Source: Nitrospirota bacterium | GTDB taxonomy: Bacteria > Nitrospirota > Leptospirillia > Leptospirillales > Leptospirillaceae | Direction: 5' to 3' | Length of the DNA stretch: 64,000 bases | Assembly (NCBI GenBank): GCA_027314645.1 | Contig: DAHVAL010000007.1 | Location: 18,758-82,757 of the forward strand | Shown here: one piece after another, positions 1 through 64,000 of the stretch | How positions within the stretch are numbered: position 1 is the first letter of the stretch | How the letters are laid out: every line of letters begins with the position of its first letter | Made by a program: the position numbers and the translations under genes | Notes under the pieces: generated by a model | The model's database searches: none | What the model saw: only the letters and a program-made list of their open reading frames with translations | What the model was told of the DNA's origin: nothing

Positions 1-1
1 C

Positions 2-2359
2 ATCTCCACGATGGGAATCCATGAGATGCGGGGGTATGGCCGGCTGATGTCTTCGATCGGACTTTCGGTGGAAGTCTCGGATCTGTTTGCCACCCCCAAT
101 TTCTTCACCAGTGAAAAATCAGGCCTTTCATGGTCGCGTATCGAGGGCGAGGCCCGCTCCAGGGCTCCCTTTTTCCACTCCGCGAAGTCGGACAAACCGA
201 GCAAGGTGTTCCATCTTTATCCAAAGGTTTGGAAGGTTGCCCTTGATGTCGCAAATTCAAACGAACCCTATTCCAAATATCAGGAAAAACTCTCGTCGAT
301 TGAGATGGACAACCCCATTTCCATCCGCCATCTCCTAGACCTTGTCCCGCACGGCAAACCGGTCTCTCCGGAACAGGTCGATGTGTCCATTCTGGATCAA
401 ACCTATCCGTTCCTCATTAGTTCCATGTCCTTTGGCTCCCAGGGAGAGGTGGCCTATAGAGCCTACGCGGAAGCAAGCGAACAGCTGGGAATCATTTCCC
501 TCAATGGCGAAGGGGGAGAAATCCAGGACCTTCTCGGAAAGTATCCAAAAACCCGGGGACAACAGATCGCCTCCGGAAGATTCGGAGTCAATATCCGGCT
601 CCTGAACTCCTCGAACCTCCTCGAAATCAAGATCGGCCAGGGCGCCAAGCCCGGCGAGGGAGGCCATCTTCCAGGCAGAAAGGTCTCTCAGAAAATTGCC
701 CGTGCCCGCCGGGCGAATCCCGGCGTAGACTTGATCTCCCCCTCAAACAACCACGATCTTTATTCCATCGAGGACCTCGCCCAACTGATCGCGGAGCTGA
801 AAAGCGCGAATCCGAAGGCCCGGATCGTCGTGAAGATTCCTGTCATTCCCGGAGTCGGAACGATCGGGATCGGAATTGCGAAGGCGGGAGCCGATATCAT
901 CACTGTCAGCGGCTACGACGGTGGAACAGGAGCCGCACGGCTTCATGCCCTCAAGTATGTCGGCCTTCCCGTGGAAATCGGCGTGACGGAGGTCCATCGG
1001 GCTCTCCTTTCCGCCGGTCTCCGCGATCAGGTCGAGATTTGGGCGGATGGCGGGCTCAAGTCTTCTGTGGATGTGGTCAAGATCCTTTGTCTCGGGGCCA
1101 ACCGTGTCGGATTCGGAACCCTTCCCATGGTCGCCATTGGGTGCACGATCTGCCGGGAATGCCAGACCGACACGTGTCATGTCGGAATCGCCACCCAGAT
1201 CGAAACGGAGGAAGATGCGGCGCGGCATGGTCTCAAAAGGTTCGTTCCGCGGGATTACGAATTTGCCGTCCGGCAGTTGGTCCACTTTTTCCGCGGGATG
1301 GGAGAGGATTTTCGGCGGATTCTTGGATCTCTTGGCGTCAATAATGCCCAATCCATCGTCGGCAATACCGGTTACCTTGCACAGATGCGCCACTTCGACC
1401 GCCTCGACCTGACCTCCCTGCTGAATCCTCTCCCCTATGGGCTGGACATTGAAGGGGTGTGCGGAATCGGAGGCGCCCCCGATGTCACGATGACAGAAAA
1501 AATCACGGAGGAGGTCTTTCGCGAACTGCGCAAGCATCCGAGTTCCGTCCTTCTCAATGTCGCCTCCGTCAATTCACAGGACCGGAATATCGGCACCCAT
1601 CTTTCCGGAACGCTCTACCGGGACTCTCCGAACCATCCGCCCGTCGATATCCGGCTTGGGTCGGGGTCGGTGGCGGGAAACGGGATGGGATCGTTCATCA
1701 AAGAAAATATGACGATCCATGTGTCTGGCGGGGCCCAGGACGGAGTCGGAAAAGGAGCGATCGGAGGCCGGATCGTCGTTCTCAAATCACGGAATCAAGA
1801 GGGTCATTTCGTGGACGGGTCGGTCGGAAAGTCGCTTGGCTACGGGGCGCAGGGCGGCATCTTTCTGATCCAGGGAAACTGTGATTCACGGGCCTGCATT
1901 CGCCTTTCCGGGGCCGATGTGGTGATCGGGGGGAGAATCACGGAACGTGTTGACGATGGAGTCGGCCATCTGGGGCTTCATGCCAATTTGAAAGGGTTTG
2001 CATTCGAATATATGACAAACGGGCGCGCGGTGGTCTTGGGAGACCCCGGTCCCTGGATATGCGCCGGCATGACGGGAGGATCGGTCTATCTGATGCCTCA
2101 GCCCGAATTCGGATTCGACCTTGAGGCCATCAAGCGGAGGATCGCAAAGGGGGCCAAGGTGGTCCTTTCCCGTCTTCTCCCTGTCGACACCGAAGCCGTG
2201 GGCCGTCTCCTGGGGGAATACGAGGCGGAACTCAGACACTCGGGTCAAACAGAAGAAGCTGACTGGGTCAACAGCATCCGCCACTCCGACCTCCGGCACC
2301 AATTCGTGCGCATCATTCCGGAATCCCAGCAGACCGAACAGGATATATCCACCGAATGA
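2..2359 (+). CDS. Glutamate synthase large-subunit-related protein. The FMN-binding GltS domain is fused to a C-terminal GXGXG domain, and no amidotransferase domain is seen. The 5' end is either ATG 11 or lies left of the window.
   Basis: Track ORF 11..2359 (782 aa), with the frame open back to nt 2. Motifs KIGQGAKPGEGGHLPG, ISPSNNHDLYSIEDLAQLI and SGYDGGTGAA match the GltB FMN domain. Cys cluster CTICRECQTDTC is present. The C-terminal half has glycine-rich GXGXG-type repeats (GSGSVAGNGMG, GGAQDGVGKGAIGG). Confidence 0.85.
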   Translation: MSTMGIHEMRGYGRLMSSIGLSVEVSDLFATPNFFTSEKSGLSWSRIEGEARSRAPFFHSAKSDKPSKVFHLYPKVWKVALDVANSNEPYSKYQEKLSSIEMDNPISIRHLLDLVPHGKPVSPEQVDVSILDQTYPFLISSMSFGSQGEVAYRAYAEASEQLGIISLNGEGGEIQDLLGKYPKTRGQQIASGRFGVNIRLLNSSNLLEIKIGQGAKPGEGGHLPGRKVSQKIARARRANPGVDLISPSNNHDLYSIEDLAQLIAELKSANPKARIVVKIPVIPGVGTIGIGIAKAGADIITVSGYDGGTGAARLHALKYVGLPVEIGVTEVHRALLSAGLRDQVEIWADGGLKSSVDVVKILCLGANRVGFGTLPMVAIGCTICRECQTDTCHVGIATQIETEEDAARHGLKRFVPRDYEFAVRQLVHFFRGMGEDFRRILGSLGVNNAQSIVGNTGYLAQMRHFDRLDLTSLLNPLPYGLDIEGVCGIGGAPDVTMTEKITEEVFRELRKHPSSVLLNVASVNSQDRNIGTHLSGTLYRDSPNHPPVDIRLGSGSVAGNGMGSFIKENMTIHVSGGAQDGVGKGAIGGRIVVLKSRNQEGHFVDGSVGKSLGYGAQGGIFLIQGNCDSRACIRLSGADVVIGGRITERVDDGVGHLGLHANLKGFAFEYMTNGRAVVLGDPGPWICAGMTGGSVYLMPQPEFGFDLEAIKRRIAKGAKVVLSRLLPVDTEAVGRLLGEYEAELRHSGQTEEADWVNSIRHSDLRHQFVRIIPESQQTEQDISTE

Positions 2360-2399
2360 GGCCGGGAGACCGTGGCATCCGACAGGCGAGGATTCCTTC

Positions 2400-3278
2400 A
2401 TGAATGCACCGGACACCGGAGTGATTTCCAGCATGACCGGGTTTGCAAACGTCGTGACGAACAATGGATATCGGATCCAGATAAAGTCTTATAACCATCG
2501 GTCACTCGAGGTCGTCCTCCGGATTCCTTCGGAATGGGAAGGACTCGAACCCCCGCTTCGAAAACTCGTTTTCCAGAAGGTTTCCCGGGGCCGGGTGGAT
2601 ACGTACATTCATCGGATCGACGACTCTCGAACAAACCTGAATTCCTTTCTCGACAAAGGCGTCCGGGCCTATCGGGAACTGTCCCTTCTGTCCCAACATT
2701 TGGGACTTTCCGGAGAGGTGGGGATCCCCCACATCCTTCAGATGATGGCGCTGGACGGGTACACCCAGTCCGCCCCTCTGGACGAGCAGAGAGCGCTTTC
2801 CGATTTTGCCGAGGCGATCGACGGCTTGGTTCAATCCCGCAAGAGAGAGGGAGAATCCTTGGGGGTCTTCTTAAAAGAGTTCCTCTCGTCGATTCGTTCT
2901 TTGGCGGACCAGATCGAAGACCGGAAGAAATCGGCAAAACAGGAGATTCGGCGGAAGTTTCTGGATCGGATGAAATCGTATATCCGAGAAATTCAAAGCG
3001 ACCCGGGAAAACGATTTGAAGAAGAGGCGCTGCTCTACCTTGCCAAGAAAGACAACGAAGAGGAGTGGAAACGCTTCCACATCCACTTGGCGCAAACGGA
3101 ACGGGAGTTGGAGAAAGGGGGACTCATTGGCCGGGCCCTGGATTTTTTGGCTCAGGAGATGAACAGGGAACTCACGACCTTTATCTCCAAGGAACCTTCT
3201 CCCGAGCTGTTTCAGCCGGCCATGGAGATTCGCAACCTCCTGTCGAGTTTTCGAGAACAGGTCCAGAACCTGGAATGA
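2400..3278 (+). CDS. yicC: YicC-family stress-induced protein
   Basis: ATG at 2400 inside track ORF 2121..3278; the upstream part of that ORF overlaps the preceding gene. N-terminal SSMTGFA motif and C-terminal ALDFLAQEMNRELTTFISK signature. Conserved yicC-gmk-rpoZ neighbourhood. Confidence 0.85.
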   Translation: MNAPDTGVISSMTGFANVVTNNGYRIQIKSYNHRSLEVVLRIPSEWEGLEPPLRKLVFQKVSRGRVDTYIHRIDDSRTNLNSFLDKGVRAYRELSLLSQHLGLSGEVGIPHILQMMALDGYTQSAPLDEQRALSDFAEAIDGLVQSRKREGESLGVFLKEFLSSIRSLADQIEDRKKSAKQEIRRKFLDRMKSYIREIQSDPGKRFEEEALLYLAKKDNEEEWKRFHIHLAQTERELEKGGLIGRALDFLAQEMNRELTTFISKEPSPELFQPAMEIRNLLSSFREQVQNLE

Positions 3279-3315
3279 AGCCGTCTTTCCACACCAAGCA
3301 CAGTAAGGGCTGCAA

Positions 3316-4029
3316 TTGAACAAGACGCCGCGCCCCTCTCCCGGTGTTCCCACTCATCCGCCAGAAAATGCCTGGTTTTCGATCCCTCCTGATCTGGGAA
3401 GGCCCCTCCTCTACATCATCTCAGCCCCTTCCGGCGCCGGAAAGACCAGCCTCTGCCGCCGAGTGTCCTCCATGGTCGATTGGATCACCTACTCCATTTC
3501 CTATACCACACGCGCCCCACGCCCCGGGGAACTGGACGGAATCGATTATTTCTTCGTTTCTCCCAACGTCTTCGAATCCATGAAAGAGCATGGGGAATTT
3601 CTTGAGACCGCAGAGGTTTATGGAAATCAGTACGGAACCGCGCGACGTCAAATCGACGCCTCCTTCGCTGCCGGAAAGGACGTTCTTGTCGACATCGACA
3701 TCCAGGGAGCCCGGACCATGCGGGCAAGCGGGATCCCGAGCCTGTCCGTCTACATTCTCCCCCCCTCCTATGAAATATTGCGGGAACGTTTGTCCGGAAG
3801 GGGACAGGACTCCCCCGAGACCATCAAAAAGCGTCTCGAGCGCGCAAAAAACGAAATTATCAGCTATAATGAATACGATTACCTGTTGATAAATCGGGAA
3901 TTTGACCATGCCGCTCATGACCTTTTGGCCATTATTCGGGCGGAGCACTACCGAAAGTCCGGGTTGACGGACTATATGGAAAAGACATTCCTCAAGGGGT
4001 TCTCGGGCGACACCCTCCCCTCGGGATGA
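3316..4029 (+). CDS. gmk: Guanylate kinase
   Basis: P-loop SAPSGAGKTS and the YSISYTTRAPRPGELDGIDYFFVS signature. TTG start at 3316 per the track; the true start may lie a few codons downstream. Confidence 0.9.
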   Translation: MNKTPRPSPGVPTHPPENAWFSIPPDLGRPLLYIISAPSGAGKTSLCRRVSSMVDWITYSISYTTRAPRPGELDGIDYFFVSPNVFESMKEHGEFLETAEVYGNQYGTARRQIDASFAAGKDVLVDIDIQGARTMRASGIPSLSVYILPPSYEILRERLSGRGQDSPETIKKRLERAKNEIISYNEYDYLLINREFDHAAHDLLAIIRAEHYRKSGLTDYMEKTFLKGFSGDTLPSG

Positions 4030-4086
4030 CCGGACAGCGCCGTTTATGCTCAGTTGGCGAAACCCATGACCAGTTTGGAGATTTGA

Positions 4087-4497
4087 ATGAACGACATTAT
4101 TTCCCAGCCGATCGAATACACCGACGAGATCATTGACAGCCATTACCGGCTGGTCATCGCCGCCGCAAAGAGAACACGCCAGATCATGGAAGGCCATCCT
4201 CCGGTTCAGGCTTGGCCTTACCACAAGGAGACCACCATCGGACTGGCCGAGGTTCTGGAAAAGAAGATCCCGGTTCTTATTGGTGCACCGGCCGTTTTGG
4301 CCGAACATAAGCATCGAGAGGCCCTCCGGGCGGCTCGAAAGCAAGAAGAATACCTTCATTCCCCACGCGGCTATGCCAGGGAATCTGCGGAAGCGATTCA
4401 AGCGGACCTGGGACATTACCAGGAGGAGCCTTCTTCCTACTCGGGAGATCCGGGAGAAGGGGCTGAGGAAGAAAGCTACGACGACAAGGAGATCTGA
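4087..4497 (+). CDS. rpoZ: DNA-directed RNA polymerase subunit omega
   Basis: 136 aa. IIDSHYRLVIAAAKRTRQI matches the conserved omega N-terminal region. Acidic C-terminal tail. Canonical position after gmk. Confidence 0.8.
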   Translation: MNDIISQPIEYTDEIIDSHYRLVIAAAKRTRQIMEGHPPVQAWPYHKETTIGLAEVLEKKIPVLIGAPAVLAEHKHREALRAARKQEEYLHSPRGYARESAEAIQADLGHYQEEPSSYSGDPGEGAEEESYDDKEI

Positions 4498-4502
4498 TTC
4501 CC

Positions 4503-5741
4503 TTGCCGGATCGGGGACCGACTCTTATCCTGGGCGTGACCGGGAGCATTGCCGCATACAAGGCTCTCGACCTCATTCGCCGCCTCGTGGGAGAGGGTGT
4601 TTCCGTCCATGTTGTGGCCACTTCGAAGGCGCGTCCTTTTTTCCCGGCCATGGCCGCCGAAGTCCTTTCGGGCCACCGGGTGGAAACAAATCTTTTCTCC
4701 CGAAAGCCCTACACCCAGGAAGAGAAACTCCACGTTCCCCATCTTTCCTTGCTTTCGCGAGCTGACGCCGTCCTCGTCGCTCCCGCCTCGGCGGATTTCA
4801 TTGCCCGGTTAGCCTTGGGCCTGGCGGACGATCTCCTGTCCACAATGCTCTTATCCGCCAAGGTCCCCGTCGTGATCGCCCCCGCGATGGAAGAAGCCAT
4901 GTATCTCCATCCTGCCTCGGCCGGACACCGCCATACCCTCAATGAACGCGGTGTGCTGGAAATTCCTCCCGAGTCGGGGTCCCTGGCGTCCGGAATGACA
5001 GGCCTCGGACGAATGGCCTCTGTCGACCAGATCCTTTCCGTGATCCTTCCGATCCTGCGTGCTAGGCGACCGCCCACAGGCGTTCTTTCGGGCGTCCGCG
5101 TCCTGATTTCTTCCGGACCGACCTTTGAACCGATCGATTCGGTCCGATTCCTTGGAAATCGTTCTTCCGGCCTGATGGGGGAAGCATTGGCCAGGGCAGC
5201 CATGGCAAGAGGGGCTCAAGTCACGGTTGTTTCAGGCCCTACCGCCCTCCCGCCTCTTCCTGGAACGACCCATTATGGCGTGACCACCACGCGGGAGATG
5301 GAAGATCGGCTCAGAGAATTGTTCCCCGCCCACCAGCTCCTGATCATGGCGGCCGCCGTTTCCGACTATCGTCCGCGGGATCCTCTCCCTGTCAAGCGGA
5401 AAAAGGACGGAAAGGATTGGACCCTTCAACTGGCAGAAAATCGGGACATCCTGCTGGGCCTTGCGGAAATGCGTCAACCGGGCCAATTCCTTATCGGATT
5501 TGCCGCGGAGTCGGTTCTGGATCCGGCCGCTCTCATTAAAAAATGCCGATCCAAGAAGGTGGATCTTCTTGTCGCAAACGATATCTCGAATTCAGAGACC
5601 GGATTTGCCTCCACCCAAAACGAGGTCACGCTCGTATCCCCCGAGGGATCGATCAACGCGTTTTCTCGGGCCGACAAAAGGGTCGTTGCCGAACAGATCC
5701 TCGATGCGGTGTGCAAGGAAGGATGGCCCCCAGCACCATGA
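4503..5741 (+). CDS. coaBC: Bifunctional phosphopantothenoylcysteine decarboxylase / phosphopantothenate-cysteine ligase
   Basis: N-terminal flavoprotein motif ILGVTGSIAAYKALDLIRRL. The C-terminal CoaB half carries ISSGPTFEPIDSVRFLGNRSSG and AAAVSDYRP. Confidence 0.92.
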   Translation: MPDRGPTLILGVTGSIAAYKALDLIRRLVGEGVSVHVVATSKARPFFPAMAAEVLSGHRVETNLFSRKPYTQEEKLHVPHLSLLSRADAVLVAPASADFIARLALGLADDLLSTMLLSAKVPVVIAPAMEEAMYLHPASAGHRHTLNERGVLEIPPESGSLASGMTGLGRMASVDQILSVILPILRARRPPTGVLSGVRVLISSGPTFEPIDSVRFLGNRSSGLMGEALARAAMARGAQVTVVSGPTALPPLPGTTHYGVTTTREMEDRLRELFPAHQLLIMAAAVSDYRPRDPLPVKRKKDGKDWTLQLAENRDILLGLAEMRQPGQFLIGFAAESVLDPAALIKKCRSKKVDLLVANDISNSETGFASTQNEVTLVSPEGSINAFSRADKRVVAEQILDAVCKEGWPPAP

Positions 5742-5919
5742 CCGGGAGGCTTCCATGAGAGAACGGCTGAAGGGCGGGCTTTATCCACGAGAGAATCCGT
5801 CCCGATTCCTTGCAATGATCGTTTATTGTTGCTAGGATACAGCCCGACCCGACCTTTGTCTTTTTGTTTTTGCTCCTCCTTCGAACGGACTGTTGACCTT
5901 TCCCAATGGCGGACTAACC

Positions 5920-7209
5920 ATGAATCAAGATGAACTGAAGGTTTTGGAAGAGCGGATCAAAGCCAATCCAAAAAGCCGTTCCTTCCTTCAGCTGGCGGAA
6001 GCCTATATCGAGATGGGACGCCGCTCAGAGGCACTCGCACTTCTTAAAAACGGGGAAGAGTATTACCCGTATTATCTTGCGGCTCGGATCGCCTATGGAA
6101 AACTTCTTCGCGAAGAACGCGATCTGGACGGGTCCATTGGACAATTCGAATTTGTGAATCGGACCATTCCCGAAAATCTCATCGCCCTCAAGAATCTCGC
6201 GGAGCTCTATCTCCTCAAGGACCGATTTCAGGAGGCGGTGGAGATGGCCAACGCGGCGCTCGCCCTTTCTCCCAGCGACCCCGAAATGACCGAGGTCCTG
6301 AATAAAGCGCAAGCTGGGATCGGATCGAAATCCTCCCGTGTCGCCTCTCCCGCCCCCTCTTCCGTAAAATCTCCTCCTCCTCCAGAAAAACCGCCGGCGC
6401 CGGTACCCGAACCGTCTCTGGAAGAGGACGTGGTTTACGTTCACATCAACGAAGGTCAGGAGACGTTATCGGCACCGGAAGCCGATCCCCCGGTTGTCGA
6501 ACCGCCCTTGAAGGCCAGGAAACCACCGGAACCCGAACCGGCGGCCCCGTCCAATCTCCCCCGGACAGAAACGATGGGGGACCTTCTCGTCGGCCAGGGA
6601 CACCTGGAAGAGGCGTTGTCGGTCTATGAATCGGTGTTGGCCCAGGACCCGAGGAGCGCGACCCTTCCTAAAAAGATTCATACGCTCAAAACCACGCTTG
6701 GTCTGCTCAAATCCCCCGAACCTTCCCCCCAGATCGAGGAAGAAGTGATGACAGTCGTGATCGAAGAGGAAGACGCAGGAGAGAAAGAGGCGGTGGATGC
6801 GGCGCTCTCCTCCCTTGAGGTCATGTCGTCTTCTCCGGTGCTGACAGGGTTATCGGACCGGATCGTCGACAAGATCAGGGATCGGATGGGACGGGAGCTT
6901 ATCGGCTATGTGATCTCGACCTTGGATGGCCTATCCGCCGAAGCCAGCGACAAAGGGCACTGGGCGGATGTTCTGGCGGCTGAAGGGGTGGCCATCGTCC
7001 GGGCGGTGACCGACATGACACACATGCTGAACTGGGGAGAGCTTCAGGGAACGGTGGTCTGGATGGACAAAGCCGTCCTCTACGGGCTTCCCGTCCAGCG
7101 AAACGAGGCCCTGTTCCTGGCCCTCAAGTCCGGCGCCAACGTGGGACTCTGCCGACTCCTTGTCGCCCAGGTCATCGAGGATATGCGCCTCCAGGAGACC
7201 CAGGAGTGA
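5920..7209 (+). CDS. TPR-repeat protein with a Pro-rich linker and a C-terminal Roadblock/LC7-like domain
   Basis: ATG 5920 within track ORF 5893..7209. TPR-like helices (AEAYIEMGRRSEALALLKNG, NLAELYLLKDRFQEAVEMANAALALSP, GHLEEALSVYESVLAQDP). Linker PPPPEKPPAPVPEP. The C-terminal segment LIGYVISTLDGL...ANVGLCRLLVAQVIEDM resembles MglB-type Roadblock. Confidence 0.7.
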   Translation: MNQDELKVLEERIKANPKSRSFLQLAEAYIEMGRRSEALALLKNGEEYYPYYLAARIAYGKLLREERDLDGSIGQFEFVNRTIPENLIALKNLAELYLLKDRFQEAVEMANAALALSPSDPEMTEVLNKAQAGIGSKSSRVASPAPSSVKSPPPPEKPPAPVPEPSLEEDVVYVHINEGQETLSAPEADPPVVEPPLKARKPPEPEPAAPSNLPRTETMGDLLVGQGHLEEALSVYESVLAQDPRSATLPKKIHTLKTTLGLLKSPEPSPQIEEEVMTVVIEEEDAGEKEAVDAALSSLEVMSSSPVLTGLSDRIVDKIRDRMGRELIGYVISTLDGLSAEASDKGHWADVLAAEGVAIVRAVTDMTHMLNWGELQGTVVWMDKAVLYGLPVQRNEALFLALKSGANVGLCRLLVAQVIEDMRLQETQE

Positions 7210-7670
7210 CAAAGATCCTGATTCTTCAAGGCCCGAACCTAAACCGCCTTGGATCTCGGGAGCCTTCAACCTACGGGACGCGAACCCTTGAAGAGATCCA
7301 CGAAGAGATTCGCGCTTTGGGAACTGAAACAGGGTTCGCACCGATCTTCTTCCAATCCAATCACGAAGGGGCCCTTGTCGACCGCATACACCAGGCGGGT
7401 GACGAGGGAGTGCACGGAATCGTGGCCAATCTCGGTGCCTATACCCATACCAGCATCGCCATCAGGGATGCGCTCCTGTCGGTGGGCCTTCCTGTCGTTG
7501 AGGTGCATCTCTCGAATGTGTACAAACGGGAATCATTCCGGAAAAAAAGTCTGATCAGCGACATTTCTGCCGGTGTGATCGGAGGGTTGGGTCCGATCGT
7601 TTACCGTCTCGGGGTCCTGGGGATTCTCGACCTTCTCAAAAATCCCGGGAAGAACCCGATCTCGTCATAG
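7206..7670 (+). CDS. aroQ: 3-dehydroquinate dehydratase, type II
   Basis: KILILQGPNLNRLGSREPSTYG and HLSNVYKRESFR signatures. The GTG start overlaps the upstream stop (GTGA at 7206-7209). Confidence 0.92.
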   Translation: MTKILILQGPNLNRLGSREPSTYGTRTLEEIHEEIRALGTETGFAPIFFQSNHEGALVDRIHQAGDEGVHGIVANLGAYTHTSIAIRDALLSVGLPVVEVHLSNVYKRESFRKKSLISDISAGVIGGLGPIVYRLGVLGILDLLKNPGKNPISS

Positions 7671-7714
7671 GTCTTACAACACCCTGGATTGTCCGGGATC
7701 ATCAAGGAGTCGGC

Positions 7715-8290
7715 ATGGCTGTAATCGTCACCAGCGATTTTCGTGGTGGAGCAAGACTTGAAGTGGATGGTGAACCTTACTTTATCGTAGAGTTTCAACA
7801 TGTCAAACCTGGCAAGGGAGGGGCTTTTGTTCGCACGAAGCTCAAAAATATGAAAACCGGCCTTGTGATTGAGCGGACCTTCCGATCAGGAGAAAAGTTC
7901 GATGTGCCCGACGTGGAAGAGAAGACCATGCAGTTTCTTTACTCCCAGGGAGAGGACTACATCTTCATGGACTCGGTCACCTACGAACAAATCACCCTCA
8001 CGAAAAAAGACCTGGGCGACAGAGTCCTGTTTTTGAAAGAGCAGATGCCCGTCAACATCTTATTCTACAAGGAAAAGCCCATCACGATCGATCTCCCCAC
8101 TTTCGTAGACCTGAGGATCGTTGAAACCGACCCGGCCCGCAAAGGAGACACCGCCTCCGGAGGCTCAAAACCAGCCCGGGTCGAAACCGGGGCCACCGTC
8201 AAGGTCCCGTTCCACCTTCAGGAAGGGGACGTGATCAAGGTGGATACCAGAACTTCGGAATATATTGAACGGGTACGCTCCGGAAGCTAA
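7715..8290 (+). CDS. efp: Elongation factor P
   Basis: 191 aa. [16 protein letters not shown] loop and overall EF-P architecture. Confidence 0.95.
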
Positions 8291-8319
8291 CGCCCCCCGA
8301 ACCGCGAGGACGATCATTG

Positions 8320-8784
8320 ATGAATAATGAGGACATTCGGGAGATCCTGGACCTTGTCAGAGAGCATAATCTCCTCTCCTTTGAGTTCGAGCGCAACGGG
8401 GCCCGGATCCGGATCCAGCGATCTCCGTTCCAGTCAACCGGCGGGACCTTTTCAGAACCGGGGGAGCGCTCCCTGACGGGAGGGGAGACCCCTGTGTCTG
8501 TCTCGCCCCAGTCGATCCGACCGGAATCGGTCCGGGTCATCACCTCCCCGATTGTTGGAACCTTTTACCGTTCCTCCGCCCCTGATGCCCCTCCTTACGC
8601 CGAAGTCGGGAGCGTTGTCACGAAGGGGCAAATCCTCTGCATCATCGAGGCGATGAAGTTGATGAACGAAATCGAGTCTGAAATCGAAGGGACGGTTCGG
8701 GCCTTTCTTGTTGAAAATGGCCAGCCTGTCGAATATGGAACGCCCTTGATCGAAATCGACACGAAGGCGGAAGAAGCTTCCTGA
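8320..8784 (+). CDS. accB: Acetyl-CoA carboxylase biotin carboxyl carrier protein
   Basis: Biotinyl-lysine motif [18 protein letters not shown] lies 9 nt upstream of ATG 8320; the track start TTG 8317 is also possible. Sits in the efp-accB-accC order. Confidence 0.9.
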
Positions 8785-10181
8785 TGGCCACACCCTCAAA
8801 AAGGCTCTTCAAGAAGGTCCTGGTCGCCAATCGCGGAGAGATCGCCGTCCGGGTGATCCGCGCCTGTCGCGATCTGGGCCTGTCGACTGTCGCCATTTAC
8901 TCGACCGCGGACAGCCAATCCCTTCATGTTCAGATGGCGGATGAAGCGGTATGCGTGGGTCCTCCCGAAGGCCAGGGGAGCTACAGGAACATCCCCAACA
9001 TCATTAGCGCCGCGGAAATCTCACAGGCCGACGCCATCCACCCCGGATACGGATTTCTCTCGGAAAACGCCCACTTTGCGGAGATCTGCAATGCGGCCGG
9101 AATCGTCTTTATCGGCCCTTCCCCCGAAACGATTTCGCTGATGGGAGACAAGGCCCGGGCCAAGGCCCTGATGAAAGAGGCCGGTGTCCCGGTCGTGCCC
9201 GGCAGCATCGGGACGATCTCCTCTGAATCGGAGGGTCTCGACGTCGCCTCGGAAATCGGATATCCCTTGATCATCAAGGCCTCTGGAGGGGGCGGGGGCA
9301 GAGGCATGCGGATCGTCACCTCTCCCGAAGAATTTTCCAATGCCTTCCAGACCGCCCAGACCGAAGCTCTTCAAGCCTTCGGAAATAAAGAAGTCTATAT
9401 CGAACGCTATTTCATCAACCCCCGCCACATCGAAATCCAGGTCCTGGGAGACGGGAAAGGAGACATTCTCACATTCGGGGAGCGCGATTGCTCGATCCAG
9501 CGAAGGCACCAGAAACTTCTTGAGGAGGCCCCTTCGCCCTTCATCACGTCGGCCCTTCGGTCAGCCATGAGCCAGGCGGCGATCGCCGCCTCAAAGGCGG
9601 CCCATTATGTCAATGCGGGAACGGTGGAGTTCCTCGTGGACCCGGAGGAACGGTTTTTTTTCATCGAGATGAATACACGGATCCAGGTCGAGCATCCGGT
9701 CACCGAATCGATTTTTCGCTATGACCTTGTAAGGGCTCAAATCCAGGTGGCCTTGGGAGAACCGATCCCCTCCCCCCCCTCGCGCCCCGAAGGACATGCG
9801 ATCGAATGCCGGATTAACGCGGAAGATCCCTGGACCTTCACGCCTTCTCCCGGAATCATCACCCGCCTCATCCTCCCTGGAGGTCCAGGGGTTCGCGTCG
9901 ATACCGCGGCCTATCAGGGAGCCGTCATCCCGCCTTATTACGACAGCCTGGTGGCCAAGGTGATCTCGACCGCACGGAACCGGGAGGAATGCATGGACCG
10001 CATGCTTCGGGCCCTTTCCGAGATGAAGGTTGACGGCATCAAAACCACTCTTCCCTTCCACCTTGAGGTCCTTCGGGATCCGACATTCCGCTCCGGCCGC
10101 TATTCGACCTCGTTCGTCGAACACTTTTTGGACCGGCGGGAACAAGCCTTGGAAGAAGAGGCTTCCGAGCCCAATGAATGA
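8784..10181 (+). CDS. accC: Acetyl-CoA carboxylase biotin carboxylase subunit
   Basis: [28 protein letters not shown] and [14 protein letters not shown]. The start overlaps the accB stop (TGATG). Confidence 0.95.
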
Positions 10182-10809
10182 GGCGACGACAGCCTTTCCC
10201 CGCCTCCTCTACCTTGCAGGGACCCAGGACTTCGCCGACGAAAACGCCTTTGAACGCACCCTTCGCGACCTTTTCGACGCCGGTCTCCCCTGGTTCCAAT
10301 TGCGGGACAAAACACACGACGATCGGGCGCTCTTCCGCCTTGCAGAGAAAATCAGACGATGGACGCGGGAGACGGGGTGTCTCTTCACCGTCAACGACCG
10401 GCCCGATATTGCCGTTCTGACGGAGGCGGACGGGGTGCATCTCGGACAGGAGGATCTTTCTGCCCTTGAAACGGAATATGTCCGCCCGGCGGAAGGGTTT
10501 CATCTGGGAATCTCCACCCATGACCGTTTAGAGGTGCTGAGGGCCTTGACGATCAAGCCGGACTACCTGGGGGTCGGACCGATCTTTCAGTCCTCGACTA
10601 AAGCGACGGGAGTTCCCCCCCGAGGCCCACAGGCTCTCTCGGAAACACGGGAATTGACCAAGCTTCCCCTCGTGGCGATCGGCGGCTTCACCCTTGAAAA
10701 TGTCCACGACGTCCTGGCATCGGGCTGCACGGTCGCCGTCAGCGGAACTCTTTCGAGGGCCAATGATCCCCGCACCGTCCTTCGGTCATTCCTCGAGGTC
10801 TTGGCATGA
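10174..10809 (+). CDS. thiE: Thiamine-phosphate synthase
   Basis: ATG 10174 within track ORF 10030..10809, overlapping the accC stop by 8 nt. Motifs [36 protein letters not shown] and VAIGG. Confidence 0.85.
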
Positions 10810-10831
10810 ACTCCCGTCATCTCCCCGGCTC

Positions 10832-11614
10832 ATGCTGACCCTTATTGTTCCGACCTACAATGAGGGAAAAAATACCGAGGCGCTTGTTTCGGCCGTCAGC
10901 GAATTTCTCCTTGGCTCCGGGAACAGGACATTCGAAATTCTCTTTATCGACGACAGCACGGACGACACCCCCCTCCTCCTGGAACACCTCTCCAAGGAGA
11001 GTCCGCATGTCCGGTATCTTCACCGGCAAGGAGAGCGTGGGCTCGGATCGGCGATTGTTCGGGGGTTCAAAGAGGCCCGAGGATCGGTGCTCGCTGTCAT
11101 GGACGGAGACCTGCAACATCCCCCTGCGCTCCTTCCGGCCATGCTTGCCCAAATCGAGAAGGGCGCGGACCTTGTGATTCCGTCGCGTTTTATTCCCGGA
11201 GGAAACGACGGGGGACTGACCCCATCCAGAAAAATCGTCTCCCTTGTCGCCCGGTCCATCGCACGCCTGATGTTTTCGCGTATCCGCCCCACCTCTGACC
11301 CGACCAGCGGGGTCTTCATGATGCGGAGAGACGTGATCGACGGCATCCGCTTCGATGCGGGGAGCTGGAAAGTCCTGGTCGAGATCTTGGTCCTCGGATG
11401 TTACGGACCCGTGGTCGAGCTCCCTTACCGCTTCCGGGCCCGCGATCTTGGAAGCTCGAAGATGTCGTTTAAGGCCCAGTGGGAGTACCTTCGCCATCTT
11501 CTTCGGCTCCGAAGCGGGAGAGGTCCGGGAAATCGGGAACGTCCCTGCCAAAAGACCCCCTCCTTCACGCGCCGGACCGCGAACGATCTCAAGGGCTTCC
11601 CGGCTCTTGATTGA
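10832..11614 (+). CDS. Family 2 glycosyltransferase, polyprenol-phosphate mannosyl/glucosyl-transferase (Dpm1)-like
   Basis: ATG 10832 in track ORF 10694..11614. Motifs LTLIVPTYNEGKN, FEILFIDDSTDDT and VMDGDLQHPP. Confidence 0.8.
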   Translation: MLTLIVPTYNEGKNTEALVSAVSEFLLGSGNRTFEILFIDDSTDDTPLLLEHLSKESPHVRYLHRQGERGLGSAIVRGFKEARGSVLAVMDGDLQHPPALLPAMLAQIEKGADLVIPSRFIPGGNDGGLTPSRKIVSLVARSIARLMFSRIRPTSDPTSGVFMMRRDVIDGIRFDAGSWKVLVEILVLGCYGPVVELPYRFRARDLGSSKMSFKAQWEYLRHLLRLRSGRGPGNRERPCQKTPSFTRRTANDLKGFPALD

Positions 11615-11783
11615 AGGCCTTGGGACAACCATGATTTCCCAGGATTTCATCATTTTAATTTAATGATTAATCCCGTGCGGTTGCCGATCCGGCCTCCGAT
11701 ATGTACACTGATAGATAGTTGGGATCTCCTTCGGAGAAAACTTCGCCCCTTTTTATTCACCATCATCATTTTCGGAGTGTGCC

Positions 11784-12446
11784 TTGACTCAGCCCTCTCG
11801 CTCTTCCTCCCGATGGCCCCTTGTGGCGGTCCTCTTGATCGTCGGAACCTTCGCTGTCTATGTGACCCATATCAAGAAGACGGAGAAGGAATCGTTCATG
11901 CCCCCGTCTCCTCCACCGGTCCCGGCCACCCAGGCCCCCCTCCCATCGGGAGCGTCCGGTTCCACCCAAACGGCGGAGGGAGGACCTGCGTCCCTCATTC
12001 CAGGGCCTGGAACCTTCTATCCCTCCCAAGGGCATGCCCACTGGGAGGAGGACCGCCTGAAAACCTTTGCATACAACAGCAACCCTCCCACCTCGGGACC
12101 GCACGAAGAAGTCTTCGCCGATGGGTACCTTTCCACGAAGCCTCTTTCCAAGGCGATCCAGGTCCATCTTCTGGAACACGGGAATGTTCTGATTCAGTAC
12201 CACTGCACCTGTCCGTCCCTTGTGAAAAAGCTGTCCGACCTTTCCCGCTCCTTCGACACCTACAATCCCCAGATGGCGATGGAAATGGGCAAGGCCGTCC
12301 TGATCGCCCCGAATCCGACGATCGGCAAGAACAAGATTGCGCTGACCGCCTGGACCCGTCTTGAGATCCTGCCCCGTTACAACGACCAAGCCATCAAGGC
12401 CTTCATTACCGCGTGGCTTGGAAACGAAAGAAACAGCCGCCAATAG
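11784..12446 (+). CDS. Membrane-anchored DUF3105-like protein
   Basis: TTG start. N-terminal TM segment WPLVAVLLIVGTFAVYV. NPPTSGPHEE...VHLLEHGNVLIQYHCTCPS resembles the DUF3105 core. Confidence 0.55.
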   Translation: MTQPSRSSSRWPLVAVLLIVGTFAVYVTHIKKTEKESFMPPSPPPVPATQAPLPSGASGSTQTAEGGPASLIPGPGTFYPSQGHAHWEEDRLKTFAYNSNPPTSGPHEEVFADGYLSTKPLSKAIQVHLLEHGNVLIQYHCTCPSLVKKLSDLSRSFDTYNPQMAMEMGKAVLIAPNPTIGKNKIALTAWTRLEILPRYNDQAIKAFITAWLGNERNSRQ

Positions 12447-12587
12447 GCATTTTTTCCGGGACGGCCATCAAGAATCCCTTCCATGGACCTCGTCCGGGAA
12501 GAATGCTAAACTGATTTCATTTAGAACACGCTTGCCCGTCTTCTCACGCACTTCAACGCCCGCACATTAACGAGGACCTTCCGGAAT

Positions 12588-15500
12588 ATGTGGCTCGTAC
12601 GCATCGCCATGAAACGGCCATACACGATCTTCGTGCTTTCGGCCGTGATTTTCATTGCAGGCACGCTGTCCTTCTTCCGGATGAAGCTTGACATCTTTCC
12701 GGTCATCGACATTCCGGTGGTCAACGTGGTCTGGAATTATCCGGGGCTTTCCGCGCTCGACATGGAAGAACGGATCGTCCTGATCGCAGAACGCGCCTAT
12801 TCCACCACCGTGAACGGGATCAGCAGAATCGAGTCCGAATCGATCAATGGAACGGGGCTGATCAAAGTCTATTTCCATCAGGGGCAACGTATCGGCGCCG
12901 CCATCGCCCAGATCAACGCCGTCTCCGAGACCCTTCTCCGGATCGCCCCTCCGGGAACTGTCCCGCCCAACATCATTCAGTACAACGCCACCAACGTCCC
13001 GATCGCGGAACTTGAAGTCGGGAGCAAGACCGTTTCCGAACAGAAGCTCTACGATTATGGATTGAACTTCATTCGGGTCCGTCTCTTCACCATTCCGGGA
13101 CTGTCGACCCCCGCTCCCTTCGGGGGAAAAATGCGGCAGGTGATGGTCGACATCAACCCAGACGAACTCTATGGCTACAGCCTTTCCCCGAACGACATCG
13201 TCCAGACCCTGACGAACTCCAATATCATCGTCCCTGCCGGAACCGCCAAAATCGGAAATCAGGAAATCGACATCATGATCAACGGGAGTCCCTCGACCCT
13301 CAAGGGCCTGGGGGACCTTCCCGTGCGCTCCATCCAGGGCCGGATCGTCCGCCTGAAGGACGTGGCCACCGTGCATGACGGGTATGCCGTCCAGGAAAAT
13401 ATCGTTCGCGTGGACGGGCACAGGTCCACCTATCTCGCGATTTACAAACACTCCGATGCCTCGACCCTCGATATTATTTCGAAAGTGCGCGCCCTCCTTC
13501 CCATGATCCAAGAATTCTCCCCCCCGGGAATCCATTTGAAGCTTGTTTTTGATCAGTCGGTGTTCGTCAAGAACGCCCTCCTCGACGTCTTGAAGGAAGC
13601 GGGAATCGGGACAGTGCTCGTCTCGATCATGATCTATCTGTTCCTTCGGGATCTCCGTTCGTCCTTCATTGTGTTCTTGTCCATTCCGCTTTCGATATTC
13701 ACGGCCCTTTTCTTTCTGAAGCTGCTCCACCAGTCCCTCAATATCATGACTTTGGGAGGCCTGGCCCTGGCGATCGGAATGCTCGTGGACGATGCCACGG
13801 TCGCGATCGAAAATATCGAACGGAACCGGGCCCTCTCGTCCGAACCCATGAAGGCCGTGTGGGACGGAGCGAATCAGGTGGCCGTCCCCGCCTTCGTGGG
13901 CACCATGGCCATCATCATCGTTTTTTTCCCGGTGATCCTTCTGCGGGGGGTGTCCCAGTTTCTCTATACGCCCCTGGCGTTCGCCGTGGTCTTTGCGATG
14001 CTCGCCTCCTACATTCTGTCCCGCACGATGGTCGTGACCCTCTCCATGATGCTTCACAAAGGGTCCGCCCAGCACTCCCCCGCAGAGGAACCGTCCTTGT
14101 TCCTCCGCTGGTTCGATCTCCTTCGGGACCGCTACCAGCGCCTTTTGTCCCAAGCCGTCGCCCAACCCAGAAAAACGATGGGACTCTCGATAGCCGTCAT
14201 TCTGCTCTTTCTCCTGCTCCTCTTCAGGGTCGGGCTCAACTTTTTTCCCCAAACCGATGCCGGCCTTCTGGCCCTTCATATGCGGGCCCCCATCGGAACG
14301 CGCATAGAAGTCACGGACAACTATGCCAAAAAAGTGGAAGCCGCAATCCGGACGATCATCCCCCCAAAAGAGCTCGACTCGATCGATGTCAATCTCGGCC
14401 TTCCGGTGTACTACAATCTGGCCTTCTATCAGACCGACAGTATCGGCCCCGGAGACGGCGACTTTCTGATTTCGCTCAAGGACCCCCACAAATCCGTGTT
14501 CAAATATCAGAAAAAAATGCGGGAGGTGCTGCGGCAGCAATTTCCCGAACTCACCTTCTGGTTCAAGCCCCCGGACATCATCAGCCAGGTTCTGGACTTC
14601 GGACTGTCCGCGCCGATCGACATCCAGGTCGAAGGGCGCGACCTCGAGACCTCCGACCGGATCGCCCGCCGGATCCGGCAGATCGTCCGGGATGTCCCTG
14701 GGGCGGTCGATGTCGCCATTCCCCAGGTCCTGCACTATCCGGCCGTGTTCGTGAGAACGAACCGGGACTATGCGATCCAGGTGGGGATGACCCAGAACGA
14801 CGTGGCCACCAATCTTCTGGTGGCGCTTGCCTCAAGCTCGCTGATCAATCCAAACTATTGGGTCAACCCCAAAAATACCGTCAATTATATCGTCGCAGTC
14901 CAGACGCCGACCCCCAAAATCGCCAGCATGAGCGAACTGGCCCACTTGCCCCTGAGACCGGCAAGCACCTCGGTTTCGAATCTCATGTCCATGCTCCAGA
15001 CCCCTCCGCAACCCAGCATCCAGTACCTCTCCAATATCGCCGATATCCACATGGGCACCGTCCCCGGATCCATTACCCATTACACGGTCCAAAGGGTGGA
15101 GGATGTCCTCGTCAATACCCAGGACCGCTCCCTCGGATCGGTCTATGGCAACATCCGTCAAGCCCTTCATGGATTCGTGCCTCCTCCGGGGATCGTCCTG
15201 CGCTTTCGGGGGCAAAGCGCCGAGATGTTCGACTCCTTCCGCCATTTCGGTCTGGGTCTTCTCCTGGCCGCAGTGCTCGTTTATCTTCTTCTCGTCATGA
15301 ACTTTCAATCCTTCCTCGATCCGTTCATCATCCTGATGAGCGTTCCCGCAGGATTGTCGGGGGTGGCCCTGGCCCTTTTCGCGACCCATACGACCCTCAA
15401 CGTCGAATCGGCCATGGGAGCGATCATGGTGGTCGGGGTGGCAACGGCAAACAGCATCCTCGTCGTGACCTTCGCCAATGACTTGAGGGGGGAAGGGCTT

Positions 15501-15779
15501 TCGGCGCCCGAAGCGGCGGTCCGGGCCGGGGCCACCCGACTGCGGCCGGTGTTGATGACCGCTACGGCCATGATCCTCGGGATGCTCCCCATGGCGCTCA
15601 GTCTGGGGACCGGGGGGGAGCAGAATGCCCCGTTGGGTCGGGCGGTGATCGGAGGGCTCATGATCGGAACGGTGTCCACCCTCTTCCTGGTCCCGACTCT
15701 TTACAGCGTGCTTAGAAAACGGATGCCGAACCGCTTCCGGTTCGATGAAGTCTTCAAATCCGCCCTGGGACACGATTAG
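12588..15779 (+). CDS. RND efflux transporter permease (AcrB/CzcA superfamily)
   Basis: 1063 aa with a 12-TM/two-loop RND layout. N-terminal WLVRIAMKRPYTIFVLSAVIFIAG. Motif GLALAIGMLVDDATVAIENIER. The C-terminal half repeats the fold. Confidence 0.9.
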   Translation: MWLVRIAMKRPYTIFVLSAVIFIAGTLSFFRMKLDIFPVIDIPVVNVVWNYPGLSALDMEERIVLIAERAYSTTVNGISRIESESINGTGLIKVYFHQGQRIGAAIAQINAVSETLLRIAPPGTVPPNIIQYNATNVPIAELEVGSKTVSEQKLYDYGLNFIRVRLFTIPGLSTPAPFGGKMRQVMVDINPDELYGYSLSPNDIVQTLTNSNIIVPAGTAKIGNQEIDIMINGSPSTLKGLGDLPVRSIQGRIVRLKDVATVHDGYAVQENIVRVDGHRSTYLAIYKHSDASTLDIISKVRALLPMIQEFSPPGIHLKLVFDQSVFVKNALLDVLKEAGIGTVLVSIMIYLFLRDLRSSFIVFLSIPLSIFTALFFLKLLHQSLNIMTLGGLALAIGMLVDDATVAIENIERNRALSSEPMKAVWDGANQVAVPAFVGTMAIIIVFFPVILLRGVSQFLYTPLAFAVVFAMLASYILSRTMVVTLSMMLHKGSAQHSPAEEPSLFLRWFDLLRDRYQRLLSQAVAQPRKTMGLSIAVILLFLLLLFRVGLNFFPQTDAGLLALHMRAPIGTRIEVTDNYAKKVEAAIRTIIPPKELDSIDVNLGLPVYYNLAFYQTDSIGPGDGDFLISLKDPHKSVFKYQKKMREVLRQQFPELTFWFKPPDIISQVLDFGLSAPIDIQVEGRDLETSDRIARRIRQIVRDVPGAVDVAIPQVLHYPAVFVRTNRDYAIQVGMTQNDVATNLLVALASSSLINPNYWVNPKNTVNYIVAVQTPTPKIASMSELAHLPLRPASTSVSNLMSMLQTPPQPSIQYLSNIADIHMGTVPGSITHYTVQRVEDVLVNTQDRSLGSVYGNIRQALHGFVPPPGIVLRFRGQSAEMFDSFRHFGLGLLLAAVLVYLLLVMNFQSFLDPFIILMSVPAGLSGVALALFATHTTLNVESAMGAIMVVGVATANSILVVTFANDLRGEGLSAPEAAVRAGATRLRPVLMTATAMILGMLPMALSLGTGGEQNAPLGRAVIGGLMIGTVSTLFLVPTLYSVLRKRMPNRFRFDEVFKSALGHD

Positions 15780-15838
15780 GGCCCCAGGAGCCCCGAGAGG
15801 CCTTTTGAGGCGTCTTATCCGGGATTTCTGATCCCGAT

Positions 15839-17290
15839 TCAGACATCGATCACCGCCCCGATGGAGGGATTTTTCCGAAGGGTTTTGAGGTTTCCTTGAA
15901 TTTGCATGAGAAATCGATCGATTGATTCCGGGTCGGGCTCCTTCCAACGGGTGTAGGCGACCAGGATCTTTTTGAACCAGGGCTTCTCCAGAACCCCCAA
16001 ATCCCCCTTCACATAATTCGTTCCGAACCCCTTGCTGATCTTCCGGACGAGGGCTCCCGTCTGTTCCGCCATTCTCCCGGAAACGACGAGATGGAAGAAA
16101 CAGGGGCGCTCCCCGAACACGTCCATGGAAGGGTCCATGACCCTTCCGACCTCCTTCACGATGAACGCCTTGATCTGGGAGGATTCCCGATCCTCCCGTT
16201 CCAGGATCGTCCTGAGGTCCGGCGTATCAAAAAAGAAGGAAATGACCCCCACCGATTTCGCCGCATTCAGAGGGAACCGGTCCTGGGACGCCTCGAAAAG
16301 GACCTCCTTCATGAGGGAGAGGGACCGAAGGCCGGAAGGATCGGTGTGATCCCGGGAACTCCGAGGGGAGGAAAGGGCATCCACCACCATCGCCATTGGC
16401 TGTCGCCCGCCATCAGAGATGGGAATGATGATCCGCGTTCTGATCTCGTCGTCTCCAAGCGACACTTCCGTCGCCTCTTCCCTGACCTCTCCTTCAAAAG
16501 ATATCTCCCCGAAGGTCCGGAATCTCCCCCCCTCATCCTCGGTCACTTCATCCACGATTTCCCAGACCTTTCCTCCCTTTCGCCGTTTGATGAGCTGAGC
16601 CCGGATCCGAACGAAGGCCTTCCCTCGGCTGATCGTCTCTTTCATGAGCGCGAGAATGTCTTTTCGGGAGTCTTGATCTTTGGCCCACGTGACTCCAAGT
16701 CTTCGAAATTCGGCCATCCTGTCGGCTTTTTTTTGTGTCTCCTTGAACGGCCGCCGCGAAGCGCGGAACGCCCCAAAGAGGGCGAGGGCCCCGAATAATA
16801 TCAGGACGAGGAGGATGGCTATCCATGTTTTTGTGGAAATTGAGCGATTCGAAGGTTCAGGCGGCTCCTTTTCCCCCACGGTGGGGAGACGGGCGGAATC
16901 GGGAGGGGGAACGCCTGAGAGAAGTCGCTCGACGTCCCGGATGGTCGACGCGGAGGACGGCGACTTCCCCGCAGGAAGGGCTCGTATCTTCGCAAGCGGG
17001 GACTCAAGGGTATGAAGCCTCTGGTGAAAAAGGCGCTCCTGGCTCTCCCCGAGCCCCTTCCCGCATGCGGCCCAGGCCCTTTCCCGTTGGTCAAATTGAG
17101 TGAGAAGGAAGTCGAGGCGATCGTAATTGAAGGAGGAAGAGTGTCGGGAGAGGGCGAGGAACCGCCGGATCTTTTGGATCGATCGCGTAAGCTTGTCTCC
17201 CGCATCCGGGGGGCAGGATGCGGCCACATTCCCCACGTGACCGGACAAAATGAGGAGGGCTGATCCAACCAGCAACCCTAGAACGCGCAT
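15839..17290 (-). CDS. Hypothetical bitopic membrane protein: signal peptide, helical periplasmic domain, one TM, and a roughly 300-aa cytoplasmic domain of unknown family
   Basis: Long ORF with protein-like composition. Signal-like MRVLGLLVGSALLILSG and TM WIAILLVLILFGALALFGAF. I recognise no catalytic motif. Start is ATG 17290 or GTG 17296. Confidence 0.6.
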   Translation of the reverse strand: MRVLGLLVGSALLILSGHVGNVAASCPPDAGDKLTRSIQKIRRFLALSRHSSSFNYDRLDFLLTQFDQRERAWAACGKGLGESQERLFHQRLHTLESPLAKIRALPAGKSPSSASTIRDVERLLSGVPPPDSARLPTVGEKEPPEPSNRSISTKTWIAILLVLILFGALALFGAFRASRRPFKETQKKADRMAEFRRLGVTWAKDQDSRKDILALMKETISRGKAFVRIRAQLIKRRKGGKVWEIVDEVTEDEGGRFRTFGEISFEGEVREEATEVSLGDDEIRTRIIIPISDGGRQPMAMVVDALSSPRSSRDHTDPSGLRSLSLMKEVLFEASQDRFPLNAAKSVGVISFFFDTPDLRTILEREDRESSQIKAFIVKEVGRVMDPSMDVFGERPCFFHLVVSGRMAEQTGALVRKISKGFGTNYVKGDLGVLEKPWFKKILVAYTRWKEPDPESIDRFLMQIQGNLKTLRKNPSIGAVIDV

Positions 17291-17359
17291 CGTCACCCGG
17301 ATCTTGGGGCCAAAAAGACGGGTGTCCGAACCCCTGTGTGCAGGACCAGGGAATCACGG

Positions 17360-19027
17360 TCATCCGGGCCCGGAAAAGCTCTCCGCCAGTAGCTCGAGTT
17401 CCTCAGGCGTCCCCTTGTCGAGAACGGACACCCACGACAGTCCAGTCCGCTCGACGAAGGAACGGAAGTCCTCTCCATTGTGGCAGGCGCTTTCATAGAA
17501 GGCAAGAAGCCTGGAAAGAAAGGGGGCGACCTGATCCTTTTGAAGCTTGACGCCCGTGCGCCGATTGACCGAAAGCTCCCCGCTCATCGAGCCTCCCAGG
17601 AGAAGCTCAAACCCGTCCTCCGCTCCATGGTCGCCGTTCTTTCCCTGAATCCCGGACAGTCCGATATCGGCGATTCTCATCTGACCGCAATCGTTCGGAC
17701 ACCCGGAAAGGTGGATGTAGGGAACGGACGGAAGATCCGGAAACCGCTTTGACAGGGATTGGGACAGCGTGTGGCCCAGATCCTTCGTCTCGGCAATGGC
17801 GAGTCGGCAGAAGGCTTTTCCCGTGCAGGAAATCGTCCTCGCGTCGAAATCGGGCTTGATCGAAAGTTCCCCCATTTCCGCGGATTCAAGGAACGGCTCG
17901 AGCCGTTCGAGGGAAATCCCCGGAAGGATAATATTTTGCTGGGAGGTAAGCCGGACTTCGCCCCGGCCGAACCTTTGGGCAAGTTCCGCGATCTTGGAGA
18001 TCCTGTCCGGATCGAGAGCCCCTTGGGCCACGGACAGCCCGGCATAGAAGCGTCCGTCGGCCTGGCTTTGAATGCCCAGGTGGTCGCGTCCGGACCGTCC
18101 GATAAAGGAATTCGGGACAACGGGATCGAGGGGGGAAAGCGAATATCCGAGGAGCCGTTCAAGTTCGGCCGTAAAGGATGCGGCCGTCCATCCGTGCTCC
18201 AGGAAAAGGAATTTGAGCCGCGCCCTCTCCCGGCTCTGGCGAAGCTCCTCCCGGTCCCGGAACAGGGAGGCGATGGCGACGAGCGCAGGGACCGCCTGAT
18301 CCGGGGAGAAAAACCGGGGAAGAAGGAGGGAGAGATGGGGACGGGTGGCCAGCCCCCCACCGACTCTGAACGCAAACCCTTCTCCATGCTCGGGATGGGT
18401 GACCGGGAGAAGGCCCACATCATTAATTTCGGGATAGGTGCACCCCAAGGAGCACCCGGAAAAGCTGATCTTGAATTTCCGGGGAAGGTTGTAAAAGGCC
18501 GGATTCCCGTTCAGCTCCGCATTGGCTTTGGCGAGAATCTCCCGATCGATCGCGCGCTCCTCGTCGATGAGATCGGCCACCGGACAGGAGGTCATGTTCC
18601 GGGTATCATCTCCGCACGCGCCCTGGGTGGTGAGCCCCGCCTCCCGGAGACCGTCGAAAAGGGGCCGGAGATCTTCGGCCCGGACCCAATGGAGCTGAAT
18701 GTTCTGCCGGACCGTGATGTCGGCGGTCCCCCGGGCGAACCAGAAAGAGAGATTCCCTATGGTGGCGAGCTGGGAGGAGGTCAGGCTCCCCCCCGGAATC
18801 CGGATGCGCACCATAAAATACTCGCTCCCTCCCCCCCGGACTCCCGATCCATCCCCTTGGGGATAGATGCCCCACCACCGGGTCCGGACATCGAGATCCT
18901 CCCGGGCCATCCCCTCGAAGCCCCGGTCCGCGCCGGACAGGATCGCATCGAGAGACTCCCAGGGATTCAAAGACCCCTTGATCCGTTCATGACGGGCCGT
19001 TTTTGACTCCACGATCGGGTTGTCCAT
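17360..19027 (-). CDS. Ferredoxin-dependent sulfite/nitrite reductase (siroheme / 4Fe-4S hemoprotein)
   Basis: Cluster/siroheme Cys motifs SCTGKAFCRLA and LSGCPNDCGQ. Duplicated NiR/SiR ferredoxin-like half-domains. ATG 19027 has GGAG 5 nt upstream; the track start is GTG 19033. Confidence 0.88.
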   Translation of the reverse strand: MDNPIVESKTARHERIKGSLNPWESLDAILSGADRGFEGMAREDLDVRTRWWGIYPQGDGSGVRGGGSEYFMVRIRIPGGSLTSSQLATIGNLSFWFARGTADITVRQNIQLHWVRAEDLRPLFDGLREAGLTTQGACGDDTRNMTSCPVADLIDEERAIDREILAKANAELNGNPAFYNLPRKFKISFSGCSLGCTYPEINDVGLLPVTHPEHGEGFAFRVGGGLATRPHLSLLLPRFFSPDQAVPALVAIASLFRDREELRQSRERARLKFLFLEHGWTAASFTAELERLLGYSLSPLDPVVPNSFIGRSGRDHLGIQSQADGRFYAGLSVAQGALDPDRISKIAELAQRFGRGEVRLTSQQNIILPGISLERLEPFLESAEMGELSIKPDFDARTISCTGKAFCRLAIAETKDLGHTLSQSLSKRFPDLPSVPYIHLSGCPNDCGQMRIADIGLSGIQGKNGDHGAEDGFELLLGGSMSGELSVNRRTGVKLQKDQVAPFLSRLLAFYESACHNGEDFRSFVERTGLSWVSVLDKGTPEELELLAESFSGPG

Positions 19028-19179
19028 GAGCACTCCAGATTTTCATAAAGGTTATAAAGATAATAATCTAATAACATATTTAATTGATAAGGTCAAGGGA
19101 GCCTGGGAGAGATCATGAGAAGCAGGAAATCCAAAGGTATGAAATGTAGGGATTTGAACGTGGAGGAGAGGCCTCTTTC

Positions 19180-19208
19180 TTGACTTTTGGAGCCCTTTTT
19201 AGGATAGT
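19180..19208 (+). promoter_or_regulatory. Candidate sigma70-type promoter for the lipoprotein array (TTGACT-N17-GATAGT)
   Basis: TTGACT at 19180-19185, a 17-nt spacer, and GATAGT at 19203-19208. It lies in an AT-rich divergent intergenic region about 80 nt upstream of ATG 19286. Confidence 0.25.
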
Positions 19209-19285
19209 TGAGGAACAAACTTATCGAATTTAACATCTTTCGGAAGTATTAGCGGAGTCAAAGGATTCGGGTGTTTAGGAGTATT

Positions 19286-20656
19286 ATGGCGAGAGTTCGC
19301 CACACGTATAGCCACTGGTGGCGGAGTCCGACCCATGCGATTTTTACGCGGTCCCGCTCCTGGTTTCGCAAGGCGTCCGGTTCGAAGCTCTCCTCCCTCT
19401 TTCCCCTTCTCTTTTTGGCGTTCTTGACCTCCTGCGGCAATCCTTCCTCGAATTCGGACAATCTCAACTTCCCTTTCGGACTCGCCGTCTGTTCCTATAC
19501 CTGCAATGTCGCTCCATCCACCTCTCCTCCCACCATCTCGAAAGCCTTTGCCGCCGTCACAAGCTACGGGACGCATCAGATCCTCATCTTCTATAACCCC
19601 GGGAGCACGACGAACCCGTACGGATTCAATCTCAACAACACCTCCCTCGCTCCAACCACCAGCCTGTACAATTCGCTGCAGGGACCCGACGGGCTCCTGA
19701 TTTCTTCCCAGGGATTCACAACATCGAACGGATTTAGCTGTGCCGCTCCCGTTCTTTACGGGGCCGACGGCATCGGAAACAAAATCGCGATCTGGTGCGG
19801 CTACGACCCTTCGAACACCAACAACCCGGGACCGACGATCACCATCAACTCCACGTCCTTGGTCTCTCCCGAGGGAATGGCCCTGGACTGGGTCGACTCC
19901 TCTGGCACGCTATTGTCCCCTCTGGCCCCGATCCTTTTCGTCGCAAATCCCGGAGCTTCAAACATCCTGGCGTTCGACCTCCGGCAGATCACGGGGGCGG
20001 GGACTTCCAACATTAGCCCGTCGGGGGGACTCCTTTCGGGAACCTCCGGAGGGCTTCCGTTCGGATTGCCGGCCAACAATACCTCCCTGAATGGCCCGGC
20101 CTTTGTCGCATTTTCGAACTCCCAAAACACGCTCTTTGTCTCCAATACGGGAAACAGCCAGGTCAACATCTACGGGAACGGATACTGTCTGGGGGTCAAC
20201 CTCGAGCCCCAGTCGACCACCGGGTGCGCCTCCACCAGCCAAAACGTGCCCCCGACCACCTGGTTGAGCGGCTCCAACACCTTCCTCTCGAACCCGGTCG
20301 GTCTGGTCTACTATCAAGGATCCCTGTACGTCGCCGACTATACGGCCAACGCTGTCCTGATCTGGGACAATGTGATAAGCACCGCCTCTAACGTAACGCC
20401 GACGCGACGCATCTACGGGCCCAATACGACCTTCGCCGGCGTGTACGCCATCTCGATCGACGACAATCCCGCAGCTCCACCGGGGAATACGTTCTTTTTG
20501 AGCCAGATCAACATCGGAAATCTATTAGGATACAATAACGCCACGACGTCATCGGGAAATATCGCGCCGACATTTAACATCAATGTCATCAATCCAACCC
20601 TGAGTAATGGATTCGGGAGCGGAGGAGGAACCACCGGGTATCCCGGGTTCTTCTAA
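19286..20656 (+). CDS. Putative lipoprotein with NHL-like beta-propeller repeats (unknown function)
   Basis: AGGAG lies 4 nt before ATG 19286. Lipobox LAFLTSC. Repeats of NHL type include LSNPVGLVYYQGSLYVADYTANAVLIWD, LNGPAFVAFSNSQNTLFVSNTGNSQVNIY and ILFVANPGASNILAFD. Composition is S/T/N/G-rich. Confidence 0.7.
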   Translation: MARVRHTYSHWWRSPTHAIFTRSRSWFRKASGSKLSSLFPLLFLAFLTSCGNPSSNSDNLNFPFGLAVCSYTCNVAPSTSPPTISKAFAAVTSYGTHQILIFYNPGSTTNPYGFNLNNTSLAPTTSLYNSLQGPDGLLISSQGFTTSNGFSCAAPVLYGADGIGNKIAIWCGYDPSNTNNPGPTITINSTSLVSPEGMALDWVDSSGTLLSPLAPILFVANPGASNILAFDLRQITGAGTSNISPSGGLLSGTSGGLPFGLPANNTSLNGPAFVAFSNSQNTLFVSNTGNSQVNIYGNGYCLGVNLEPQSTTGCASTSQNVPPTTWLSGSNTFLSNPVGLVYYQGSLYVADYTANAVLIWDNVISTASNVTPTRRIYGPNTTFAGVYAISIDDNPAAPPGNTFFLSQINIGNLLGYNNATTSSGNIAPTFNINVINPTLSNGFGSGGGTTGYPGFF

Positions 20657-20821
20657 AATTCCCCCAAAGGCAGGATCGTAAGGCGGCAATGTGAATGAAT
20701 CGAACGAAGAAGTTTAGCCAGTGGCTCCCATGGACGCTTGGATCCCGATCGATCGGAAATTCCGGCAGACGGCCAGGTGCCACCGTTCGTCAAAAACCCT
20801 ACGAGAAGATATGAGGATGCT

Positions 20822-22042
20822 GTGGCAGGAAAACGGGACTCAGGCGGACCATTGAGACGCCTTCGATCTCTTCTATCGGGGCTTGGGGTCTGCTGCGTGG
20901 GGGCGGGACTCCTGACGCTCATGTCGTGCGGGGGAAGCTCGAATTCTTCCGGTCCTCTGGTTCCTCTTCCCAACGGCCAGATCGGCTCCCTGAATTACGC
21001 CAATGGCTCACTCGCGAACTGTTTTGTGTCGGATCTTGCCGCTTGCTCGTCGACAAACTACCTGGGAGCCAATCCGATCTCCGCTTTGGCGGCCGCGACC
21101 ATCTCCTCAGCAAACTACCTCTACTGGGGGGACAGCGCGGGAAACATCGACTCGGCCTCCATCCCCACCAATCTTACAACCTATCCTTCTCCTGTTGTCT
21201 GTGCCAATACGACCGCGACTTCGGGCTATAAAATACGGTCTCTCGCTGTCGTTCCGGCCGCGTCAGGGCCTCTCCTCTATGCAACGGCCCAAGGGGTTTA
21301 TTCCCTCCCGCTATTATCCTCATCCGGTCAATGCACTAATTCTTCAACGGCAGGGACACTTATTTCCGGAACCTCCAATATCCCGATGTCTCTTGCGTAC
21401 AATGGTTCGACCAACCTCGTCATCGGGGTGACCTCTTCCTTCCAGTCTTACAGCTGCACCACATCATCCCCCATCTGTATCTCCCATGGAAAGTTGACGG
21501 GCCTTCAGGACACCTCCCCCCAGATCACCGCCATCGCGTCGGACCCAAATTACGCGATCGTGTATCTCCTGGCAATCGGGACCAACAACAACCGGATCTA
21601 TGCGTATCAGGTCAACTCGAACGGGTCCCTCTCCTACCTCACCAATTATACCGGACCCGAGTTGAGCAGCCCCCAGGGTCTGACGCTGTTTCAAGGAAAT
21701 ACCGGGACCCAGAATTACTGCACGACCGGTCCCTGCACCTTCCTAGACGTCACCAACACGACCAACACGACCATTACCCAGTACGTGCTGACCTATTCGT
21801 ATTCGGGAACCACGCCGAACGGCGTGTCGATCAATCAATTCAACCTCGCCTACTACAATTGCGATTTGATTGCGCCGAAGGCGATCGCGGCCATTCCCCT
21901 CATGGACCCGACCACCAAACTTCTCAATACTCCCAATGTCTTTGTGGGGGAGGCCGGAACACAGGCCGGTCCCTGTTTGGGAATCCTGTCTACGGGAACC
22001 TACGGAAACAATGTCACCGCCTACACGGTTAACAGCGAATAG
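20822..22042 (+). CDS. Putative lipoprotein, paralogue A (unknown function)
   Basis: Track ORF 20738..22042. The likely start is GTG 20822, with GAGGA 4 nt upstream. Lipobox LLTLMSC. Ten Cys in the mature part. Shares blocks with the next gene (ITQYVLTYS, AIASDP.YA.VY, GNNVTAYT). Confidence 0.7.
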   Translation: MAGKRDSGGPLRRLRSLLSGLGVCCVGAGLLTLMSCGGSSNSSGPLVPLPNGQIGSLNYANGSLANCFVSDLAACSSTNYLGANPISALAAATISSANYLYWGDSAGNIDSASIPTNLTTYPSPVVCANTTATSGYKIRSLAVVPAASGPLLYATAQGVYSLPLLSSSGQCTNSSTAGTLISGTSNIPMSLAYNGSTNLVIGVTSSFQSYSCTTSSPICISHGKLTGLQDTSPQITAIASDPNYAIVYLLAIGTNNNRIYAYQVNSNGSLSYLTNYTGPELSSPQGLTLFQGNTGTQNYCTTGPCTFLDVTNTTNTTITQYVLTYSYSGTTPNGVSINQFNLAYYNCDLIAPKAIAAIPLMDPTTKLLNTPNVFVGEAGTQAGPCLGILSTGTYGNNVTAYTVNSE

Positions 22043-22110
22043 GATTTGACGGCTCCCATGGACATTCCCCGCACATGCTCACCTCTAGGTTACCGGTGGA
22101 CGGAGCACGA

Positions 22111-23295
22111 ATGAACGCCAGAAAAGCCGGCGCGCATTTTCGGAAAACGACGCCCCTTCTCCTGGGCGTTCTCTTGGGGGCCTCCTTTTTCTCCCTTGCG
22201 GGATGCTCCAGCTCCTCGGGATTCTCGGGAGCGACGACTCCGCTCCCGACCGGGCAGACCGGATCGCTGGCCGCGCTTGCCGCCGCCCCGGGAAACTGCT
22301 ACGTCTCGGACTCGTTACCATGTTCGCCCTCGGCTGCCTCCACTGGAAGCAAAGGAATTACCGCCCTCGCAACTGTCACGTACGGCTCCAGCAATGCTCT
22401 TTTTTTGGGGGATTCCAATGGCGATGTCTACGAGGCCCCCGTCGGCGGCGCCTCCACGCTCCCGTCGCCTTCCCATTGCATCGCCGCCGGATCGGGGTCC
22501 AAGATCCTCTCCCTGGCCCTGATACCGACATCAACATCCCCGGGGACCTTGTTCTACGCCACCTCCTCGGGGGTTTCCACAGCGGCCGTCACTTCCTCAT
22601 GTGGACTTACCACGGGAACTCCCATCACAACAGTCACGACCCCTTCGCTCCTGGCCTACAATCCCTCGGCGACAGTCGTCATCGGGGCGACGACGGCGGG
22701 AACGTTTTTTTCCTGCACCATTACCCCCACCCCCAGCTGCACTTCCCGAGGGTCCCTTCCAAACTTTCCCGGAGGGGCCACGGTGAAGGCGATCGCCTCC
22801 GACCCCCAATATGCGGTGGTCTACGTGGTGACCGACTCCAACGGGTCGGACGCGATCAGCTTCTACTCCGTCGGCTCGGGAGGAAGCTCCCTGACCTTTA
22901 TTGGCTCCTACACGGGCTCCGAACTGAACGTCCCTGTGGCGGTTTCCCTGTTCCACGGCGCAAATCCCACCCAGAACACCTGCACCTCGACCACGGGAGG
23001 GTGCAACTTCATGGATGTGGCGAACGGCGGAAATTCCTCCATCACCCAGTACGTGCTGACCTACAGCTTCTCCAATGGCACCCCCACGGGGGTCTCCCTC
23101 ACTCAGTTCAATGCGGCCTATCTGGAATGCGATATCATCAACCCCACCTCCATCGCGGCGATTTCCTCCCCCACCTCGGGGGCCCCGGCGGTCTTTGCCG
23201 GAGAGAACGGCACGTCCTTCGGCGAGTGCCTGGGGGTGACCGCGGGCACGCCGTTTGGGAATAACGTGACGGCCTATACCGCCACGGGAGAATGA
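22111..23295 (+). CDS. Putative lipoprotein, paralogue B (unknown function)
   Basis: ATG 22111 with GGAG 5 nt upstream, in track ORF 22075..23295. Lipobox FFSLAGC. Ten Cys in the same order as paralogue A. An identical 19-nt stretch cccagtacgtgctgaccta occurs in both genes. Confidence 0.7.
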   Translation: MNARKAGAHFRKTTPLLLGVLLGASFFSLAGCSSSSGFSGATTPLPTGQTGSLAALAAAPGNCYVSDSLPCSPSAASTGSKGITALATVTYGSSNALFLGDSNGDVYEAPVGGASTLPSPSHCIAAGSGSKILSLALIPTSTSPGTLFYATSSGVSTAAVTSSCGLTTGTPITTVTTPSLLAYNPSATVVIGATTAGTFFSCTITPTPSCTSRGSLPNFPGGATVKAIASDPQYAVVYVVTDSNGSDAISFYSVGSGGSSLTFIGSYTGSELNVPVAVSLFHGANPTQNTCTSTTGGCNFMDVANGGNSSITQYVLTYSFSNGTPTGVSLTQFNAAYLECDIINPTSIAAISSPTSGAPAVFAGENGTSFGECLGVTAGTPFGNNVTAYTATGE

Positions 23296-23330
23296 CCGAC
23301 CCGGTATAACGCAGGATTTCGGAGGCGTTC

Positions 23331-24242
23331 ATGGACCGAACATCCAGTCCTTCCCAGGAAGCCCTTCTCGACCGATTCGAAGAACATCTCCTCCTGTCCC
23401 AAGGGCGCTCCGAGAACACAGTCCTCGCCTATCTCTCCGACCTGCGCTCCTTTTCGCGGCATCTGGCCGCCTTCGGCAAAACGCTTTTGACCTTCGAGGA
23501 AGACGATCTCGCACGCTATTTCGAGGGCACGAAGAGGGTCTCGATCCGGACGCGCTCCCGAATCCTCTCCGCCCTGCGAACCTGGTCCCGGTTCCTTGAA
23601 TTGGAACGGCTCCGGACGGAGCCGCTTCCTCAAATGGACACCCCAAAAATCCCCAAATCCCTTCCCAAGGTGCTGTCCCAGGAAGACGTGGCCCGGTTGC
23701 TTGAGACGCCGGAGGAGAACAGGCCAGAAGGAATTCGCGACCGGGCTCTCCTGGCGTTTTTTTACGCCTCGGGGCTTCGGGTGTCCGAAGTCGCGGGCTT
23801 TACCCTCGACCGCTTGGATGTGACGACCGGCGCGCTTCGCGTGACGGGAAAGGGCGCCAAGGAACGAATCTCCTTCCTCGATCAAGGATCTCTCGAACGG
23901 CTCAGACGTTATATCGAGACGGTCAGGGCTGCCTGGAAGCCGACGGCCCCCGAACTCTTTGTGGCAAGAAACGGTCAGCCGCTCTCGCGCCAGGCCCTCT
24001 GGACGCTGATCAAGAAATACGGGAGAAAGGCCGGCATTCTCTCCCGGCTCTCCCCCCATGTCCTTCGCCACTCCTTCGCGACCCACCTCCTCGAAAACGG
24101 CCTCGACATCCGCTCGATCCAGGTCCTGCTCGGCCATGAAGACATCCGGACCACCGAAATTTACACCCACGTCTCTCTCACCCAGCTGAAAAAAACCCTG
24201 GAAGATCACCATCCCAGGGGAAAAAACGGCCCCGATGGGTAG
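23331..24242 (+). CDS. xerD: Tyrosine site-specific recombinase XerC/XerD family
   Basis: RDRALLAFFYASGLRVSE, HVLRHSFATHLLENGLDIRSIQVLLGHEDIRTTEIYTH (R..HxxR..Y catalytic signature). Size of 303 aa is right for the family. Confidence 0.85.
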   Translation: MDRTSSPSQEALLDRFEEHLLLSQGRSENTVLAYLSDLRSFSRHLAAFGKTLLTFEEDDLARYFEGTKRVSIRTRSRILSALRTWSRFLELERLRTEPLPQMDTPKIPKSLPKVLSQEDVARLLETPEENRPEGIRDRALLAFFYASGLRVSEVAGFTLDRLDVTTGALRVTGKGAKERISFLDQGSLERLRRYIETVRAAWKPTAPELFVARNGQPLSRQALWTLIKKYGRKAGILSRLSPHVLRHSFATHLLENGLDIRSIQVLLGHEDIRTTEIYTHVSLTQLKKTLEDHHPRGKNGPDG

Positions 24243-24423
24243 CGGGTCGTTGTGTCCTTCCCGGCCCGACGGCAAGGCCCAAGGAACGCCGAAGGGTCTC
24301 CTTCTCCTTTACCGGGCCTTTCAAGCTTTGCTACCATAGCCACGACCCATGAGCCGGAGGAATCCGGGGGCGCCCGAAATTCGCGCTTCTTCTCAGGCAT
24401 TCACCTTCATCCGGATTTGGGAG

Positions 24424-25188
24424 ATGCCCCTTCCCCTTTCGATCTGCATCCTCACCCTGAACGAGGAGAGAAATCTCCCCGAATGCCTGGCCTCTGTCGC
24501 GGAGATCGCCGGCGAGATCGTGGTCCTCGACTCGGGATCCACCGACCGGACGCGAGAGATCGCCGAAGGCGCCGGGGCCCGATTTCATGTGCATCCCTTT
24601 GACGATTTCGGCTCCCAGCATACGCGCCTGTTCGCCCTCGCCAAAGAGGAATGGATCTTGAACCTCGATGCCGACGAACGGCTCTCCCCGGAGCTCCTTC
24701 GGTCGATTGGGGACCTCTTTTTGGATCCCGAGCGGATTGGGAGGTTCCAGGGCTTTTTCATGAATCGGCTGAATTATTTCATCGGAAAGCCCATCCGCCA
24801 CAGCGGGTGGGCTCCGGACCCCCTTCTTAGGCTTTTCCGGCGAAGATCCGGCCGCATGGAGCCCCGCCTGGTCCACAACAAGATCTTGGTCGACGGCGAA
24901 ACCGGCACCCTTTCCGGGACCCTCATCCACCACACCTACCGGTCCCTGGACAGCTATGTGGCCAAATCCGCCAAATATGCAAAGCTCTCCGCCCAGGAAA
25001 TGCGGAAAAAAGGGCGGCAGGCATCGCTTGTCGCCCTGTTTACCCACCCGGTGGGGATGGCGCTCAAGATGTATGTGATGCGAAGGGGATTTCTCGACGG
25101 AAAGGAAGGCGTGTTTCTCGCGGTGTTGTATTCGTACTATACCTTTTTAAAGTACCTCTACCTCATTTATCCGCAAGGGGAGGAATGA
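24424..25188 (+). CDS. Family 2 glycosyltransferase (LPS-core type)
   Basis: ATG 24424 within track ORF 24349..25188. Motifs LSICILTLNEERNLPECLASV, VVLDSGSTDRT and LNLDADERL. Confidence 0.8.
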   Translation: MPLPLSICILTLNEERNLPECLASVAEIAGEIVVLDSGSTDRTREIAEGAGARFHVHPFDDFGSQHTRLFALAKEEWILNLDADERLSPELLRSIGDLFLDPERIGRFQGFFMNRLNYFIGKPIRHSGWAPDPLLRLFRRRSGRMEPRLVHNKILVDGETGTLSGTLIHHTYRSLDSYVAKSAKYAKLSAQEMRKKGRQASLVALFTHPVGMALKMYVMRRGFLDGKEGVFLAVLYSYYTFLKYLYLIYPQGEE

Positions 25189-25211
25189 AAGACTGGATGG
25201 ACGCGCCAGAT

Positions 25212-26441
25212 TCAGGGGTCTTCGGACGCGCTGAGAAGGCGCTCCGCAATCGAATCCAAAAGATGCAGCCCTTCGCCGCTCAGCACGAGAACCTCTTCAT
25301 TCGTACGGTCCACAGTTCCGTACCCATTTCGTACGATTTCATCAAGAATCGTTCGTACGGATTCCTGATCCGACCCCGTCCTCAACCAGCGGAGAGGCAG
25401 TCCCGTATTGAGCCGTAAATTCGTGTACAACCGCTCGTAGTAAACCTCTTTGTCGCTCAGGATCTCCCGGGCGGCGAAGGGGTGCCGGTTCTCGCCTCTC
25501 GACAATCGTACGTATTCTAGGAGTGAACGTACGTTCTCAGACCGTACGTTCCCGCATGTCTGATGGGCCCCCGGTCCAAGCCCGAGGAACTCTCCACCCC
25601 GCCACACATGGATGTTGTGGCGGCACCCGTCCCTGTCCGACCGGGCAAAATTCGAGACCTCATACCGCACCCACCCCTCTGCACAAAGCCCATCGCAGCA
25701 TCGGCGCCAATTTTCAGCCGCCCGTTCCTCCAGATCCTCCTTCGTTTTCCCTTGGGACTTTCGGAGGGACAAAACGGTTTTTTCTTCGATCACCAACGGA
25801 TAGATGGATAAATGGTCCAAGCCGGAGGCCTTGAGATCCCGGCAAATCCCGAGAAAGGATTCGAGGTCGAACTCATCCCCGGTGATGATGAAATCCATCG
25901 AGATCGAGGCTTGGGTCTTTTGGCGAAGCGATGCGAGACGCGTTATCGGATCCTGGACCGGAGAGTGCCGGCCGAGAGCCTGAAGGGAGGCACCATCGAT
26001 GGCCTCCATGCCCAGGGACAGCCGAAGTCCCGGACCGATTCGGGAGAGTCTCTCGAGGATCCCGTCGGATAAGGCCTCGGGACGGCTTTCAAAGGTCACC
26101 TCTTTTGCGCCTTCCAAAAAGGGGGCAAGAAGAGCGATCAAACGGTCGAGGGAGCCTTGCGGGATGGAGGTGGGAGATCCCCCTCCAATATAGACGGAGA
26201 CCGGCGACTCATCGCGGAAGGCGTTTCTGACCCGTTTGACCTCATATTCCAAGGCGTCCAGGTAATCCGGAAGAAGACCCTCCGAAACGGTCACCGGAAT
26301 CGCACAATAATCGCAGCGCTCCGGGCAAAAGGGAACCTGGACATAGACCGCCTTCCCAGACGGGCGGTCCCATCGATTTTCGATCATCGTTTTATCCGTA
26401 CGTTCAAGGCCGAACCAGGGGGAGTGTTCCATTCCCGTCAC
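25212..26441 (-). CDS. hemW: Radical-SAM HemN-like protein (haem chaperone HemW / oxygen-independent coproporphyrinogen oxidase family)
   Basis: YVQVPFCPERCDYCA radical-SAM CxxxCxxC motif, SVYIGGGSPT, and a C-terminal HemN_C-like region. Confidence 0.85.
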   Translation of the reverse strand: MTGMEHSPWFGLERTDKTMIENRWDRPSGKAVYVQVPFCPERCDYCAIPVTVSEGLLPDYLDALEYEVKRVRNAFRDESPVSVYIGGGSPTSIPQGSLDRLIALLAPFLEGAKEVTFESRPEALSDGILERLSRIGPGLRLSLGMEAIDGASLQALGRHSPVQDPITRLASLRQKTQASISMDFIITGDEFDLESFLGICRDLKASGLDHLSIYPLVIEEKTVLSLRKSQGKTKEDLEERAAENWRRCCDGLCAEGWVRYEVSNFARSDRDGCRHNIHVWRGGEFLGLGPGAHQTCGNVRSENVRSLLEYVRLSRGENRHPFAAREILSDKEVYYERLYTNLRLNTGLPLRWLRTGSDQESVRTILDEIVRNGYGTVDRTNEEVLVLSGEGLHLLDSIAERLLSASEDP

Positions 26442-26663
26442 TTTATCCCATCACGGGGTGTCCCGCCAACTTCTCCCCCGTCTTCCTCCTGTTTCCCCGG
26501 TCTTGCATGGTGAGATTTTTCGTTTAGATTATAATTTAAGTAATTATAAAATAAATATTTTATGAGATAACCTATAAAAAGGTTTGAGATTAAGATGACT
26601 ACAAATAATTCTACCTGTTATTCGATGCCGGATCCATGGGTTTTTCCCCTTCCCCTGTGCGTA

Positions 26664-26672
26664 TGGTACAAT
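26664..26672 (+). promoter_or_regulatory. Candidate extended -10 element (TGgTACAAT)
   Basis: TG at 26664-26665 and TACAAT at 26667-26672, located 70 nt upstream of ATG 26740. No convincing -35 element. Confidence 0.3.
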
Positions 26673-26706
26673 GCCGTTCGAAATTCCTAGAGGACAGTCG
26701 AACGGT

Positions 26707-26722
26707 ACGTTCGTACGAACGT
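26707..26722. promoter_or_regulatory. 16-bp perfect palindrome ACGTTCGTACGAACGT (operator-like or 5'-UTR hairpin)
   Basis: Read directly from the sequence and self-complementary over all 16 nt. It lies between the candidate -10 element and the RBS/ATG at 26740. It shares the CGTACG core with a motif cluster in neighbouring hemW. Confidence 0.4.
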
Positions 26723-26739
26723 TCGGAGATGGGGGGGAG

Positions 26740-27180
26740 ATGGGCTATCGGGAAACGGCGCAGGAATTTCTCGACCGTTCGCGGGAAGAGCTGCGGCGTC
26801 TCGAGAACGAGATGGCTCTGGTAAACACTGTGGTACATACGCTTGAAAAGGCGCTCGAAGCAGAGAAGGCCCCGGAGCCCGCCTCCATTCCCCCCCGACC
26901 CTCCCCCTCTCGCCTTTTCCCCCAATTTTCCCCCTCGATGCCCCCCGAAGAGTCCCCGCCATCCGGTGACAGGAAACCGGTCGGCGAGATCGCCGAAGCC
27001 CTCCTCAGAGAGAGGCGGGCCCCCATGAGCCTCGAAGAGCTGTATCAATTGATGAAGGGGCGAAGGGATATCCTGGCTTCAAGCGATCTCAAAAATGCCA
27101 TTCGGGTGGCGCTGATCCGGCGGAGACCCCGGATCGTCTCCGAGAAACGGGGATGGTTCCGGTATGTCGATTTTTCATGA
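26740..27180 (+). CDS. Hypothetical protein: N-terminal coiled coil, Pro-rich linker, C-terminal winged-helix (HARE-HTH-like) segment
   Basis: ATG 26740 is preceded by GGGGGGAG; the track ORF starts at 26671. Coiled-coil segment EELRRLENEMALVNTVVHTLEKALEAEK. C-terminal segment VGEIAEALLRERRAPMSLEELYQLMKG...RVALIRRRPRIVSEKRGWFRY. Confidence 0.55.
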   Translation: MGYRETAQEFLDRSREELRRLENEMALVNTVVHTLEKALEAEKAPEPASIPPRPSPSRLFPQFSPSMPPEESPPSGDRKPVGEIAEALLRERRAPMSLEELYQLMKGRRDILASSDLKNAIRVALIRRRPRIVSEKRGWFRYVDFS

Positions 27181-27228
27181 GGAGGCTCGGGAGGCTTCCA
27201 GCGAATCCGACGATTTGGCCCCGTGGCT

Positions 27229-28095
27229 TTACTCGCTTGAGAGGATCCTCCTGATCGTGCGGATTTCGGGGGGATAGGTCCAGAGGACCGGCAGCAGTCC
27301 GGAAAGATGGGTCGCATCCACCTTCTCCGATCCTTCGTAGAGGGCGATGGCCTTCAAGACCTTGACCACCAACTTCCACCTCCGGTCCGAAAGGGAAATT
27401 CCCTCCCGCCCAAGGCGATGGCGCAAATTCCAGAGTTTTTTGATGATCTCCTTCTCGACCCGAACCTCCCGGAGCGGACCTTCCCGTACGGCCCGGAAGG
27501 ATTCGAGGGAGACCTGCGCGCAATTTCGCGGGGCCTCCCCGGTGGGGCTGTGTTCCTCGAGAAGGTCGGAAAACGAGTCGAATTGGCGAACAGGCTCGAT
27601 CAGGCACCGGAGGGCAAATCGGTCGAAGAAGGCGTCGAGATGATCGGACTGGGAGGGATGGGTGTTGCTGGCCGCGAACAGGGACAAGAGGTGGGCGGGT
27701 CTTGGCTCCGGATCGTGCCATATCCGTTCGTTCATGAAAGAGAGCAGGGTCAAAAGAAGCGATTTGGGGGCGCGGAGAACCTCGTCTAGGAACACGATCG
27801 CCCCGTCGGCGATCCCTTCTTTCATGAGCGGGGACGACTCAAGGGATCGCCGCGCGCTTTCCTGATGGAGGAGCCGCTCGAAGTAGACAAGACAGGGAAA
27901 GTGGGCGGCGCACAAACGGATGAGAAGACTTTTTCCCGTTCCGGGGGGCCCCACGAGGAAAAGATGCTCTCCGGAGAGAAGCGAAAGCACAAGTGCGCGG
28001 ATCACTTCCTCCCGTTCCTTGAGGACCCCGTTCAGGCTCCCTTCCATCGATCTGAGCGCGTCAAGAACCCTGAAAGGCTCGCTCGAACCGCTCAT
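27229..28095 (-). CDS. AAA+ ATPase of the MoxR/RavA type
   Basis: Walker A LFLVGPPGTGKS, Walker B AIVFLDEV, sensor-1 LFAASN, DRFALR, and the RavA-like motif LSDRRWKLVVKVLKAIALYEG. The ATG overlaps the upstream stop (ATGA at 28092-28095). Confidence 0.8.
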   Translation of the reverse strand: MSGSSEPFRVLDALRSMEGSLNGVLKEREEVIRALVLSLLSGEHLFLVGPPGTGKSLLIRLCAAHFPCLVYFERLLHQESARRSLESSPLMKEGIADGAIVFLDEVLRAPKSLLLTLLSFMNERIWHDPEPRPAHLLSLFAASNTHPSQSDHLDAFFDRFALRCLIEPVRQFDSFSDLLEEHSPTGEAPRNCAQVSLESFRAVREGPLREVRVEKEIIKKLWNLRHRLGREGISLSDRRWKLVVKVLKAIALYEGSEKVDATHLSGLLPVLWTYPPEIRTIRRILSSE

Positions 28096-29093
28096 TTCCT
28101 TTGCCGTCTCCCGGGGACGGGAAATCCCTCAAGAATCATCACCGCGCATCGCGTTCCCTGTTCGAGCCGGTAGGAGGGCTGCGAATCGGGTTGGGGGAGT
28201 TGGCTGCCGGCTTCGGCAAGCGCGTTGCCTCCCGCCTGCATGCCCAAGAAATCCCCCATGCTCGCTCCCGACCACCCCATCGTGTCGACAGCCTCTCCGC
28301 CAAGCATCAGGCTGTTCTGGGCGACCGAGCGCGCGATGTTCCTCCCCTTGTGCTCCGATACCTCCACCGGAACGCCCTCCCGCCCTCCATGGAGGGCAAA
28401 CCCGGTGGTATGGGCTTCAAAGCCCCCCGGATAAAGGATCCGCACAAACCGGATGCGAAGCCGGTTCTCGCGTGTCACCGCTTCGGGATATCCGAGGATC
28501 TTCGTCCCTTTGGGGAGATGGAACCCGGAGAGCGAGGCGGCGGTCATGCGCGCAATGACGGGAAGCCTGTTTCCCGGACCTTCGACCGTTTTCAGGACCA
28601 CCACATGGAGTTCGCTTCCCGCCGGAATTCGAGAGCCTTCTCCCAAAGCCCCCTGGACGCCGCCGGCCTCTCTCCGGATTTCCTCCGCCTTTCTGGCAAG
28701 CTCTGGAGATTCGGCAAGGGATTTCTTGAGGACGTTTCCGATCGCGGAAAGGACCAACGGGTCGTTTTCCAAGCCTAACCCGCGGTCTTTGGTCGACCCC
28801 GGGCCCCCACCGTCAAGGTAAACGGTCGAGCTGGTGTCGAGCGGATGATTCGGAGGGGCCGGAGTGGACACGCTCCGGGGAAAGGATTCGCCCGTCCTTT
28901 GGGAGGGAATTCGGGGAGGAGGCAGTTCCGAGGAGGCGAGATCGTTCCATCTCATTGGCCCGTTGGAACCAACGGACGCCCCTCCCTGAGAAAACGGGCG
29001 GGATGACCGGCTTCCGGAATGATTGACGGAAAAGATGAGGTAGAGCAGAAGTCCGACAACGGCGCTTCCCCCCAGAAAAAGCCATCGATTCAC
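28092..29093 (-). CDS. T4SS VirB10/TrbI-like protein
   Basis: N-terminal TM LFLGGSAVVGLLLYLIF and a Pro-rich region. C-terminal TrbI-like core IPAGSELHVVVLKTVE...LPKGTKILGYPE...RLRIRFVRILYPGG. GTGA overlap with the upstream gene at 29090-29093. Confidence 0.75.
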   Translation of the reverse strand: MNRWLFLGGSAVVGLLLYLIFSVNHSGSRSSRPFSQGGASVGSNGPMRWNDLASSELPPPRIPSQRTGESFPRSVSTPAPPNHPLDTSSTVYLDGGGPGSTKDRGLGLENDPLVLSAIGNVLKKSLAESPELARKAEEIRREAGGVQGALGEGSRIPAGSELHVVVLKTVEGPGNRLPVIARMTAASLSGFHLPKGTKILGYPEAVTRENRLRIRFVRILYPGGFEAHTTGFALHGGREGVPVEVSEHKGRNIARSVAQNSLMLGGEAVDTMGWSGASMGDFLGMQAGGNALAEAGSQLPQPDSQPSYRLEQGTRCAVMILEGFPVPGRRQRK

Positions 29094-30271
29094 CTTTTGC
29101 CTCCCCCCTTCGCCTCAAGGTCCAGGGTCTGGCTTTTCCCCGTCCCGTGATCCACACGAAGTTCGGCAAGGTACCCGTCCCTCGAAGAGGAAAGAGGGGA
29201 AGGATCGGCGGGAAGAAGGGCGCGCGCTTTGGCGTGGGGAGAAATGATCAGCCGGAATTCCCGGCTCCAGTCCTCCCCCTCCACCCATTTTTTCCTCCCT
29301 TCCCAAAACAGGGAGGATCGGAACAGGCGAAGACGGATTCCCGTCAGGGTCACCCGATGGGCGGTCTTATTGGTGATTTCAAAGAGGGCGAACCGGTCCT
29401 TTCCAAGAGCTGAAAACCCTAATAGGTCCGCCCTGATCCCTTCCTTTTCCGACCAGGCTCCGACCGGATCTTCTGCCCCTGCGGACCTCAGGGTCAGGAG
29501 GGCCTGCTCCCGGAGATCCACCTTCTCCCGGACCGCAAGGTCCTTTTCCATCTTTTGTTGAAGAGGGGTTAAGTTGACCACGGTATCGCTCGTGGGAAGA
29601 TAAAATGTCAGGAGGTCGTCCTCGGTCCCTTCCGGCACCACTTTGAGCCGAAAGGCAAATTGGCGGTGAAGCGTGTAAACGATCATGTTCGTGGTGATCC
29701 CCCGATCCCAGGTGATCGGCTTGATTTTGACGCGGCTTCCGAACACCTCTCCAAGGAAGAGTTTTGAATCTCCGAGATACACCTCCTTCGCCGCTTCGGG
29801 AAGATCGATCAAGGTGACATGGGAGACGGCGGTTCGAACGGTATACACCTTCGAAGGGTCGTAGACGACCGTCCGGATTCCTGTATGAGGGGGAACCCGA
29901 CCAGGCGGGGAGCTCCTGGGATCATGCGCGATGCTCTCCCGAATGCGTTCCGGACTGAACACAATTTCGGGATGGTCCAGGTCGGCTCCCAAAACCGGCC
30001 GACCCGGATACCGCTCTTTGGGAGGGGGCGGGGACACGGCTCCTGGAGGAAGAGCGGGCTCGGGGGGAGTAGGAAGATCTCCAAAATGGTCCCCTGTTCC
30101 TCCCCCATCATTCGCCATGGGCGCGACGGGCGGCACGGGCTGTGGCCCCTCCTTCCCTCCCGCCAGGGGTCTCCGGTCGACGGAGGAGCGGGCATCGATC
30201 AGAACCAGCGCCGGAAGAAGAATCACGACCACCGCCACTCCGAATCCGGCCCAAAAGGTGCGGTTCATCAT
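29090..30271 (-). CDS. T4SS VirB9/TrbG/CagX-like protein
   Basis: Signal/TM FWAGFGVAVVVILLPALVL and a Pro-rich spacer. Core VVYDPSKVYTVRTAVSHVTLIDLPEAAKEVYLGDSKLF...KIKPITWDRGITTNMIVYTLHRQFAFRL resembles VirB9. ATGA overlap at 30268-30271. Confidence 0.7.
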   Translation of the reverse strand: MMNRTFWAGFGVAVVVILLPALVLIDARSSVDRRPLAGGKEGPQPVPPVAPMANDGGGTGDHFGDLPTPPEPALPPGAVSPPPPKERYPGRPVLGADLDHPEIVFSPERIRESIAHDPRSSPPGRVPPHTGIRTVVYDPSKVYTVRTAVSHVTLIDLPEAAKEVYLGDSKLFLGEVFGSRVKIKPITWDRGITTNMIVYTLHRQFAFRLKVVPEGTEDDLLTFYLPTSDTVVNLTPLQQKMEKDLAVREKVDLREQALLTLRSAGAEDPVGAWSEKEGIRADLLGFSALGKDRFALFEITNKTAHRVTLTGIRLRLFRSSLFWEGRKKWVEGEDWSREFRLIISPHAKARALLPADPSPLSSSRDGYLAELRVDHGTGKSQTLDLEAKGGGKR

Positions 30272-30945
30272 GGCTTTGCGTCCGTACCAGCCAACGCGGG
30301 AGTTTCTCGATAGTTTTCGACCCAGAGGCCATAAGGATTGAAGACCGTCGGGCCTCCGCGGCGCAGGAGGAGCGTCGCCGCAAATCCGCGGGACTGGCCG
30401 GATCCCCGCCCATACGGATAGGTTGTCCGCTCTCCCGTCACCGCCACCGACCAGACCCCGCTCCGGACTTTTTGCAGTGTCACGTCCTTGACGGAGATCA
30501 CGGTATGAATTCGGGCCTTTTGAACCGTTTCAACGAGATTTTGGACCACGATCGCTCTCTTCATGCGGGCTCGGAGGTCAGGGGTCATGACCAGAAGGGC
30601 CTTTTCAAGGCGATAGGAGATCTCGAAGGAGTCGTACGCGGTCAGGTCGGAGAGAAATCCCGTGGTGAAATAACGCACGATGCGCTCGAAGTTTTTTTGG
30701 TACACGGGGTCGGATATCCGGCTCAGGACCTGCATATGGCCATCGGAGGACAGGGCGACGATCAACGACCGGTCTGTGGCGAGAACCATCAGGGCCGCGC
30801 CCACAACACCCATCAGGGCCCCGAGTCCCCAGAGGGTGCGCCTGATCCCCCGGAACCCTTTGAGCATTTCCTCGCGGCTCGCGTACGAGGAGGGAATCTC
30901 CCTCAATGGCCCCTCCGCGTTCTCCTCCCAGCTCAAATCCTCCAT
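30268..30945 (-). CDS. T4SS VirB8-like protein
   Basis: Single TM LWGLGALMGVVGAALMVL followed by a periplasmic domain of about 170 aa. It ends in the VirB8 hallmark NPYGLWVENYR (NPxG motif). Confidence 0.8.
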   Translation of the reverse strand: MEDLSWEENAEGPLREIPSSYASREEMLKGFRGIRRTLWGLGALMGVVGAALMVLATDRSLIVALSSDGHMQVLSRISDPVYQKNFERIVRYFTTGFLSDLTAYDSFEISYRLEKALLVMTPDLRARMKRAIVVQNLVETVQKARIHTVISVKDVTLQKVRSGVWSVAVTGERTTYPYGRGSGQSRGFAATLLLRRGGPTVFNPYGLWVENYRETPALAGTDAKP

Positions 30946-30948
30946 CTC

Positions 30949-32166
30949 CTAGCTCCCATTTTTTCCTGGATCCCCGTTCTCTCCGCCCGCCTTCCCCTTC
31001 TTCGGCCCCTGCGACCGATCGTCCGCCTTCTTTCTCCGTGCCGGCGTCTTGCGTTTTGGCCGATCCGGCATGGGCCCGGGAGCCTCTTTCGACGCCGTTT
31101 TATCAGAGCGGACCTTCCTGGCCCTGGGCTTAGGCCCCTCCTGAGGGTCCTTTCCGCTGGAGGCCTTTTTTCCCGGACTCTTTTCTTTTGGAGTCCGTTG
31201 CCAGATCATGCTCGTAAAGTCCATGGGACCGATCCTCAGCTGCTTTTTCCGGTAGACTCTCCGCCCTTGCCCGAGATCCTTCGTCGTGGTGCCTGTTTTG
31301 AACTCCCCCATGCCAAACGGAAGCTCGCCTTTGAGCAAGGGCTTGGACACGACATTGTGCCAAAGAGATCGGCCCAGGGATTCGGCCTGCGGCCCGACAA
31401 ACGACCCGATCCCTTCGTAGGAGCGATCCAGGAGAAGGTGGGTCAGGATGGGAACGAAGAGAATCATCAAGACAAGGACCAGAAGGATTCCGATCTCGAG
31501 GACACGGTTCACCATGGCGCTTGGCATGGAGCCCCCCGAAAGGGCCTGGTAGAGATTGATCGAGGAGAAAATCCCGATGAGGAGATTGTGGAACAGCAGC
31601 CAGAGGCTGATCTCGAGAGTGTTGCGCGCCCATTGTCCGGCCAGGAAGAAAAGTCCCGGAATCACGGCCACGCTGAACAGAAGCGGCCCGACGATATAGA
31701 GAAATCCCAAAAGGGCATACCGCACGAGAGAGAACGCGAGGACGATCACCTTGAGCCCGTCGAGGAGCACGAGGTAGAGGATTCCCATGGGGTCGGACAA
31801 AAACCCGGCAAAGGATCCCGCCGATCCGGGAATCAACGGCGATTGCCAGATGCGTTCGTAAAAGGCCAGAACGAGTGAACTCGGGTAGAGAGATTGCGCC
31901 AGGGCCCCCACGAGTGTGACCCCCTCCTCGAACCAGCTGTCGTATCCGGATATTCCCATGACGATGAACAGGAAGCGGAGCAGGTCTGAAAATACGCGCT
32001 CTCCGTTTTTGAGCTTGAGCCAAAAGAGAAGAATGGCGATGGGAAGGCTCACGAAGAGAAGAACCCGGGTCAGAGAGAGCATCTGCTGCCGGACGGGAAA
32101 GAGGACGCAGGGAATGGTCGCGGAATCCTGGAAGACCAAAAGGCCCTGGGTGGAGGGACACGTCAT
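30949..32166 (-). CDS. T4SS VirB6/TrbL-like polytopic membrane protein with a long basic C-terminal tail
   Basis: Multiple TM segments (LLFVSLPIAILLFWL, ILYLVLLDGLKVIVLAFSL, LLFSVAVIPGLFFLAG, ILLVLVLMILFVPIL) and the VirB6 position in the operon. The last 107 aa or so are Lys/Arg/Pro-rich. Confidence 0.65.
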   Translation of the reverse strand: MTCPSTQGLLVFQDSATIPCVLFPVRQQMLSLTRVLLFVSLPIAILLFWLKLKNGERVFSDLLRFLFIVMGISGYDSWFEEGVTLVGALAQSLYPSSLVLAFYERIWQSPLIPGSAGSFAGFLSDPMGILYLVLLDGLKVIVLAFSLVRYALLGFLYIVGPLLFSVAVIPGLFFLAGQWARNTLEISLWLLFHNLLIGIFSSINLYQALSGGSMPSAMVNRVLEIGILLVLVLMILFVPILTHLLLDRSYEGIGSFVGPQAESLGRSLWHNVVSKPLLKGELPFGMGEFKTGTTTKDLGQGRRVYRKKQLRIGPMDFTSMIWQRTPKEKSPGKKASSGKDPQEGPKPRARKVRSDKTASKEAPGPMPDRPKRKTPARRKKADDRSQGPKKGKAGGENGDPGKNGS

Positions 32167-32179
32167 CTAAGCCGGGCGC

Positions 32180-32764
32180 CTACCGGACCATGATCCATTG
32201 GGGAAGATCGATCCGCAAGACTTCCTGGTCGCGCAAATTGTCCGCGTGGAACTGATCGAGAACCGTTCCCTTGAGGCCCGATCGCGCGGACTGCACCTTG
32301 AGAAGATAGAGGAGGTCCTGATGAATGTTGACCAGGGTCTGGAACATTCGCCCTTCCATGTCCGCCGAGAGCCTTAGCGCTCCCTCGGGGCTTGCCCGAT
32401 AGGCAAGATCATGGACGGAGCTTCCGGAGGAATATTGGGCTTCGACCTGCGGGAGTCCGCTCATCGCCTGGCCGAGGCCTTCCGCCGCGGATTGGGTGAC
32501 CCCCGCCACTCCTCCGGCGGGGGCGGGGGCGGCCGGAGAATCATTTGGGATGGGGGGAAGCACCGGCGTGCTGTAAAAATCGATTCCTTTATTTTTTTCC
32601 TGGAACATTCCCTGCAATCGGCTCATTGTCACCCGCATCTGGTTTCCGACCCACAGGATTCGGGACTCGATGACGGTATCGGGTCCCGGGAGGATCCCCG
32701 CGGTCGCGGATCCGGGAAAAAATAAGACGAGCCCCCCGCCAATGAGCACGAAAATCCGTTTCAC
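32180..32764 (-). CDS. Secreted protein in the VirB5/TrbJ position
   Basis: GTG 32764 overlaps the VirB4 stop (GTGA at 32761-32764); the track ORF 32180..33115 extends into virB4 and I consider that extension spurious. Signal peptide KRIFVLIGGGLVLFFPGSATA. The function is assigned from position only. Confidence 0.5.
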   Translation of the reverse strand: MKRIFVLIGGGLVLFFPGSATAGILPGPDTVIESRILWVGNQMRVTMSRLQGMFQEKNKGIDFYSTPVLPPIPNDSPAAPAPAGGVAGVTQSAAEGLGQAMSGLPQVEAQYSSGSSVHDLAYRASPEGALRLSADMEGRMFQTLVNIHQDLLYLLKVQSARSGLKGTVLDQFHADNLRDQEVLRIDLPQWIMVR

Positions 32765-35268
32765 CTCCGTTCTCCTTCCCTCTCCCAGCGTTTTACGGAG
32801 AGAGCGAGAAGCCCTTCGAACATGGATCGCCCGGGATCGAGTTCCTGTTCGATCATGCGGTCTTCTTCGGGGGAGCGTGCGGCGATCACGTATTCGAGCG
32901 GGGACGGCTCGAGCCGCAAGACCCCTCTCCGGGCTCCCATGGTGAGGTAGCACTCCGCATAGTCGCCTCGCACAAACTCGAGGCTGTCGATAATGGCGAT
33001 TTCGCGGTCGGAAAGCCCGATCCTTCGATAGGTTTCCGGAAGAACCGAGCAGGGAAAGATCCACTTCCAGGAGGAATTTCCGAGGATCCCCCCTTCCCGG
33101 CCCTCTTCTAGCCAATCTTCGGGAGACTGGCTCATGGCGATCACCCCTCCTCCGAATTTGCGGGCGGTGCGATACATGTGCTCAAGGAACCCGGTTCCCC
33201 GAAACTGGGTCATCAGACGATGGGCTTCGTCAAAGACAAAATAAAGGCGCCGGTTCTTCTCCCGGAAAAGGCGCTCCATCGAAATTCCTGCAATGAAGGC
33301 AAAGACGATCCCCCGAAGGGCCTCCTGCCGGTCAAGGCCCGAGAGGTCGAAGGCCAAAATCCTGGATTTCGAGACAAATCCCCTGGAATTGTTGAAGAGA
33401 GGGGCGTACAGGCCGGTGGCCCACGCTTCCAGGGTTTTTGCCATCCTCTGGGAGACCTCCTCATCTTCGGCATCACGCCCCCGGAAGGCGTAGAGGGTCC
33501 GAACGAGATCGGTCAGACAAGGGCGTTCCTCCGGGTCGGGGAGGCGGTCATAAAGATCTCCCAAACATTGGGCGAGAATCTTCCGGTGGAGAGGGAGCAC
33601 CGGATGGGAGGTGATCAGGAAGGTTTCGATCAGGGCGACGAGAAATCCCATCCAGTCCGGATCATAGAGCCCGCCCTCTCTGGCAAGGTCGCTTCGAAGG
33701 GGAAAGGGATTGAGAGAAAACGACCCCGAAAGATCGATGCGGACATAGTCTCCCCCCATGAATCGGGCCAATCGTTCGAAGTCTCCCCCATTCTCGACGA
33801 TAATGGTCTGGTGCCGGGGATCGGCAACCAGGAACTGGCAGAGCATGAGCTTTACGCCAAAGGACTTTCCTGACCCGGACCGGCCCATCACCACCCCGTT
33901 GGCGTTGGGAAGCTCCCGGCTCCAAAGGTTGAGCCCCAGGATTTCCTGCCGATGGTTCTTCGTGAGGAACCAGGGATCGTCCTGATCCGGAAAACGGTCC
34001 CAAACGGGAACGAAACGAGCGGTCTGGGAAGAGGTCATCAGTTCCCACCGGTCGTTCGCATCCCCGTCGAGGGGGAACTGGCTTCGAAACAGCGGCCACT
34101 GGCGGAAGGGCTCAGGCGGCACCAACGCCCCGTCGGCCTCTCCGAAATTTCTGAGCGCCTGCATGCCCGATTCGGAGAGAGATTTCCGCTCGGAGTGCCA
34201 GTATCCGAAGGTGAGATTGGCGATAAAGGGAGCCCCTTCTTCTTCCGGCCCCTCGTGCATTCCCCGAAGAAAGTGCTCCTGTTCTGCGATCACGGATTCG
34301 AGCCGATAGGAGGTTCCGGGCAAAAGCAGGGTGAGGAATCGGTTGATCGTCGCATTCGTTTGAACCGATCGGCTTGCGAGCGAACGATCGGGCTTAAAGA
34401 GATTGAGCGTGAGGTCGCAATCAAAATCCGGCCCTTCAAGGATCGGCGCCAGGGTGTCCCGGTGAAAGGCGGCCGGGAGCTGCCGAAGGGCATGGAAACG
34501 CCCCCAAAGGACGGACCCGTCGGGACGAAAGGCCCGAAGGTCTCCGGGAAACTCCTGAAAGGTCGTCTGGAAAAGAGGCGGAAGGCTCCCGCGACGATCC
34601 CCCCGAAAGGGATTTCCGACAATCAGACCTGGATTGGCCCGTTCGGCCAAATGACAGAGGAGCGTTGCTTCATCTGCTCTGTCCGCCTCCATCCCCGCCC
34701 CCGGAAGCAGGGCGAGGACCGTGTTCTCAAGATCCTGGATCTCCCGAAGGCGCCTTTCAAAATTCCCCTCCTTTCTCGATTCCTTCCCCCGTCCGAAGGT
34801 CGGGCCGGCGCGCGGGATAAAGGAGAGCTTGAGGGTCTCTTTTTCGTTCGGGGGATAGCCGATCAGACCCAAGACAAGCCGTCGGCGCCGTGCCGGGCGC
34901 GATTTGAGGTCGCGCAACCGATCTTTTGAGAGCGCCTCGGCGGAGGGGTCATTGTCTGTCCCGCGCATCCCCCTCTCGGGATTTGAGAGACCTTCCGGAT
35001 AGATTCCCGGATGGTCGAACGGTTTCCCGTGACGGACCTCGACACGGAACTGAAGCCCGAATCCTTCGGGAAGATGCGCAAAGAGATTCACAATCCCCCG
35101 ATAGATTTGCGACGACTCCTCCTCGTCCAGCGGGAACATGTTCACCCCTGAAAGGAACAGGAGACGCCCGAGCCTTCCCGTCCGGCCCACCAAGGTGCGC
35201 CCCTCCAGCCGATCGAGATCAAAGAGCCGATGGAGGAGACTCCCTTTCTCCGAGCCCTTACGCCACAA
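32761..35268 (-). CDS. virB4: T4SS ATPase VirB4/TrbE/CagE family
   Basis: 835 aa. Walker A MGRSGSGKSFGVK, Walker B YFVFDEAHRL, and AMSQSPEDW. TTG start at 35268 overlaps the virB3-like gene. Confidence 0.9.
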   Translation of the reverse strand: MWRKGSEKGSLLHRLFDLDRLEGRTLVGRTGRLGRLLFLSGVNMFPLDEEESSQIYRGIVNLFAHLPEGFGLQFRVEVRHGKPFDHPGIYPEGLSNPERGMRGTDNDPSAEALSKDRLRDLKSRPARRRRLVLGLIGYPPNEKETLKLSFIPRAGPTFGRGKESRKEGNFERRLREIQDLENTVLALLPGAGMEADRADEATLLCHLAERANPGLIVGNPFRGDRRGSLPPLFQTTFQEFPGDLRAFRPDGSVLWGRFHALRQLPAAFHRDTLAPILEGPDFDCDLTLNLFKPDRSLASRSVQTNATINRFLTLLLPGTSYRLESVIAEQEHFLRGMHEGPEEEGAPFIANLTFGYWHSERKSLSESGMQALRNFGEADGALVPPEPFRQWPLFRSQFPLDGDANDRWELMTSSQTARFVPVWDRFPDQDDPWFLTKNHRQEILGLNLWSRELPNANGVVMGRSGSGKSFGVKLMLCQFLVADPRHQTIIVENGGDFERLARFMGGDYVRIDLSGSFSLNPFPLRSDLAREGGLYDPDWMGFLVALIETFLITSHPVLPLHRKILAQCLGDLYDRLPDPEERPCLTDLVRTLYAFRGRDAEDEEVSQRMAKTLEAWATGLYAPLFNNSRGFVSKSRILAFDLSGLDRQEALRGIVFAFIAGISMERLFREKNRRLYFVFDEAHRLMTQFRGTGFLEHMYRTARKFGGGVIAMSQSPEDWLEEGREGGILGNSSWKWIFPCSVLPETYRRIGLSDREIAIIDSLEFVRGDYAECYLTMGARRGVLRLEPSPLEYVIAARSPEEDRMIEQELDPGRSMFEGLLALSVKRWEREGERR

Positions 35269-35503
35269 AGTAGACTCGGTTCCTGAGATGGTAGAGCACC
35301 ATGGCGCGGATGGTCCCCTCCCCCGTTTTTCTGACCCAGAATAAGCCGATCATGGAAAGCCCCAGGGCAAAACATAAAAAAACCAGATTAAGCCCTGTCA
35401 GAAATCCGCCCAGAACCCAGAAGGCCGGAACGCACATGTCCCAAGGGATCAGAAATCGTCCAAGAAGAGGCGTCCTCAGAATGTGGCGGTAAGAAGGGAT
35501 CAT
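35258..35503 (-). CDS. T4SS VirB3/TrbD-like small membrane protein
   Basis: 81 aa from ATG 35503, with an ATGA overlap on the pilin gene stop at 35500-35503. LRTPLLGRFLIPWDM is followed by two hydrophobic segments. Canonical position between B2 and B4. Confidence 0.65.
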   Translation of the reverse strand: MIPSYRHILRTPLLGRFLIPWDMCVPAFWVLGGFLTGLNLVFLCFALGLSMIGLFWVRKTGEGTIRAMVLYHLRNRVYFVA

Positions 35504-35766
35504 AATCCCGCCCAGACTGTCAGGGTATCCCAAATGGCTTTGGACATGAGAACGAGCGCTCCCCCGGCCACGGTCATGACCCCTTGCCGGATGCCATCCG
35601 CGTCATGGCTTTTCATGGCGAACCCTGCCCGGGCCATCCCAAGGATGAACAGGAAGGCTCCCAACCCGTAGACCACAAAATTCGCCACGTTGTTCGCGAA
35701 CGCTGTGATCAGGGGGTTTTCTCCAAAATTGTCGACGAAGATATTGATTAACCTGGCATGCGGCAT
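35500..35766 (-). CDS. T4SS VirB2/TrbC-like pilin
   Basis: 88 aa with GGGAGGG 5 nt upstream of the ATG. Two hydrophobic helices (ANFVVYGLGAFLFILGMARAGFA and VMTVAGGALVLMSKAIW) as in TrbC/VirB2. It is the first gene of the operon. No obvious signal peptide in this frame. Confidence 0.6.
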   Translation of the reverse strand: MPHARLINIFVDNFGENPLITAFANNVANFVVYGLGAFLFILGMARAGFAMKSHDADGIRQGVMTVAGGALVLMSKAIWDTLTVWAGL

Positions 35767-36330
35767 TTTTCCCTCCCGGCTCGGGGAAAAGCAAGGAGAG
35801 TGCCAACAACCAAGCTAGCGATAAATATATATTTTTTAACTTCCCCCTCGCGTCATCTGAGACAATCTTGAACACACCTTCAGGATAAGATCTTTCAACA
35901 TCCGGCGAATACGCGCTTTCCCACCCTTCAGAAATGACATAAAGATAATGATTCTCATAATCACAACTGGAATAATTTTTCGCACACTCCATACTCTTGC
36001 AACTGGTTTTCGTCAAAGATATAATGGCAGAGTTTTGAAAAAGGCAGAGTGAATCCGCACGACTCAATATGACTTTCCGCACATCACTGCAGCGTGCTCT
36101 GAGATTCAAATGGCCCGCGTTCTGCCAGCCTGACAATGGGGTCGGGGCATCTAAACAGAACGACGGGGGTCATGAAGAGAAGGCCTCTCGATCAACGGCG
36201 AATCGATGGGTTTTCCATCCTCCCTCGATCACTTTCCAAAGGCACTCTTCCTAAAAACCGGGTTCCTCCCATGCATGATCAGACATGCATCGGACCCATC
36301 TATCATTCCATTCACCGAGGAGGGAATTCC

Positions 36331-37581
<1,251 letters not shown>

Positions 37582-37605
37582 GGCGTGAGGAAATGTTCCA
37601 GAGAA

Positions 37606-37632
37606 GGGAGCCAACGGCTCCCTTTTTTTTTT
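37606..37632 (+). terminator. Rho-independent terminator of icd
   Basis: Stem GGGAGCC (37606-37612), loop AAC, stem GGCTCCC (37616-37622), followed by a T10 run (37623-37632). Confidence 0.8.
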
Positions 37633-37922
37633 ACATCAAATTCCATCCTTAAAAGAAGTCGCGATCATATCCTAAGCCACAGGAATGGGAGCGAAATACC
37701 TTAAGGGAGGGCGCTTACTTTTTTCCCCAGGCTGTCGAGGATTTCATGAGGCCCCCGATAACTCCCTGTTGAGGTCTCTCGAAGGAGAACCGATCTTTAG
37801 AGACGACAGGAAGGATTTTTTAGGGAAAGATTGCCAAGAATCGAGATCCGATGCTACGATTTTGAAATCGGTCCCGTCTGACATCTGTTTAGGCCGCACT
37901 GTCCCTCCCCCGGAGAATCTCC

Positions 37923-38831
37923 TTGTCCAATATTTCGGCTTCCCCTATTACGAGAGGCGCCTCCGTCGGCTGGATCGGCCTTGGGTCCATGGGGATTCCC
38001 ATGGCCAAAAGGCTTGCCGATGCCGGCTATCTGATGAAAGGATATAACCGGACGAAAAACGAACGGGTGTCCACCCTTTCCTTCCCTCTGTGCTCCTCTC
38101 CCGCCGAAGCGGCAGACGGAGCCGGGCTCGTCATCCTTATGCTGCGGGACGGGCTTTCTTCCCGGGCTGTCCTTTCCGGCGAGACGGGCCTCTTGTCCTC
38201 TTTAAAATCCGGCCAAATTCTTGGCAACATGTCCACCGAGTCCCCCGAGGACGCCCAATGGGAAGCCTCCGAATGCCAAAAAAAAGGCGTGGCCTATTTT
38301 GATATCCCTGTCTCGGGCTCGGTTGTCCCGGCGGCTCGGGGGGAGCTTCTTCTTCTCGCGGGAGGAGCCGAATCGCTCCGCTCCCTGGTTGCGGAACCGA
38401 TGGCCCTTTTGGGAAAGAGCCTCCATTGGTTCGGTCCGGCGGGGTCGGGAATGGCGGCCAAGCTTGCCATCAATTTTTTATTGGCGGTCCATATGGAAAG
38501 CCTTTCCGAAACCTTTTTGCTCGGCGAGGCCCTTGGAATCGATCGCGGAGCCTTGGCCCAGGCACTCCTGGAAAGTCCCTTGACCACCCCTTTCTACCGG
38601 ATCAAGATCCCGACTCTTCTTGCGGAAGACTATCGCAAAGCCTTCTCCGCCTCCTTGATGAAAAAGGATCTCGACCTTCTTCTGTCGGCTCTTCTCTCCA
38701 GAAATCGTGACATTCCGGAACCCCTCTCTCATGCCCGTTCCCTTTTCCAGCGGATCGTCGCCAAAGGCGAAGGGGAAAAGGACCTGTCGGTGATCCACGA
38801 TCTCCTTAAAAAAGACACCGAAGGGTCCTGA
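37923..38831 (+). CDS. NAD(P)-dependent oxidoreductase, 3-hydroxyisobutyrate / 6-phosphogluconate dehydrogenase-like
   Basis: Rossmann motif VGWIGLGSMGIPMAKRL, DIPVSGS, and a C-terminal all-helical domain. TTG start per the track. Confidence 0.8.
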   Translation: MSNISASPITRGASVGWIGLGSMGIPMAKRLADAGYLMKGYNRTKNERVSTLSFPLCSSPAEAADGAGLVILMLRDGLSSRAVLSGETGLLSSLKSGQILGNMSTESPEDAQWEASECQKKGVAYFDIPVSGSVVPAARGELLLLAGGAESLRSLVAEPMALLGKSLHWFGPAGSGMAAKLAINFLLAVHMESLSETFLLGEALGIDRGALAQALLESPLTTPFYRIKIPTLLAEDYRKAFSASLMKKDLDLLLSALLSRNRDIPEPLSHARSLFQRIVAKGEGEKDLSVIHDLLKKDTEGS

Positions 38832-39511
38832 TGGGAATCCCGATCCTCTGCAAGAATCTCGAAAAATCCTACGGAAAGGCCGGAGGGCCATCGCAGCGGG
38901 TTCTCTTCGACCTTTCCTTCTCGATCGGCGCAGGAGAATGGGTCGTGATCATGGGAGACTCCGGATCGGGCAAATCGACCCTTTTGAACATCCTTGCCGG
39001 GATCGATCCCTATGATTCGGGAGAGCTCCTCCTCGACGGAAACGATTGGGGGGCCATGACCGACGAGGAAAAAACCCTGATCCGGCGGCGCCAGATGGGG
39101 TTCGTGTTCCAAAACTACAATCTGTTCCCATTCCTAAGCGTCTATGAAAACGTGGCGCTTCCTGCCCGTCTCAACGGACAAGATGACCGGGAGGCCGTTC
39201 ATGCCCTCTTAAAAGAAGTGGGCCTCACCGACAAGGCCCACAAGTTTCCTTCTCAATTGTCCGGAGGCGAGCAGCAACGGGTGGCGGTGGCCCGGGCACT
39301 GATCCACCGTCCGCGGCTTTTATTGGCGGATGAGCCCACGGGGGCGCTCGATCATTTGACCGGAAGAAAGGTTCTCGAACTCCTGACGCTTCTCCATAAG
39401 GAGTTTTGCCCGACGATCGTCATGAGCACTCACAGCCTCGATGCGGCCCGGTACGGAACACGCATCCTCAAGCTTAGGGACGGCCGGTTTGTTTCGGAAA
39501 ACGAACGGTAG
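38831..39511 (+). CDS. ABC transporter ATP-binding protein (MacB/LolD/AttE type)
   Basis: Walker [10 protein letters not shown], signature [15 protein letters not shown], Walker [18 protein letters not shown] overlap with the upstream gene. Confidence 0.92.
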
Positions 39512-39520
39512 GTTCTGCGC

Positions 39521-42082
39521 ATGGCCACGGTCCGATTCTTTCTTTCCTATTCTTTCCGCAATCTTCTACGGACGCCGCTCGCAACGGTTCTGACGCTTTT
39601 TGGAATTTCCCTGGGTACGGCCATTGTCCTGGCCATCGTTCAGGCGGACCAAAGTTCTCTGCTGTCTCTCAAGAACGCCATCAACCACGTCAGGGATCCG
39701 GCGATTCTCTCTGTCGTCGCTCCTTCCGGGTCCACCTTCGCAGATTCGACCATCGACACCCTCGAAAAGGCGTTGGGCCCTATGCCTTTCCGGATCTCCC
39801 CCCTCCTCGAACTGACTGTTTCCTACCAGGGGCAAACGTTCCTTCTCAAAGGGCTGGACTTCCTTGAAAGCGCCGATCGGCCTCCGGGGAGGCAAGACAG
39901 GAATATCCTGGCGGTTCGCGGGGGGATTTACCTCCCCCCCCATACCCTGTCCCTCTGGCATCTCAACACGGGAGAAACGATCCAGGTCGCCTATGGAACG
40001 CGGACCGTCCCCCTCGAGGTCCTGGGAGAAATTCCCGACAGAATCCGCGCCCGAATGCTCCCGCGCAATGCCTTCCTGATCGACCTTTCATGGGCGCAGG
40101 ACCTTTTCGGCAAAACCGGAGAGCTTTCACGGATCGATCTTCTCTGGGACGGACCCAAAGGGACGAAGCCTTCTCCCGAGGTCGTCGAAACGCTCCACGC
40201 ATCCCTCACGCATGCATTGGGAAAAAATCTCCTGGTTCTCTCCAGGAGAGCCCGAAAAAGCCAATATGATTCCATGCTCTCCGCCTATCGCTCAAATCTC
40301 ATGGCCCTCTCTCTCGTGGCCTTCCTCGTCGCCTATTTCCTGATCGCAAACACCCTGCTTCTTTTTGTCGTCCGGCGGCGCTCCGAGATCTCGACCCTCC
40401 GCCTTCTCGGCGTCACCTCCCGGGAAATCAGGGTCCTCCTTGCACTGGAGGCCGGATGGTTCGGTCTTCTGGGCGGAGCCTTAGGGGTCCTTTGGGGGCA
40501 GGCGCTGGCCCGTATCACCCTTTCCGCGGTCCAACGGACGATCGCCACGATGTTCCTTCCGCCCCACCTCCTCCCGACCGGGACATCCTTCGGGGAGGGA
40601 GGGCTTGCCCTGCTCTTTTCTATCGGAGTGTCTCTTGCCGCCATCGCCGGACCGCTTCGGGAAGCAACCCGGATTCCTCCCGTCCTGGGACTCTCGAGAA
40701 TCCAGGAAGAAGAATCCTCATTTTCCCGCCAGAAGACCTACTGGAGTCTTTTTGTGGCGTTTGCCCTCCTGAGCGAGATTCTCACCCGGCTCCCCGCCTA
40801 TCACCGCTTTCCATGGGGAGGATATGCTGCGGCTCTTTTCGCGGTCTTCTCCGGAAGTTTTCTGATCCCGTCCCTCCTGACGGCCCTCAGCCCACTGGTT
40901 CAACGGATCTCCTCCCTTCTCCCCAATCCGATTCTCTCCCTTTCGCTGTCGGCGTTCACGGCCACCATCAGCCGCACGCGGATCGCGATATCCGGCGTGA
41001 TGGCAAGTCTTGGCATGGTGGTGGGGATCGTGGTCATGATCTCCTCGTTCGAAAAAACCTTGAACCTCTGGATCAATCAAAATCTCAAGGCGGATGTCTA
41101 CATCAAGCCGGCCACCTGTCTCTCCTCCTATTGCTCCGAGACGCTTTCGACCTCGCTCTACGAGCGGATACTCTCTGTTCCGGGCGTAAACCGGATTGCG
41201 CGCTATACGCTTCTCTCCGCCAACATCGCCGGAAAGCCTTCCTACCTCGCGTATTCCGACCTTGACAGCTTCTATCGAAACACGCCTCTTCCCCTGGTCG
41301 GGAAACAGGACTCCGACAGAGTCCTGTCCGCCTTTATGAATGGGAAAGGCGTCCTGGTCTCGGAGCCTTTCGCGAACCGGTTCCATAAAGATGTCGGAGA
41401 CCCTGTCACCTATCCGACCCGGGAGGGACCCGTTACGCGGAAAATTCTTGGAGTTTATCGGGATTATTCAACCGTGGAAGGCATCCTTCTGGTTCCCTAT
41501 GAACGTCTTTCCACTGAACAGGGAACCGCCGATCCCTCCAACCTGTCGATCTTCCTGAAGCGCGATGAATCGGTCCCCCGCTTCATCGCCTTGCTCGACC
41601 GGACGCTCCCGCCCGATATTCACCTCCTGATCCGGTCTCAGAACGGTCTGCGGGACAGAATTCTCGAAGTCTTCCATCAATCCTTCTCCGTGACTTACGC
41701 CTTGCTGGCGATCGCGATCGTGGTCTCCATCTTCGGGGTGTCGAATTCCCTGATCCTTCTCCTGTACGAACGGAGAAAGGAATTCGCTCTCTATCGCTAC
41801 CTCGGCCTTCTCCCCCGCGAAAAGATCCTCATGCTCCTGGTGGAAACGACGCTCATCCTCCTTTGGGGAATCCTCCTGGGTGTTTTCCTGGGGCTCCTGG
41901 TGGGAGCGATCATCGTTTTTGTCATCAACCGGGAAGCCTTCGGATGGATGATCCTCTGGGATCTTCCGACCAGGAATATCCTTCTCCTCTCCCTCCTCCT
42001 TTTTGCCGCCTCCCTGCTCTCCCTTGTGGCGCCGACCATCCTTCTAAAACGCGACCAGACATTGGCGGGGGAACGACTGTGA
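39521..42082 (+). CDS. ABC transporter permease with two FtsX-type domains
   Basis: 853 aa with the FtsX 4-TM module duplicated. The first copy lies around LSLVAFLVAYFLIAN...LRLLGVTSREI and the second around ALLAIAIVVSIFGVSNS...YRYLGLLPREK. Confidence 0.88.
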   Translation: MATVRFFLSYSFRNLLRTPLATVLTLFGISLGTAIVLAIVQADQSSLLSLKNAINHVRDPAILSVVAPSGSTFADSTIDTLEKALGPMPFRISPLLELTVSYQGQTFLLKGLDFLESADRPPGRQDRNILAVRGGIYLPPHTLSLWHLNTGETIQVAYGTRTVPLEVLGEIPDRIRARMLPRNAFLIDLSWAQDLFGKTGELSRIDLLWDGPKGTKPSPEVVETLHASLTHALGKNLLVLSRRARKSQYDSMLSAYRSNLMALSLVAFLVAYFLIANTLLLFVVRRRSEISTLRLLGVTSREIRVLLALEAGWFGLLGGALGVLWGQALARITLSAVQRTIATMFLPPHLLPTGTSFGEGGLALLFSIGVSLAAIAGPLREATRIPPVLGLSRIQEEESSFSRQKTYWSLFVAFALLSEILTRLPAYHRFPWGGYAAALFAVFSGSFLIPSLLTALSPLVQRISSLLPNPILSLSLSAFTATISRTRIAISGVMASLGMVVGIVVMISSFEKTLNLWINQNLKADVYIKPATCLSSYCSETLSTSLYERILSVPGVNRIARYTLLSANIAGKPSYLAYSDLDSFYRNTPLPLVGKQDSDRVLSAFMNGKGVLVSEPFANRFHKDVGDPVTYPTREGPVTRKILGVYRDYSTVEGILLVPYERLSTEQGTADPSNLSIFLKRDESVPRFIALLDRTLPPDIHLLIRSQNGLRDRILEVFHQSFSVTYALLAIAIVVSIFGVSNSLILLLYERRKEFALYRYLGLLPREKILMLLVETTLILLWGILLGVFLGLLVGAIIVFVINREAFGWMILWDLPTRNILLLSLLLFAASLLSLVAPTILLKRDQTLAGERL

Positions 42083-43206
42083 AGCCATTGTCGAGAAAAA
42101 TATTGACTCTTCTTTCCTTTTCGTTTGTTCTGTTCTTCCCAAGCCAGAGTTTTGGCAAGACCCCCGGCCTTTGGGACCACCTTTCCCCCCACCCGGACTA
42201 TCCGATTGAATGGTGGTACATGACGGGATTCCTGACCTCCGATTCGGGACGGCACTTCGGATTCCAGGCGACGTTTTTCCGGACGAAGGCAAAGAAGGGA
42301 CCGACCGGCGCAATGGAGTCCCGAAAGAGCCCATGGACTCCCCGTCAAATCTTCGGCTTTCACGGAGCGGTCTCCGATCTCGACCGGAAGGTCTTTCGCA
42401 TGACGGAGCGGGAGCGCAGGAATTTCTCCCGATCGGTCCTCGCCCAAAAGGATCCGTTCTCCGTCCGGATCGGTCGAAACCGCCTCGATCATCCGACCAG
42501 ACAAGCGCCCTCCCTCGATCTTTTCTTTCGGGTGGGAAACCAGAGCTTCGCACTTGCGCTCACTCCTCAATCTCCTCCCGTGTGGCATGACGAAAAAAAG
42601 AAATTCTACACCGGCCCCAACTCCACCGACTGGGCCTATTACTACTCCTACCCTCTGGTCAGGATCACGGGAACCCGGACGGTGGTTCTCCCAAACGGGA
42701 CCGCCAAGTCGGAAAAAGTTCACGGCCAATGCTGGTTCGATCACGAATGGATGAGGCAACCCATGACCAAGGACCAAATCGGCTGGATTTGGATCTGGGG
42801 ATGGAATCCTTCCAATACCCAAGGTGTGATGCTCTACCAAATGATCGATCGGGGGGTCCGTCTCTCTTCCTTTCACCGGGCCACGCTGCTTCACAGGTCC
42901 GGAGATGCGTGGACCGTTCGGCGGACGAATGCCGTGCACTTAATGACGGGCCTGGTCGGTTCTTGCCTCTCTCTCAACGATTTGACCTTCCTCGTGGACA
43001 AGAAGATTGTCGTGGAGGCCCACCCTTGGATGGATAATCAGCTTCTTACGGGGGGGGTCACCTACTGGGAGGGCGCGTCGAAGATCAAGCTTGGAGACCC
43101 ATCCTTACTGGAGAATGGAGAAGGATATCTTGAGGTGACCGGGCTCGGGGCTTGGAAAAATGGAAGATTATGCCGAAATATTACACGGGGGGCCAGAAAG
43201 AATTAG
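42079..43206 (+). CDS. AttH / CrtC (hydroxyneurosporene-synthase)-like lipocalin-fold secreted protein
   Basis: GTG 42079 overlaps the permease stop (GTGA). Signal peptide LTLLSFSFVLFFPSQSFG. Motif IEWWYMTGFL...FGFQATFFR. Classic AttEFGH-type gene order. Confidence 0.7.
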   Translation: MKPLSRKILTLLSFSFVLFFPSQSFGKTPGLWDHLSPHPDYPIEWWYMTGFLTSDSGRHFGFQATFFRTKAKKGPTGAMESRKSPWTPRQIFGFHGAVSDLDRKVFRMTERERRNFSRSVLAQKDPFSVRIGRNRLDHPTRQAPSLDLFFRVGNQSFALALTPQSPPVWHDEKKKFYTGPNSTDWAYYYSYPLVRITGTRTVVLPNGTAKSEKVHGQCWFDHEWMRQPMTKDQIGWIWIWGWNPSNTQGVMLYQMIDRGVRLSSFHRATLLHRSGDAWTVRRTNAVHLMTGLVGSCLSLNDLTFLVDKKIVVEAHPWMDNQLLTGGVTYWEGASKIKLGDPSLLENGEGYLEVTGLGAWKNGRLCRNITRGARKN

Positions 43207-43330
43207 TCCAGGGCTCTCAGAATTTCCAAGAAAATTGCGGGGGAGGTTCTCCCACCCTTAATTCTCAGAAAAAAGGGTCTGTCAGTTTTTTGATGGTCAT
43301 TTTTTTGTTTTGATGCCTTCAAGGAGAACG

Positions 43331-45010
43331 ATGATTCAATCCCGCCCACCAAAACCGGCCAAGATTGTCCAGGGATTTCCGATCCCAAAAATTGCGCCGG
43401 ACAAGGACTCCTTCGAGGGAGATTTTCACATTATCTGTGCTTCAGGACTTGGAAATCATTTCTATGACTTTGGATTGGCGATCACACTAAAGGAGTATTA
43501 TCCAAAAGCTCATATTATTCTCTGGGCCTCCACGCATCATCGTGAGTTCGAGGAACGACTAAAAAACATTACGATCCGTTGGTATCGCGTGACGTCGAAA
43601 GAAAATTCCAACTTCGAACTTTCTTACGACCTGCCTTTCACCTATAAAAAGGCCGCCGAAGAAATTTCTCAAAATCACCATAACGGAATCGATTCATACG
43701 TGGCTTCCGCCCCATTTTTTCCTGACGGGTTGAGCCCGTTCCTGGGAGAAACCATCTGGGAGACCCCCTATCGGGTCCTCGGGCTTCCGAATGAGATGAC
43801 CCGATCCCTTCGTCCCTTCGTCCCCGTCGAAGAATCGGACCGGGTCGAAATCCGTCGCTGGCTGGCAAAAAACAATCTGCTCGGACAGCCCTATATTGTC
43901 ATGACCCCCCATGTCGTTCCGATGAAGGCATGGGGTCTGAGCGGGTTCTCCCGCCTGGCAAGCCGAATTTACGACCGGTACGGTCTCCGGACGATCTTTA
44001 CGGGATTTCCCGATTCGCCTTCTTTGAATGTTCAGGGTTCCCTCGAACCCTATGGAATTCCCTTGACCCAGGTGGCGGCCTTGATCGAAGGCAGCCGATT
44101 GTATGTCGGACATGATTCGGGGTTGACCCACATGGCCCTCTCCTTCTCCATCCCGACCCTCACCATCTTCGTGGACCGAAAGGTCCCCCCTCCATTCATT
44201 CGGGCCCCCATTCCGGAAAACACGTCCTTCGTTGCCCCTTTTTGCGGGCTGGATTTAAACCGCTCCGTCGAAGGAGCCTTTTCCTGGGTCCGGAACATCC
44301 TCGAAGGAACGGCCCTCCAGGCCCCCGTATGTCCGCTCTGCCGCGGGACTGCCTATTTTTTGCTGGACGCTCTGGAGAATCGTTCCGTATGGATCTGTTC
44401 CTGCGGGACATCCCTCCGGGTCGGACACGAGGCCTCCGACCTTCCGGAGAATGAAGTCCCGTCCCTTTCCACCCCCTTCCCCTTCCCTGAAAGAGCACAG
44501 GATCTGCTTCACCTTGAAAAAAGACTCCCATCGGGCCCCCAGACCCTGAGCCTGACCGCCTCGGTGTTCTCTTCACTGGAAGGGTTGCCTGCCCTCGATG
44601 CCCTTTCTGAAAGGCACGTCGATCAGATCCCTTCCTGGGAAGGGATCTTCTCTTTCATGGAAAGGGGGGGGTATTATCCCATGGCCACATCCTGGACTCA
44701 CTTGGGGATCAGGTGGAACGGAACTTTCAGGTTTTCGAGAACGCGCTCACGGGTCTCCTTTTTTCTCCCATTCGGCGAAAAGATGGTCAGAGTCCCCTCC
44801 TATGAGGTGGCGATGCGCCACTACCGGAGCCTCCCCTGGAGAGACGAGGACGATTTCTCAAGACTCTGGAAAAAGCTCGCCGAATGGCATTACAATACCG
44901 ATGCGCGCAGGATGGCGATTGAAACATTCCGATTAAAGCCCACTCCTCGCAACCTGAGAAACATCATCCGAGCCTTTTTGATGACGAGGGAGCCCTTTCT
45001 CAAAAAATGA
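43331..45010 (+). CDS. Family 9 glycosyltransferase (heptosyltransferase-like) with a Cys4 zinc-ribbon and a roughly 200-aa C-terminal extension
   Basis: AAGGAG lies 4 nt before ATG 43331, in track ORF 43310..45010. GT9 motif YVGHDSGLTHMALSFSIPTLTIF. Zinc ribbon CPLC-x18-CSC at 44330-44404. Paralogue at 51126..52916. Confidence 0.8.
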   Translation: MIQSRPPKPAKIVQGFPIPKIAPDKDSFEGDFHIICASGLGNHFYDFGLAITLKEYYPKAHIILWASTHHREFEERLKNITIRWYRVTSKENSNFELSYDLPFTYKKAAEEISQNHHNGIDSYVASAPFFPDGLSPFLGETIWETPYRVLGLPNEMTRSLRPFVPVEESDRVEIRRWLAKNNLLGQPYIVMTPHVVPMKAWGLSGFSRLASRIYDRYGLRTIFTGFPDSPSLNVQGSLEPYGIPLTQVAALIEGSRLYVGHDSGLTHMALSFSIPTLTIFVDRKVPPPFIRAPIPENTSFVAPFCGLDLNRSVEGAFSWVRNILEGTALQAPVCPLCRGTAYFLLDALENRSVWICSCGTSLRVGHEASDLPENEVPSLSTPFPFPERAQDLLHLEKRLPSGPQTLSLTASVFSSLEGLPALDALSERHVDQIPSWEGIFSFMERGGYYPMATSWTHLGIRWNGTFRFSRTRSRVSFFLPFGEKMVRVPSYEVAMRHYRSLPWRDEDDFSRLWKKLAEWHYNTDARRMAIETFRLKPTPRNLRNIIRAFLMTREPFLKK

Positions 45011-45215
45011 TTTTTACTCCGATCCCCTTCCCGGTTCCCCCCAATTCGTCGGAACAAAGTGTCCCCTCTCCCCATCTACGCATTTTCTCTTGGACCGATG
45101 ATTCTCCTGCTCATTTTCGATACGGCCTTCCGCTTTATTCCGCATTTCACTTCTTATCAAAAATACTATCTTCCGGTCTTCAACCACCTTTCATGCTGAC
45201 ATCCGGAGACCCCCT

Positions 45216-46298
45216 GTGAGATCGGATCCTTCCCAGAACCTGTCATCCTCTCCCGATCGACAATCTCCACTCATCTCGGTCGTAGTTCCCATCACTCGCT
45301 ATGAGGGGGAACTCGAAGAAGCGCTCGAGTCCGTCTTTCGTCAGACATTCCAGGACTTTGAGGTGATTCTGGTGGACAATCTGGCGACCCCCGGAACCCG
45401 AGCCGTAGCCAACCGATGGAAGGAAAAGAATCCGGACCGGGTCCGGATCGTCGAGGAACCTGTCAAGGGTGCGGTCACAGCACGCAACAAAGGCATCACC
45501 GAAAGCCTTGGAACCTATATCTGCCTCCTCGACAGCGATGACCGGATGATGCCGCACCGTCTTGAACGGCAGATCAAGGCCCTTAAGGACAATCCCGAGG
45601 CCGTTCTTGCCGGATCCTGGTCCAATGAAGTCTCTCCCGACGGGAAAACGGTGGTCGCCAAAGATGCAAGGCCCGAGATACCCCGGTGGGCAAACATCCT
45701 TTTCCGCCACACGAAACGTGGCATGGAAGATCCGTTTTACGAACCGAAGACTTCCACCCTCTTTTTCCGGGCCGACGTGGCCCGGGAGATCGGTATGTTC
45801 GATCTTCGCTTCAACCCGATCTGGCTGGAGGACACGGATTTTGTCTTTCGGATGTATGAACATGGCAGGATCGTGGTCGTCCCGGAAACCCTGATCGATT
45901 ACCGCCAGCACGCCGGAGACGACAGCGCACGGAGGATTTTCGACCTTGGCTGGACCCTGAACTACGGGTTGTTTTTCTCGATTCTTCGGGAAAAATATTT
46001 TGTGAAGGGCGACCGGCTGTCCGTGGAGTCCTTCCAGCAACTCCGATCTCGCTGGTCAAGGGAAACGGGGATCAAGCTTCTGGGCTTTCCGAACGGGGTA
46101 ACCGTCGGACGGAAACTGATCCACACCGCATGGAAGATCGATCCTTTCGATCTCCAGAATATTGAAGCCCTGATCCGGTCCCGCCTTCCACGCACCTTCC
46201 ATCCGCGGCCATTCAGAAAAAAGGCTCCAGAAGGGGCCATGCTTCCGGGGTTCATGGATGAGGCCTGGGCCTCTCAGCTCTTCTCGCTGGAGGAGTGA
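45216..46298 (+). CDS. Family 2 glycosyltransferase
   Basis: ISVVVPITRYEGELEEALESVFRQTFQDFEVILVDN, LLDSDD, WLEDTDFVFRM. Paralogue at 52990..54105. Confidence 0.85.
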   Translation: MRSDPSQNLSSSPDRQSPLISVVVPITRYEGELEEALESVFRQTFQDFEVILVDNLATPGTRAVANRWKEKNPDRVRIVEEPVKGAVTARNKGITESLGTYICLLDSDDRMMPHRLERQIKALKDNPEAVLAGSWSNEVSPDGKTVVAKDARPEIPRWANILFRHTKRGMEDPFYEPKTSTLFFRADVAREIGMFDLRFNPIWLEDTDFVFRMYEHGRIVVVPETLIDYRQHAGDDSARRIFDLGWTLNYGLFFSILREKYFVKGDRLSVESFQQLRSRWSRETGIKLLGFPNGVTVGRKLIHTAWKIDPFDLQNIEALIRSRLPRTFHPRPFRKKAPEGAMLPGFMDEAWASQLFSLEE

Positions 46299-46340
46299 AA
46301 GGGAGCAGGCCGAGGGTCCTCCCGCCACCCCCGATTGGCA

Positions 46341-46744
46341 TCACGATTCCCCTCTGAACGAAAAATACTTGTGTCTCAAGTAGCTCGTGAAAACAGGGAC
46401 CGCGATCCCCGAAAGATGGGCGATCTCTTCGCTAAACCTCAGCACACCCCCGGAAGAATCCATGTGACCAAGGCCATGCTCACCCCCCACGTCTGGAGCA
46501 AGGCAAAAAGATTGACCTAGGAGAAGCAGATGGCGGGCTTGGCGGTGGAGTGTCTCGATTGTCTGAAACCGAAGTGCTTGGCCAGGATGAACGCGGCGAC
46601 CATCCCCGTCAGATAGGCGAAAATAACGGCCGATGAAAATCCGGCAAATTGGTTGTAGAAAAATCGTCTTCCAAAATGAACTCCCGCCGCCACGTCCCCC
46701 GTTCACAGGAAAAGAAGGAATTCCCGGGATGTGAAATCACGCAT
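46341..46744 (-). pseudogene. Decayed GtrA-like membrane protein gene (in-frame stops plus a frameshift)
   Basis: One minus-strand frame from ATG 46744 reads MRDFTSREFLLFL*TGDVAAGVHFGRRFFYNQFAGFSSAVIFAYLTGMVAAFILAKHFGFRQS...ICFS*VNLFALLQTWGVSMALVTWILPGVC*. The last segment, LRFSEEIAHLSGIAVPVFTSYLRHKYFSF, continues in another frame (track ORF 46341..46706). FAGF...F.F and the C-terminal YFSF resemble GtrA repeats. Confidence 0.4.
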
Positions 46745-46887
46745 GAAAGACGTTCCGATCCACACTCGGCAGGATGTCGCCTTCCGGACGAAGACTTTCC
46801 GATTTGAACGACTCACATCGATCCCCTCGAATCCGAAAACCGGATGCTCACTCTCACCTATTCCTTTATCAGGACGCTTAAATAAGC

Positions 46888-47832
46888 CTACAATATGGAG
46901 ACAGCATGCAAGACTCCGCAATCTTTTTCTTTTTTAACGATCGACAAAACCTTTAATGAATTTTCTTTAAATTTCTCCAATACTTCAAGAATCCGATCAT
47001 CGTTATGGTACTCAAGGATGATTTCCCTAAGCCCATCGTTAATCAATATTTCGAGGTGGTCGCCTTTCAAGAAATCAAACTCGCATCCTTCACAATCTAT
47101 TTTGAGAACCCATTCTTTCGTTAATCCAATTTTTTTGATAATTGAGCGAAATTCTTCAAATGAAATAAGAACGTCTTTTTCATTTCCCAAACGATGTTCT
47201 TCGTATCCGAAGACATCTCCTCCCACAGCATTGTGAAAAAGAGCAAGACGGTCTTTTAAAATCCCATTAAGTTCCGCATTTTTTTTGGCTTTGAGAAAAA
47301 ACGTTTGAACAGGTTCAAATGCAATGATATTTTTTGCTCCCATCCTGGAGAAAAGCAAAATGCTGTCCCCTTTGTAAGCCCCGATATCAACGACCGTTTT
47401 TCCCGAAACGTTCGCATCTTTATATTCCGTCAAAATATCCCAAAAATCTAAAAATTCATCGGGTAAATCGAATTTAATATTTGTTCCATCGTTGAACTTC
47501 ACAATAAAATGGTCTTCCTTTTCCTGAAATTCCTTCACTGTTTGAACGGACATCGCCGGAAGTTGTTCTAATGCATAAACCGAATAGGAAAGCCTCTCCT
47601 TTGAAAAAATTGGGAACTTAAGATTTTGATAGACGGCAAGCAGTTTGTCCTCATTTAATTCAAACCTGCCTCCCCGATCCATAAAAATAAATCCGGATTT
47701 TAAAAGTCCAAATCGATAGAGGGATAAGATAAGTGGCAAAGAATACCCCTTTAATATCAACTTCAAAGCGATGAACAACTTTTTCATTGTTTTCCTTACA
47801 AAAGAGGGCCCTAGATGATGGAAATAAAACAA
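46888..47832 (-). CDS. FkbM-family SAM-dependent methyltransferase
   Basis: VVDIGAYKGDSILLFSRMGAKNIIAFEP SAM-binding motif and FHNAVGG. Low GC: the line at 47041 has 23/60 G+C. The start could be 47787 (MKKLF). Confidence 0.75.
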   Translation of the reverse strand: MFYFHHLGPSFVRKTMKKLFIALKLILKGYSLPLILSLYRFGLLKSGFIFMDRGGRFELNEDKLLAVYQNLKFPIFSKERLSYSVYALEQLPAMSVQTVKEFQEKEDHFIVKFNDGTNIKFDLPDEFLDFWDILTEYKDANVSGKTVVDIGAYKGDSILLFSRMGAKNIIAFEPVQTFFLKAKKNAELNGILKDRLALFHNAVGGDVFGYEEHRLGNEKDVLISFEEFRSIIKKIGLTKEWVLKIDCEGCEFDFLKGDHLEILINDGLREIILEYHNDDRILEVLEKFKENSLKVLSIVKKEKDCGVLHAVSIL

Positions 47833-47905
47833 ATATTCAAAAATTATTAATTTCTAATAAATTGTTTTTTGAAACCTCAAAACTTAATCCTTCCATTCTA
47901 CCGGA

Positions 47906-49084
47906 TCACACCTTAACCCCCATTTTTTTATTTATTTTCTGTGTGAACAGGTCATTTAAGAATTCCACGATTTCATATCCGTTAAAATTTATCATTATAT
48001 GGAGTCTTAGGTCTTTTGAAATCCTTTCTCGTTCCTTTTCAAACACAGGATTGGTGGCTTCTTCCAACGCCTGAAGAAGACCCTCTTCATCCTCCGAGGT
48101 AAATCTTCTCCCATATTTCCAGTTATCCGTAATATCAACGGCCGCAGGTATTTCCTTGACCCCTGTCGTAACCGGATAACAACCACAGGCACTGGCTTCC
48201 AGGAGGGCGATCCCGAAAGATTCGTGGCGGGAGGGAAGGCAAAAAATCGCAGATTTTTTATACCACTCAAAGAGCGTCTCCCGATCCGTCAAATTCCCGA
48301 GCAATTGAATTCTCGCTCGCATGTCAGGATTGTTTTCAAATATCTTCTTTATCCATCCATGAAAGTCCTGATCGTAGGCCCCGATCAGAACCAAAGACCA
48401 ATCTTGTTTTTTGAGCCTCATGAAGGCACGAACGAGCAATTCGGAGTTTTTTTGATATGCCCCGAGCCGCGCCACAGTCAAAATTATATTTTCTTTCCTG
48501 ATTTCCCTATCAGATGAAAATGACTCAAAAAGAAGGAAGGGTATCGCTCGAGGGATTAATCCTTTCAGGGTGTTCGGATATTTTTCCTGAAGTTCCCTTA
48601 AGACTGGAGACGATTCCACACTATAAAAATCCACATAGTTGAAAAAGGGTTTCAACAGAATTCTTTTAACAATACTTCTCAAATAATCGATATGGATAAT
48701 CCCATAATCCGTATCCGCCTTTACGTAAACAAGACCATTTCGATTGAATTTCTTATACATAAATGAATAAATCAGTGTTTCTTTTGAGAATCCCGTCAGA
48801 TGAAGAACATCAATCTCCTGCGCATGCTTTTTCAAGTATTGGACGACCGGTCCATTCAACACATTGCGGATGGAGCGTCCATTCATTTCATGTTGGGGAT
48901 TGGGTCTGTCGATAAACTTCAATTCAATCCCCTTCACTATAGTCTCAGCATAGGGGTAATCGCCGGATTTGTGACACACAATCGTGACGTTATATCCGAT
49001 GTGCTTATAGAGAAAAAAAGGGATTGCTCCTTCTTTGATCAGATTAATATTTGTAGTTTCCGGATTGATCAATGTAAGCCTCAT
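47906..49084 (-). CDS. Family 4 (GT-B, group 1) glycosyltransferase
   Basis: FCLPSRHESFGIALLEASACGCYPVTT (EX7E-type motif). 392 aa, AT-rich. Confidence 0.85.
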   Translation of the reverse strand: MRLTLINPETTNINLIKEGAIPFFLYKHIGYNVTIVCHKSGDYPYAETIVKGIELKFIDRPNPQHEMNGRSIRNVLNGPVVQYLKKHAQEIDVLHLTGFSKETLIYSFMYKKFNRNGLVYVKADTDYGIIHIDYLRSIVKRILLKPFFNYVDFYSVESSPVLRELQEKYPNTLKGLIPRAIPFLLFESFSSDREIRKENIILTVARLGAYQKNSELLVRAFMRLKKQDWSLVLIGAYDQDFHGWIKKIFENNPDMRARIQLLGNLTDRETLFEWYKKSAIFCLPSRHESFGIALLEASACGCYPVTTGVKEIPAAVDITDNWKYGRRFTSEDEEGLLQALEEATNPVFEKERERISKDLRLHIMINFNGYEIVEFLNDLFTQKINKKMGVKV

Positions 49085-49228
49085 TCAGTCGAACCTCCAA
49101 TATTCTTGATTCAAAACGATTCTTAACCGATCAACGCCAGGATTTTTAAGCTGGATGTAAAAAAAATACGGGAGACAACAAGGTTCACTTTATGTGAAAA
49201 AATCAAAGAAATCTCATGTCATTCAGCA

Positions 49229-50200
49229 TTAATGGAATAAACGGGTGAAATCCTTTTTCCACGTATAAAGACGCGTTGAAATTTTGATGACCCGTCTGCA
49301 AACCCTTTCATATAAACTTTTTTTCCCCCCTGGCACCTGATCCTTGAAGGGCCAAAGTTCCTGAACATCCCTGATCGCCCACTTTTCTTCTATGGTCAGA
49401 TGCCTGTCGTGACCACAAATCACAGGGCTCCGTTTGACGTTTGAGTCCGTCAGACGAATGAAATGATGGACATACGAAGCCCCCAGTATCATCGGGCTGT
49501 TTTTAAATTTCCCTTCCCTTTTCAGTTTTTCGACGGTCAAATACAAATCCCAATCCGCCGATTGAATTCTGGGATCGAGTCCCCCCAACGATTCGAAGGT
49601 TTCCCTCTTCAGTAAATGGCAGTGTCCCATGATGCCCGGATATCGAACATCGCTGTACCTTTTCTGAATTTGCGTCGCCGCATCGTTAAAGTCTCCATAC
49701 ATCCTTTGAATTTTTTCCGAAATGTTTTTTTCTCTCTCGTCGCTCCACTTTCTCCTGTTAATCGTTCGCCAGCGCTGAAAGAGTTTTTCTTCAAACCTAT
49801 GATCGGGAAAATGTTCAAGGCCCGAGGGGCTCACCACGGGGTACTCGTTTTCCAGAAGTCCTTTCACCAACGGTTCCTCCCACCCAGGCCCGACAAGAAT
49901 ATCGTTGTTCAAAAGACCCACGATCGGGGCGCTTCCGGCCCTGACCCCCTGATTGACGGAGACGGGGTAACATTGGTTATGGGGATTTCTGATAACAAGT
50001 ACTGGTCGGATCGGGGAATTTTGGCTTTCAAAAAAATCGGCCGACCGGTCCTGGGAACAATTGTCGACGACGATGAGGCGGAAAGGATTCGAGGTATTTC
50101 GTGACAAAGTGTCGAAAAAAACCCTATTCATTTCGATTTGTCCATGGATCGGAACAATGAGATCGAGAAGGGGAGAATCCGAATTGGCAGCGGGGGTCAT
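49229..50200 (-). CDS. Family 2 glycosyltransferase
   Basis: ATG 50200 overlaps the upstream stop (ATGA at 50197-50200); the track ORF extends to 50251. Motifs LDLIVPIHGQ, FRLIVVDNCSQD and LLNNDILV. Confidence 0.8.
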   Translation of the reverse strand: MTPAANSDSPLLDLIVPIHGQIEMNRVFFDTLSRNTSNPFRLIVVDNCSQDRSADFFESQNSPIRPVLVIRNPHNQCYPVSVNQGVRAGSAPIVGLLNNDILVGPGWEEPLVKGLLENEYPVVSPSGLEHFPDHRFEEKLFQRWRTINRRKWSDEREKNISEKIQRMYGDFNDAATQIQKRYSDVRYPGIMGHCHLLKRETFESLGGLDPRIQSADWDLYLTVEKLKREGKFKNSPMILGASYVHHFIRLTDSNVKRSPVICGHDRHLTIEEKWAIRDVQELWPFKDQVPGGKKSLYERVCRRVIKISTRLYTWKKDFTRLFH

Positions 50201-51129
50201 CCCTTGAACCCGTGCCTTAGGACAAACCTGTAGAAATCCGGGTTGAGCCAACGATTTTTCTTCGGAGGAAGGGCCGGAAAGGCCTTGATCCGTTCCTCCA
50301 TCACCTTTGGATGGATCCCTTTGAAATCTTTAAGAATATAATACCGTTCCGGCATGAATTCCTTGAGGGACAACACCTGGCTGTCCGTAGGATTTGGTGT
50401 CCCTTCCCAATACCATTCCACTTGAGTCCGCACCTTTTCCCGGAGAAGAGCCGGACTTTTAACCCATCCATAATGATAGATGTGTCCAGGGGTGTACTCC
50501 CAAAGATCTCTCTCGTTTTTCCCGAGATAGAGGGTGTCCGACGCACGGGCAAAGCCCACCGCATCTCCCACTGAAATCACGGATCCGCCGGGTCTTACGA
50601 TTCTCATTGCACGGCGATAGGCCCAGGGATCAAGGGAATTGAAATCTCCGACAAAATGCTTGTAGCGAGACATGAGCCCCAGGATTTTCCGATTGTCCTT
50701 GTGAGTCCTCATAGAAGTGAGGAACCCTTCATAATCCTTTTCATGGAGGATTTCATCGGCTTGGAGATAGAAGGCCCAATCGGCGTCCTTTCGGCAATTC
50801 GCCAGGGCGATGTTCGTTTGTTGGGCATAAATAAGCCCATCCTTGCGAAGCGACATATCCCAAATCGATTCGATGATCTTTATTTTTGGATCTTTGATGG
50901 ACCGGACCAAGTCCAGGGTGTCATCTTCCGAATCGCCGACATTGATGACCATTTCATCGACGATCGGGAGGACGGACTTGATCGACTCTATGAAGGGATA
51001 GTCCAACTTTAGGACATTCCTGACAAATGTAAATCCTGACACAATCATTGGACCCTCTTTGATCACTTTTCCATCCCTTTCATCACCCCTCAATATTGAA
51101 GGAGAGAATTTCTTCCCTCGATCCGTCAT
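50197..51129 (-). CDS. Glycosyltransferase family 2-like protein
   Basis: MIVSGFTFVRNVLKLDYPFIESIKSVLPIVDEMVINVGDSEDDT matches a widespread GT2-annotated family. The start is either ATG 51129 (ATGA overlap with the upstream stop) or ATG 51048. Confidence 0.7.
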   Translation of the reverse strand: MTDRGKKFSPSILRGDERDGKVIKEGPMIVSGFTFVRNVLKLDYPFIESIKSVLPIVDEMVINVGDSEDDTLDLVRSIKDPKIKIIESIWDMSLRKDGLIYAQQTNIALANCRKDADWAFYLQADEILHEKDYEGFLTSMRTHKDNRKILGLMSRYKHFVGDFNSLDPWAYRRAMRIVRPGGSVISVGDAVGFARASDTLYLGKNERDLWEYTPGHIYHYGWVKSPALLREKVRTQVEWYWEGTPNPTDSQVLSLKEFMPERYYILKDFKGIHPKVMEERIKAFPALPPKKNRWLNPDFYRFVLRHGFKG

Positions 51130-52916
51130 CCTCCGGAGACCCCAGGCAGGATCTTGAGCCGAAAAAGGGACGCCTTTACAAGCCAGCGAAAGGTCCGAAA
51201 CGATTTTTTCGCCTGAAATGCCACCCACGCGACCCGAAGCGCATCGTTATAAAATCCGAGGGAGCAACAGGCTTTGACGATTCCGACAAGATCCTCATAG
51301 CCTCCCCAACGCGAAAAAGTTAAAAGCGACACATATTGAGTGGAGGAGGAAAGAGTTCCCCTCCCCTCCCTCCAGGACATCCGGATCTTTTGAGGATTTC
51401 CACGTTTTTCAAAGAGGTCGGCACGCAAGAATTGCATCGTTGTTCCCCCTGATTCAGATATGGAGGGGCTGTTGATTGAGTCAAGGAAATATCCCAGACG
51501 AGACATCCAGAATATCAGCGCATCTTGAGTCCAACGAACCGCCGGCCCATCCCTGGGGATTTCCGAACCCTCGGTCTCTTGCACCAATCCAAGAATATTC
51601 GATGGCCTCAAGGACCTGATCTCCTTTTCGGCGCTTTCCACAAAAGCCCGTAATGAAAGATCGACCGTGGCATCAAAAAAAAGAGTCTCGCTCCCGTTAG
51701 GAGACTTGGACCTCCGCATCGTCGTTTGTTCAGAGGGACGCACCTCCCGTTCATCGATCTCCAAGCCGCATACGCAAAGGAAAGACAAGCCTCTCGGCCC
51801 AGTCCCCGACAAAAAGTGCGCGGCTCGTTCACAAGCCGGACATCGGGGGATCTGCCGATCGGCGTTTGCACGTCGATTCCACAGAAAAGATGCAGCATCC
51901 GCGACAGTTTCGAGGGAGGCTATTTCTTTTGAGGAGTCAAATCCTTCGACGCCATACAGGGCCCAAGGGGACAACGCCCTCACTTCAAACGGGATGGTTT
52001 TTTTCTCGACAAAAATACCGACCATCGGAAGATCAAACGCCGCGGCCATGTGACTCGGACCCGAATCGAGCCCCACATAGAGCCCGGCCCGTGCCAGAAG
52101 GCCGCTGACCTGCCCCAGGGTCAGGCCGGTCGCCATTATCACTTCTTCATTGGGGAATTCTCCGATCTCCGGGTAGGAGACGATGACGCTCCGAAGACCA
52201 TGCCTTTCGCGAAGAATGTCGATCAAGGCCGCAAAATTGTCTTTCGGCCACATCTTGTTTGGCCACGAGTAAGGGGCCATGACGATGTATTGACCATCCT
52301 GCAAGGAATGATCTTTCAAAAATCGTCCGGCAAAGTCACGGTCATGATCGGTGGTCGGCAAAAACGGGCGGGCTTTTTCTTTTAGAGCAAGTCCGATGGT
52401 TCTCGATATTGCCTCAAGGGTCGTTTCCCCCCGCGCATGTCGATCCGGCATCGGGAAATGATCGTAGGCCAGAAACGCGGCCCCTGGCCAGGTTCTTGTC
52501 TCCTGAAGAATGTCCTTACGGGCATTTCCATAGGGATCGTTCGTTCCAGACTTTGACCGGGGATCCATCGCGGTCGGATACCATCGAATCTCAATGTCCG
52601 GGATTCTGAGGACCAACTCCTCCCATCGACGATCGGCATAGACACAATAAGAAGCCCTTGGGAAACGGTCCTTCACTTCCTGGAGGACCCGGAACCCATT
52701 CACATGATCGCCAAGCCCCTGCCCAAGAACAAAAAAAAGTTTTCCGGAGAAATTTGAAGGGAAGCACCCCACATGAAAAAGAGGAATCCGATTCCAGGTA
52801 AGAGGGCTCTCTGGAATTTGTGGAAGAATTCCGGGAGTGGGAGTCGCAAAGATTTCGTCTCTATTGTTCAAACTTAAACTCTTCGATTGATCTAACCTCA
52901 TCAGGCCGAAATCCAT
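51126..52916 (-). CDS. Family 9 glycosyltransferase with a Cys4 zinc-ribbon and C-terminal extension (paralogue of 43331..45010)
   Basis: GT9 motif YVGLDSGPSHMAAAFDLPMVGIF. Zinc ribbon CPAC-x18-CVC at 51768-51842. About 210 aa lie beyond the ribbon. Confidence 0.8.
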   Translation of the reverse strand: MDFGLMRLDQSKSLSLNNRDEIFATPTPGILPQIPESPLTWNRIPLFHVGCFPSNFSGKLFFVLGQGLGDHVNGFRVLQEVKDRFPRASYCVYADRRWEELVLRIPDIEIRWYPTAMDPRSKSGTNDPYGNARKDILQETRTWPGAAFLAYDHFPMPDRHARGETTLEAISRTIGLALKEKARPFLPTTDHDRDFAGRFLKDHSLQDGQYIVMAPYSWPNKMWPKDNFAALIDILRERHGLRSVIVSYPEIGEFPNEEVIMATGLTLGQVSGLLARAGLYVGLDSGPSHMAAAFDLPMVGIFVEKKTIPFEVRALSPWALYGVEGFDSSKEIASLETVADAASFLWNRRANADRQIPRCPACERAAHFLSGTGPRGLSFLCVCGLEIDEREVRPSEQTTMRRSKSPNGSETLFFDATVDLSLRAFVESAEKEIRSLRPSNILGLVQETEGSEIPRDGPAVRWTQDALIFWMSRLGYFLDSINSPSISESGGTTMQFLRADLFEKRGNPQKIRMSWREGRGTLSSSTQYVSLLTFSRWGGYEDLVGIVKACCSLGFYNDALRVAWVAFQAKKSFRTFRWLVKASLFRLKILPGVSGG

Positions 52917-52989
52917 TCTACCATTCGAAAAGCCTAAATTTTAACCCTTTGTCATAAATAAAACTGATCATTCCAAAAAAACAAGACGC

Positions 52990-54105
52990 CTATCCTGTTT
53001 TTCGGGAAGAGTGGCAGTACATGCATGAATGATCTTTTTCAAAGAGGGTCACTAAAAATTGCTCTGTTATTTCCGCAGGTATTCCATTTTCATATATTTG
53101 TCCACTTTTATATTTTTCAGCGCGTAAGGAGAGTGGGAGGTAGGAGCGGAACAAATGCTTGACCGATTTAACGTCGAGGGGATTTTCCTTGAGAGCCCTC
53201 CATAAAAGGATCCGAGCGAATCGCTCGCCTTTGGGAGTGGCAAGAAAGTCATAACTTATCTCTCTCAGCCATCTGGACTTCAACCATTGTAAATCCTTCC
53301 TGACCCATGGATTTTCCAATAGATTGTGATCCTGCAAAAAATTTCTAATTTTCGAATAAAAATAATCCTGATTCAAAAGAAGCCGGAATTTTCTTACATT
53401 ATCTACCCGTTTCCTTTTGAGAAACTCGGGGGATGGCATCCGAAAACGAATGATCGATTGTCCGACATCGATAAAGCGTCCCAATTGGGCCATTCTGAAA
53501 TAAAAATCTGTCTCTTCGAGCAAAATCGGATTGAAGTGGTTGTCGAAATAATGAATCTCTTCAGCGCGCTCTTTCTTAAGCATGATCGAGGACGGTCTTG
53601 GTTCGGGAAATCGAAGACAGACCTCTGTTCCGGTATGAGAACTTGAGGACACAAAAAAAGGAAAGTCGGCATCCTTCGCCATTGGCTCAAGGATAGTCTT
53701 GTTGTCGTGGGAGACCTTATCAACCCTCCCGTAACAAAGAACCGCGTCCGGATGATCGTTCAAGGCCTTTTTCTGAAGGACCAGCCGTTCAGGATACATG
53801 ATGTCATCATCGTCCAAAAAAGCGACAAACTTTCCACGGGACTCGATAAATCCTCGGTTTCTGGAAAACGAACTCCCTTGGTTTTCCTCATGAAAAACGC
53901 GGATTTTATCTTTGTTTAAAAGGTGATACCTTTTGATCACCTCTTTCGTATCGCGTGAGGCATTGTTGTCGACAAGAATCAATTCCCAATCCTTTTCGGA
54001 TTGGGAATTGACGGACTCGATGGCTTCCGCGAGGTACTCACCTGCACGAAAGCATGGAATCACAACAGATATCGCGGGAACCGGATGTCCTTCCCCTTCC
54101 CTCAA
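52990..54105 (-). CDS. Family 2 glycosyltransferase (paralogue of 45216..46298)
   Basis: ISVVIPCFRAGEYLAEAIESVNSQSEKDWELILVDNNAS, LDDDD, LLEETDFYFRM. The TTG start overlaps the upstream stop (TTGA at 54102-54105). Confidence 0.85.
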   Translation of the reverse strand: MREGEGHPVPAISVVIPCFRAGEYLAEAIESVNSQSEKDWELILVDNNASRDTKEVIKRYHLLNKDKIRVFHEENQGSSFSRNRGFIESRGKFVAFLDDDDIMYPERLVLQKKALNDHPDAVLCYGRVDKVSHDNKTILEPMAKDADFPFFVSSSSHTGTEVCLRFPEPRPSSIMLKKERAEEIHYFDNHFNPILLEETDFYFRMAQLGRFIDVGQSIIRFRMPSPEFLKRKRVDNVRKFRLLLNQDYFYSKIRNFLQDHNLLENPWVRKDLQWLKSRWLREISYDFLATPKGERFARILLWRALKENPLDVKSVKHLFRSYLPLSLRAEKYKSGQIYENGIPAEITEQFLVTLFEKDHSCMYCHSSRKTG

Positions 54106-54689
54106 ACCCCATACTCCCGGAGAATTTCATCCACCACCCTTTGACGCGAAGGGTCCCCCACCTTTGTGTTGTAAAGTTCGCCCAAAAGTTTTTTTCCATC
54201 CTGGGCGTCTGAACGGGCTCCCGTTTCCCAATGGAGGCGCATCAGGACTTCGAGAAGCTTGTTTTCCACAATCTGAATCGATTGTCCGATTTTTCCAAGA
54301 TTCTGCTGGACAAGGTCCTGAAATCCAAGAGCGCCCATCACCCGAAGTGTGCTCTGGTGATCCTGAGAAAGAAGCGATTCTAGGGTCGTCTGAAAGTCCA
54401 ATGTTAAGGGAGTGCTCGCTTGAAGAAGAGCATTGGCCATCTTCTTCTGAATTTCAAGCTGCTCCTCGATGAGGGACATGATTGATTGGCTTGCTTCTTC
54501 CGTCATCGACGAGACTTTGGAAAGAGATTCCGTGGCTCCGGGGAGAAACACCTGAGCCGAGACCAATGGACCTGTCAAGGCGGCGATCGTCTTTAGTGCC
54601 GAATCGATCTCTCGAACGATCAATCCCAATTGGGACGCGAGCCGTTCCGGGTCCATTTTTTGAGGGTCATTCGCCGGGTTCATCGACAT
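54102..54689 (-). CDS. CheZ-like protein (putative CheY-P phosphatase)
   Basis: MGALGFQDLVQQNLGKIGQSIQIVENKLLEVLMR aligns by eye with the E. coli CheZ active-site helix ([15 protein letters not shown]...). The C-terminal SRQRVVDEILREYGV resembles the CheZ CheY-binding peptide (DQVDDLLDSLGF). AAGGAGG lies 4 nt before ATG 54689; the alternative start is ATG 54734. Confidence 0.6.
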   Translation of the reverse strand: MSMNPANDPQKMDPERLASQLGLIVREIDSALKTIAALTGPLVSAQVFLPGATESLSKVSSMTEEASQSIMSLIEEQLEIQKKMANALLQASTPLTLDFQTTLESLLSQDHQSTLRVMGALGFQDLVQQNLGKIGQSIQIVENKLLEVLMRLHWETGARSDAQDGKKLLGELYNTKVGDPSRQRVVDEILREYGV

Positions 54690-54744
54690 CACACCTCCTT
54701 TCCCTGATGCAGGATTCGAATCCTTCCATGACATGTGCGCGGAC

Positions 54745-56532
54745 TTACATCACCTCTTCCGGAAGGACATCCCCCGTTCTCATCAAATGCGAGATGAACT
54801 GGCGGTACCGGGTATCGGTTTCCATAAGCTCCTCGTGGGTTCCGGACTCCAAAAGTTTTCCATCCTCCAGCACATGAACGATTGAAGCCTGGCGGATCGT
54901 CGTCAGTCGATGGGCGATGGCAATGGTGGTGCGTCCTTTCATGATCACGTCGAGCGCTTTTTGTACCATCCATTCAGATTCCGAATCAAGGGCGCTCGTG
55001 GCTTCATCCAGGATCAGGAGAACGGGATTTCGGAGGACGACCCTCGCCAGCGATATGCGCTGTTTCTCGCCTCCCGAAAGGAAGATTCCCCGTTCCCCCA
55101 CCTTTGTATCATACCCTTGCGGAAGAGCCGAAATAAAATCATGGGCATAGGCGGCCGTGGCCGCCTCGATCAATTCACTTTCGGACACCTCCCGTTCCAA
55201 CCCATAAATCAGGTTCTCCCGGATTGTCTGGTTCATCAAAATCACATCCTGGGTCACAAACCCGATCACTTTCCTGAGCGAGGCCGAATCGATCTCGGAC
55301 AGGGGGACGCCATCCCAGAAAATTTCCCCCTCCGTGGGCCGGTAGAACTTCGGAAGCAAATTGGCCAAGGTGCTCTTTCCCGATCCCGAGGCCCCCACGA
55401 GGGCCACGAATGTTCCAGCCTTAAGCGTGAGAGAGAGATTGGAGAGAGCGTTCTTGCCAGCCCCGGGATAGGAGAAGGAGACGTTCCTGAATTCGAGTCC
55501 CTGCGAGAGAGACCCGATTTGCTGTTTCTCCGTTTCGTGAACTCTCTCCTCGGGAACGGAAAGAATGTCCACCATTCTTTCCGCCGCCGCAAGAGACTGC
55601 TGAATATCGGCCTGCGCTCCGGCAAATCCTTTGATGGGCTGATAGAGCATCTGGGCCGCCGCAATAAACCCGACCAGAGTTCCAAAGCTCAATGTTCCGT
55701 GGATGACCGCGTATCCGCCGATCCACACCGCAAGGCCCGCCGCAAGGGCTCCGAGAGTTTCCATGATGGGGGAAAGAAGATTGTTGTACTTGGCGGTCTT
55801 GATCTGAAATCCGACGAATTCGTTGCTGTATTCTCTGAATTTTTGCCGCTCCCGATCTTCCGAGACCACGCCTTTGATCAGGCGGATCGAGGATAACGTC
55901 TCGGAGAGATGCTGGTTCACATCCCCAAACGATTCCTGGGTCTTGCGGGAGAGAGTCTTAAGTTTTTTCCCGGTCTTCCGGATCGGGATCAGGACAAGGG
56001 GCAGTGTCACGAGGAGGAATAGCGTGAGCTTGGGGCTCATCAAAAACATCGAGGCCAGAACCCCTACAATGGTGAACCCCTGCTGGATCAAGTCCCGAAA
56101 GGTGTTGGCCACCCCACCCTGGAGCCTCTCTGCGTCGTACGTGACGCGACTCATCAGGGACCCCGTTCCCTCGCGGCCAAAATACCCCAAAGGTAAAGAC
56201 AAAAGGTGTCCGACCAGGCTTGTGCGCACGTCGTTCACCATCCGAAGGGCGGCAATGCGCAGAAGATAGTTCTGGTAAAAGACGGCCACCCCCTTGACGG
56301 CAAAAAGCAGGAAAAATGCGAGCGGGAGGACAAAGAGATAGTGCGTGTCCTTCAAGGTGAAGATCTTGTCGATCAGCTCCCTGAGAACAAGAGGGATGCC
56401 GCTATTCATGGCGGAGGCGACAATTCCTAAAAGGATTCCCCCCACGATATACCGTTTGTAGGGGCGGATCCATGCATGAAAATACGGCCTGATCCGAAGA
56501 TACGCCGGATCCTTCCAAAACAGGAACGTCAT
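54745..56532 (-). CDS. msbA: ABC transporter, fused permease/ATPase, MsbA-like (lipid A / lipid flippase type)
   Basis: Six-TM N-terminal half. Walker A GASGSGKST, signature LSGGEKQRISLARV, Walker B LILDEATSALD. ATG 56532 (MTFLFWKD) lies within track ORF 54745..56607. Confidence 0.85.
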   Translation of the reverse strand: MTFLFWKDPAYLRIRPYFHAWIRPYKRYIVGGILLGIVASAMNSGIPLVLRELIDKIFTLKDTHYLFVLPLAFFLLFAVKGVAVFYQNYLLRIAALRMVNDVRTSLVGHLLSLPLGYFGREGTGSLMSRVTYDAERLQGGVANTFRDLIQQGFTIVGVLASMFLMSPKLTLFLLVTLPLVLIPIRKTGKKLKTLSRKTQESFGDVNQHLSETLSSIRLIKGVVSEDRERQKFREYSNEFVGFQIKTAKYNNLLSPIMETLGALAAGLAVWIGGYAVIHGTLSFGTLVGFIAAAQMLYQPIKGFAGAQADIQQSLAAAERMVDILSVPEERVHETEKQQIGSLSQGLEFRNVSFSYPGAGKNALSNLSLTLKAGTFVALVGASGSGKSTLANLLPKFYRPTEGEIFWDGVPLSEIDSASLRKVIGFVTQDVILMNQTIRENLIYGLEREVSESELIEAATAAYAHDFISALPQGYDTKVGERGIFLSGGEKQRISLARVVLRNPVLLILDEATSALDSESEWMVQKALDVIMKGRTTIAIAHRLTTIRQASIVHVLEDGKLLESGTHEELMETDTRYRQFISHLMRTGDVLPEEVM

Positions 56533-56572
56533 GGCGCGGTCGCCTCCGAAGGAGGATGAGTGTGGATGGAGG

Positions 56573-56974
56573 TCATTTCCACCGCCATTTGGCGACAAGA
56601 AGAACAAAGGACATGAGAAGGGTGAGACCGTTGGCCAGGATCATTGGCAAGGCATGGAGGCGAAGTCCATAAAGAAGCCAGAGAAACACCCCGGTTGTAA
56701 ACAAAATGTACATCCCGAGGGAAATGCTCCGGGTATCCCGGGTCCTGAGGGTTTTCACGACCTGCGGAAGAAACGCCAGCGTCGTCATCGTTCCGCCCAA
56801 ATATCCGACCCAATCATCCCGTACCGTTTCCGACTCCGATCGCCACCCTTGATTTCCTCCCAACCCGCGTTGCCATCGCCCTGCATCTCCGCCTATCCAT
56901 TCGTTTCCGAGATCGGCCTTCCAACCCAAAGGGGCCGGCACGCGTTGGATCGATCCAGATCGCTCCACCCCCAT
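56573..56974 (-). CDS. SemiSWEET (PQ-loop/MtN3-type) small sugar transporter; start uncertain
   Basis: WVGYLGGTMTTLAFLPQVVKTLRTRDTRSISLGMYILFTTGVFLWLLYGLRLHALPMILANGLTLLMSFVLL matches the three-helix SemiSWEET pattern (PQ motif, LW..YG, ..ANG). Candidate starts are ATG 56974 (133 aa) and TTG 56863 (96 aa). Confidence 0.75.
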   Translation of the reverse strand: MGVERSGSIQRVPAPLGWKADLGNEWIGGDAGRWQRGLGGNQGWRSESETVRDDWVGYLGGTMTTLAFLPQVVKTLRTRDTRSISLGMYILFTTGVFLWLLYGLRLHALPMILANGLTLLMSFVLLVAKWRWK

Positions 56975-57086
56975 TTTTGCAGTTCAAATCGGGACTCCAT
57001 TCCCACACAAAGCCGATCCAATGCTAGAATAACCCAATCACGGAAAGTCCGAAAGCCGATCCTCATCCCATAAGGACTTCTTTTCC

Positions 57087-57509
57087 ATGCCATTCTCGGT
57101 CGTCCACCCCTTCATCGTCCACTTTGCCATCACCTTTTCAGTTCTCTTCGGACTCCTTGAGTTGTTCCCAAAAGTCGGCGAATGGTTCCCGGCAAAGATC
57201 TCAGGGATTATCCGATGGATGGCCCTGTTCCTTCTTCTCCTCGCCCTTGTCTCGGGATCGCTCGCCTTCTGGATCGTCAAGAACCATACAGGCGATCTTC
57301 CCCGGATGAGTGATTTTCATATGGCGGCGGCGATCACCGGAGCGTCCCTGTTCTTCCTGCTTGGGTTCATGAAACGAAGGTCCCGTCTCCTCCCTTTACG
57401 CGCCATCGCCGGGGCGGCCCTCCTATGCGTGCTTTCGGCCGCGGCCATGGGAGGAAGCCTCGTCTATCAGAACCATGTGGGAACGATTTTCTCAAAACCT
57501 CCCAGATAA
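57087..57509 (+). CDS. DUF2231-like integral membrane protein
   Basis: N-terminus MPFSVVHPFIVHFAITFSVLFG (the HP.VHFPI-type motif of DUF2231) and four predicted TM helices. Confidence 0.6.
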   Translation: MPFSVVHPFIVHFAITFSVLFGLLELFPKVGEWFPAKISGIIRWMALFLLLLALVSGSLAFWIVKNHTGDLPRMSDFHMAAAITGASLFFLLGFMKRRSRLLPLRAIAGAALLCVLSAAAMGGSLVYQNHVGTIFSKPPR

Positions 57510-57512
57510 ATT

Positions 57513-58361
57513 TTACCGGAGGAAGGTCAACGCCGCCCCTCCTACAAGAAGGCAATAGATCCCGAAAGGGGCAAGCGCGCGATTTGCCTCGAATCGCCGG
57601 AAGTACCGCATGAGGAGGAAGGTGGTAAGCCATGCGACGGCAAAGGCCATGGCCCCGCCCGCAAACACGTGCTTCAATGACTCCGGTGATCCGTGCTTGA
57701 GCAGTTTCGGAATCTCGAGAACTCCCGCCGCTCCGATGATGGGAGTGGACAACAGGAAGGAAAATTTCGCGGACTCTTCATGACTCAGACCGCTAACGAG
57801 CCCTCCCACCATGGTGATCCCTGAGCGGGATATCCCCGGGAGCAGAGCCACTGCCTGGAATATTCCAATCAGAAATCCCCGTTTGAACCCCAGGTTTGCA
57901 ATTTCAATGGTCCGGGCGTCGCGGCTCCGTCGTCTAAGCCATTCCGCAAGGATCAGAACCCCTCCGTTTAGGACCAGAAAGATCGACGCGAGAACCGGGG
58001 TTGAAAAAAGGTGGCGTATCTTCTTTTCGAGCCCCAGTCCCACAAGCCCCGCGGGAACCGTCCCCACCACGAGCAGCCAAAACACATGGCGCGCCCCCAC
58101 GGCCTCCGTCCTGATCCGGTTCGGCCCCTTCGAAACGAGAGCCCCGAGGAGGTCCCTCCACTCCCGGTGAAAGTACAGAAGCAACGCCAGAGTCGTCCCC
58201 AGGTGGAGAGCCACCATAAAGGGAAGGAAGGACGGATCCTTTTCGATGGATTGCCACCCCAAAAGAGCCGGAAGGATCACTCCATGGCCCAATGAACTGA
58301 CAGGAGCGAGTTCCGTGAGTCCCTGAGCCGCCCCGATCACAAGCGCTTCAAATGTTGTCAT
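57513..58361 (-). CDS. uppP: Undecaprenyl-diphosphate phosphatase
   Basis: ATG 58361 in track ORF 57513..58403. Motifs GLTELAPVSSLGH and PGISRSGITMVGG; polytopic. Confidence 0.9.
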   Translation of the reverse strand: MTTFEALVIGAAQGLTELAPVSSLGHGVILPALLGWQSIEKDPSFLPFMVALHLGTTLALLLYFHREWRDLLGALVSKGPNRIRTEAVGARHVFWLLVVGTVPAGLVGLGLEKKIRHLFSTPVLASIFLVLNGGVLILAEWLRRRSRDARTIEIANLGFKRGFLIGIFQAVALLPGISRSGITMVGGLVSGLSHEESAKFSFLLSTPIIGAAGVLEIPKLLKHGSPESLKHVFAGGAMAFAVAWLTTFLLMRYFRRFEANRALAPFGIYCLLVGGAALTFLR

Positions 58362-58461
58362 AAAACGGAGTCCTTTCCTTTTTTTCGGATGGGCTGATCC
58401 CATGAGCAGGTCCGGCTGGGACCCTCGGATCTCCCTTCAAGGGCCGCCCGTTCCCCCTGCC

Positions 58462-58887
58462 TCAAATATAAAACATGAGGGGCTGGGCTCCCCGATCCGT
58501 CTCGATCGCCTTCATGCAGTCCAAAAGGGTCACCTTCTCCAATTCGTTGCTGACCGCCTGGCTAAGCTGGTCGAAGAGGAACCGGAGAGCCGGGCCGGGA
58601 GGGGACGCAGGATCGTACAACGAGACCGTCCCTTCCAGCGCCAGGACGATCCGGGAAAGACGGATTTCCTCGGGGGTCATCAACAGCTTGTATTTTCCCT
58701 GAGGGCCCCGGCTTGATTCGACAAATCCGTTTTTGACGAGGGTCGCCATAATCTGCTTCAGAAAGGGTTTTGGGATCCGGGACCGCTGGGCGATGGTGGC
58801 TCCTGTAATTCCTTGAGAACCGGCATTCGCGATTTCGACCATGGCCCGAATCCCGTAATCCACACGTTGTGACAGCTTGCACGACAT
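58462..58887 (-). CDS. Rrf2-family transcriptional regulator (lacks the canonical cluster-binding Cys triad)
   Basis: ATG 58887 with a GGAGGA RBS. MSCKLSQRVDYGIRAMVEIA...ITGATIAQRSRIPKPFLKQIMATLVKNGFVESSRGPQGKYKL is a typical Rrf2 wHTH. There is no Cys in the region around residues 90-110. Confidence 0.85.
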   Translation of the reverse strand: MSCKLSQRVDYGIRAMVEIANAGSQGITGATIAQRSRIPKPFLKQIMATLVKNGFVESSRGPQGKYKLLMTPEEIRLSRIVLALEGTVSLYDPASPPGPALRFLFDQLSQAVSNELEKVTLLDCMKAIETDRGAQPLMFYI

Positions 58888-58906
58888 TCCAATTCCTCCT
58901 TCCAGC

Positions 58907-60613
58907 TCAAATGCGGAACCGGTCCACTTCCGCATTGAGTTCCTGGAGCACCTTGAGAATTTCTCCGAGGTGACGCTCCTCTAGGGGCTTTTGTCCTTGC
59001 TGGTCGCGAAGGTCTTCCGCCAGGGAATCCAGGATCGTTTGGATTTTCTGGATTGCCTCGGTTTCCGAGCGTATCCTCTCCGCCATGCCTTCCCATTGGA
59101 TTTCGAGACGGGCCAACGCCTCCTGAAACAGACTCCACGCTCCAGACACATCGCCGAGTTTCCGGTCGGCGGACTCGAGGCCTTCCGCTTCCACCGAGAG
59201 GGCCTCCACGATATGGTCGAGTTTTATATTGAGGCCAGAAAACTCCGAACCGAGAGAGGTGAGCGCCGCTTCGGTCTTTCGAGAGAGGTCGGCCACCGTG
59301 TCGGCGACGATTCGGAATGTCCGTCCCCTTTCTCCCGCATGGGACGCCTCGATCGCTGCATTTATGCCCGTGAGACGGAGTTCATTCACAATCTCGTTGA
59401 TGGTGGATAACCCCTGGGAAAGGCTCCGGCGCATCTTCTCGAGGGTTTCGCCCTCCATTTCCACGGTGCTCGAGACCTTCCGGGCTTCGTGAAGAGACTC
59501 CTGAACCGATTCGGTCACCTGACGAATCCTTTGGGTTTTTTCAGTAAAATAGGAAAATCGTTGGGCGACGCCCCCTTCCTGATCCATGGGTTTCCCGTTG
59601 AGGAGATCCCTGACCCGCAATCGAAGTTCGTTCAATAGGAGGCGAACTTCCTCCTCTTTCCGGTATCGTTTTGCATGATCGCCCCCCAGAAGGTGTGCAT
59701 GGGCTTCAATCCATCGAACCCTATCGGAAACCTCCCCCATCCATCCACGAAATAAATCCACAAATCGGTTCAGGAGGAAAATTAAACGGCCCAGCTCGTC
59801 ATCCCGAGTTTGCGGAAAGGAAAGCCGGAGGTCAGGGTCGTCCGGGCCGACCCGGGCAATCGCCTTCGAAAGTCCGTCAAGCGGCCTTACCAAGACACGG
59901 CGGATCAAGAGAACCACCACAAGAATCAGGGTCTCCAAAATGCCAGAGAACATCCAGAAACGCCCCCAGCGTCCTTGATGCATCTCCTGGGCAAACCCTT
60001 TGCCATTGGAGTAGAGCACCAGCGATCCCAACATCCGGCGTAATCCATGGCACGAGGGACACGCGGCGTCGCTGAATAACGGGAGCCTTACCAAAAATAC
60101 CAGCCGCCCCGACGATGATCGTCCTTCGAAAAATCCACTCCGTGATCGGGAAAGAAGCTGCCTGGATACGGCGACGGGAAGTTCAGGCCCCGAAGACATG
60201 AGGACATTTTGCCCATTGGGACCAAAAAGGATCACCTGGTCGGAAGATGAATGCCGGATGGAGGAAAAAAGTGCCCGAAGTCCAGGGAGATCACCTTTTT
60301 CGAGAAGGGAGACAATGGAAGGACTCAGAACCCCGGCCTCGGAAGTAAGACGTTTATCCAGGGCCCTGATCGCCGCTTTTTGCTCCTCCCTGTCAATCTG
60401 ATACCCAAGAATTGAAAAACCGGCCGAAAGACCCAAGAAAAGCCACAGAAAAAAGCGGCTCGTCACCTTCTTGTACCAAGGAACAGGCGACAGGAAGACG
60501 CTTGCCCCCGGGTTTTCCGAGGGGGAGAAACGTCCTTTGTCTGACATTCGCCCCGGAGTCCCGGGATCGGCGATTTCATTGTCGGAAAACAAGAGCTGGT
60601 CTCGTTCGGACAT
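58907..60613 (-). CDS. Methyl-accepting chemotaxis protein with a CXXCH-containing periplasmic sensor domain
   Basis: Two TMs flank a periplasmic region of about 135 aa. A HAMP-like segment follows TM2. Signalling hairpin LRLTGINAAIEASHAGERGRTFRIVADTVADLSRKTE. CPSCH is encoded at 60047-60061. Confidence 0.85.
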   Translation of the reverse strand: MSERDQLLFSDNEIADPGTPGRMSDKGRFSPSENPGASVFLSPVPWYKKVTSRFFLWLFLGLSAGFSILGYQIDREEQKAAIRALDKRLTSEAGVLSPSIVSLLEKGDLPGLRALFSSIRHSSSDQVILFGPNGQNVLMSSGPELPVAVSRQLLSRSRSGFFEGRSSSGRLVFLVRLPLFSDAACPSCHGLRRMLGSLVLYSNGKGFAQEMHQGRWGRFWMFSGILETLILVVVLLIRRVLVRPLDGLSKAIARVGPDDPDLRLSFPQTRDDELGRLIFLLNRFVDLFRGWMGEVSDRVRWIEAHAHLLGGDHAKRYRKEEEVRLLLNELRLRVRDLLNGKPMDQEGGVAQRFSYFTEKTQRIRQVTESVQESLHEARKVSSTVEMEGETLEKMRRSLSQGLSTINEIVNELRLTGINAAIEASHAGERGRTFRIVADTVADLSRKTEAALTSLGSEFSGLNIKLDHIVEALSVEAEGLESADRKLGDVSGAWSLFQEALARLEIQWEGMAERIRSETEAIQKIQTILDSLAEDLRDQQGQKPLEERHLGEILKVLQELNAEVDRFRI

Positions 60614-60628
60614 GAAACTGACCCCCTT

Positions 60629-61468
60629 CTAGGAGGGGAAAGTGGACGATCCGGCCTTATCCCGACTCCTGCGATAGGAGTGAATAACCATGCCCGCCCC
60701 CAGAAGAGCCATGGGAAAGGAAAGAAGCTGTCCCATGGAAAACGGCCCGAAAATCAGTCCAAGTTGGGGGTCCGGCTCCCGGAAAAACTCCCCAATGAAC
60801 CTAAAAAGGCCGTAAAATCCAACAAAACTCCAAAATATTGTCCCTTCCGGGCGTTCTTTGCGGCTCAAGGCATAAAGAAGAAGGAAGAGGAGGATCCCCT
60901 CCATAAAACCTTCATAAAGCTGGGAGGGATGCCGACAAATCGGACCTCCCATGGGAAAGACCATACACCAGGGGACATCGGTGGGGCGTCCAAACAACTC
61001 CCCATTGATGAAATTCCCCATCCTTCCCATAAAAAGCCCCAAAGGCACGGGAAGGACAGAAAAATCGGCAAGACGCCAGAACGGGAGGGTGTTTTTCCGG
61101 CAATACCACCATCCCGCGAGAACGACGCCGACAAACCCTCCATGAAAGGACATTCCCCCTTTCCAAACGGCAAAAATGTCCAGAGGATGGGCAAGATAAT
61201 AAGGAAGATTGTAGACAAGAACATACCCGAGGCGCCCTCCCAAGATGACGCCGACGGCCGCATACGAAAGGAGGTCGTACACTTGTTCTCGCGAGAGCGG
61301 GGCGGTTCTTCTTTCCGACTCCCGTTTCAGAATATAATAGGCTCCGACAAAGGCCAAGACATACATGAGTCCGTACCAACGGATCCTCAATGGCCCGATT
61401 TGAAGGAGAACTGGATCGATATGGGGATAAGCAATCACAGGGAACATTCCCGAAGGAGCCAGCGGCAA
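60629..61468 (-). CDS. lgt: Prolipoprotein diacylglyceryl transferase
   Basis: IDPVLLQIGPLRIRWYGLMYVLAF, GGRLGY, MGRMGNFINGELFGRPT. The start is TTG 61468 or ATG 61447. Confidence 0.92.
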   Translation of the reverse strand: MPLAPSGMFPVIAYPHIDPVLLQIGPLRIRWYGLMYVLAFVGAYYILKRESERRTAPLSREQVYDLLSYAAVGVILGGRLGYVLVYNLPYYLAHPLDIFAVWKGGMSFHGGFVGVVLAGWWYCRKNTLPFWRLADFSVLPVPLGLFMGRMGNFINGELFGRPTDVPWCMVFPMGGPICRHPSQLYEGFMEGILLFLLLYALSRKERPEGTIFWSFVGFYGLFRFIGEFFREPDPQLGLIFGPFSMGQLLSFPMALLGAGMVIHSYRRSRDKAGSSTFPS

Positions 61469-61486
61469 AGCTCCAATCGATCCCTG

Positions 61487-61897
61487 TCAGGCCTCATCCA
61501 CATCACGCAGGGATTCCTCTCGTTCAATCTTTTCCAGCTCCTCCTTTTTCCTTTGGCATTTGATGCAGAGTTGAGCAAAGGGCATGGCCATCAACCGTTT
61601 CTCTTCGATCTCGCCTCCGCAATCCTCACAGTTTCCATAATTGCCCTCATCAAGACGAATCAACGCTTGATCCACAGAGCGCTTCATTCGGTTACGCATC
61701 TCGAGAAGGGCCAAGTCCACCCCTTCTCCCATATCGATAGCCGACAGATCCCCCTGATCAAGGACGGAATCCACTCGGTTGGCGTTATCAGGACCGATCT
61801 GCCGGACAAGGTGCGTCCGGATGTCCCGCTCAATTGCGGTTTTCTTCTCAGAAAGCAGATCGTGAAGTCGCTGGTACCGCAACCCCTTTTCATCCAT
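61487..61897 (-). CDS. dksA: DksA/TraR-family C4 zinc-finger transcription factor
   Basis: ATG 61897 in track ORF 61487..61960. CEDCGGEIEEKRLMAMPFAQLCIKC, preceded by a coiled-coil region. Confidence 0.85.
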   Translation of the reverse strand: MDEKGLRYQRLHDLLSEKKTAIERDIRTHLVRQIGPDNANRVDSVLDQGDLSAIDMGEGVDLALLEMRNRMKRSVDQALIRLDEGNYGNCEDCGGEIEEKRLMAMPFAQLCIKCQRKKEELEKIEREESLRDVDEA

Positions 61898-61935
61898 GGT
61901 GTAAGGTCCTTTCGCTAAAGAATGAGGAGAGTCCT

Positions 61936-62604
61936 GTGCGGACAGGGTCCCCCGAAACAATAACAGAACGGCTTCGGAAGGTCGAAAATCTTCTGAAAAA
62001 GAAAGAGATTCCCGGCCCGGGAATCGAACAGCTGGGGATCACCGGAGATCCCTACCGCGTTCTTATCTCAACCATTCTGTCCCTCCGGACCCGAGACCGG
62101 ATCATGGAAGAGGCCTCAAAAAGGCTTTTTTGCCGGGCCCCCGACCTTGACCAACTCGGTCGCCTCTCGGAAGAGGAGATCCAGACGGCTATTTATCCGG
62201 TGGGATTTTACAGAACAAAGGCCAAAACAATCAAGCAAATCGGGAAAGTATTGAAGGAAAAATGGGAGAATAGGATTCCGTCATGCCTGGAGGATCTTCT
62301 CGAATTGCCGGGAGTGGGCCTTAAAACCGCCAACCTCGTTCTGAGTGCAGGGTTTGGAAAGAGCGCCCTTTGTGTCGATACGCATGTCCATAGAATCATG
62401 AACCGATGGGGGGTCCTCCAATCCAAATCCCCGGAGGAAACGTTTCGAACCCTCGACAGGATTCTACCAGCAGAGATAAAATCTTCGATCAATCCGATCC
62501 TGGTCTCATTCGGACAATCCTTCTGCCTTCCCCTTTCGCCTCTCTGTTCTTTGTGCCCTCTTGCGAGAGAGTGCCCCCAAAAAGGAGTGGTCCACCATCG
62601 ATGA
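61936..62604 (+). CDS. nth: Endonuclease III (HhH-GPD DNA glycosylase)
   Basis: GTG 61936 with AGGAGA upstream, in track ORF 61834..62604. Motifs LISTILSLRTRD, LPGVGLKTANLVL, VDTHVHRI, and the 4Fe-4S loop C-x6-C-x2-C-x5-C (CLPLSPLCSLCPLAREC). Confidence 0.88.
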   Translation: MRTGSPETITERLRKVENLLKKKEIPGPGIEQLGITGDPYRVLISTILSLRTRDRIMEEASKRLFCRAPDLDQLGRLSEEEIQTAIYPVGFYRTKAKTIKQIGKVLKEKWENRIPSCLEDLLELPGVGLKTANLVLSAGFGKSALCVDTHVHRIMNRWGVLQSKSPEETFRTLDRILPAEIKSSINPILVSFGQSFCLPLSPLCSLCPLARECPQKGVVHHR

Positions 62605-62675
62605 AGAAATGGCCGGCTCTCAATTTTTGAGAAAAAGGAGCATGTTCAGTCTCACGTGAACGGCCTTGAACCATC

Positions 62676-62704
62676 AAAAAAAGGGAGGAACCCCTCCCTT
62701 TTTT
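62676..62704. terminator. Bidirectional rho-independent terminator between convergent nth and the gltD-like gene
   Basis: A7 run (62676-62682), stem GGGAGG (62683-62688), loop AACC, stem CCTCCC (62693-62698), T6 run (62699-62704). Confidence 0.75.
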
Positions 62705-62729
62705 CCTCAGAAGGCCCCTGGGTCAGTCC

Positions 62730-64000
62730 TCAGCCGGGAACAGCCTGCGACCGGTGCTCAAATCCCGTTACCGTGTTGAAATGAATAAATACGGGCGCTT
62801 CAGGGTCTTCCTGGCGTTCAATCCTTTCCGCCGGATCCACACGTCCTTCAAGTTCACACCGAATGCATCGTGTGGATTCGATCCAGGCGTCCTGAACGGT
62901 GAACCCGGTTTCGACCTCTGCAAAACCCTGGCGGGACGGGAGCGGCAATGCGGGCATCGGCACTCTGTGGACATCCCCAAGAACAAAGGCGTCGTTGTCC
63001 ACCCTCGGAAAATGGAAGGGGAAAGTCCTGTCAGGATCGCCCTTGAGATAACGGTCGATGAACACGGCGCACTGTTCGCCATCGCGAATGGAATGAATGA
63101 CATCCAGCGGGCCGGTCATCGCGTCTCCCCCAGCAAAGACCGCCGGGCGGCTTTCACTCATAAGGGTGTCGGGATCCACTTTCACAGTGCCCCACTTATG
63201 GAAGGTGATGCCGTTCTTTTCGAAGACCGAGGTATCCATGGTCTGACCGATCGCAGCCACGATGGTATCCACCGGAATCGATTCGATCTGTCCCTTGACC
63301 GCCACCGGTTTCCGTCGGCCGCTGTTGTCAAAGTCCCGGGAAAGGGTGTTGACCTGGAAGTCGATCACCGTTTCTGTCGTTCCGTCTTCATTGGTCCGGT
63401 CACGAATCTCGAGCGGGGCCAGCAGGAATCGGAATTCGATCCCTTCATGTTCGGCCTCCTGAACCTCAAAATCATGCGCCGGCATCTCTTCCCTGGTCCG
63501 CCTGTAGTAAATGGTCACCTTCTCCGCGCCCAGACGAAGGGCCGAACGGGCGACGTCGATCGCGACGTTTCCGCCGCCGATGACCGCGAGTCGCTTCCCG
63601 ACATGAACCGGTTCGTTTGTCAGGGCCTTGCGAAGGAATTCGATTCCATTCTGGACGATGCGATGTTCTTCGCCCGTAACACCCATCTTTTGGGGTTTAT
63701 GGGCTCCGATGCCGATAAATGCCGCGTCGAATCCTTCCTTGAAAAGATCTTCAAGGGAGAAATCCCGGCCAAGAGCCGTATTGGTCTTGAAGGTGACCGG
63801 AAGCCCCTCGAAGATGCCCATTTCCCAGTTGAGCAATTCCCGCGGAAGCCGGTAGGCAGGAATGCCTACGGCCAGCATTCCGCCGATCACGTTGTACTGC
63901 TCATAGACAGTCACCTTGTACCCCATCCGTCCCAGGTAGAAGGCGCAGGTCAGTCCTGCCGGACCCGAGCCGATGATTGCGATCTTCTTATCGAGGTCTG
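62730..64000 (-). CDS. GltD-like NAD(P)H-dependent FAD oxidoreductase (glutamate synthase small-subunit family); N-terminus lies beyond the window
   Basis: The frame stays open to nt 64000. The reverse translation reads KKIAIIGSGPAGLTCAFYLGRMGYKVTVYE (FAD dinucleotide fold), and a second fold follows at LAVIGGGNVAIDVARSA. The track ORF (62730..63926) starts at an internal Met. Confidence 0.85.
   Translation of the reverse strand, partial: DLDKKIAIIGSGPAGLTCAFYLGRMGYKVTVYEQYNVIGGMLAVGIPAYRLPRELLNWEMGIFEGLPVTFKTNTALGRDFSLEDLFKEGFDAAFIGIGAHKPQKMGVTGEEHRIVQNGIEFLRKALTNEPVHVGKRLAVIGGGNVAIDVARSALRLGAEKVTIYYRRTREEMPAHDFEVQEAEHEGIEFRFLLAPLEIRDRTNEDGTTETVIDFQVNTLSRDFDNSGRRKPVAVKGQIESIPVDTIVAAIGQTMDTSVFEKNGITFHKWGTVKVDPDTLMSESRPAVFAGGDAMTGPLDVIHSIRDGEQCAVFIDRYLKGDPDRTFPFHFPRVDNDAFVLGDVHRVPMPALPLPSRQGFAEVETGFTVQDAWIESTRCIRCELEGRVDPAERIERQEDPEAPVFIHFNTVTGFEHRSQAVPG

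Follow-up and report, generated by a model that had tools for sequence, protein, structure and literature searches.

The window analysed here, a stretch of 64,000 nucleotides, contains on its minus strand a tightly packed operon with the gene order virB2-B3-B4-(B5 slot)-B6-B8-B9-B10, followed by an ATPase gene. The first gene (35500–35766) encodes an 88-aa VirB2/TrbC-type pilin with two hydrophobic segments, which matched Pfam TrbC (PF04956) with E = 2.9e-8 and 34.2 bits (cut-off 27.9). Between virB2 and virB4 lies the gene for a small membrane protein of ~81 aa (35258–35503), also with two hydrophobic segments, whose orthologues are equally placed in loci L001–L003; because it had no Pfam match, it was designated VirB3-like by position and topology only. 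The VirB4-family ATPase (32761–35268) has 835 aa, or 810 aa according to NCBI, and carries the Walker A sequence GRSGSGKS. It matched Pfam P-loop_TraG (E = 2.7e-16) and AAA_10, and the NCBIfam models TraC-F-type (4.2e-47) and VirB4_CagE (7.4e-26), reaching the equivalog cut-off of neither. The VirB5 position is occupied by a 194-aa protein (32180–32764) that is predicted to be secreted on the basis of an N-terminal signal-like hydrophobic segment; it is conserved across the Leptospirillia loci and has neither a Pfam match nor a MIDAS motif.

The next gene (30949–32166) encodes a VirB6-like polytopic membrane protein of 405 aa, with at least five hydrophobic segments and a basic, low-complexity C-terminal tail of ~100 aa. 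It had no direct Pfam match and was assigned from its topology and from weak tblastn matches (25–28% identity) to a group A gene that matches Pfam TrbL/VirB6. The VirB8-like bitopic protein (30268–30945; 225 aa) has one transmembrane (TM) segment at approximately residues 36–67 and a borderline match to Pfam VirB8 (E = 1.4e-4; 22.2 bits, below the cut-off of 23.2). For the VirB9-like outer-membrane core protein (29090–30271; 393 aa), matches were found to Pfam CagX (E = 1.6e-10; 41.6 bits, cut-off 34.2) and NCBIfam VirB9 (5.3e-10).

The gene that precedes the ATPase gene (28092–29093) encodes a 333-aa protein with the layout of a VirB10: an N-terminal TM helix, a disordered Pro-rich linker, and a C-terminal barrel with a two-helix antenna. 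Its match to Pfam TrbI was weak (E = 4.7e-5, below cut-off); the C-terminal domain was modelled by AF2 with pLDDT >90, and the best 24 Foldseek matches of the model in the PDB were all to VirB10, TrwE, CagY, DotG, TraB, or ComB10. An earlier note on this DNA had called the gene virB10-like from its sequence, and the predicted structure indicates that its product is a genuine VirB10 homologue. With a VirB4, a VirB2 pilin, a VirB9, and a VirB10, the operon is that of a T4SS.

The last gene of the operon (27229–28095) encodes a 288-aa protein. Four-nucleotide overlaps occur at the virB8/virB9 (ATGA), virB9/virB10 (GTGA), and virB10/moxR junctions, and the gene after moxR is convergent. At the virB10/moxR junction the ATPase ATG (28095–28093) and the TGA that ends virB10 (28094–28092) form the ATGA on the minus strand that the earlier note had described; judged by this overlap, the ATPase gene is probably translationally coupled to the VirB-like operon as its final gene. 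All of the motifs that had been read in the protein were located: Walker A GPPGTGKS at residues 49–56, Walker B IVFLDEV at 100–106, sensor-1 AASN at 141–144, DRFALR at 158–163, and LSDRRWKLVVKVLKAIALYEGSEKVDATHL...LW at 235–272. The Walker A Lys, the Walker B Asp-Glu, the sensor-1 Asn, the DRF arginine, and an SDRxW sensor-2 were invariant in 56 homologues, and the motifs were also invariant in a 9-sequence alignment. From these residues the protein is predicted to be catalytically intact, and it is predicted to be cytoplasmic.

In Pfam the ATPase matched bpMoxR (PF20030) with E = 3.7e-26 and 91.9 bits (cut-off 27), and also AAA_5 (2e-15, 57.5 bits) and AAA_lid_8 (7.9e-13, 48.5 bits), both above cut-off; there was no match to T2SSE (PF00437) or the VirB11 family in Pfam or NCBIfam, which is the outcome the earlier note had expected. 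The likeness to RavA that had been seen by eye was borne out by a PDB profile search, in which RavA (3nbx/6q7l) was found with E of ~3e-50 across RavA residues 9–296 and the runner-up with 5e-10, and by comparison of the AF2 model (pLDDT 93.9) with RavA in Foldseek (TMq 0.87–0.88, 28% identity). The best 50 Foldseek matches listed were to RavA, which ranked first, a MoxR (2r44), and MCM, and VirB11 was not among them. These results confirmed that the protein is a MoxR/RavA-class AAA+ ATPase of the RavA/bpMoxR branch; VirB11 as its identity was ruled out by Pfam, NCBIfam, and Foldseek. Its score against the NCBIfam RavA equivalog (NF010054) was 105 bits, compared with a cut-off of 681, and it does not qualify as RavA proper.

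All 288 residues align with the AAA+ module of E. coli RavA (3NBX, 6Q7L), so that the C-terminus corresponds to RavA residue ~296, and the two proteins have in common the Walker A and B, sensor-1, DRF, and SDRRW motifs and the AAA_lid_8 lid. The ATPase is thus a bare, RavA-like AAA+ module: it differs from RavA in having no triple-helical or LARA domain, in its location in a T4SS operon, and in having no ViaA/VWA neighbour. The LARA domain of RavA binds LdcI and lipids (PMC6987120, PMC9489729). The helix-2-insert region of the ATPase is mostly coil and is 13–20 aa shorter than that of RavA and bpMoxR; in the AF2 model a hairpin is present at residues 125–133, ahead of sensor-1. Because the shortened helix-2 insert drops an element typical of the clade, the protein may work unlike other MoxRs.

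MoxR/RavA-type ATPases are normally partnered by a VWA protein. The earlier note had seen no VWA gene at the locus, and none was found in the operon, among the Pfam-scanned ORFs of the window, or in the ±10-kb flanks of the orthologous loci; likewise, no viaA accompanies the ATPase gene. A VWA partner might be encoded farther away in the genome, beyond the 64-kb window. We also considered a VWA domain hidden in the operon and rejected it, since there was no Pfam match and the sole unassigned soluble protein, that of 194 aa, is predicted to be secreted and lacks a MIDAS motif. D-x-[ST]-x-[ST] strings are few and lie elsewhere in the operon: in VirB4, in the tail of VirB6, or in the linker of VirB10. 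Neither VirD4 nor a relaxase was found among the scanned window ORFs or within 10 kb in the Leptospirillia loci, and the ATPases of the Leptospirillia cluster are VirB4 and MoxR only. The loci of Ca. Acidulodesulfobacteriota contain VirD4 and an SLT transglycosylase and have no relaxase within 10 kb. The linked pair of VirD4 and relaxase that marks a conjugative T4SS was thus absent from the stretches scanned. No VirB11-like P-loop ORF was detected within 10 kb at any locus.

The surroundings of the operon in the window gave no sign of a genomic island (GC content is not anomalous, and tRNA genes are absent), no linked candidate cargo or effector genes, and promoter and terminator counts near those expected from shuffled sequence. 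An ORF with NHL repeats, of the beta-propeller type, lies 6.6 kb away at 19271–20656 on the plus strand, several ORFs from the ATPase gene; it had no counterpart in L003, in L018, or at any of the group A loci. As a partner in a ternary system it was ruled out by its strand, its distance, and its inconsistent linkage. Membership in a MoxR-vWA-beta-propeller ternary system or in a known defence system was rejected as well, there being no vWA, no linked propeller, and only a trivial P-loop match in PADLOC.

The association of moxR with virB10 extends well beyond the one genome in which the earlier note had described it. A MoxR orthologue without a VWA gene lies directly after virB10, flanked by T4SS genes, in 52 loci of Leptospirillia and Ca. 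Acidulodesulfobacteriota, two phyla; 38 of them come from the 40 genome or contig loci and 14 from metagenomes. Among them MoxR identity falls as low as 26%, and orthologues are carried by cultured Leptospirillum ferriphilum strains. In the out-group, by comparison, a VWA gene follows closely downstream at all 48 informative loci, and none has a T4SS gene. The 20 loci that remained overall were too short for their context to be judged. Three gene orders were found, B10-MoxR-end, B10-MoxR-VirD4, and B10-MoxR-B9, in which the position of MoxR after virB10 is constant, and at every locus with visible context the start and stop codons overlap. The MoxR gene of Ca. Acidulodesulfobacterium overlaps both of its neighbours, by its ATG the end of virB10 and by its stop the start of virD4; at locus L129 virD4 is not beside MoxR. 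The most conserved gene of the cluster is virB2, with 91–98% identity where MoxR has 65–69%. A tblastn search of 72,556 plasmids gave 85 matches, all <35% identical, and the two contexts inspected there, one VWA-linked and the other an isolated AAA gene outside a T4SS cluster, were rejected as plasmid-borne examples. A possible intermediate form, P0262, was seen on a 1.1-kb contig.

A phylogeny of the ATPase, which the earlier note had proposed, placed the T4SS-linked MoxRs in one clade with an NJ bootstrap of 166/200 (83%); trees were made by NJ on simple distances. The derived traits of the clade are a helix-2-insert region of reduced length, a truncation that leaves nothing of note beyond the AAA lid, and a C-terminal LWTY motif. 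Its nearest relatives outside the clade, at 30–37% identity, are the bpMoxR proteins (PF20030) of MoxR-vWA-beta-propeller ternary systems and related MoxR-VWA pairs, which differ in their length of ~380 aa, in having their own helical C-terminal extension of ~100 aa, and in being VWA-paired at 48 of 48 informative loci, whereas the T4SS-linked proteins are truncated, VWA-less, and separate in the tree. By the trees and alignments, the T4SS-linked MoxRs are a small monophyletic branch within the bpMoxR/RavA group, with a single origin. Gone from this branch are the VWA partner, part of the helix-2 insert, and the C-terminal extension, be it the triple-helix/LARA part of RavA or the helical tail of bpMoxR. 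The VirB4 NJ tree joins the two MoxR-bearing T4SS lineages weakly, with a bootstrap of 39/100, which is not strong proof that they are sisters. Because of this value, a single co-inherited unit of T4SS and MoxR is not firmly established, and transfer of MoxR between T4SSs is possible.

By the usual account, T4SSs draw their energy from VirB4 and VirD4 and, in certain classes, also from VirB11, a PilT-type ATPase. On balance, we think it probable that the ATPase belongs specifically to a divergent, chromosomal T4SS, either as a component or as an accessory factor, and that this T4SS acquired it without displacement of another subunit and is presumably the object of its remodelling. MoxR would assemble into a hexameric ring that hydrolyses ATP and sits against the inner-membrane platform on its cytoplasmic side, with VirB4 as the most plausible docking partner and VirB3, the N-terminal tail of VirB8, and the basic C-terminal tail of VirB6 as other candidates. 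The earlier note had put forward the VirB10 N-terminus as one candidate for modelling; such a contact is unlikely, because this VirB10 starts with a TM helix at residues 3–26 and essentially lacks a cytoplasmic tail. The short N-terminus is not a conserved feature, since the tail of VirB10 at L129 has ~44 aa. Once docked, MoxR would act in assembly or activation of the T4SS, and might be regarded as a further motor beside VirB4, loosely like VirB11, EccA of T7SS, and ClpV of T6SS. EccA (T7SS/ESX) and ClpV represent the same concept, a cytosolic AAA+ ring added to a machine that is driven mainly by a motor of another class, but they belong to other AAA+ clades (CbxX-like and Clp/Hsp100, respectively) and serve other machines. 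MoxR proteins carry out remodelling work on other membrane or multi-subunit complexes. A membrane complex is a plausible client for the MoxR described here, because RavA-ViaA is localised at the inner membrane and acts on respiratory complexes (PMC9489729, PMC3893208).

The earlier note had left open whether the MoxR-class protein replaced VirB11 or was added as an assembly chaperone. Addition was the better fit, and replacement fared poorly in the comparison with related T4SSs. In a true non-orthologous displacement, an ancestral virB11 would have stood after virB10, and MoxR would have taken over its job as the hexameric traffic ATPase under VirB4 that switches between pilus biogenesis and substrate transfer. 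The moxR gene does occupy the exact place of virB11, after virB10 and, where virD4 exists, before virD4, as in Acidulodesulfobacteriota; VirB11 and MoxR families both form hexamers, and both proteins here compared are predicted soluble cytoplasmic P-loop ATPases. VirD4-less systems that pair VirB4 with VirB11 include Brucella VirB and Bordetella Ptl, which the VirB4 and MoxR pair of Leptospirillia resembles, and, as noted, a VirB11-like P-loop ORF is missing from the 10 kb around every locus. However, the nearest MoxR-less relatives, loci L044–L046 and L127 (VirB4 24–26% identical), have no VirB11 either, and none of them has a third P-loop ORF within 10 kb. In L046 the order is CagX-TrbI-VirD4, with virB10 directly before virD4, at the site that holds MoxR in Acidulodesulfobacteriota. 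These four sister loci were the ones inspected from a homologue search limited by its word index. Because all four are without VirB11, acquisition is favoured over displacement, and MoxR and VirB11 do not appear to be evolutionary substitutes. Many classes of working T4SS (F-type, Bacteroidetes, and Gram-positive) are VirB11-less; therefore, there is no obligatory vacant slot that needed filling. The VirB4 of the operon fits TraC-F-type/TraG P-loop models best rather than VirB4_CagE, and the folds and superfamilies of the two ATPases are unrelated, an AAA+ module versus a PilT-type RecA-like ATPase. Displacement is therefore unlikely in our judgment, and we infer that MoxR came from an ordinary MoxR-VWA pair and entered a T4SS lineage that had no VirB11 of its own.

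A bolder version of the motor role, which we regard as doubtful, is that the MoxR-class ring is a genuine extra T4SS motor under VirB4, replacing the PilT-type VirB11 used elsewhere, and that the Leptospirillum machine is a device for DNA uptake or exchange. That machine could then be a core-genome, ComB-like system without VirD4 or relaxase and with an extremely conserved pilin. Recombination has reportedly been seen in Leptospirillum populations of acid mine drainage, for which DNA uptake or exchange could account.

AAA+ proteins are commonly unfoldases or extractors, and the ATPase could be directed at cargo rather than at the machine, unfolding, extracting, or delivering secreted substrates or pilin as EccA does; in Leptospirillia it might partly replace the missing VirD4. 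Such a role would suit the unusually strong constraint on the VirB2 pilin and the retention of MoxR in the Leptospirillia clusters and L129 although virD4 is not adjacent. Against it, MoxR and VirD4 coexist, translationally coupled, in Acidulodesulfobacteriota, so that MoxR is more than a plain stand-in for VirD4. As noted, the locus has no linked genes for candidate cargo or effectors, and the helix-2-insert region, which is usually pore-facing within the MoxR clade, is shortened, which argues against classical threading. We consider a cargo-side factor improbable. That MoxR is a mere passenger, for instance the remnant of a decayed MoxR-VWA(-beta-propeller) conflict or chaperone system, is hardly credible: its best Pfam family is indeed the MoxR of MoxR-vWA-beta-propeller ternary systems and an NHL-repeat ORF lies 6.6 kb away, but that ORF is on the opposite strand and unmatched elsewhere, PADLOC gave no meaningful match, and MoxR is linked to virB10, with overlapping start and stop codons and no VWA gene, in 52 loci of two phyla and three gene orders, as a monophyletic clade with invariant catalytic residues and derived features of its own.

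The earlier note knew of no T4SS of such composition, and searches of the literature (MoxR or RavA with T4SS, Leptospirillum, or Acidulodesulfobacteriota) found none described. The only related case was archaeal: thaumarchaeal type IV pilus loci have linked MoxR/GvpN and vWA genes (PMC4858521). That case is also of the MoxR class, but it concerns type IV pili and keeps the vWA, whereas the present system is a T4SS with no vWA.

The T4SS of two acid-mine lineages thus seems to have gained a helper motor of a type not described before. A conserved AAA+ MoxR subunit would extend the T4SS repertoire by a new type of factor, for energy supply or for assembly, and would show that secretion machines recruit remodellers from unrelated systems. 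The clients and mechanism of MoxR proteins are poorly defined, and the VWA adaptor is considered near-obligatory. In the T4SS-linked clade a RavA-like protein is pared down to a minimal 288 aa, without VWA, and the operon all but names its client; the action of a MoxR ring on its client is therefore directly testable. If the protein is indeed a motor under VirB4, this MoxR would be the first to dispense with a VWA adaptor and to have a defined client that is genetically hard-wired. In bioleaching and acid-mine communities, gene flow or the contact of cells with each other and with minerals may also be influenced by the system.

The ORF at 27229–28095 (−), here called moxR, encodes a 288-aa MoxR-class AAA+ protein whose translation contains all of the motifs quoted in the earlier note; its ATG (28095–28093) shares nucleotides with the TGA (28094–28092) of the ORF at 28092–29093, forming the reported ATGA overlap. 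In line with that note, which expected a MoxR/RavA rather than a VirB11-type profile, Pfam assigned the protein to bpMoxR (PF20030, E = 3.7e-26), AAA_5 (2e-15) and AAA_lid_8, the RavA-type lid (7.9e-13), each exceeding its gathering score, and gave no match to the T2SSE/VirB11 family. A likeness to E. coli RavA, first noticed by eye, was borne out by a PDB profile search with nine orthologues (E ~3e-50, covering RavA residues 9–296; the runner-up was MoxR 2r44 at 5e-10) and by superposition of an AF2 model (pLDDT 93.9, pTM 0.92) on RavA (TMq 0.87–0.88). Because the same protein scored 105 bits against the NCBIfam RavA equivalog, for which the cut-off is 681, we conclude that it is a RavA-like AAA+ module distinct from RavA proper. 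The full set of ATPase motifs is kept. No signal peptide or clear transmembrane segment was predicted, the single weak hydrophobic stretch being the β1/Walker A region. No dedicated NCBIfam or PADLOC model for the T4SS-linked MoxR was found.

The moxR gene closes a virB-like operon running from 35766 to 27229 (−), in which the upstream genes, all on the same strand, overlap by 4 nt or are separated by at most 13 nt. The operon begins with a VirB2/TrbC pilin (35500–35766; TrbC, 34.2 bits, exceeding the cut-off), followed by a two-TM protein called VirB3-like by position and topology alone, and VirB4, with Pfam matches and NCBIfam matches below the equivalog cut-offs. It also encodes a predicted secreted protein of 194 aa in the VirB5 position with no family match, a polytopic VirB6-like protein (30949–32166), a VirB8-like protein with a borderline Pfam score, VirB9 (CagX, 41.6 bits), and a VirB10-like protein (28092–29093). 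The last was modeled because its Pfam TrbI match was sub-threshold. In the AF2 model a disordered linker joins an N-terminal TM helix to a C-terminal barrel, which is predicted with confidence and bears a two-helix antenna; the model's best 24 PDB matches were VirB10 homologues throughout, including Xanthomonas VirB10, TrwE, CagY, DotG, F TraB, pKM101 TraF and ComB10. The pilin gene is by far the most conserved of the cluster: its product is 91–98% identical where VirB4 is 68–76% and MoxR 65–69% identical, and 76–82% identical in loci with MoxR at 40–47%, which suggests an unusually strong constraint on the pilus.

We place the end of the operon at moxR because the next gene is a convergent ORF of 169 aa (26671–27180, +), found at the same position in 22 Leptospirillia loci with 30–52% identity. 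No Pfam, NCBIfam or PADLOC family matched this ORF, and it was not found in the group A loci, those of Ca. Acidulodesulfobacterium and unclassified acid-mine MAGs. Housekeeping genes surround the operon, encoding isocitrate dehydrogenase, a HemN-like radical SAM enzyme, an XerC/D-type recombinase and sulfite reductase, and neither a GC anomaly nor a tRNA gene was seen at it. The ORF at 19271–20656 (+), of 461 aa and weakly matching NHL repeats (beta-propeller type), keeps its synteny at 5–8 kb from the operon in many Leptospirillia; it was unmatched in loci L003 and L018 and in every group A locus, and is not considered a partner of MoxR in a ternary system. At ~43000–56600 lies a large island whose genes encode glycosyltransferases, heptosyltransferases, FkbM methyltransferases and ABC exporters; it probably serves LPS or exopolysaccharide biosynthesis.

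The linkage of moxR to virB10 is not peculiar to one genome. The host is Leptospirillum-related (Nitrospirota, Leptospirillia), and MoxR orthologues (280–314 aa, 40–70% identity) are present in Leptospirillum groups II and IV, cultured L. ferriphilum among them; the nine-gene operon and its chromosomal neighborhood are shared by group II and one more distant Leptospirillia MAG. Hosts of such systems are difficult to manipulate. A scan with the C-terminal motif, using one genome per species, yielded 35 loci that split into Leptospirillia/'Nitrospirae' MAGs (group L) and group A, and T4SS genes lay upstream of moxR in every locus with sufficient upstream DNA. Within the clusters, a canonical Walker A pattern picked out no P-loop ORFs other than VirB4 and MoxR (group L) or MoxR and VirD4 (group A). 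The group A VirB4 was missed because its Walker A is variant; that of locus L031 (3127–5727) has no canonical GxxxxGK[ST] string, the region reading HGIVFGKTRSGKG. The genes of Acidulodesulfobacterium sp. H_13 are arranged as VirB3-like, VirB4, a 394-aa ORF, VirB6/TrbL, VirB8, VirB10/TrbI, MoxR, VirD4, a 108-aa ORF, VirB9-like, a 214-aa ORF and an SLT transglycosylase; the moxR ORF overlaps the genes on either side, housekeeping genes flank the cluster, and no relaxase was found at it. A third order, VirB10-MoxR-VirB9-like without VirD4 between, occurs in a divergent relative of this cluster type (L129; MoxR P0255, 283 aa). Constant across these orders is moxR immediately behind virB10. Two short homologues (31–33% identity) likewise follow a VirB4 to VirB10 series and precede a VirD4-like gene.

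For the wider MoxR family, 80 metagenome loci obtained with generic Walker B and sensor-1 patterns were tallied together with the earlier loci. T4SS genes accompanied 52 loci, none with a VWA gene; 48 had a VWA gene 1–2 kb downstream and no T4SS genes; 20 were too short to judge. The two contexts thus exclude each other, and the claim that the locus lacks a VWA gene held also among the tested ORFs of the 64-kb window, in which no VWA, VirB11, VirD4 or relaxase was found. Plasmid matches to MoxR were all below 35% identity; of two contexts examined, one was VWA-linked and the other lay outside any T4SS cluster.

The T4SS-linked proteins formed one group (bootstrap 166/200) in a neighbor-joining tree of simple distances (59 sequences, 276 columns, rooted on RavA), with VWA-linked bpMoxRs of ~380 aa as closest relatives. 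In alignments, in which the catalytic residues do not vary, the clade is marked by a deletion of 13–20 residues in the helix-2-insert region shortly before Walker B, an end right behind the AAA lid, the C-terminal motif LWTY(P/Y)xx(I/V)R, Pro110 and Tyr274, all of them shared derived characters. Both the triple-helix/LARA part of RavA and the helical tail of bpMoxR are absent. When 1.84 billion representatives were searched exhaustively, 2,413 members of the family reached E ≤ 1e-30, and only about eight of the best 150 carried the signature; therefore the clade is small and, as sampled, limited to two acid-mine and sulfide-associated lineages. One short MoxR (P0262, 289 aa), on a 1.1-kb contig too small to show neighboring genes (L128, GC 29%), has the LWTY end and the truncation yet a full helix-2 insert; it may represent a third lineage or a step in the evolution of the clade.

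The earlier note offered two readings, replacement of VirB11 or addition of an ATPase. Beyond Leptospirillia, the nearest VirB4 relatives found in homologue searches limited by a word index are TraC-like, about 24–26% identical, and come from integrative elements of Elusimicrobia and other uncultured bacteria. Four sister loci chosen by VirB4 likeness (L044–L046, L127) contain TrbC, VirB3, VirB4, VirB8/9/10-type genes and VirD4 (CagX-TrbI-VirD4 in L046), with neither VirB11 nor MoxR. In a neighbor-joining tree of simple VirB4 distances the two MoxR-bearing lineages fell together beside these relatives, with weak support (39/100). Several T4SS classes lack VirB11. From these observations, the most economical reading is that moxR, parted from its VWA partner, was inserted behind virB10 of a natively VirB11-less T4SS. 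A loosely VirB11-like role for MoxR as an additional cytoplasmic ATPase is possible. Replacement of VirB11 itself, to which the position of moxR had pointed, is less likely in view of the four sister loci, and the place of moxR in the "VirB11 slot" is most economically a coincidence of position.

MoxR/RavA proteins form hexamers, which remodel multi-subunit complexes or help them to mature; many of these complexes are bound to membranes. RavA-ViaA acts at the inner membrane (PMC9489729, PMC3893208). We propose that the T4SS-linked MoxR would form a hexameric ring working on the inner-membrane platform of the T4SS from its cytoplasmic side, with VirB4 its likeliest partner. Judging from its shortened helix-2 insert and missing adaptor-binding extensions, the protein may dock on its client directly, in place of VWA-mediated capture. 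Contact with the VirB10 N-terminus, as once proposed, is unlikely in this organism because its VirB10 has essentially no cytoplasmic tail. The VirB6-like protein ends in a basic, Lys/Arg/Pro-rich low-complexity tail of ~100 aa (residues ~300–405), presumably cytoplasmic, which is a candidate handle for the ring. With no VirD4 or relaxase found at its loci, core-genome synteny and a 91–98% conserved pilin, the Leptospirillia machine might, we speculate, be closer in composition to ComB DNA uptake than to conjugation systems.

The literature searched held no published link between a MoxR/RavA ATPase and a T4SS, in agreement with the earlier note; the nearest precedent comes from thaumarchaea, whose type IV pilus loci can carry MoxR/GvpN together with vWA genes (PMC4858521). 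The genomic association of moxR with these systems is solid and unexpected. What is new is an AAA+ subunit that a T4SS appears to have recruited, and a minimal RavA-like subfamily with no VWA gene beside it.

Follow-up and report, generated by a model that had tools for sequence, protein, structure and literature searches.

A conserved chromosomal type IV secretion operon with a RavA/MoxR-type ATPase and a predicted sigma-54 promoter in Leptospirillia

The window analysed here is a 64-kb stretch of DNA from a member of the Leptospirillaceae. Positions 27229-35766 of its minus strand are occupied by nine co-directional, tightly coupled ORFs encoding VirB2, VirB3-like, VirB4, VirB5-position, VirB6-like, VirB8, VirB9, VirB10 and MoxR proteins (Table 1). 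The initial annotation had reported nine coupled minus-strand genes flanked by hemW and icd, and all ORFs, junction positions and both flanking genes were found as described, as were the motifs GRSGSGKS, FVFDEAH and NPYGLWVENYR in the translations. Its list of eight type IV secretion system (T4SS) genes stands, the VirB5 entry by position, but the ninth gene, left unnamed, is a MoxR/RavA-type AAA+ ATPase. At the B3/B4 junction, the residue following the TTG start (W2) is kept in all seven tabulated orthologues of the clade with 67-77% VirB4 identity.

Table 1. Features of the operon and its surroundings (window positions)
Feature	Position	Strand	Remarks
XerD-like tyrosine recombinase	23331-24242		3 kb from operon
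hemW	25212-26441		flank of operon
Small convergent gene	26671-27180	+	between hemW and operon
RavA/MoxR-type AAA+ ATPase	27229..28095	-	288 aa; AAA+ module and lid only
B10/MoxR junction	28092-28095	-	overlap 4 nt
VirB10/TrbI-like protein	28092..29093	-	333 aa; N-terminal TM, Pro-rich region, C-terminal TrbI domain
B9/B10 junction	29090-29093	-	overlap 4 nt, GTG start
VirB9/CagX-like outer-membrane core protein	29090..30271	-	393 aa; N-terminal signal/anchor, Pro-rich linker
B8/B9 junction	30268-30271	-	overlap 4 nt
VirB8-like bitopic protein	30268..30945	-	225 aa; one TM, residues 38-56
B6/B8 junction		-	gap 3 nt
VirB6-like C-terminal tail	30952..31194	-	81 aa; basic, disordered; 25 K+R vs 10 D+E
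VirB6-like polytopic membrane protein	30949..32166	-	405 aa; at least 4 predicted TM segments
X194/B6 junction		-	gap 13 nt
VirB5-position protein (X194)	32180..32764	-	194 aa; all-helical, predicted secreted
B4/X194 junction	32761-32764	-	overlap 4 nt, GTG start
VirB4-family ATPase	32761..35268	-	835 aa; Walker A GRSGSGKS, Walker B FVFDEAH
B3/B4 junction	35258-35268	-	overlap 11 nt, TTG start
VirB3/TraL-like small inner-membrane protein	35258..35503	-	81 aa; one TM; overlaps pilin gene and virB4
B2/B3 junction	35500-35503	-	overlap 4 nt
VirB2/TrbC-type pilin	35500..35766	-	88 aa; Pfam TrbC/VirB2 2.9e-8, above curated cut-off
Predicted sigma-54 (RpoN) type -24/-12 element	35790..35805	-	TGGCACTCTCCTTGCT
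icd	36136-37581		flank of operon

The pilin comprises two hydrophobic helices, and its 25 N-terminal residues are conserved and do not resemble a typical signal peptide. It is the best-conserved gene of the locus, ahead of the adjacent icd: its identity reaches 91-98% in loci where VirB4 is at 68-76% and icd at 86-93%, and is still 80% where VirB4 has fallen to 45%. Against three orthologous loci (L012, L016 and L001), its dN is 0.02-0.04 as compared with 0.18-0.44 for the other genes, synonymous sites being equally saturated. The ensuing VirB3-like protein displays a conserved R-x2-L-x2-P-x-L-G motif followed by its TM segment; Pfam returned no match for the window protein, and TraL matched a single sequence (5.5e-4) of the combined family scan.

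Pfam analysis of VirB4 reports the TraG P-loop domain (P-loop_TraG, 2.7e-16), while its top NCBIfam hit is TraC-F-type (160 bits, 4e-47, far under the family cut-off), ahead of VirB4_CagE (91 bits). Among PDB sequences, the Thermoanaerobacter VirB4 (4ag5, 1e-20) precedes TrwK (2e-4). On both counts, assignment to a ComB4/MPF-T-like VirB4 was rejected. When 1.84 billion representatives were searched exhaustively, just two full-length clusters reached 44% identity or above, the next being at 30%; the Leptospirillia VirB4 clade is thus isolated. Plasmid VirB4s stay at or below 28% identity among the matches listed.

The VirB5-position protein has a signal-like hydrophobic segment at residues 4-22 and its gene is kept in all orthologous operons. 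It returned no match in Pfam, NCBIfam or PDB sequences, and its AF2 model (pLDDT 56), made up of long helices, gave no Foldseek hit. The VirB6-like protein of the window had no Pfam or PDB match; its counterpart in L009, a relative whose cluster bears a coupling protein (T4CP), is 22% identical to it over 310 aa, and Pfam TrbL/VirB6 matches three of ten VirB6-position sequences from orthologues and outside relatives (best 1.3e-3). Its basic tail is found in nine of nine orthologues (81-103 aa, net charge +14 to +19), conserved in composition only while its residue sequence varies, and was not found in the relatives L010 and L094. When the components were run against Pfam HMMs, as the initial annotation had suggested, VirB9 passed the cut-off together with the pilin (CagX/VirB9 1.6e-10; NCBIfam VirB9 5e-10), while VirB8 (1.4e-4, 22.2 bits against a cut-off of 23.2) and VirB10 (TrbI/VirB10 4.7e-5) fell below theirs. 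Across orthologues and outside relatives, Pfam VirB8 matches nine of 12 sequences at its position (best 2e-6) and TrbI seven of 11 (best 3e-13), and the VirB8, VirB10 and VirB6 assignments are firmer at this family level than from the window proteins.

The ninth gene product carries Walker A (GPPGTGKS) and Walker B (FLDE) motifs, and its Pfam hits all pass their cut-offs (bpMoxR 3.7e-26, AAA_5 2e-15, AAA_lid_8 8e-13). Its AF2 model (pLDDT 93) is closest in the PDB to E. coli RavA (TM 0.88 over 288 aa). The ATG of moxR overlaps the virB10 stop (ATGA), and all orthologous operons have the gene in this coupled arrangement; the 4-nt overlap is kept in L005 and L007, and also in L094. A second, low-GC chromosomal T4SS lineage (L094-L102) has a MoxR of the same length directly after virB10, together with a coupling protein. 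A C-terminal LW[ST]Y motif is common to both MoxRs and is lacking in each of the 19 bpMoxRs of 374-407 aa that were sampled. MoxR ATPases typically have a VWA partner, but the operon shows none.

In the vicinity of the operon, the small convergent gene encodes a coiled coil, a Pro-rich linker and a C-terminal domain that we read as HARE-HTH-like; its product had no significant Pfam match. Its L. ferriphilum orthologue, LFTS_01472, is annotated as COG3343, RNA polymerase delta-like (PMC5772234 supplement). The gene occupies the same position in L001, L005, L014-L016, L018 and L093, and its membership of the T4SS is uncertain. The claim that no integrase adjoins the operon holds in part: a XerD-like recombinase does lie nearby, but it is syntenic in related genomes and thus housekeeping, and was rejected as an ICE integrase. 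A Pfam scan of some 50 further ORFs across the 64-kb window gave only housekeeping families and none of the T4CP, relaxase, VirB11, SLT, Rep or Par families, a few ORFs (15839-17296, 20738-23295 and 50197-51228) having no match at all; neither VirB1 nor VirB7 was found in the window. This agrees with the absences listed in the initial annotation.

The operon lies at the same chromosomal site in every sampled Leptospirillia lineage, down to 44-46% VirB4 identity and including group II, in which L. ferriphilum LFTS_01463-01471 is the orthologous operon. The order of the nine genes and the flanks are identical across the 67-77% and 44-46% VirB4-identity loci, with an NAD-binding dehydrogenase, ABC, FtsX and AttH on one side and the small convergent gene, hemW and XerD on the other. 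No T4CP is present in the 10-kb flanks of the orthologous loci. The T4SS proteins diverge at a rate resembling that of neighbouring housekeeping genes, and the dN/dS of eight genes (~0.1-0.3), with the low dN of the pilin at saturated dS, indicates purifying selection on all nine. In each lineage examined, the full-length loci have all nine ORFs intact. In one group II contig, a 61-bp deletion fuses virB8 and virB9. Given this shared context and purifying selection, the operon is not an intact self-transmissible element, in line with its initial reading as non-conjugative.

Upstream of the pilin, the predicted sigma-54 element ends 23 nt before the ATG and is followed by a GGAGGG ribosome-binding site. 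The pattern TGGCAY-N5-TTGCW matches nowhere else in the 64-kb window (chance expectation 0.04), and TGGCA-N6-TTG is present at fixed spacing in all eight aligned orthologous loci, amid unconserved intergenic DNA. Such a promoter would turn the operon on only upon a specific signal, via an enhancer-binding protein whose gene lies elsewhere. In L. ferriphilum, the orthologues are nearly silent (baseMean 3-45) in chalcopyrite bioleaching and chemostat culture.

The closest outside relatives (L009 and L010) keep this gene order in compact clusters that also include a T4CP, and L010 additionally carries a serine recombinase. The initial annotation had named VirB4 placement among conjugative systems as evidence against its reading; the nearest outside VirB4s do lie beside a T4CP, but at only ~25% identity. 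The nearest T4CP-bearing relatives, as far as they are sequenced, have no VirB11 either, and its absence here is no sign of reduction. The earlier comparison with the ComB parts list of Helicobacter likewise holds only for what is absent: the Leptospirillum operon adds a second ATPase (the RavA-like MoxR) and a VirB5-position gene, is devoid of a ComB7/VirB7-type lipoprotein gene, and its VirB4 is unrelated to the ComB4 clade. Further VirD4-less T4SSs are covered by a 2025 review, which points out, in its passage on ComB, that VirD4 is missing from Ptl as well (PMC12857230).

The operon is a host-domesticated, vertically inherited mating-pair-formation module rather than a mobile element. Apart from the pilin, the VirB5-position protein and MoxR, its products fall into an inner-membrane set (VirB3-like, VirB4, VirB6-like and VirB8) and an outer-membrane core (VirB9 and VirB10). 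The machine would span the envelope, VirB4 powering the extraction and polymerisation of the pilin into a pilus or a periplasmic pseudopilus. In classical systems, VirB11 and VirD4 do the job that is proposed here for MoxR, a hexamer of which may assemble or gate the core complex by acting on it or on VirB10; only the adjacency of the two genes suggests such a link. Having neither relaxase nor T4CP, the machine would be unable to process DNA of its own and export it.

What such a module does can be read in several ways. It might be a pilus-only device, a surface filament adhering to mineral, biofilm matrix or sister cells without translocation, like Bartonella Trw, which we consider rather unlikely. 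Leptospirillum, an acidophilic iron oxidiser, lives on mineral surfaces and in biofilms, which counts for this reading, as do the presence of the pilin, the VirB5-position protein, VirB4 and the full channel scaffold with no substrate receptor, and the pilin being the most constrained gene. However, exposed adhesive fibres usually evolve fast, and the near silence on chalcopyrite and in chemostat argues against a routine attachment role. Trw itself offers a reviewed precedent, but its pili are antigenically variable whereas the pilin here is single-copy and almost invariant (PMC12857230). T4CP-independent protein secretion, modelled on pertussis toxin export by Ptl, would have Sec deliver proteins to the periplasm and the VirB-like channel expel them, or deliver toxins into neighbouring cells. 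Chromosomal MOBless T4SSs are common and usually assumed to be protein exporters (PMC3158045), and VirD4-less systems are documented (PMC12857230); yet no candidate effector, immunity or toxin gene lies in the operon or its conserved flanks, and nothing is secreted but the small helical VirB5-position protein. We consider this reading unlikely.

It is less probable again that the operon supplies the mating-pair-formation half of a conjugation system, a pore used in trans by a T4CP and relaxase encoded at other genomic sites or by co-resident elements. A T4CP adjoins the clusters of the nearest outside relatives, the sister MoxR-T4SS lineage retains one beside MoxR, and our view of this genome spans 64 kb. 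Moreover, L. ferriphilum has a separate canonical VirB2-B11 set and Leptospirillum group II an integrated plasmid with tra/trb genes, so that a T4CP or relaxase could act in trans. T4CPs, however, normally need their cognate VirB10 and VirB4, and the co-resident L. ferriphilum set is distant and MPF-T-like; the locus is core and syntenic with T4CP-free 10-kb flanks, while the other elements reside in strain-variable regions and genomic islands. As for the operon being the decaying, now functionless leftover of an element integrated long ago, the loss of T4CP and relaxase, the very low transcript levels in L. ferriphilum cultures and the virB8-virB9 fusion would fit, but the intact ORFs, the conserved promoter element and gene overlaps, a dN/dS far under 1 in every gene and the extreme constraint on the pilin already argue strongly against it, and we regard it as highly improbable.

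The leading guess for the role of the domesticated module, speculative and tentative, is the uptake of DNA, or its exchange between cells, through contact or a pilus and with no need of a T4CP. It draws on the parts-list analogy with ComB and the Ced importer of Sulfolobales, and on the strongly basic tail of the VirB6-like protein, which, if cytoplasmic, would handle nucleic acid. A further hint at DNA handling is the extensive recombination in Leptospirillum group II populations, for which no route is known (PMC2475542). L. ferriphilum is also annotated with a ComGC-type competence protein, and a separate uptake route may therefore already exist. In line with the initial statement that such a system is undescribed in this lineage, the literature searches gave no paper describing the operon, which has only an automatic annotation in L. 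ferriphilum (LFTS_01463-01471). A domesticated T4SS module with the mechanism proposed above and a role in DNA uptake or exchange is the best explanation overall, with a probability of about 0.4. The T4SS is devoid of its own relaxase and coupling protein and is equipped with an additional ATPase, which is unusual, and a predicted sigma-54 promoter.

The nine consecutive ORFs of the operon are encoded on the minus strand, and the translational coupling proposed in the initial annotation is confirmed by window translation and by direct reading of the junctions: at six of them the start of one gene overlaps the stop of the preceding one, by 4 nt in five cases (ATGA or GTGA) and by 11 nt in the sixth, and the remaining two are gaps of 13 and 3 nt. 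A VirB7-type lipoprotein gene would not fit into these gaps, and a Cys lipobox is lacking, in agreement with the absence previously noted. The diagnostic motifs reported earlier (GRSGSGKS, FVFDEAH and NPYGLWVENYR) are all found in the translations, and the HMM searches that had been suggested for each component matched the pilin, VirB4, VirB8, VirB9 and VirB10 families, with VirB8 and TrbI under cut-off for the window proteins. Pfam assigns the first gene to the TrbC/VirB2 pilins (34.2 bits, cut-off 27.9) and two hydrophobic helices are predicted in its product, as expected of the two-helix pilin claimed for it. The VirB4 protein returns hits with P-loop_TraG (2.7e-16), with the TraC/VirB4 NCBIfam models (4e-47 to 7e-26) and with VirB4 in the PDB (1e-20), and its Walker motifs GRSGSGKS and DEAH are intact. 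VirB9 is a CagX protein, over the Pfam cut-off. The window VirB8 is 1 bit short of its Pfam cut-off and the TrbI score of the window VirB10 is also below cut-off; when the window proteins, their orthologues and outside relatives are scanned singly, the VirB8 family is matched in 9 of 12 sequences, TrbI in 7 of 11 (best 3e-13), and TrbL/VirB6 weakly in 3 of 10 (best 1.3e-3). The window VirB6-like and VirB3-like proteins have no Pfam match of their own, and the VirB6-like profile matched nothing in the PDB; a weak TraL match (5.5e-4) appears at family level for the VirB3 position, and the position and topology of both products fit these roles. VirB6 is predicted to be polytopic, VirB3 to have one transmembrane segment, and VirB8 and VirB10 to be bitopic, VirB10 with a Pro-rich region. 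The operon therefore comprises the mating-pair-formation module of a type IV secretion system (T4SS), with VirB4, a VirB2/TrbC pilin and a VirB8/VirB9/VirB10 scaffold. The VirB6-like proteins carry a C-terminal tail of 81-103 residues with a net charge of +14 to +19 in 9/9 orthologues, the sequence of which is not conserved and which is missing from the outside loci L010 and L094.

The gene in the VirB5 position encodes a 194-residue protein (X194) with a signal-like N-terminus and long helices. It is unmatched by Pfam, NCBIfam, PDB-profile and Foldseek searches, and its AF2 model, built from 19 homologues, has a pLDDT of 56. Assignment to VirB5 by homology was rejected for lack of any profile or structure match, and the VirB5 label is thus positional only.

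Coordinates of the operon, of its surroundings and of the homologous loci (window positions unless a locus is named; gene content left and right of the operon from Pfam)
Feature	Position	Strand	Content
T4SS operon	27229-35766	-	pilin (VirB2), VirB3, VirB4, X194, VirB6, VirB8, VirB9, VirB10, MoxR
Pilin gene	35500-35766	-	first gene
MoxR gene	27229-28095	-	ninth gene
Sigma-54 type element	35790-35805		
Small convergent gene	26671-27180	+	
icd	36136-37581		
Left of operon			gltB, yicC, gmk, coaBC, efp, accC, thiE, acrB, sulfite reductase, XerD, GT2 glycosyltransferase, hemW
Right of operon			icd, dehydrogenase, ABC/FtsX exporter, AttH/CrtC lipocalin, low-GC glycosyltransferase island, CheZ-domain protein, MCP, lgt, others
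Low-GC stretch	46000-54000		GT1, GT2, GT9, FkbM methyltransferase
Three long ORFs without Pfam match	20738-23295; 15839-17296	+; -	
Toxin-antitoxin pair	L001 6966-7599		PhdYeFM/PIN
IS605-family element	L007 18815-20480		OrfB/TnpB, Y1 transposase
virB8 deletion, 61 bp	L092 about 7700-7800		
Low-GC MoxR-T4SS loci	L094 1-10952; L095; L096 3254-14050; L097, L098, L102		GC 34-39%, metagenomic, chromosomal

The initial annotation had reported a window devoid of coupling protein, relaxase, VirB11, lytic transglycosylase and Rep/Par genes, and Pfam scans of its ORFs bear this out. Among ~60 window ORFs, the only hit with the type IV coupling protein (T4CP) families T4SS-DNA_transf, TraG-D_C or TrwB is the weak one of VirB4 itself, and no T4CP occurs in the 10-kb flanks of the orthologous loci. 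No known MOB relaxase family is matched in the window by Pfam scans, the reach of which does not extend to novel relaxase types, and no VirB11, lytic transglycosylase, Rep or Par gene is found among the ~50 ORFs besides the operon. Of the three constituents of a conjugative system, VirB4 is thus present while the T4CP and the relaxase are missing within the window. The Pfam matches of the ~50 other ORFs are to chromosomal housekeeping functions only, and ORF scans place hemW and icd on the left and right of the block, as previously described. The sole recombinase of the window is a XerD-like gene 3 kb from the operon, which is syntenic in relatives and hence a housekeeping gene, not the integrase of an integrative element. 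Since tRNA and Rfam scans of the window gave no matches, there is no tRNA-linked island boundary, and the GC content of the operon (0.59-0.61) does not differ clearly from that of its flanks.

Several features of the surroundings are recorded here. The low-GC stretch (0.39-0.51 versus ~0.57 elsewhere), rich in glycosyltransferases, was probably acquired horizontally, as an LPS or EPS island. The first two of the three long ORFs without Pfam match have positional counterparts beside XerD in groups II and III/IV-like loci, which in the Leptospirillia loci L005 and L093 are called genes, also without Pfam match. The small convergent gene adjoins MoxR in every Leptospirillia clade examined; in its product, a Pro-rich linker separates a coiled coil from a C-terminal domain read as HARE-HTH-like, and the orthologue in L. 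ferriphilum, LFTS_01472, carries the label COG3343, RNA polymerase delta-like (PMC5772234 supplement). A role as DNA-binding partner or regulator is conceivable, but the gene may also be unrelated to the operon.

Searches with VirB4 recover one identical sequence (100%), ~19 homologues at 67-77% identity and five at 43-46%, the next being at ~25%. These homologues place the window in the Leptospirillia, and the names Leptospirillum sp. Group IV 'UBA BS' or Leptospirillia are attached to some related clusters. Among 1.84 billion representative proteins, searched exhaustively with HMMER, the clade is likewise isolated, with two full-length clusters (68% and 44% identity) before a drop to 30%, and a plasmid search gave nothing above 28% identity among the matches listed. 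The same nine-gene order, MoxR included, and the same chromosomal neighbours are found in all Leptospirillia loci recovered, which extends to the 45% clade and to group II (MoxR P0148 of Leptospirillum sp. Group II 'C75'). Synonymous sites are saturated in all operon genes (pS 0.57-0.80), and dN/dS is ~0.1-0.3 for eight of them. The operon is hence a vertically inherited and functional-looking T4SS module with VirB4 and MoxR ATPases.

The edges of the operon are more variable. Only the 67-77% clade has icd beside the pilin gene, and the dehydrogenase-to-pilin interval varies, one locus (L001) adding a PhdYeFM/PIN toxin-antitoxin pair; given this changing gene content, the dehydrogenase/pilin side tolerates insertions. 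At the other end, a locus of the 45% clade (L007) carries an IS605-family element directly downstream of MoxR, in the place of the small convergent gene and hemW. Over 9 kb of the operon, the two group II contigs L092 and L093 differ by nothing but a 61-bp deletion in virB8 of L092, with 100% identity otherwise. The deletion is predicted to fuse VirB8 and VirB9 into a product of 599 residues, and may reflect either strain variation or faulty assembly.

The operon of the L. ferriphilum type strain was annotated automatically as LFTS_01463-01471, on which the main text of the corresponding paper is silent, and very little transcript of it is seen in either chemostat or bioleaching cultures (baseMean 3-45; PMC5772234). 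A second, canonical VirB-type T4SS of this strain (DSM 14647), LFTS_00971-00980, with VirB2, B3, B4, B5, B9, B10 and B11, is expressed at a higher level (baseMean about 66-284; PMC5772234 supplement). A literature search for the locus gave nothing specific, in keeping with the earlier statement that such a T4SS had not been described in this lineage.

The pattern TGGCAY-N5-TTGCW has a single match in the 64 kb (0.04 expected by chance), the 3' end of which is 23 nt upstream of the pilin ATG. TGGCA-N6-TTG with fixed spacing is retained in 8/8 aligned lineages within otherwise unconserved DNA, the -12 C being lost in the distant clade. With its -24 GG, -12 GC, fixed spacing and location ahead of the first gene, this element has the sequence of a putative sigma-54 promoter. 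No Sigma54_activat protein is found in the window, apart from a weak match (0.016) of MoxR itself. Scans of the operon for sigma-70 promoters and terminators return counts at chance level, and no minus-strand sigma-70 site is found upstream of the pilin gene. The predicted sigma-54 element would fit the near-silent transcription in culture.

The pilin stands out by its conservation. In comparisons with L012, L016 and L001, its dN is 0.02-0.04 versus 0.18-0.44 for the other operon genes; it is 91-98% identical where VirB4 is 68-76% and icd 86-93% identical, and still 80% identical where VirB4 is at 45%. Recent transfer does not explain this, since synonymous divergence of the pilin gene equals that of the genes around it; the conservation reflects constraint. 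A near-invariant pilin between species is unusual among T4SSs and points to a tightly constrained structural role. Residues 1-25 (MPHA.L.N.FVDNFGENPLIT.FANN) are highly conserved and lack a typical Sec leader. VirB2/TrbC pilins have long and variable leaders; processing of the present pilin may be different, or absent.

The ninth gene encodes a MoxR/RavA-type AAA+ ATPase (bpMoxR 91.9, AAA_5 57.5 and AAA_lid_8 48.5 bits, all above Pfam cut-offs). Its AF2 model (pLDDT 93) has as best PDB match the AAA+ module of E. coli RavA (TM 0.88 over 288 residues), with which it shares the module and lid, 28% sequence identity, and the Walker A, Walker B and arginine motifs. Unlike RavA, it is devoid of the C-terminal triple-helical and LARA domains, and it sits inside a T4SS operon. 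Pfam identifies no ViaA-like VWA-domain partner, of the kind typical for MoxR ATPases, among the operon products or neighbours, and a literature search for an association of MoxR with T4SSs, including the 2025 nomenclature review (PMC12857230), found nothing specific. Most MoxR homologues at 33-38% identity are bpMoxR proteins of 374-407 residues, and the loci recovered for such proteins (L103-L175) have no T4SS neighbours, with the exception of the Leptospirillia loci among them. The other exceptions are the short MoxRs P0221 and P0224 and seven metagenomic loci (L096-L102), which belong to a low-GC lineage with T4SS neighbours.

In that lineage (L094-L102), the order is VirB4, secreted protein, VirB6-like, VirB8-like, VirB10-like, MoxR, T4CP-like, small transmembrane protein and VirB9-like. 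A MoxR of ~290 residues thus follows the VirB10-like gene immediately, as in the window, and in L094 the two genes overlap by 4 nt. The clusters differ from that of the window by the T4CP-like gene right after MoxR and by the VirB9-like gene downstream of it; identity to the window proteins is 31-33% for MoxR and 25% for VirB4, and neither a TrbC pilin match nor a relaxase was seen in them. L096 lies on a 315-kb contig with housekeeping genes on both sides (cobD, mqnC-like, thiG and scpA). In a neighbour-joining tree, the T4SS-linked MoxRs of both lineages lie outside the sampled bpMoxR group, and both have ~285-290 residues and a C-terminal LW[ST]Y motif, two features found in 0/19 sampled bpMoxRs. 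Since two lineages place a short MoxR after VirB10 and share tree position, length and motif, one kind of T4SS has MoxR as a genuine accessory, linked to VirB10.

The nearest outside VirB4s (P0026 and P0029, ~25% identity) are encoded in compact clusters. L010 has the order of the window (TrbC, VirB3, VirB4, small protein, VirB6, VirB8, CagX, TrbI), and L009 follows it through VirB8, where its contig ends. Their VirB4s and that of one named Elusimicrobia homologue are of TraC_F_IV type (E-values 1e-39 to 1e-60). Both loci differ from the window in lacking MoxR and in having a T4CP, upstream in L009 and, in L010, directly after TrbI, where the window has MoxR, with a serine recombinase nearby. 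That MoxR simply replaces the T4CP at the same position was rejected as the sole story, as the low-GC sister lineage carries both. Because the sequenced parts of L009 and L010 have no VirB11 either, its absence looks like a lineage trait; it is the missing T4CP and relaxase that mark the Leptospirillia operon as domesticated.

The initial annotation had compared this parts list with that of the H. pylori ComB system. Each is a chromosomal set of VirB2-4 and VirB6-10 type that lacks VirD4, relaxase and VirB11, has a VirB4-class ATPase as core motor and is not self-transmissible, and to this extent the comparison stands. However, ComB has a ComB7 lipoprotein and neither VirB5 nor a second ATPase (PMC12857230), whereas the operon has a gene in the VirB5 position, a MoxR AAA+ ATPase, no VirB7-type lipoprotein and a predicted sigma-54 type promoter element. 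Its VirB4 is not ComB4-like either: judged by profile and PDB scores, TraC-like and Firmicutes-type VirB4s are closer to it than the VirB4/CagE family is, with 90.6 bits for TIGR00929 VirB4_CagE (cut-off 643), below the 160.6 bits of the TraC-F-type model, and a TrwK match of only 2e-4. Neither the parts list of a ComB-type uptake system nor, on these scores, VirB4 orthology to ComB4 (MPF-T clade) is thus recovered. Assignment to MPF-F fails as well, TIGR02746 scoring 160.6 bits against a cut-off of 567, and none of the nine products matches the F-specific families TraU, TraW, TraN, TraH and TraF.

The archaeal Ced system of Sulfolobales, acidophiles that exchange DNA by cell contact, imports DNA with a VirB4/HerA-class ATPase and without relaxase or T4CP, but its membrane components are unrelated; NCBIfam CedD matches the window VirB4 at 0.022 only. 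Further systems for comparison are the MOBless chromosomal T4SSs, a known category (Guglielmini et al. 2011, PMC3158045), Bordetella Ptl and Bartonella Trw, which like the operon are VirB4 clusters without a nearby relaxase, read as conjugation systems co-opted by the host. Trw is a VirB-homologue (MPF-T) system with pili described as antigenically variable; like ComB, it is among the T4SSs without VirD4 that the 2025 review covers (PMC12857230). The operon differs from these examples by the absence of VirB11, the presence of MoxR, a single ultra-conserved pilin and its isolated VirB4 clade. MOBless and VirD4-less T4SSs are therefore already known as a category; new here are the MoxR partner, the predicted sigma-54 type promoter element, the near-invariant pilin, the isolated VirB4 clade and the core-genome status in an important acidophile.

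The operon products would build an envelope-spanning channel with a pilus or pseudopilus, MoxR may act on VirB10 or on core assembly, and the machine would work without a coupling protein. All roles that can be put forward for it are speculative. DNA uptake or cell-to-cell exchange is ranked first because of its ComB- and Ced-like logic, the basic VirB6 tail and the recombination of Leptospirillum populations, the mechanism of which is unexplained (PMC2475542). Next come, in decreasing order, a pilus-only adhesive device, a two-step protein secretion apparatus, and a pore serving a T4CP and a relaxase encoded in trans. A decaying relic comes last and is effectively excluded by the selection data.

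Under a more far-reaching reading, a hitherto unrecognised T4SS subclass would exist in which a VirB10-coupled, RavA-like MoxR replaces VirB11, and Leptospirillum would have domesticated it as a sigma-54-induced, relaxase-independent apparatus by which cells exchange chromosomal DNA with each other or take up DNA at pH below 2, where naked DNA does not survive. We consider this full proposal tentative, with a probability of roughly 15%. MoxR/RavA-type ATPases are outside the current T4SS nomenclature, and the coupling of MoxR to virB10 in two deeply diverged lineages, with and without T4CP, suggests that a component for energising or assembly has gone unrecognised.

Leptospirillum dominates acid-mine-drainage and bioleaching communities and is a textbook case of recombining natural populations, and we know of no route by which its DNA passes between cells at pH about 1. 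A conserved, intact and apparently tightly regulated T4SS-derived machine of the core genome is a concrete candidate for DNA movement at extreme acidity, and the type strain of L. ferriphilum, which is in culture, carries it (LFTS_01463-01471). If the proposal is true, the apparatus would supply the mechanism so far missing for the recombination that is well documented in group II populations of Leptospirillum.
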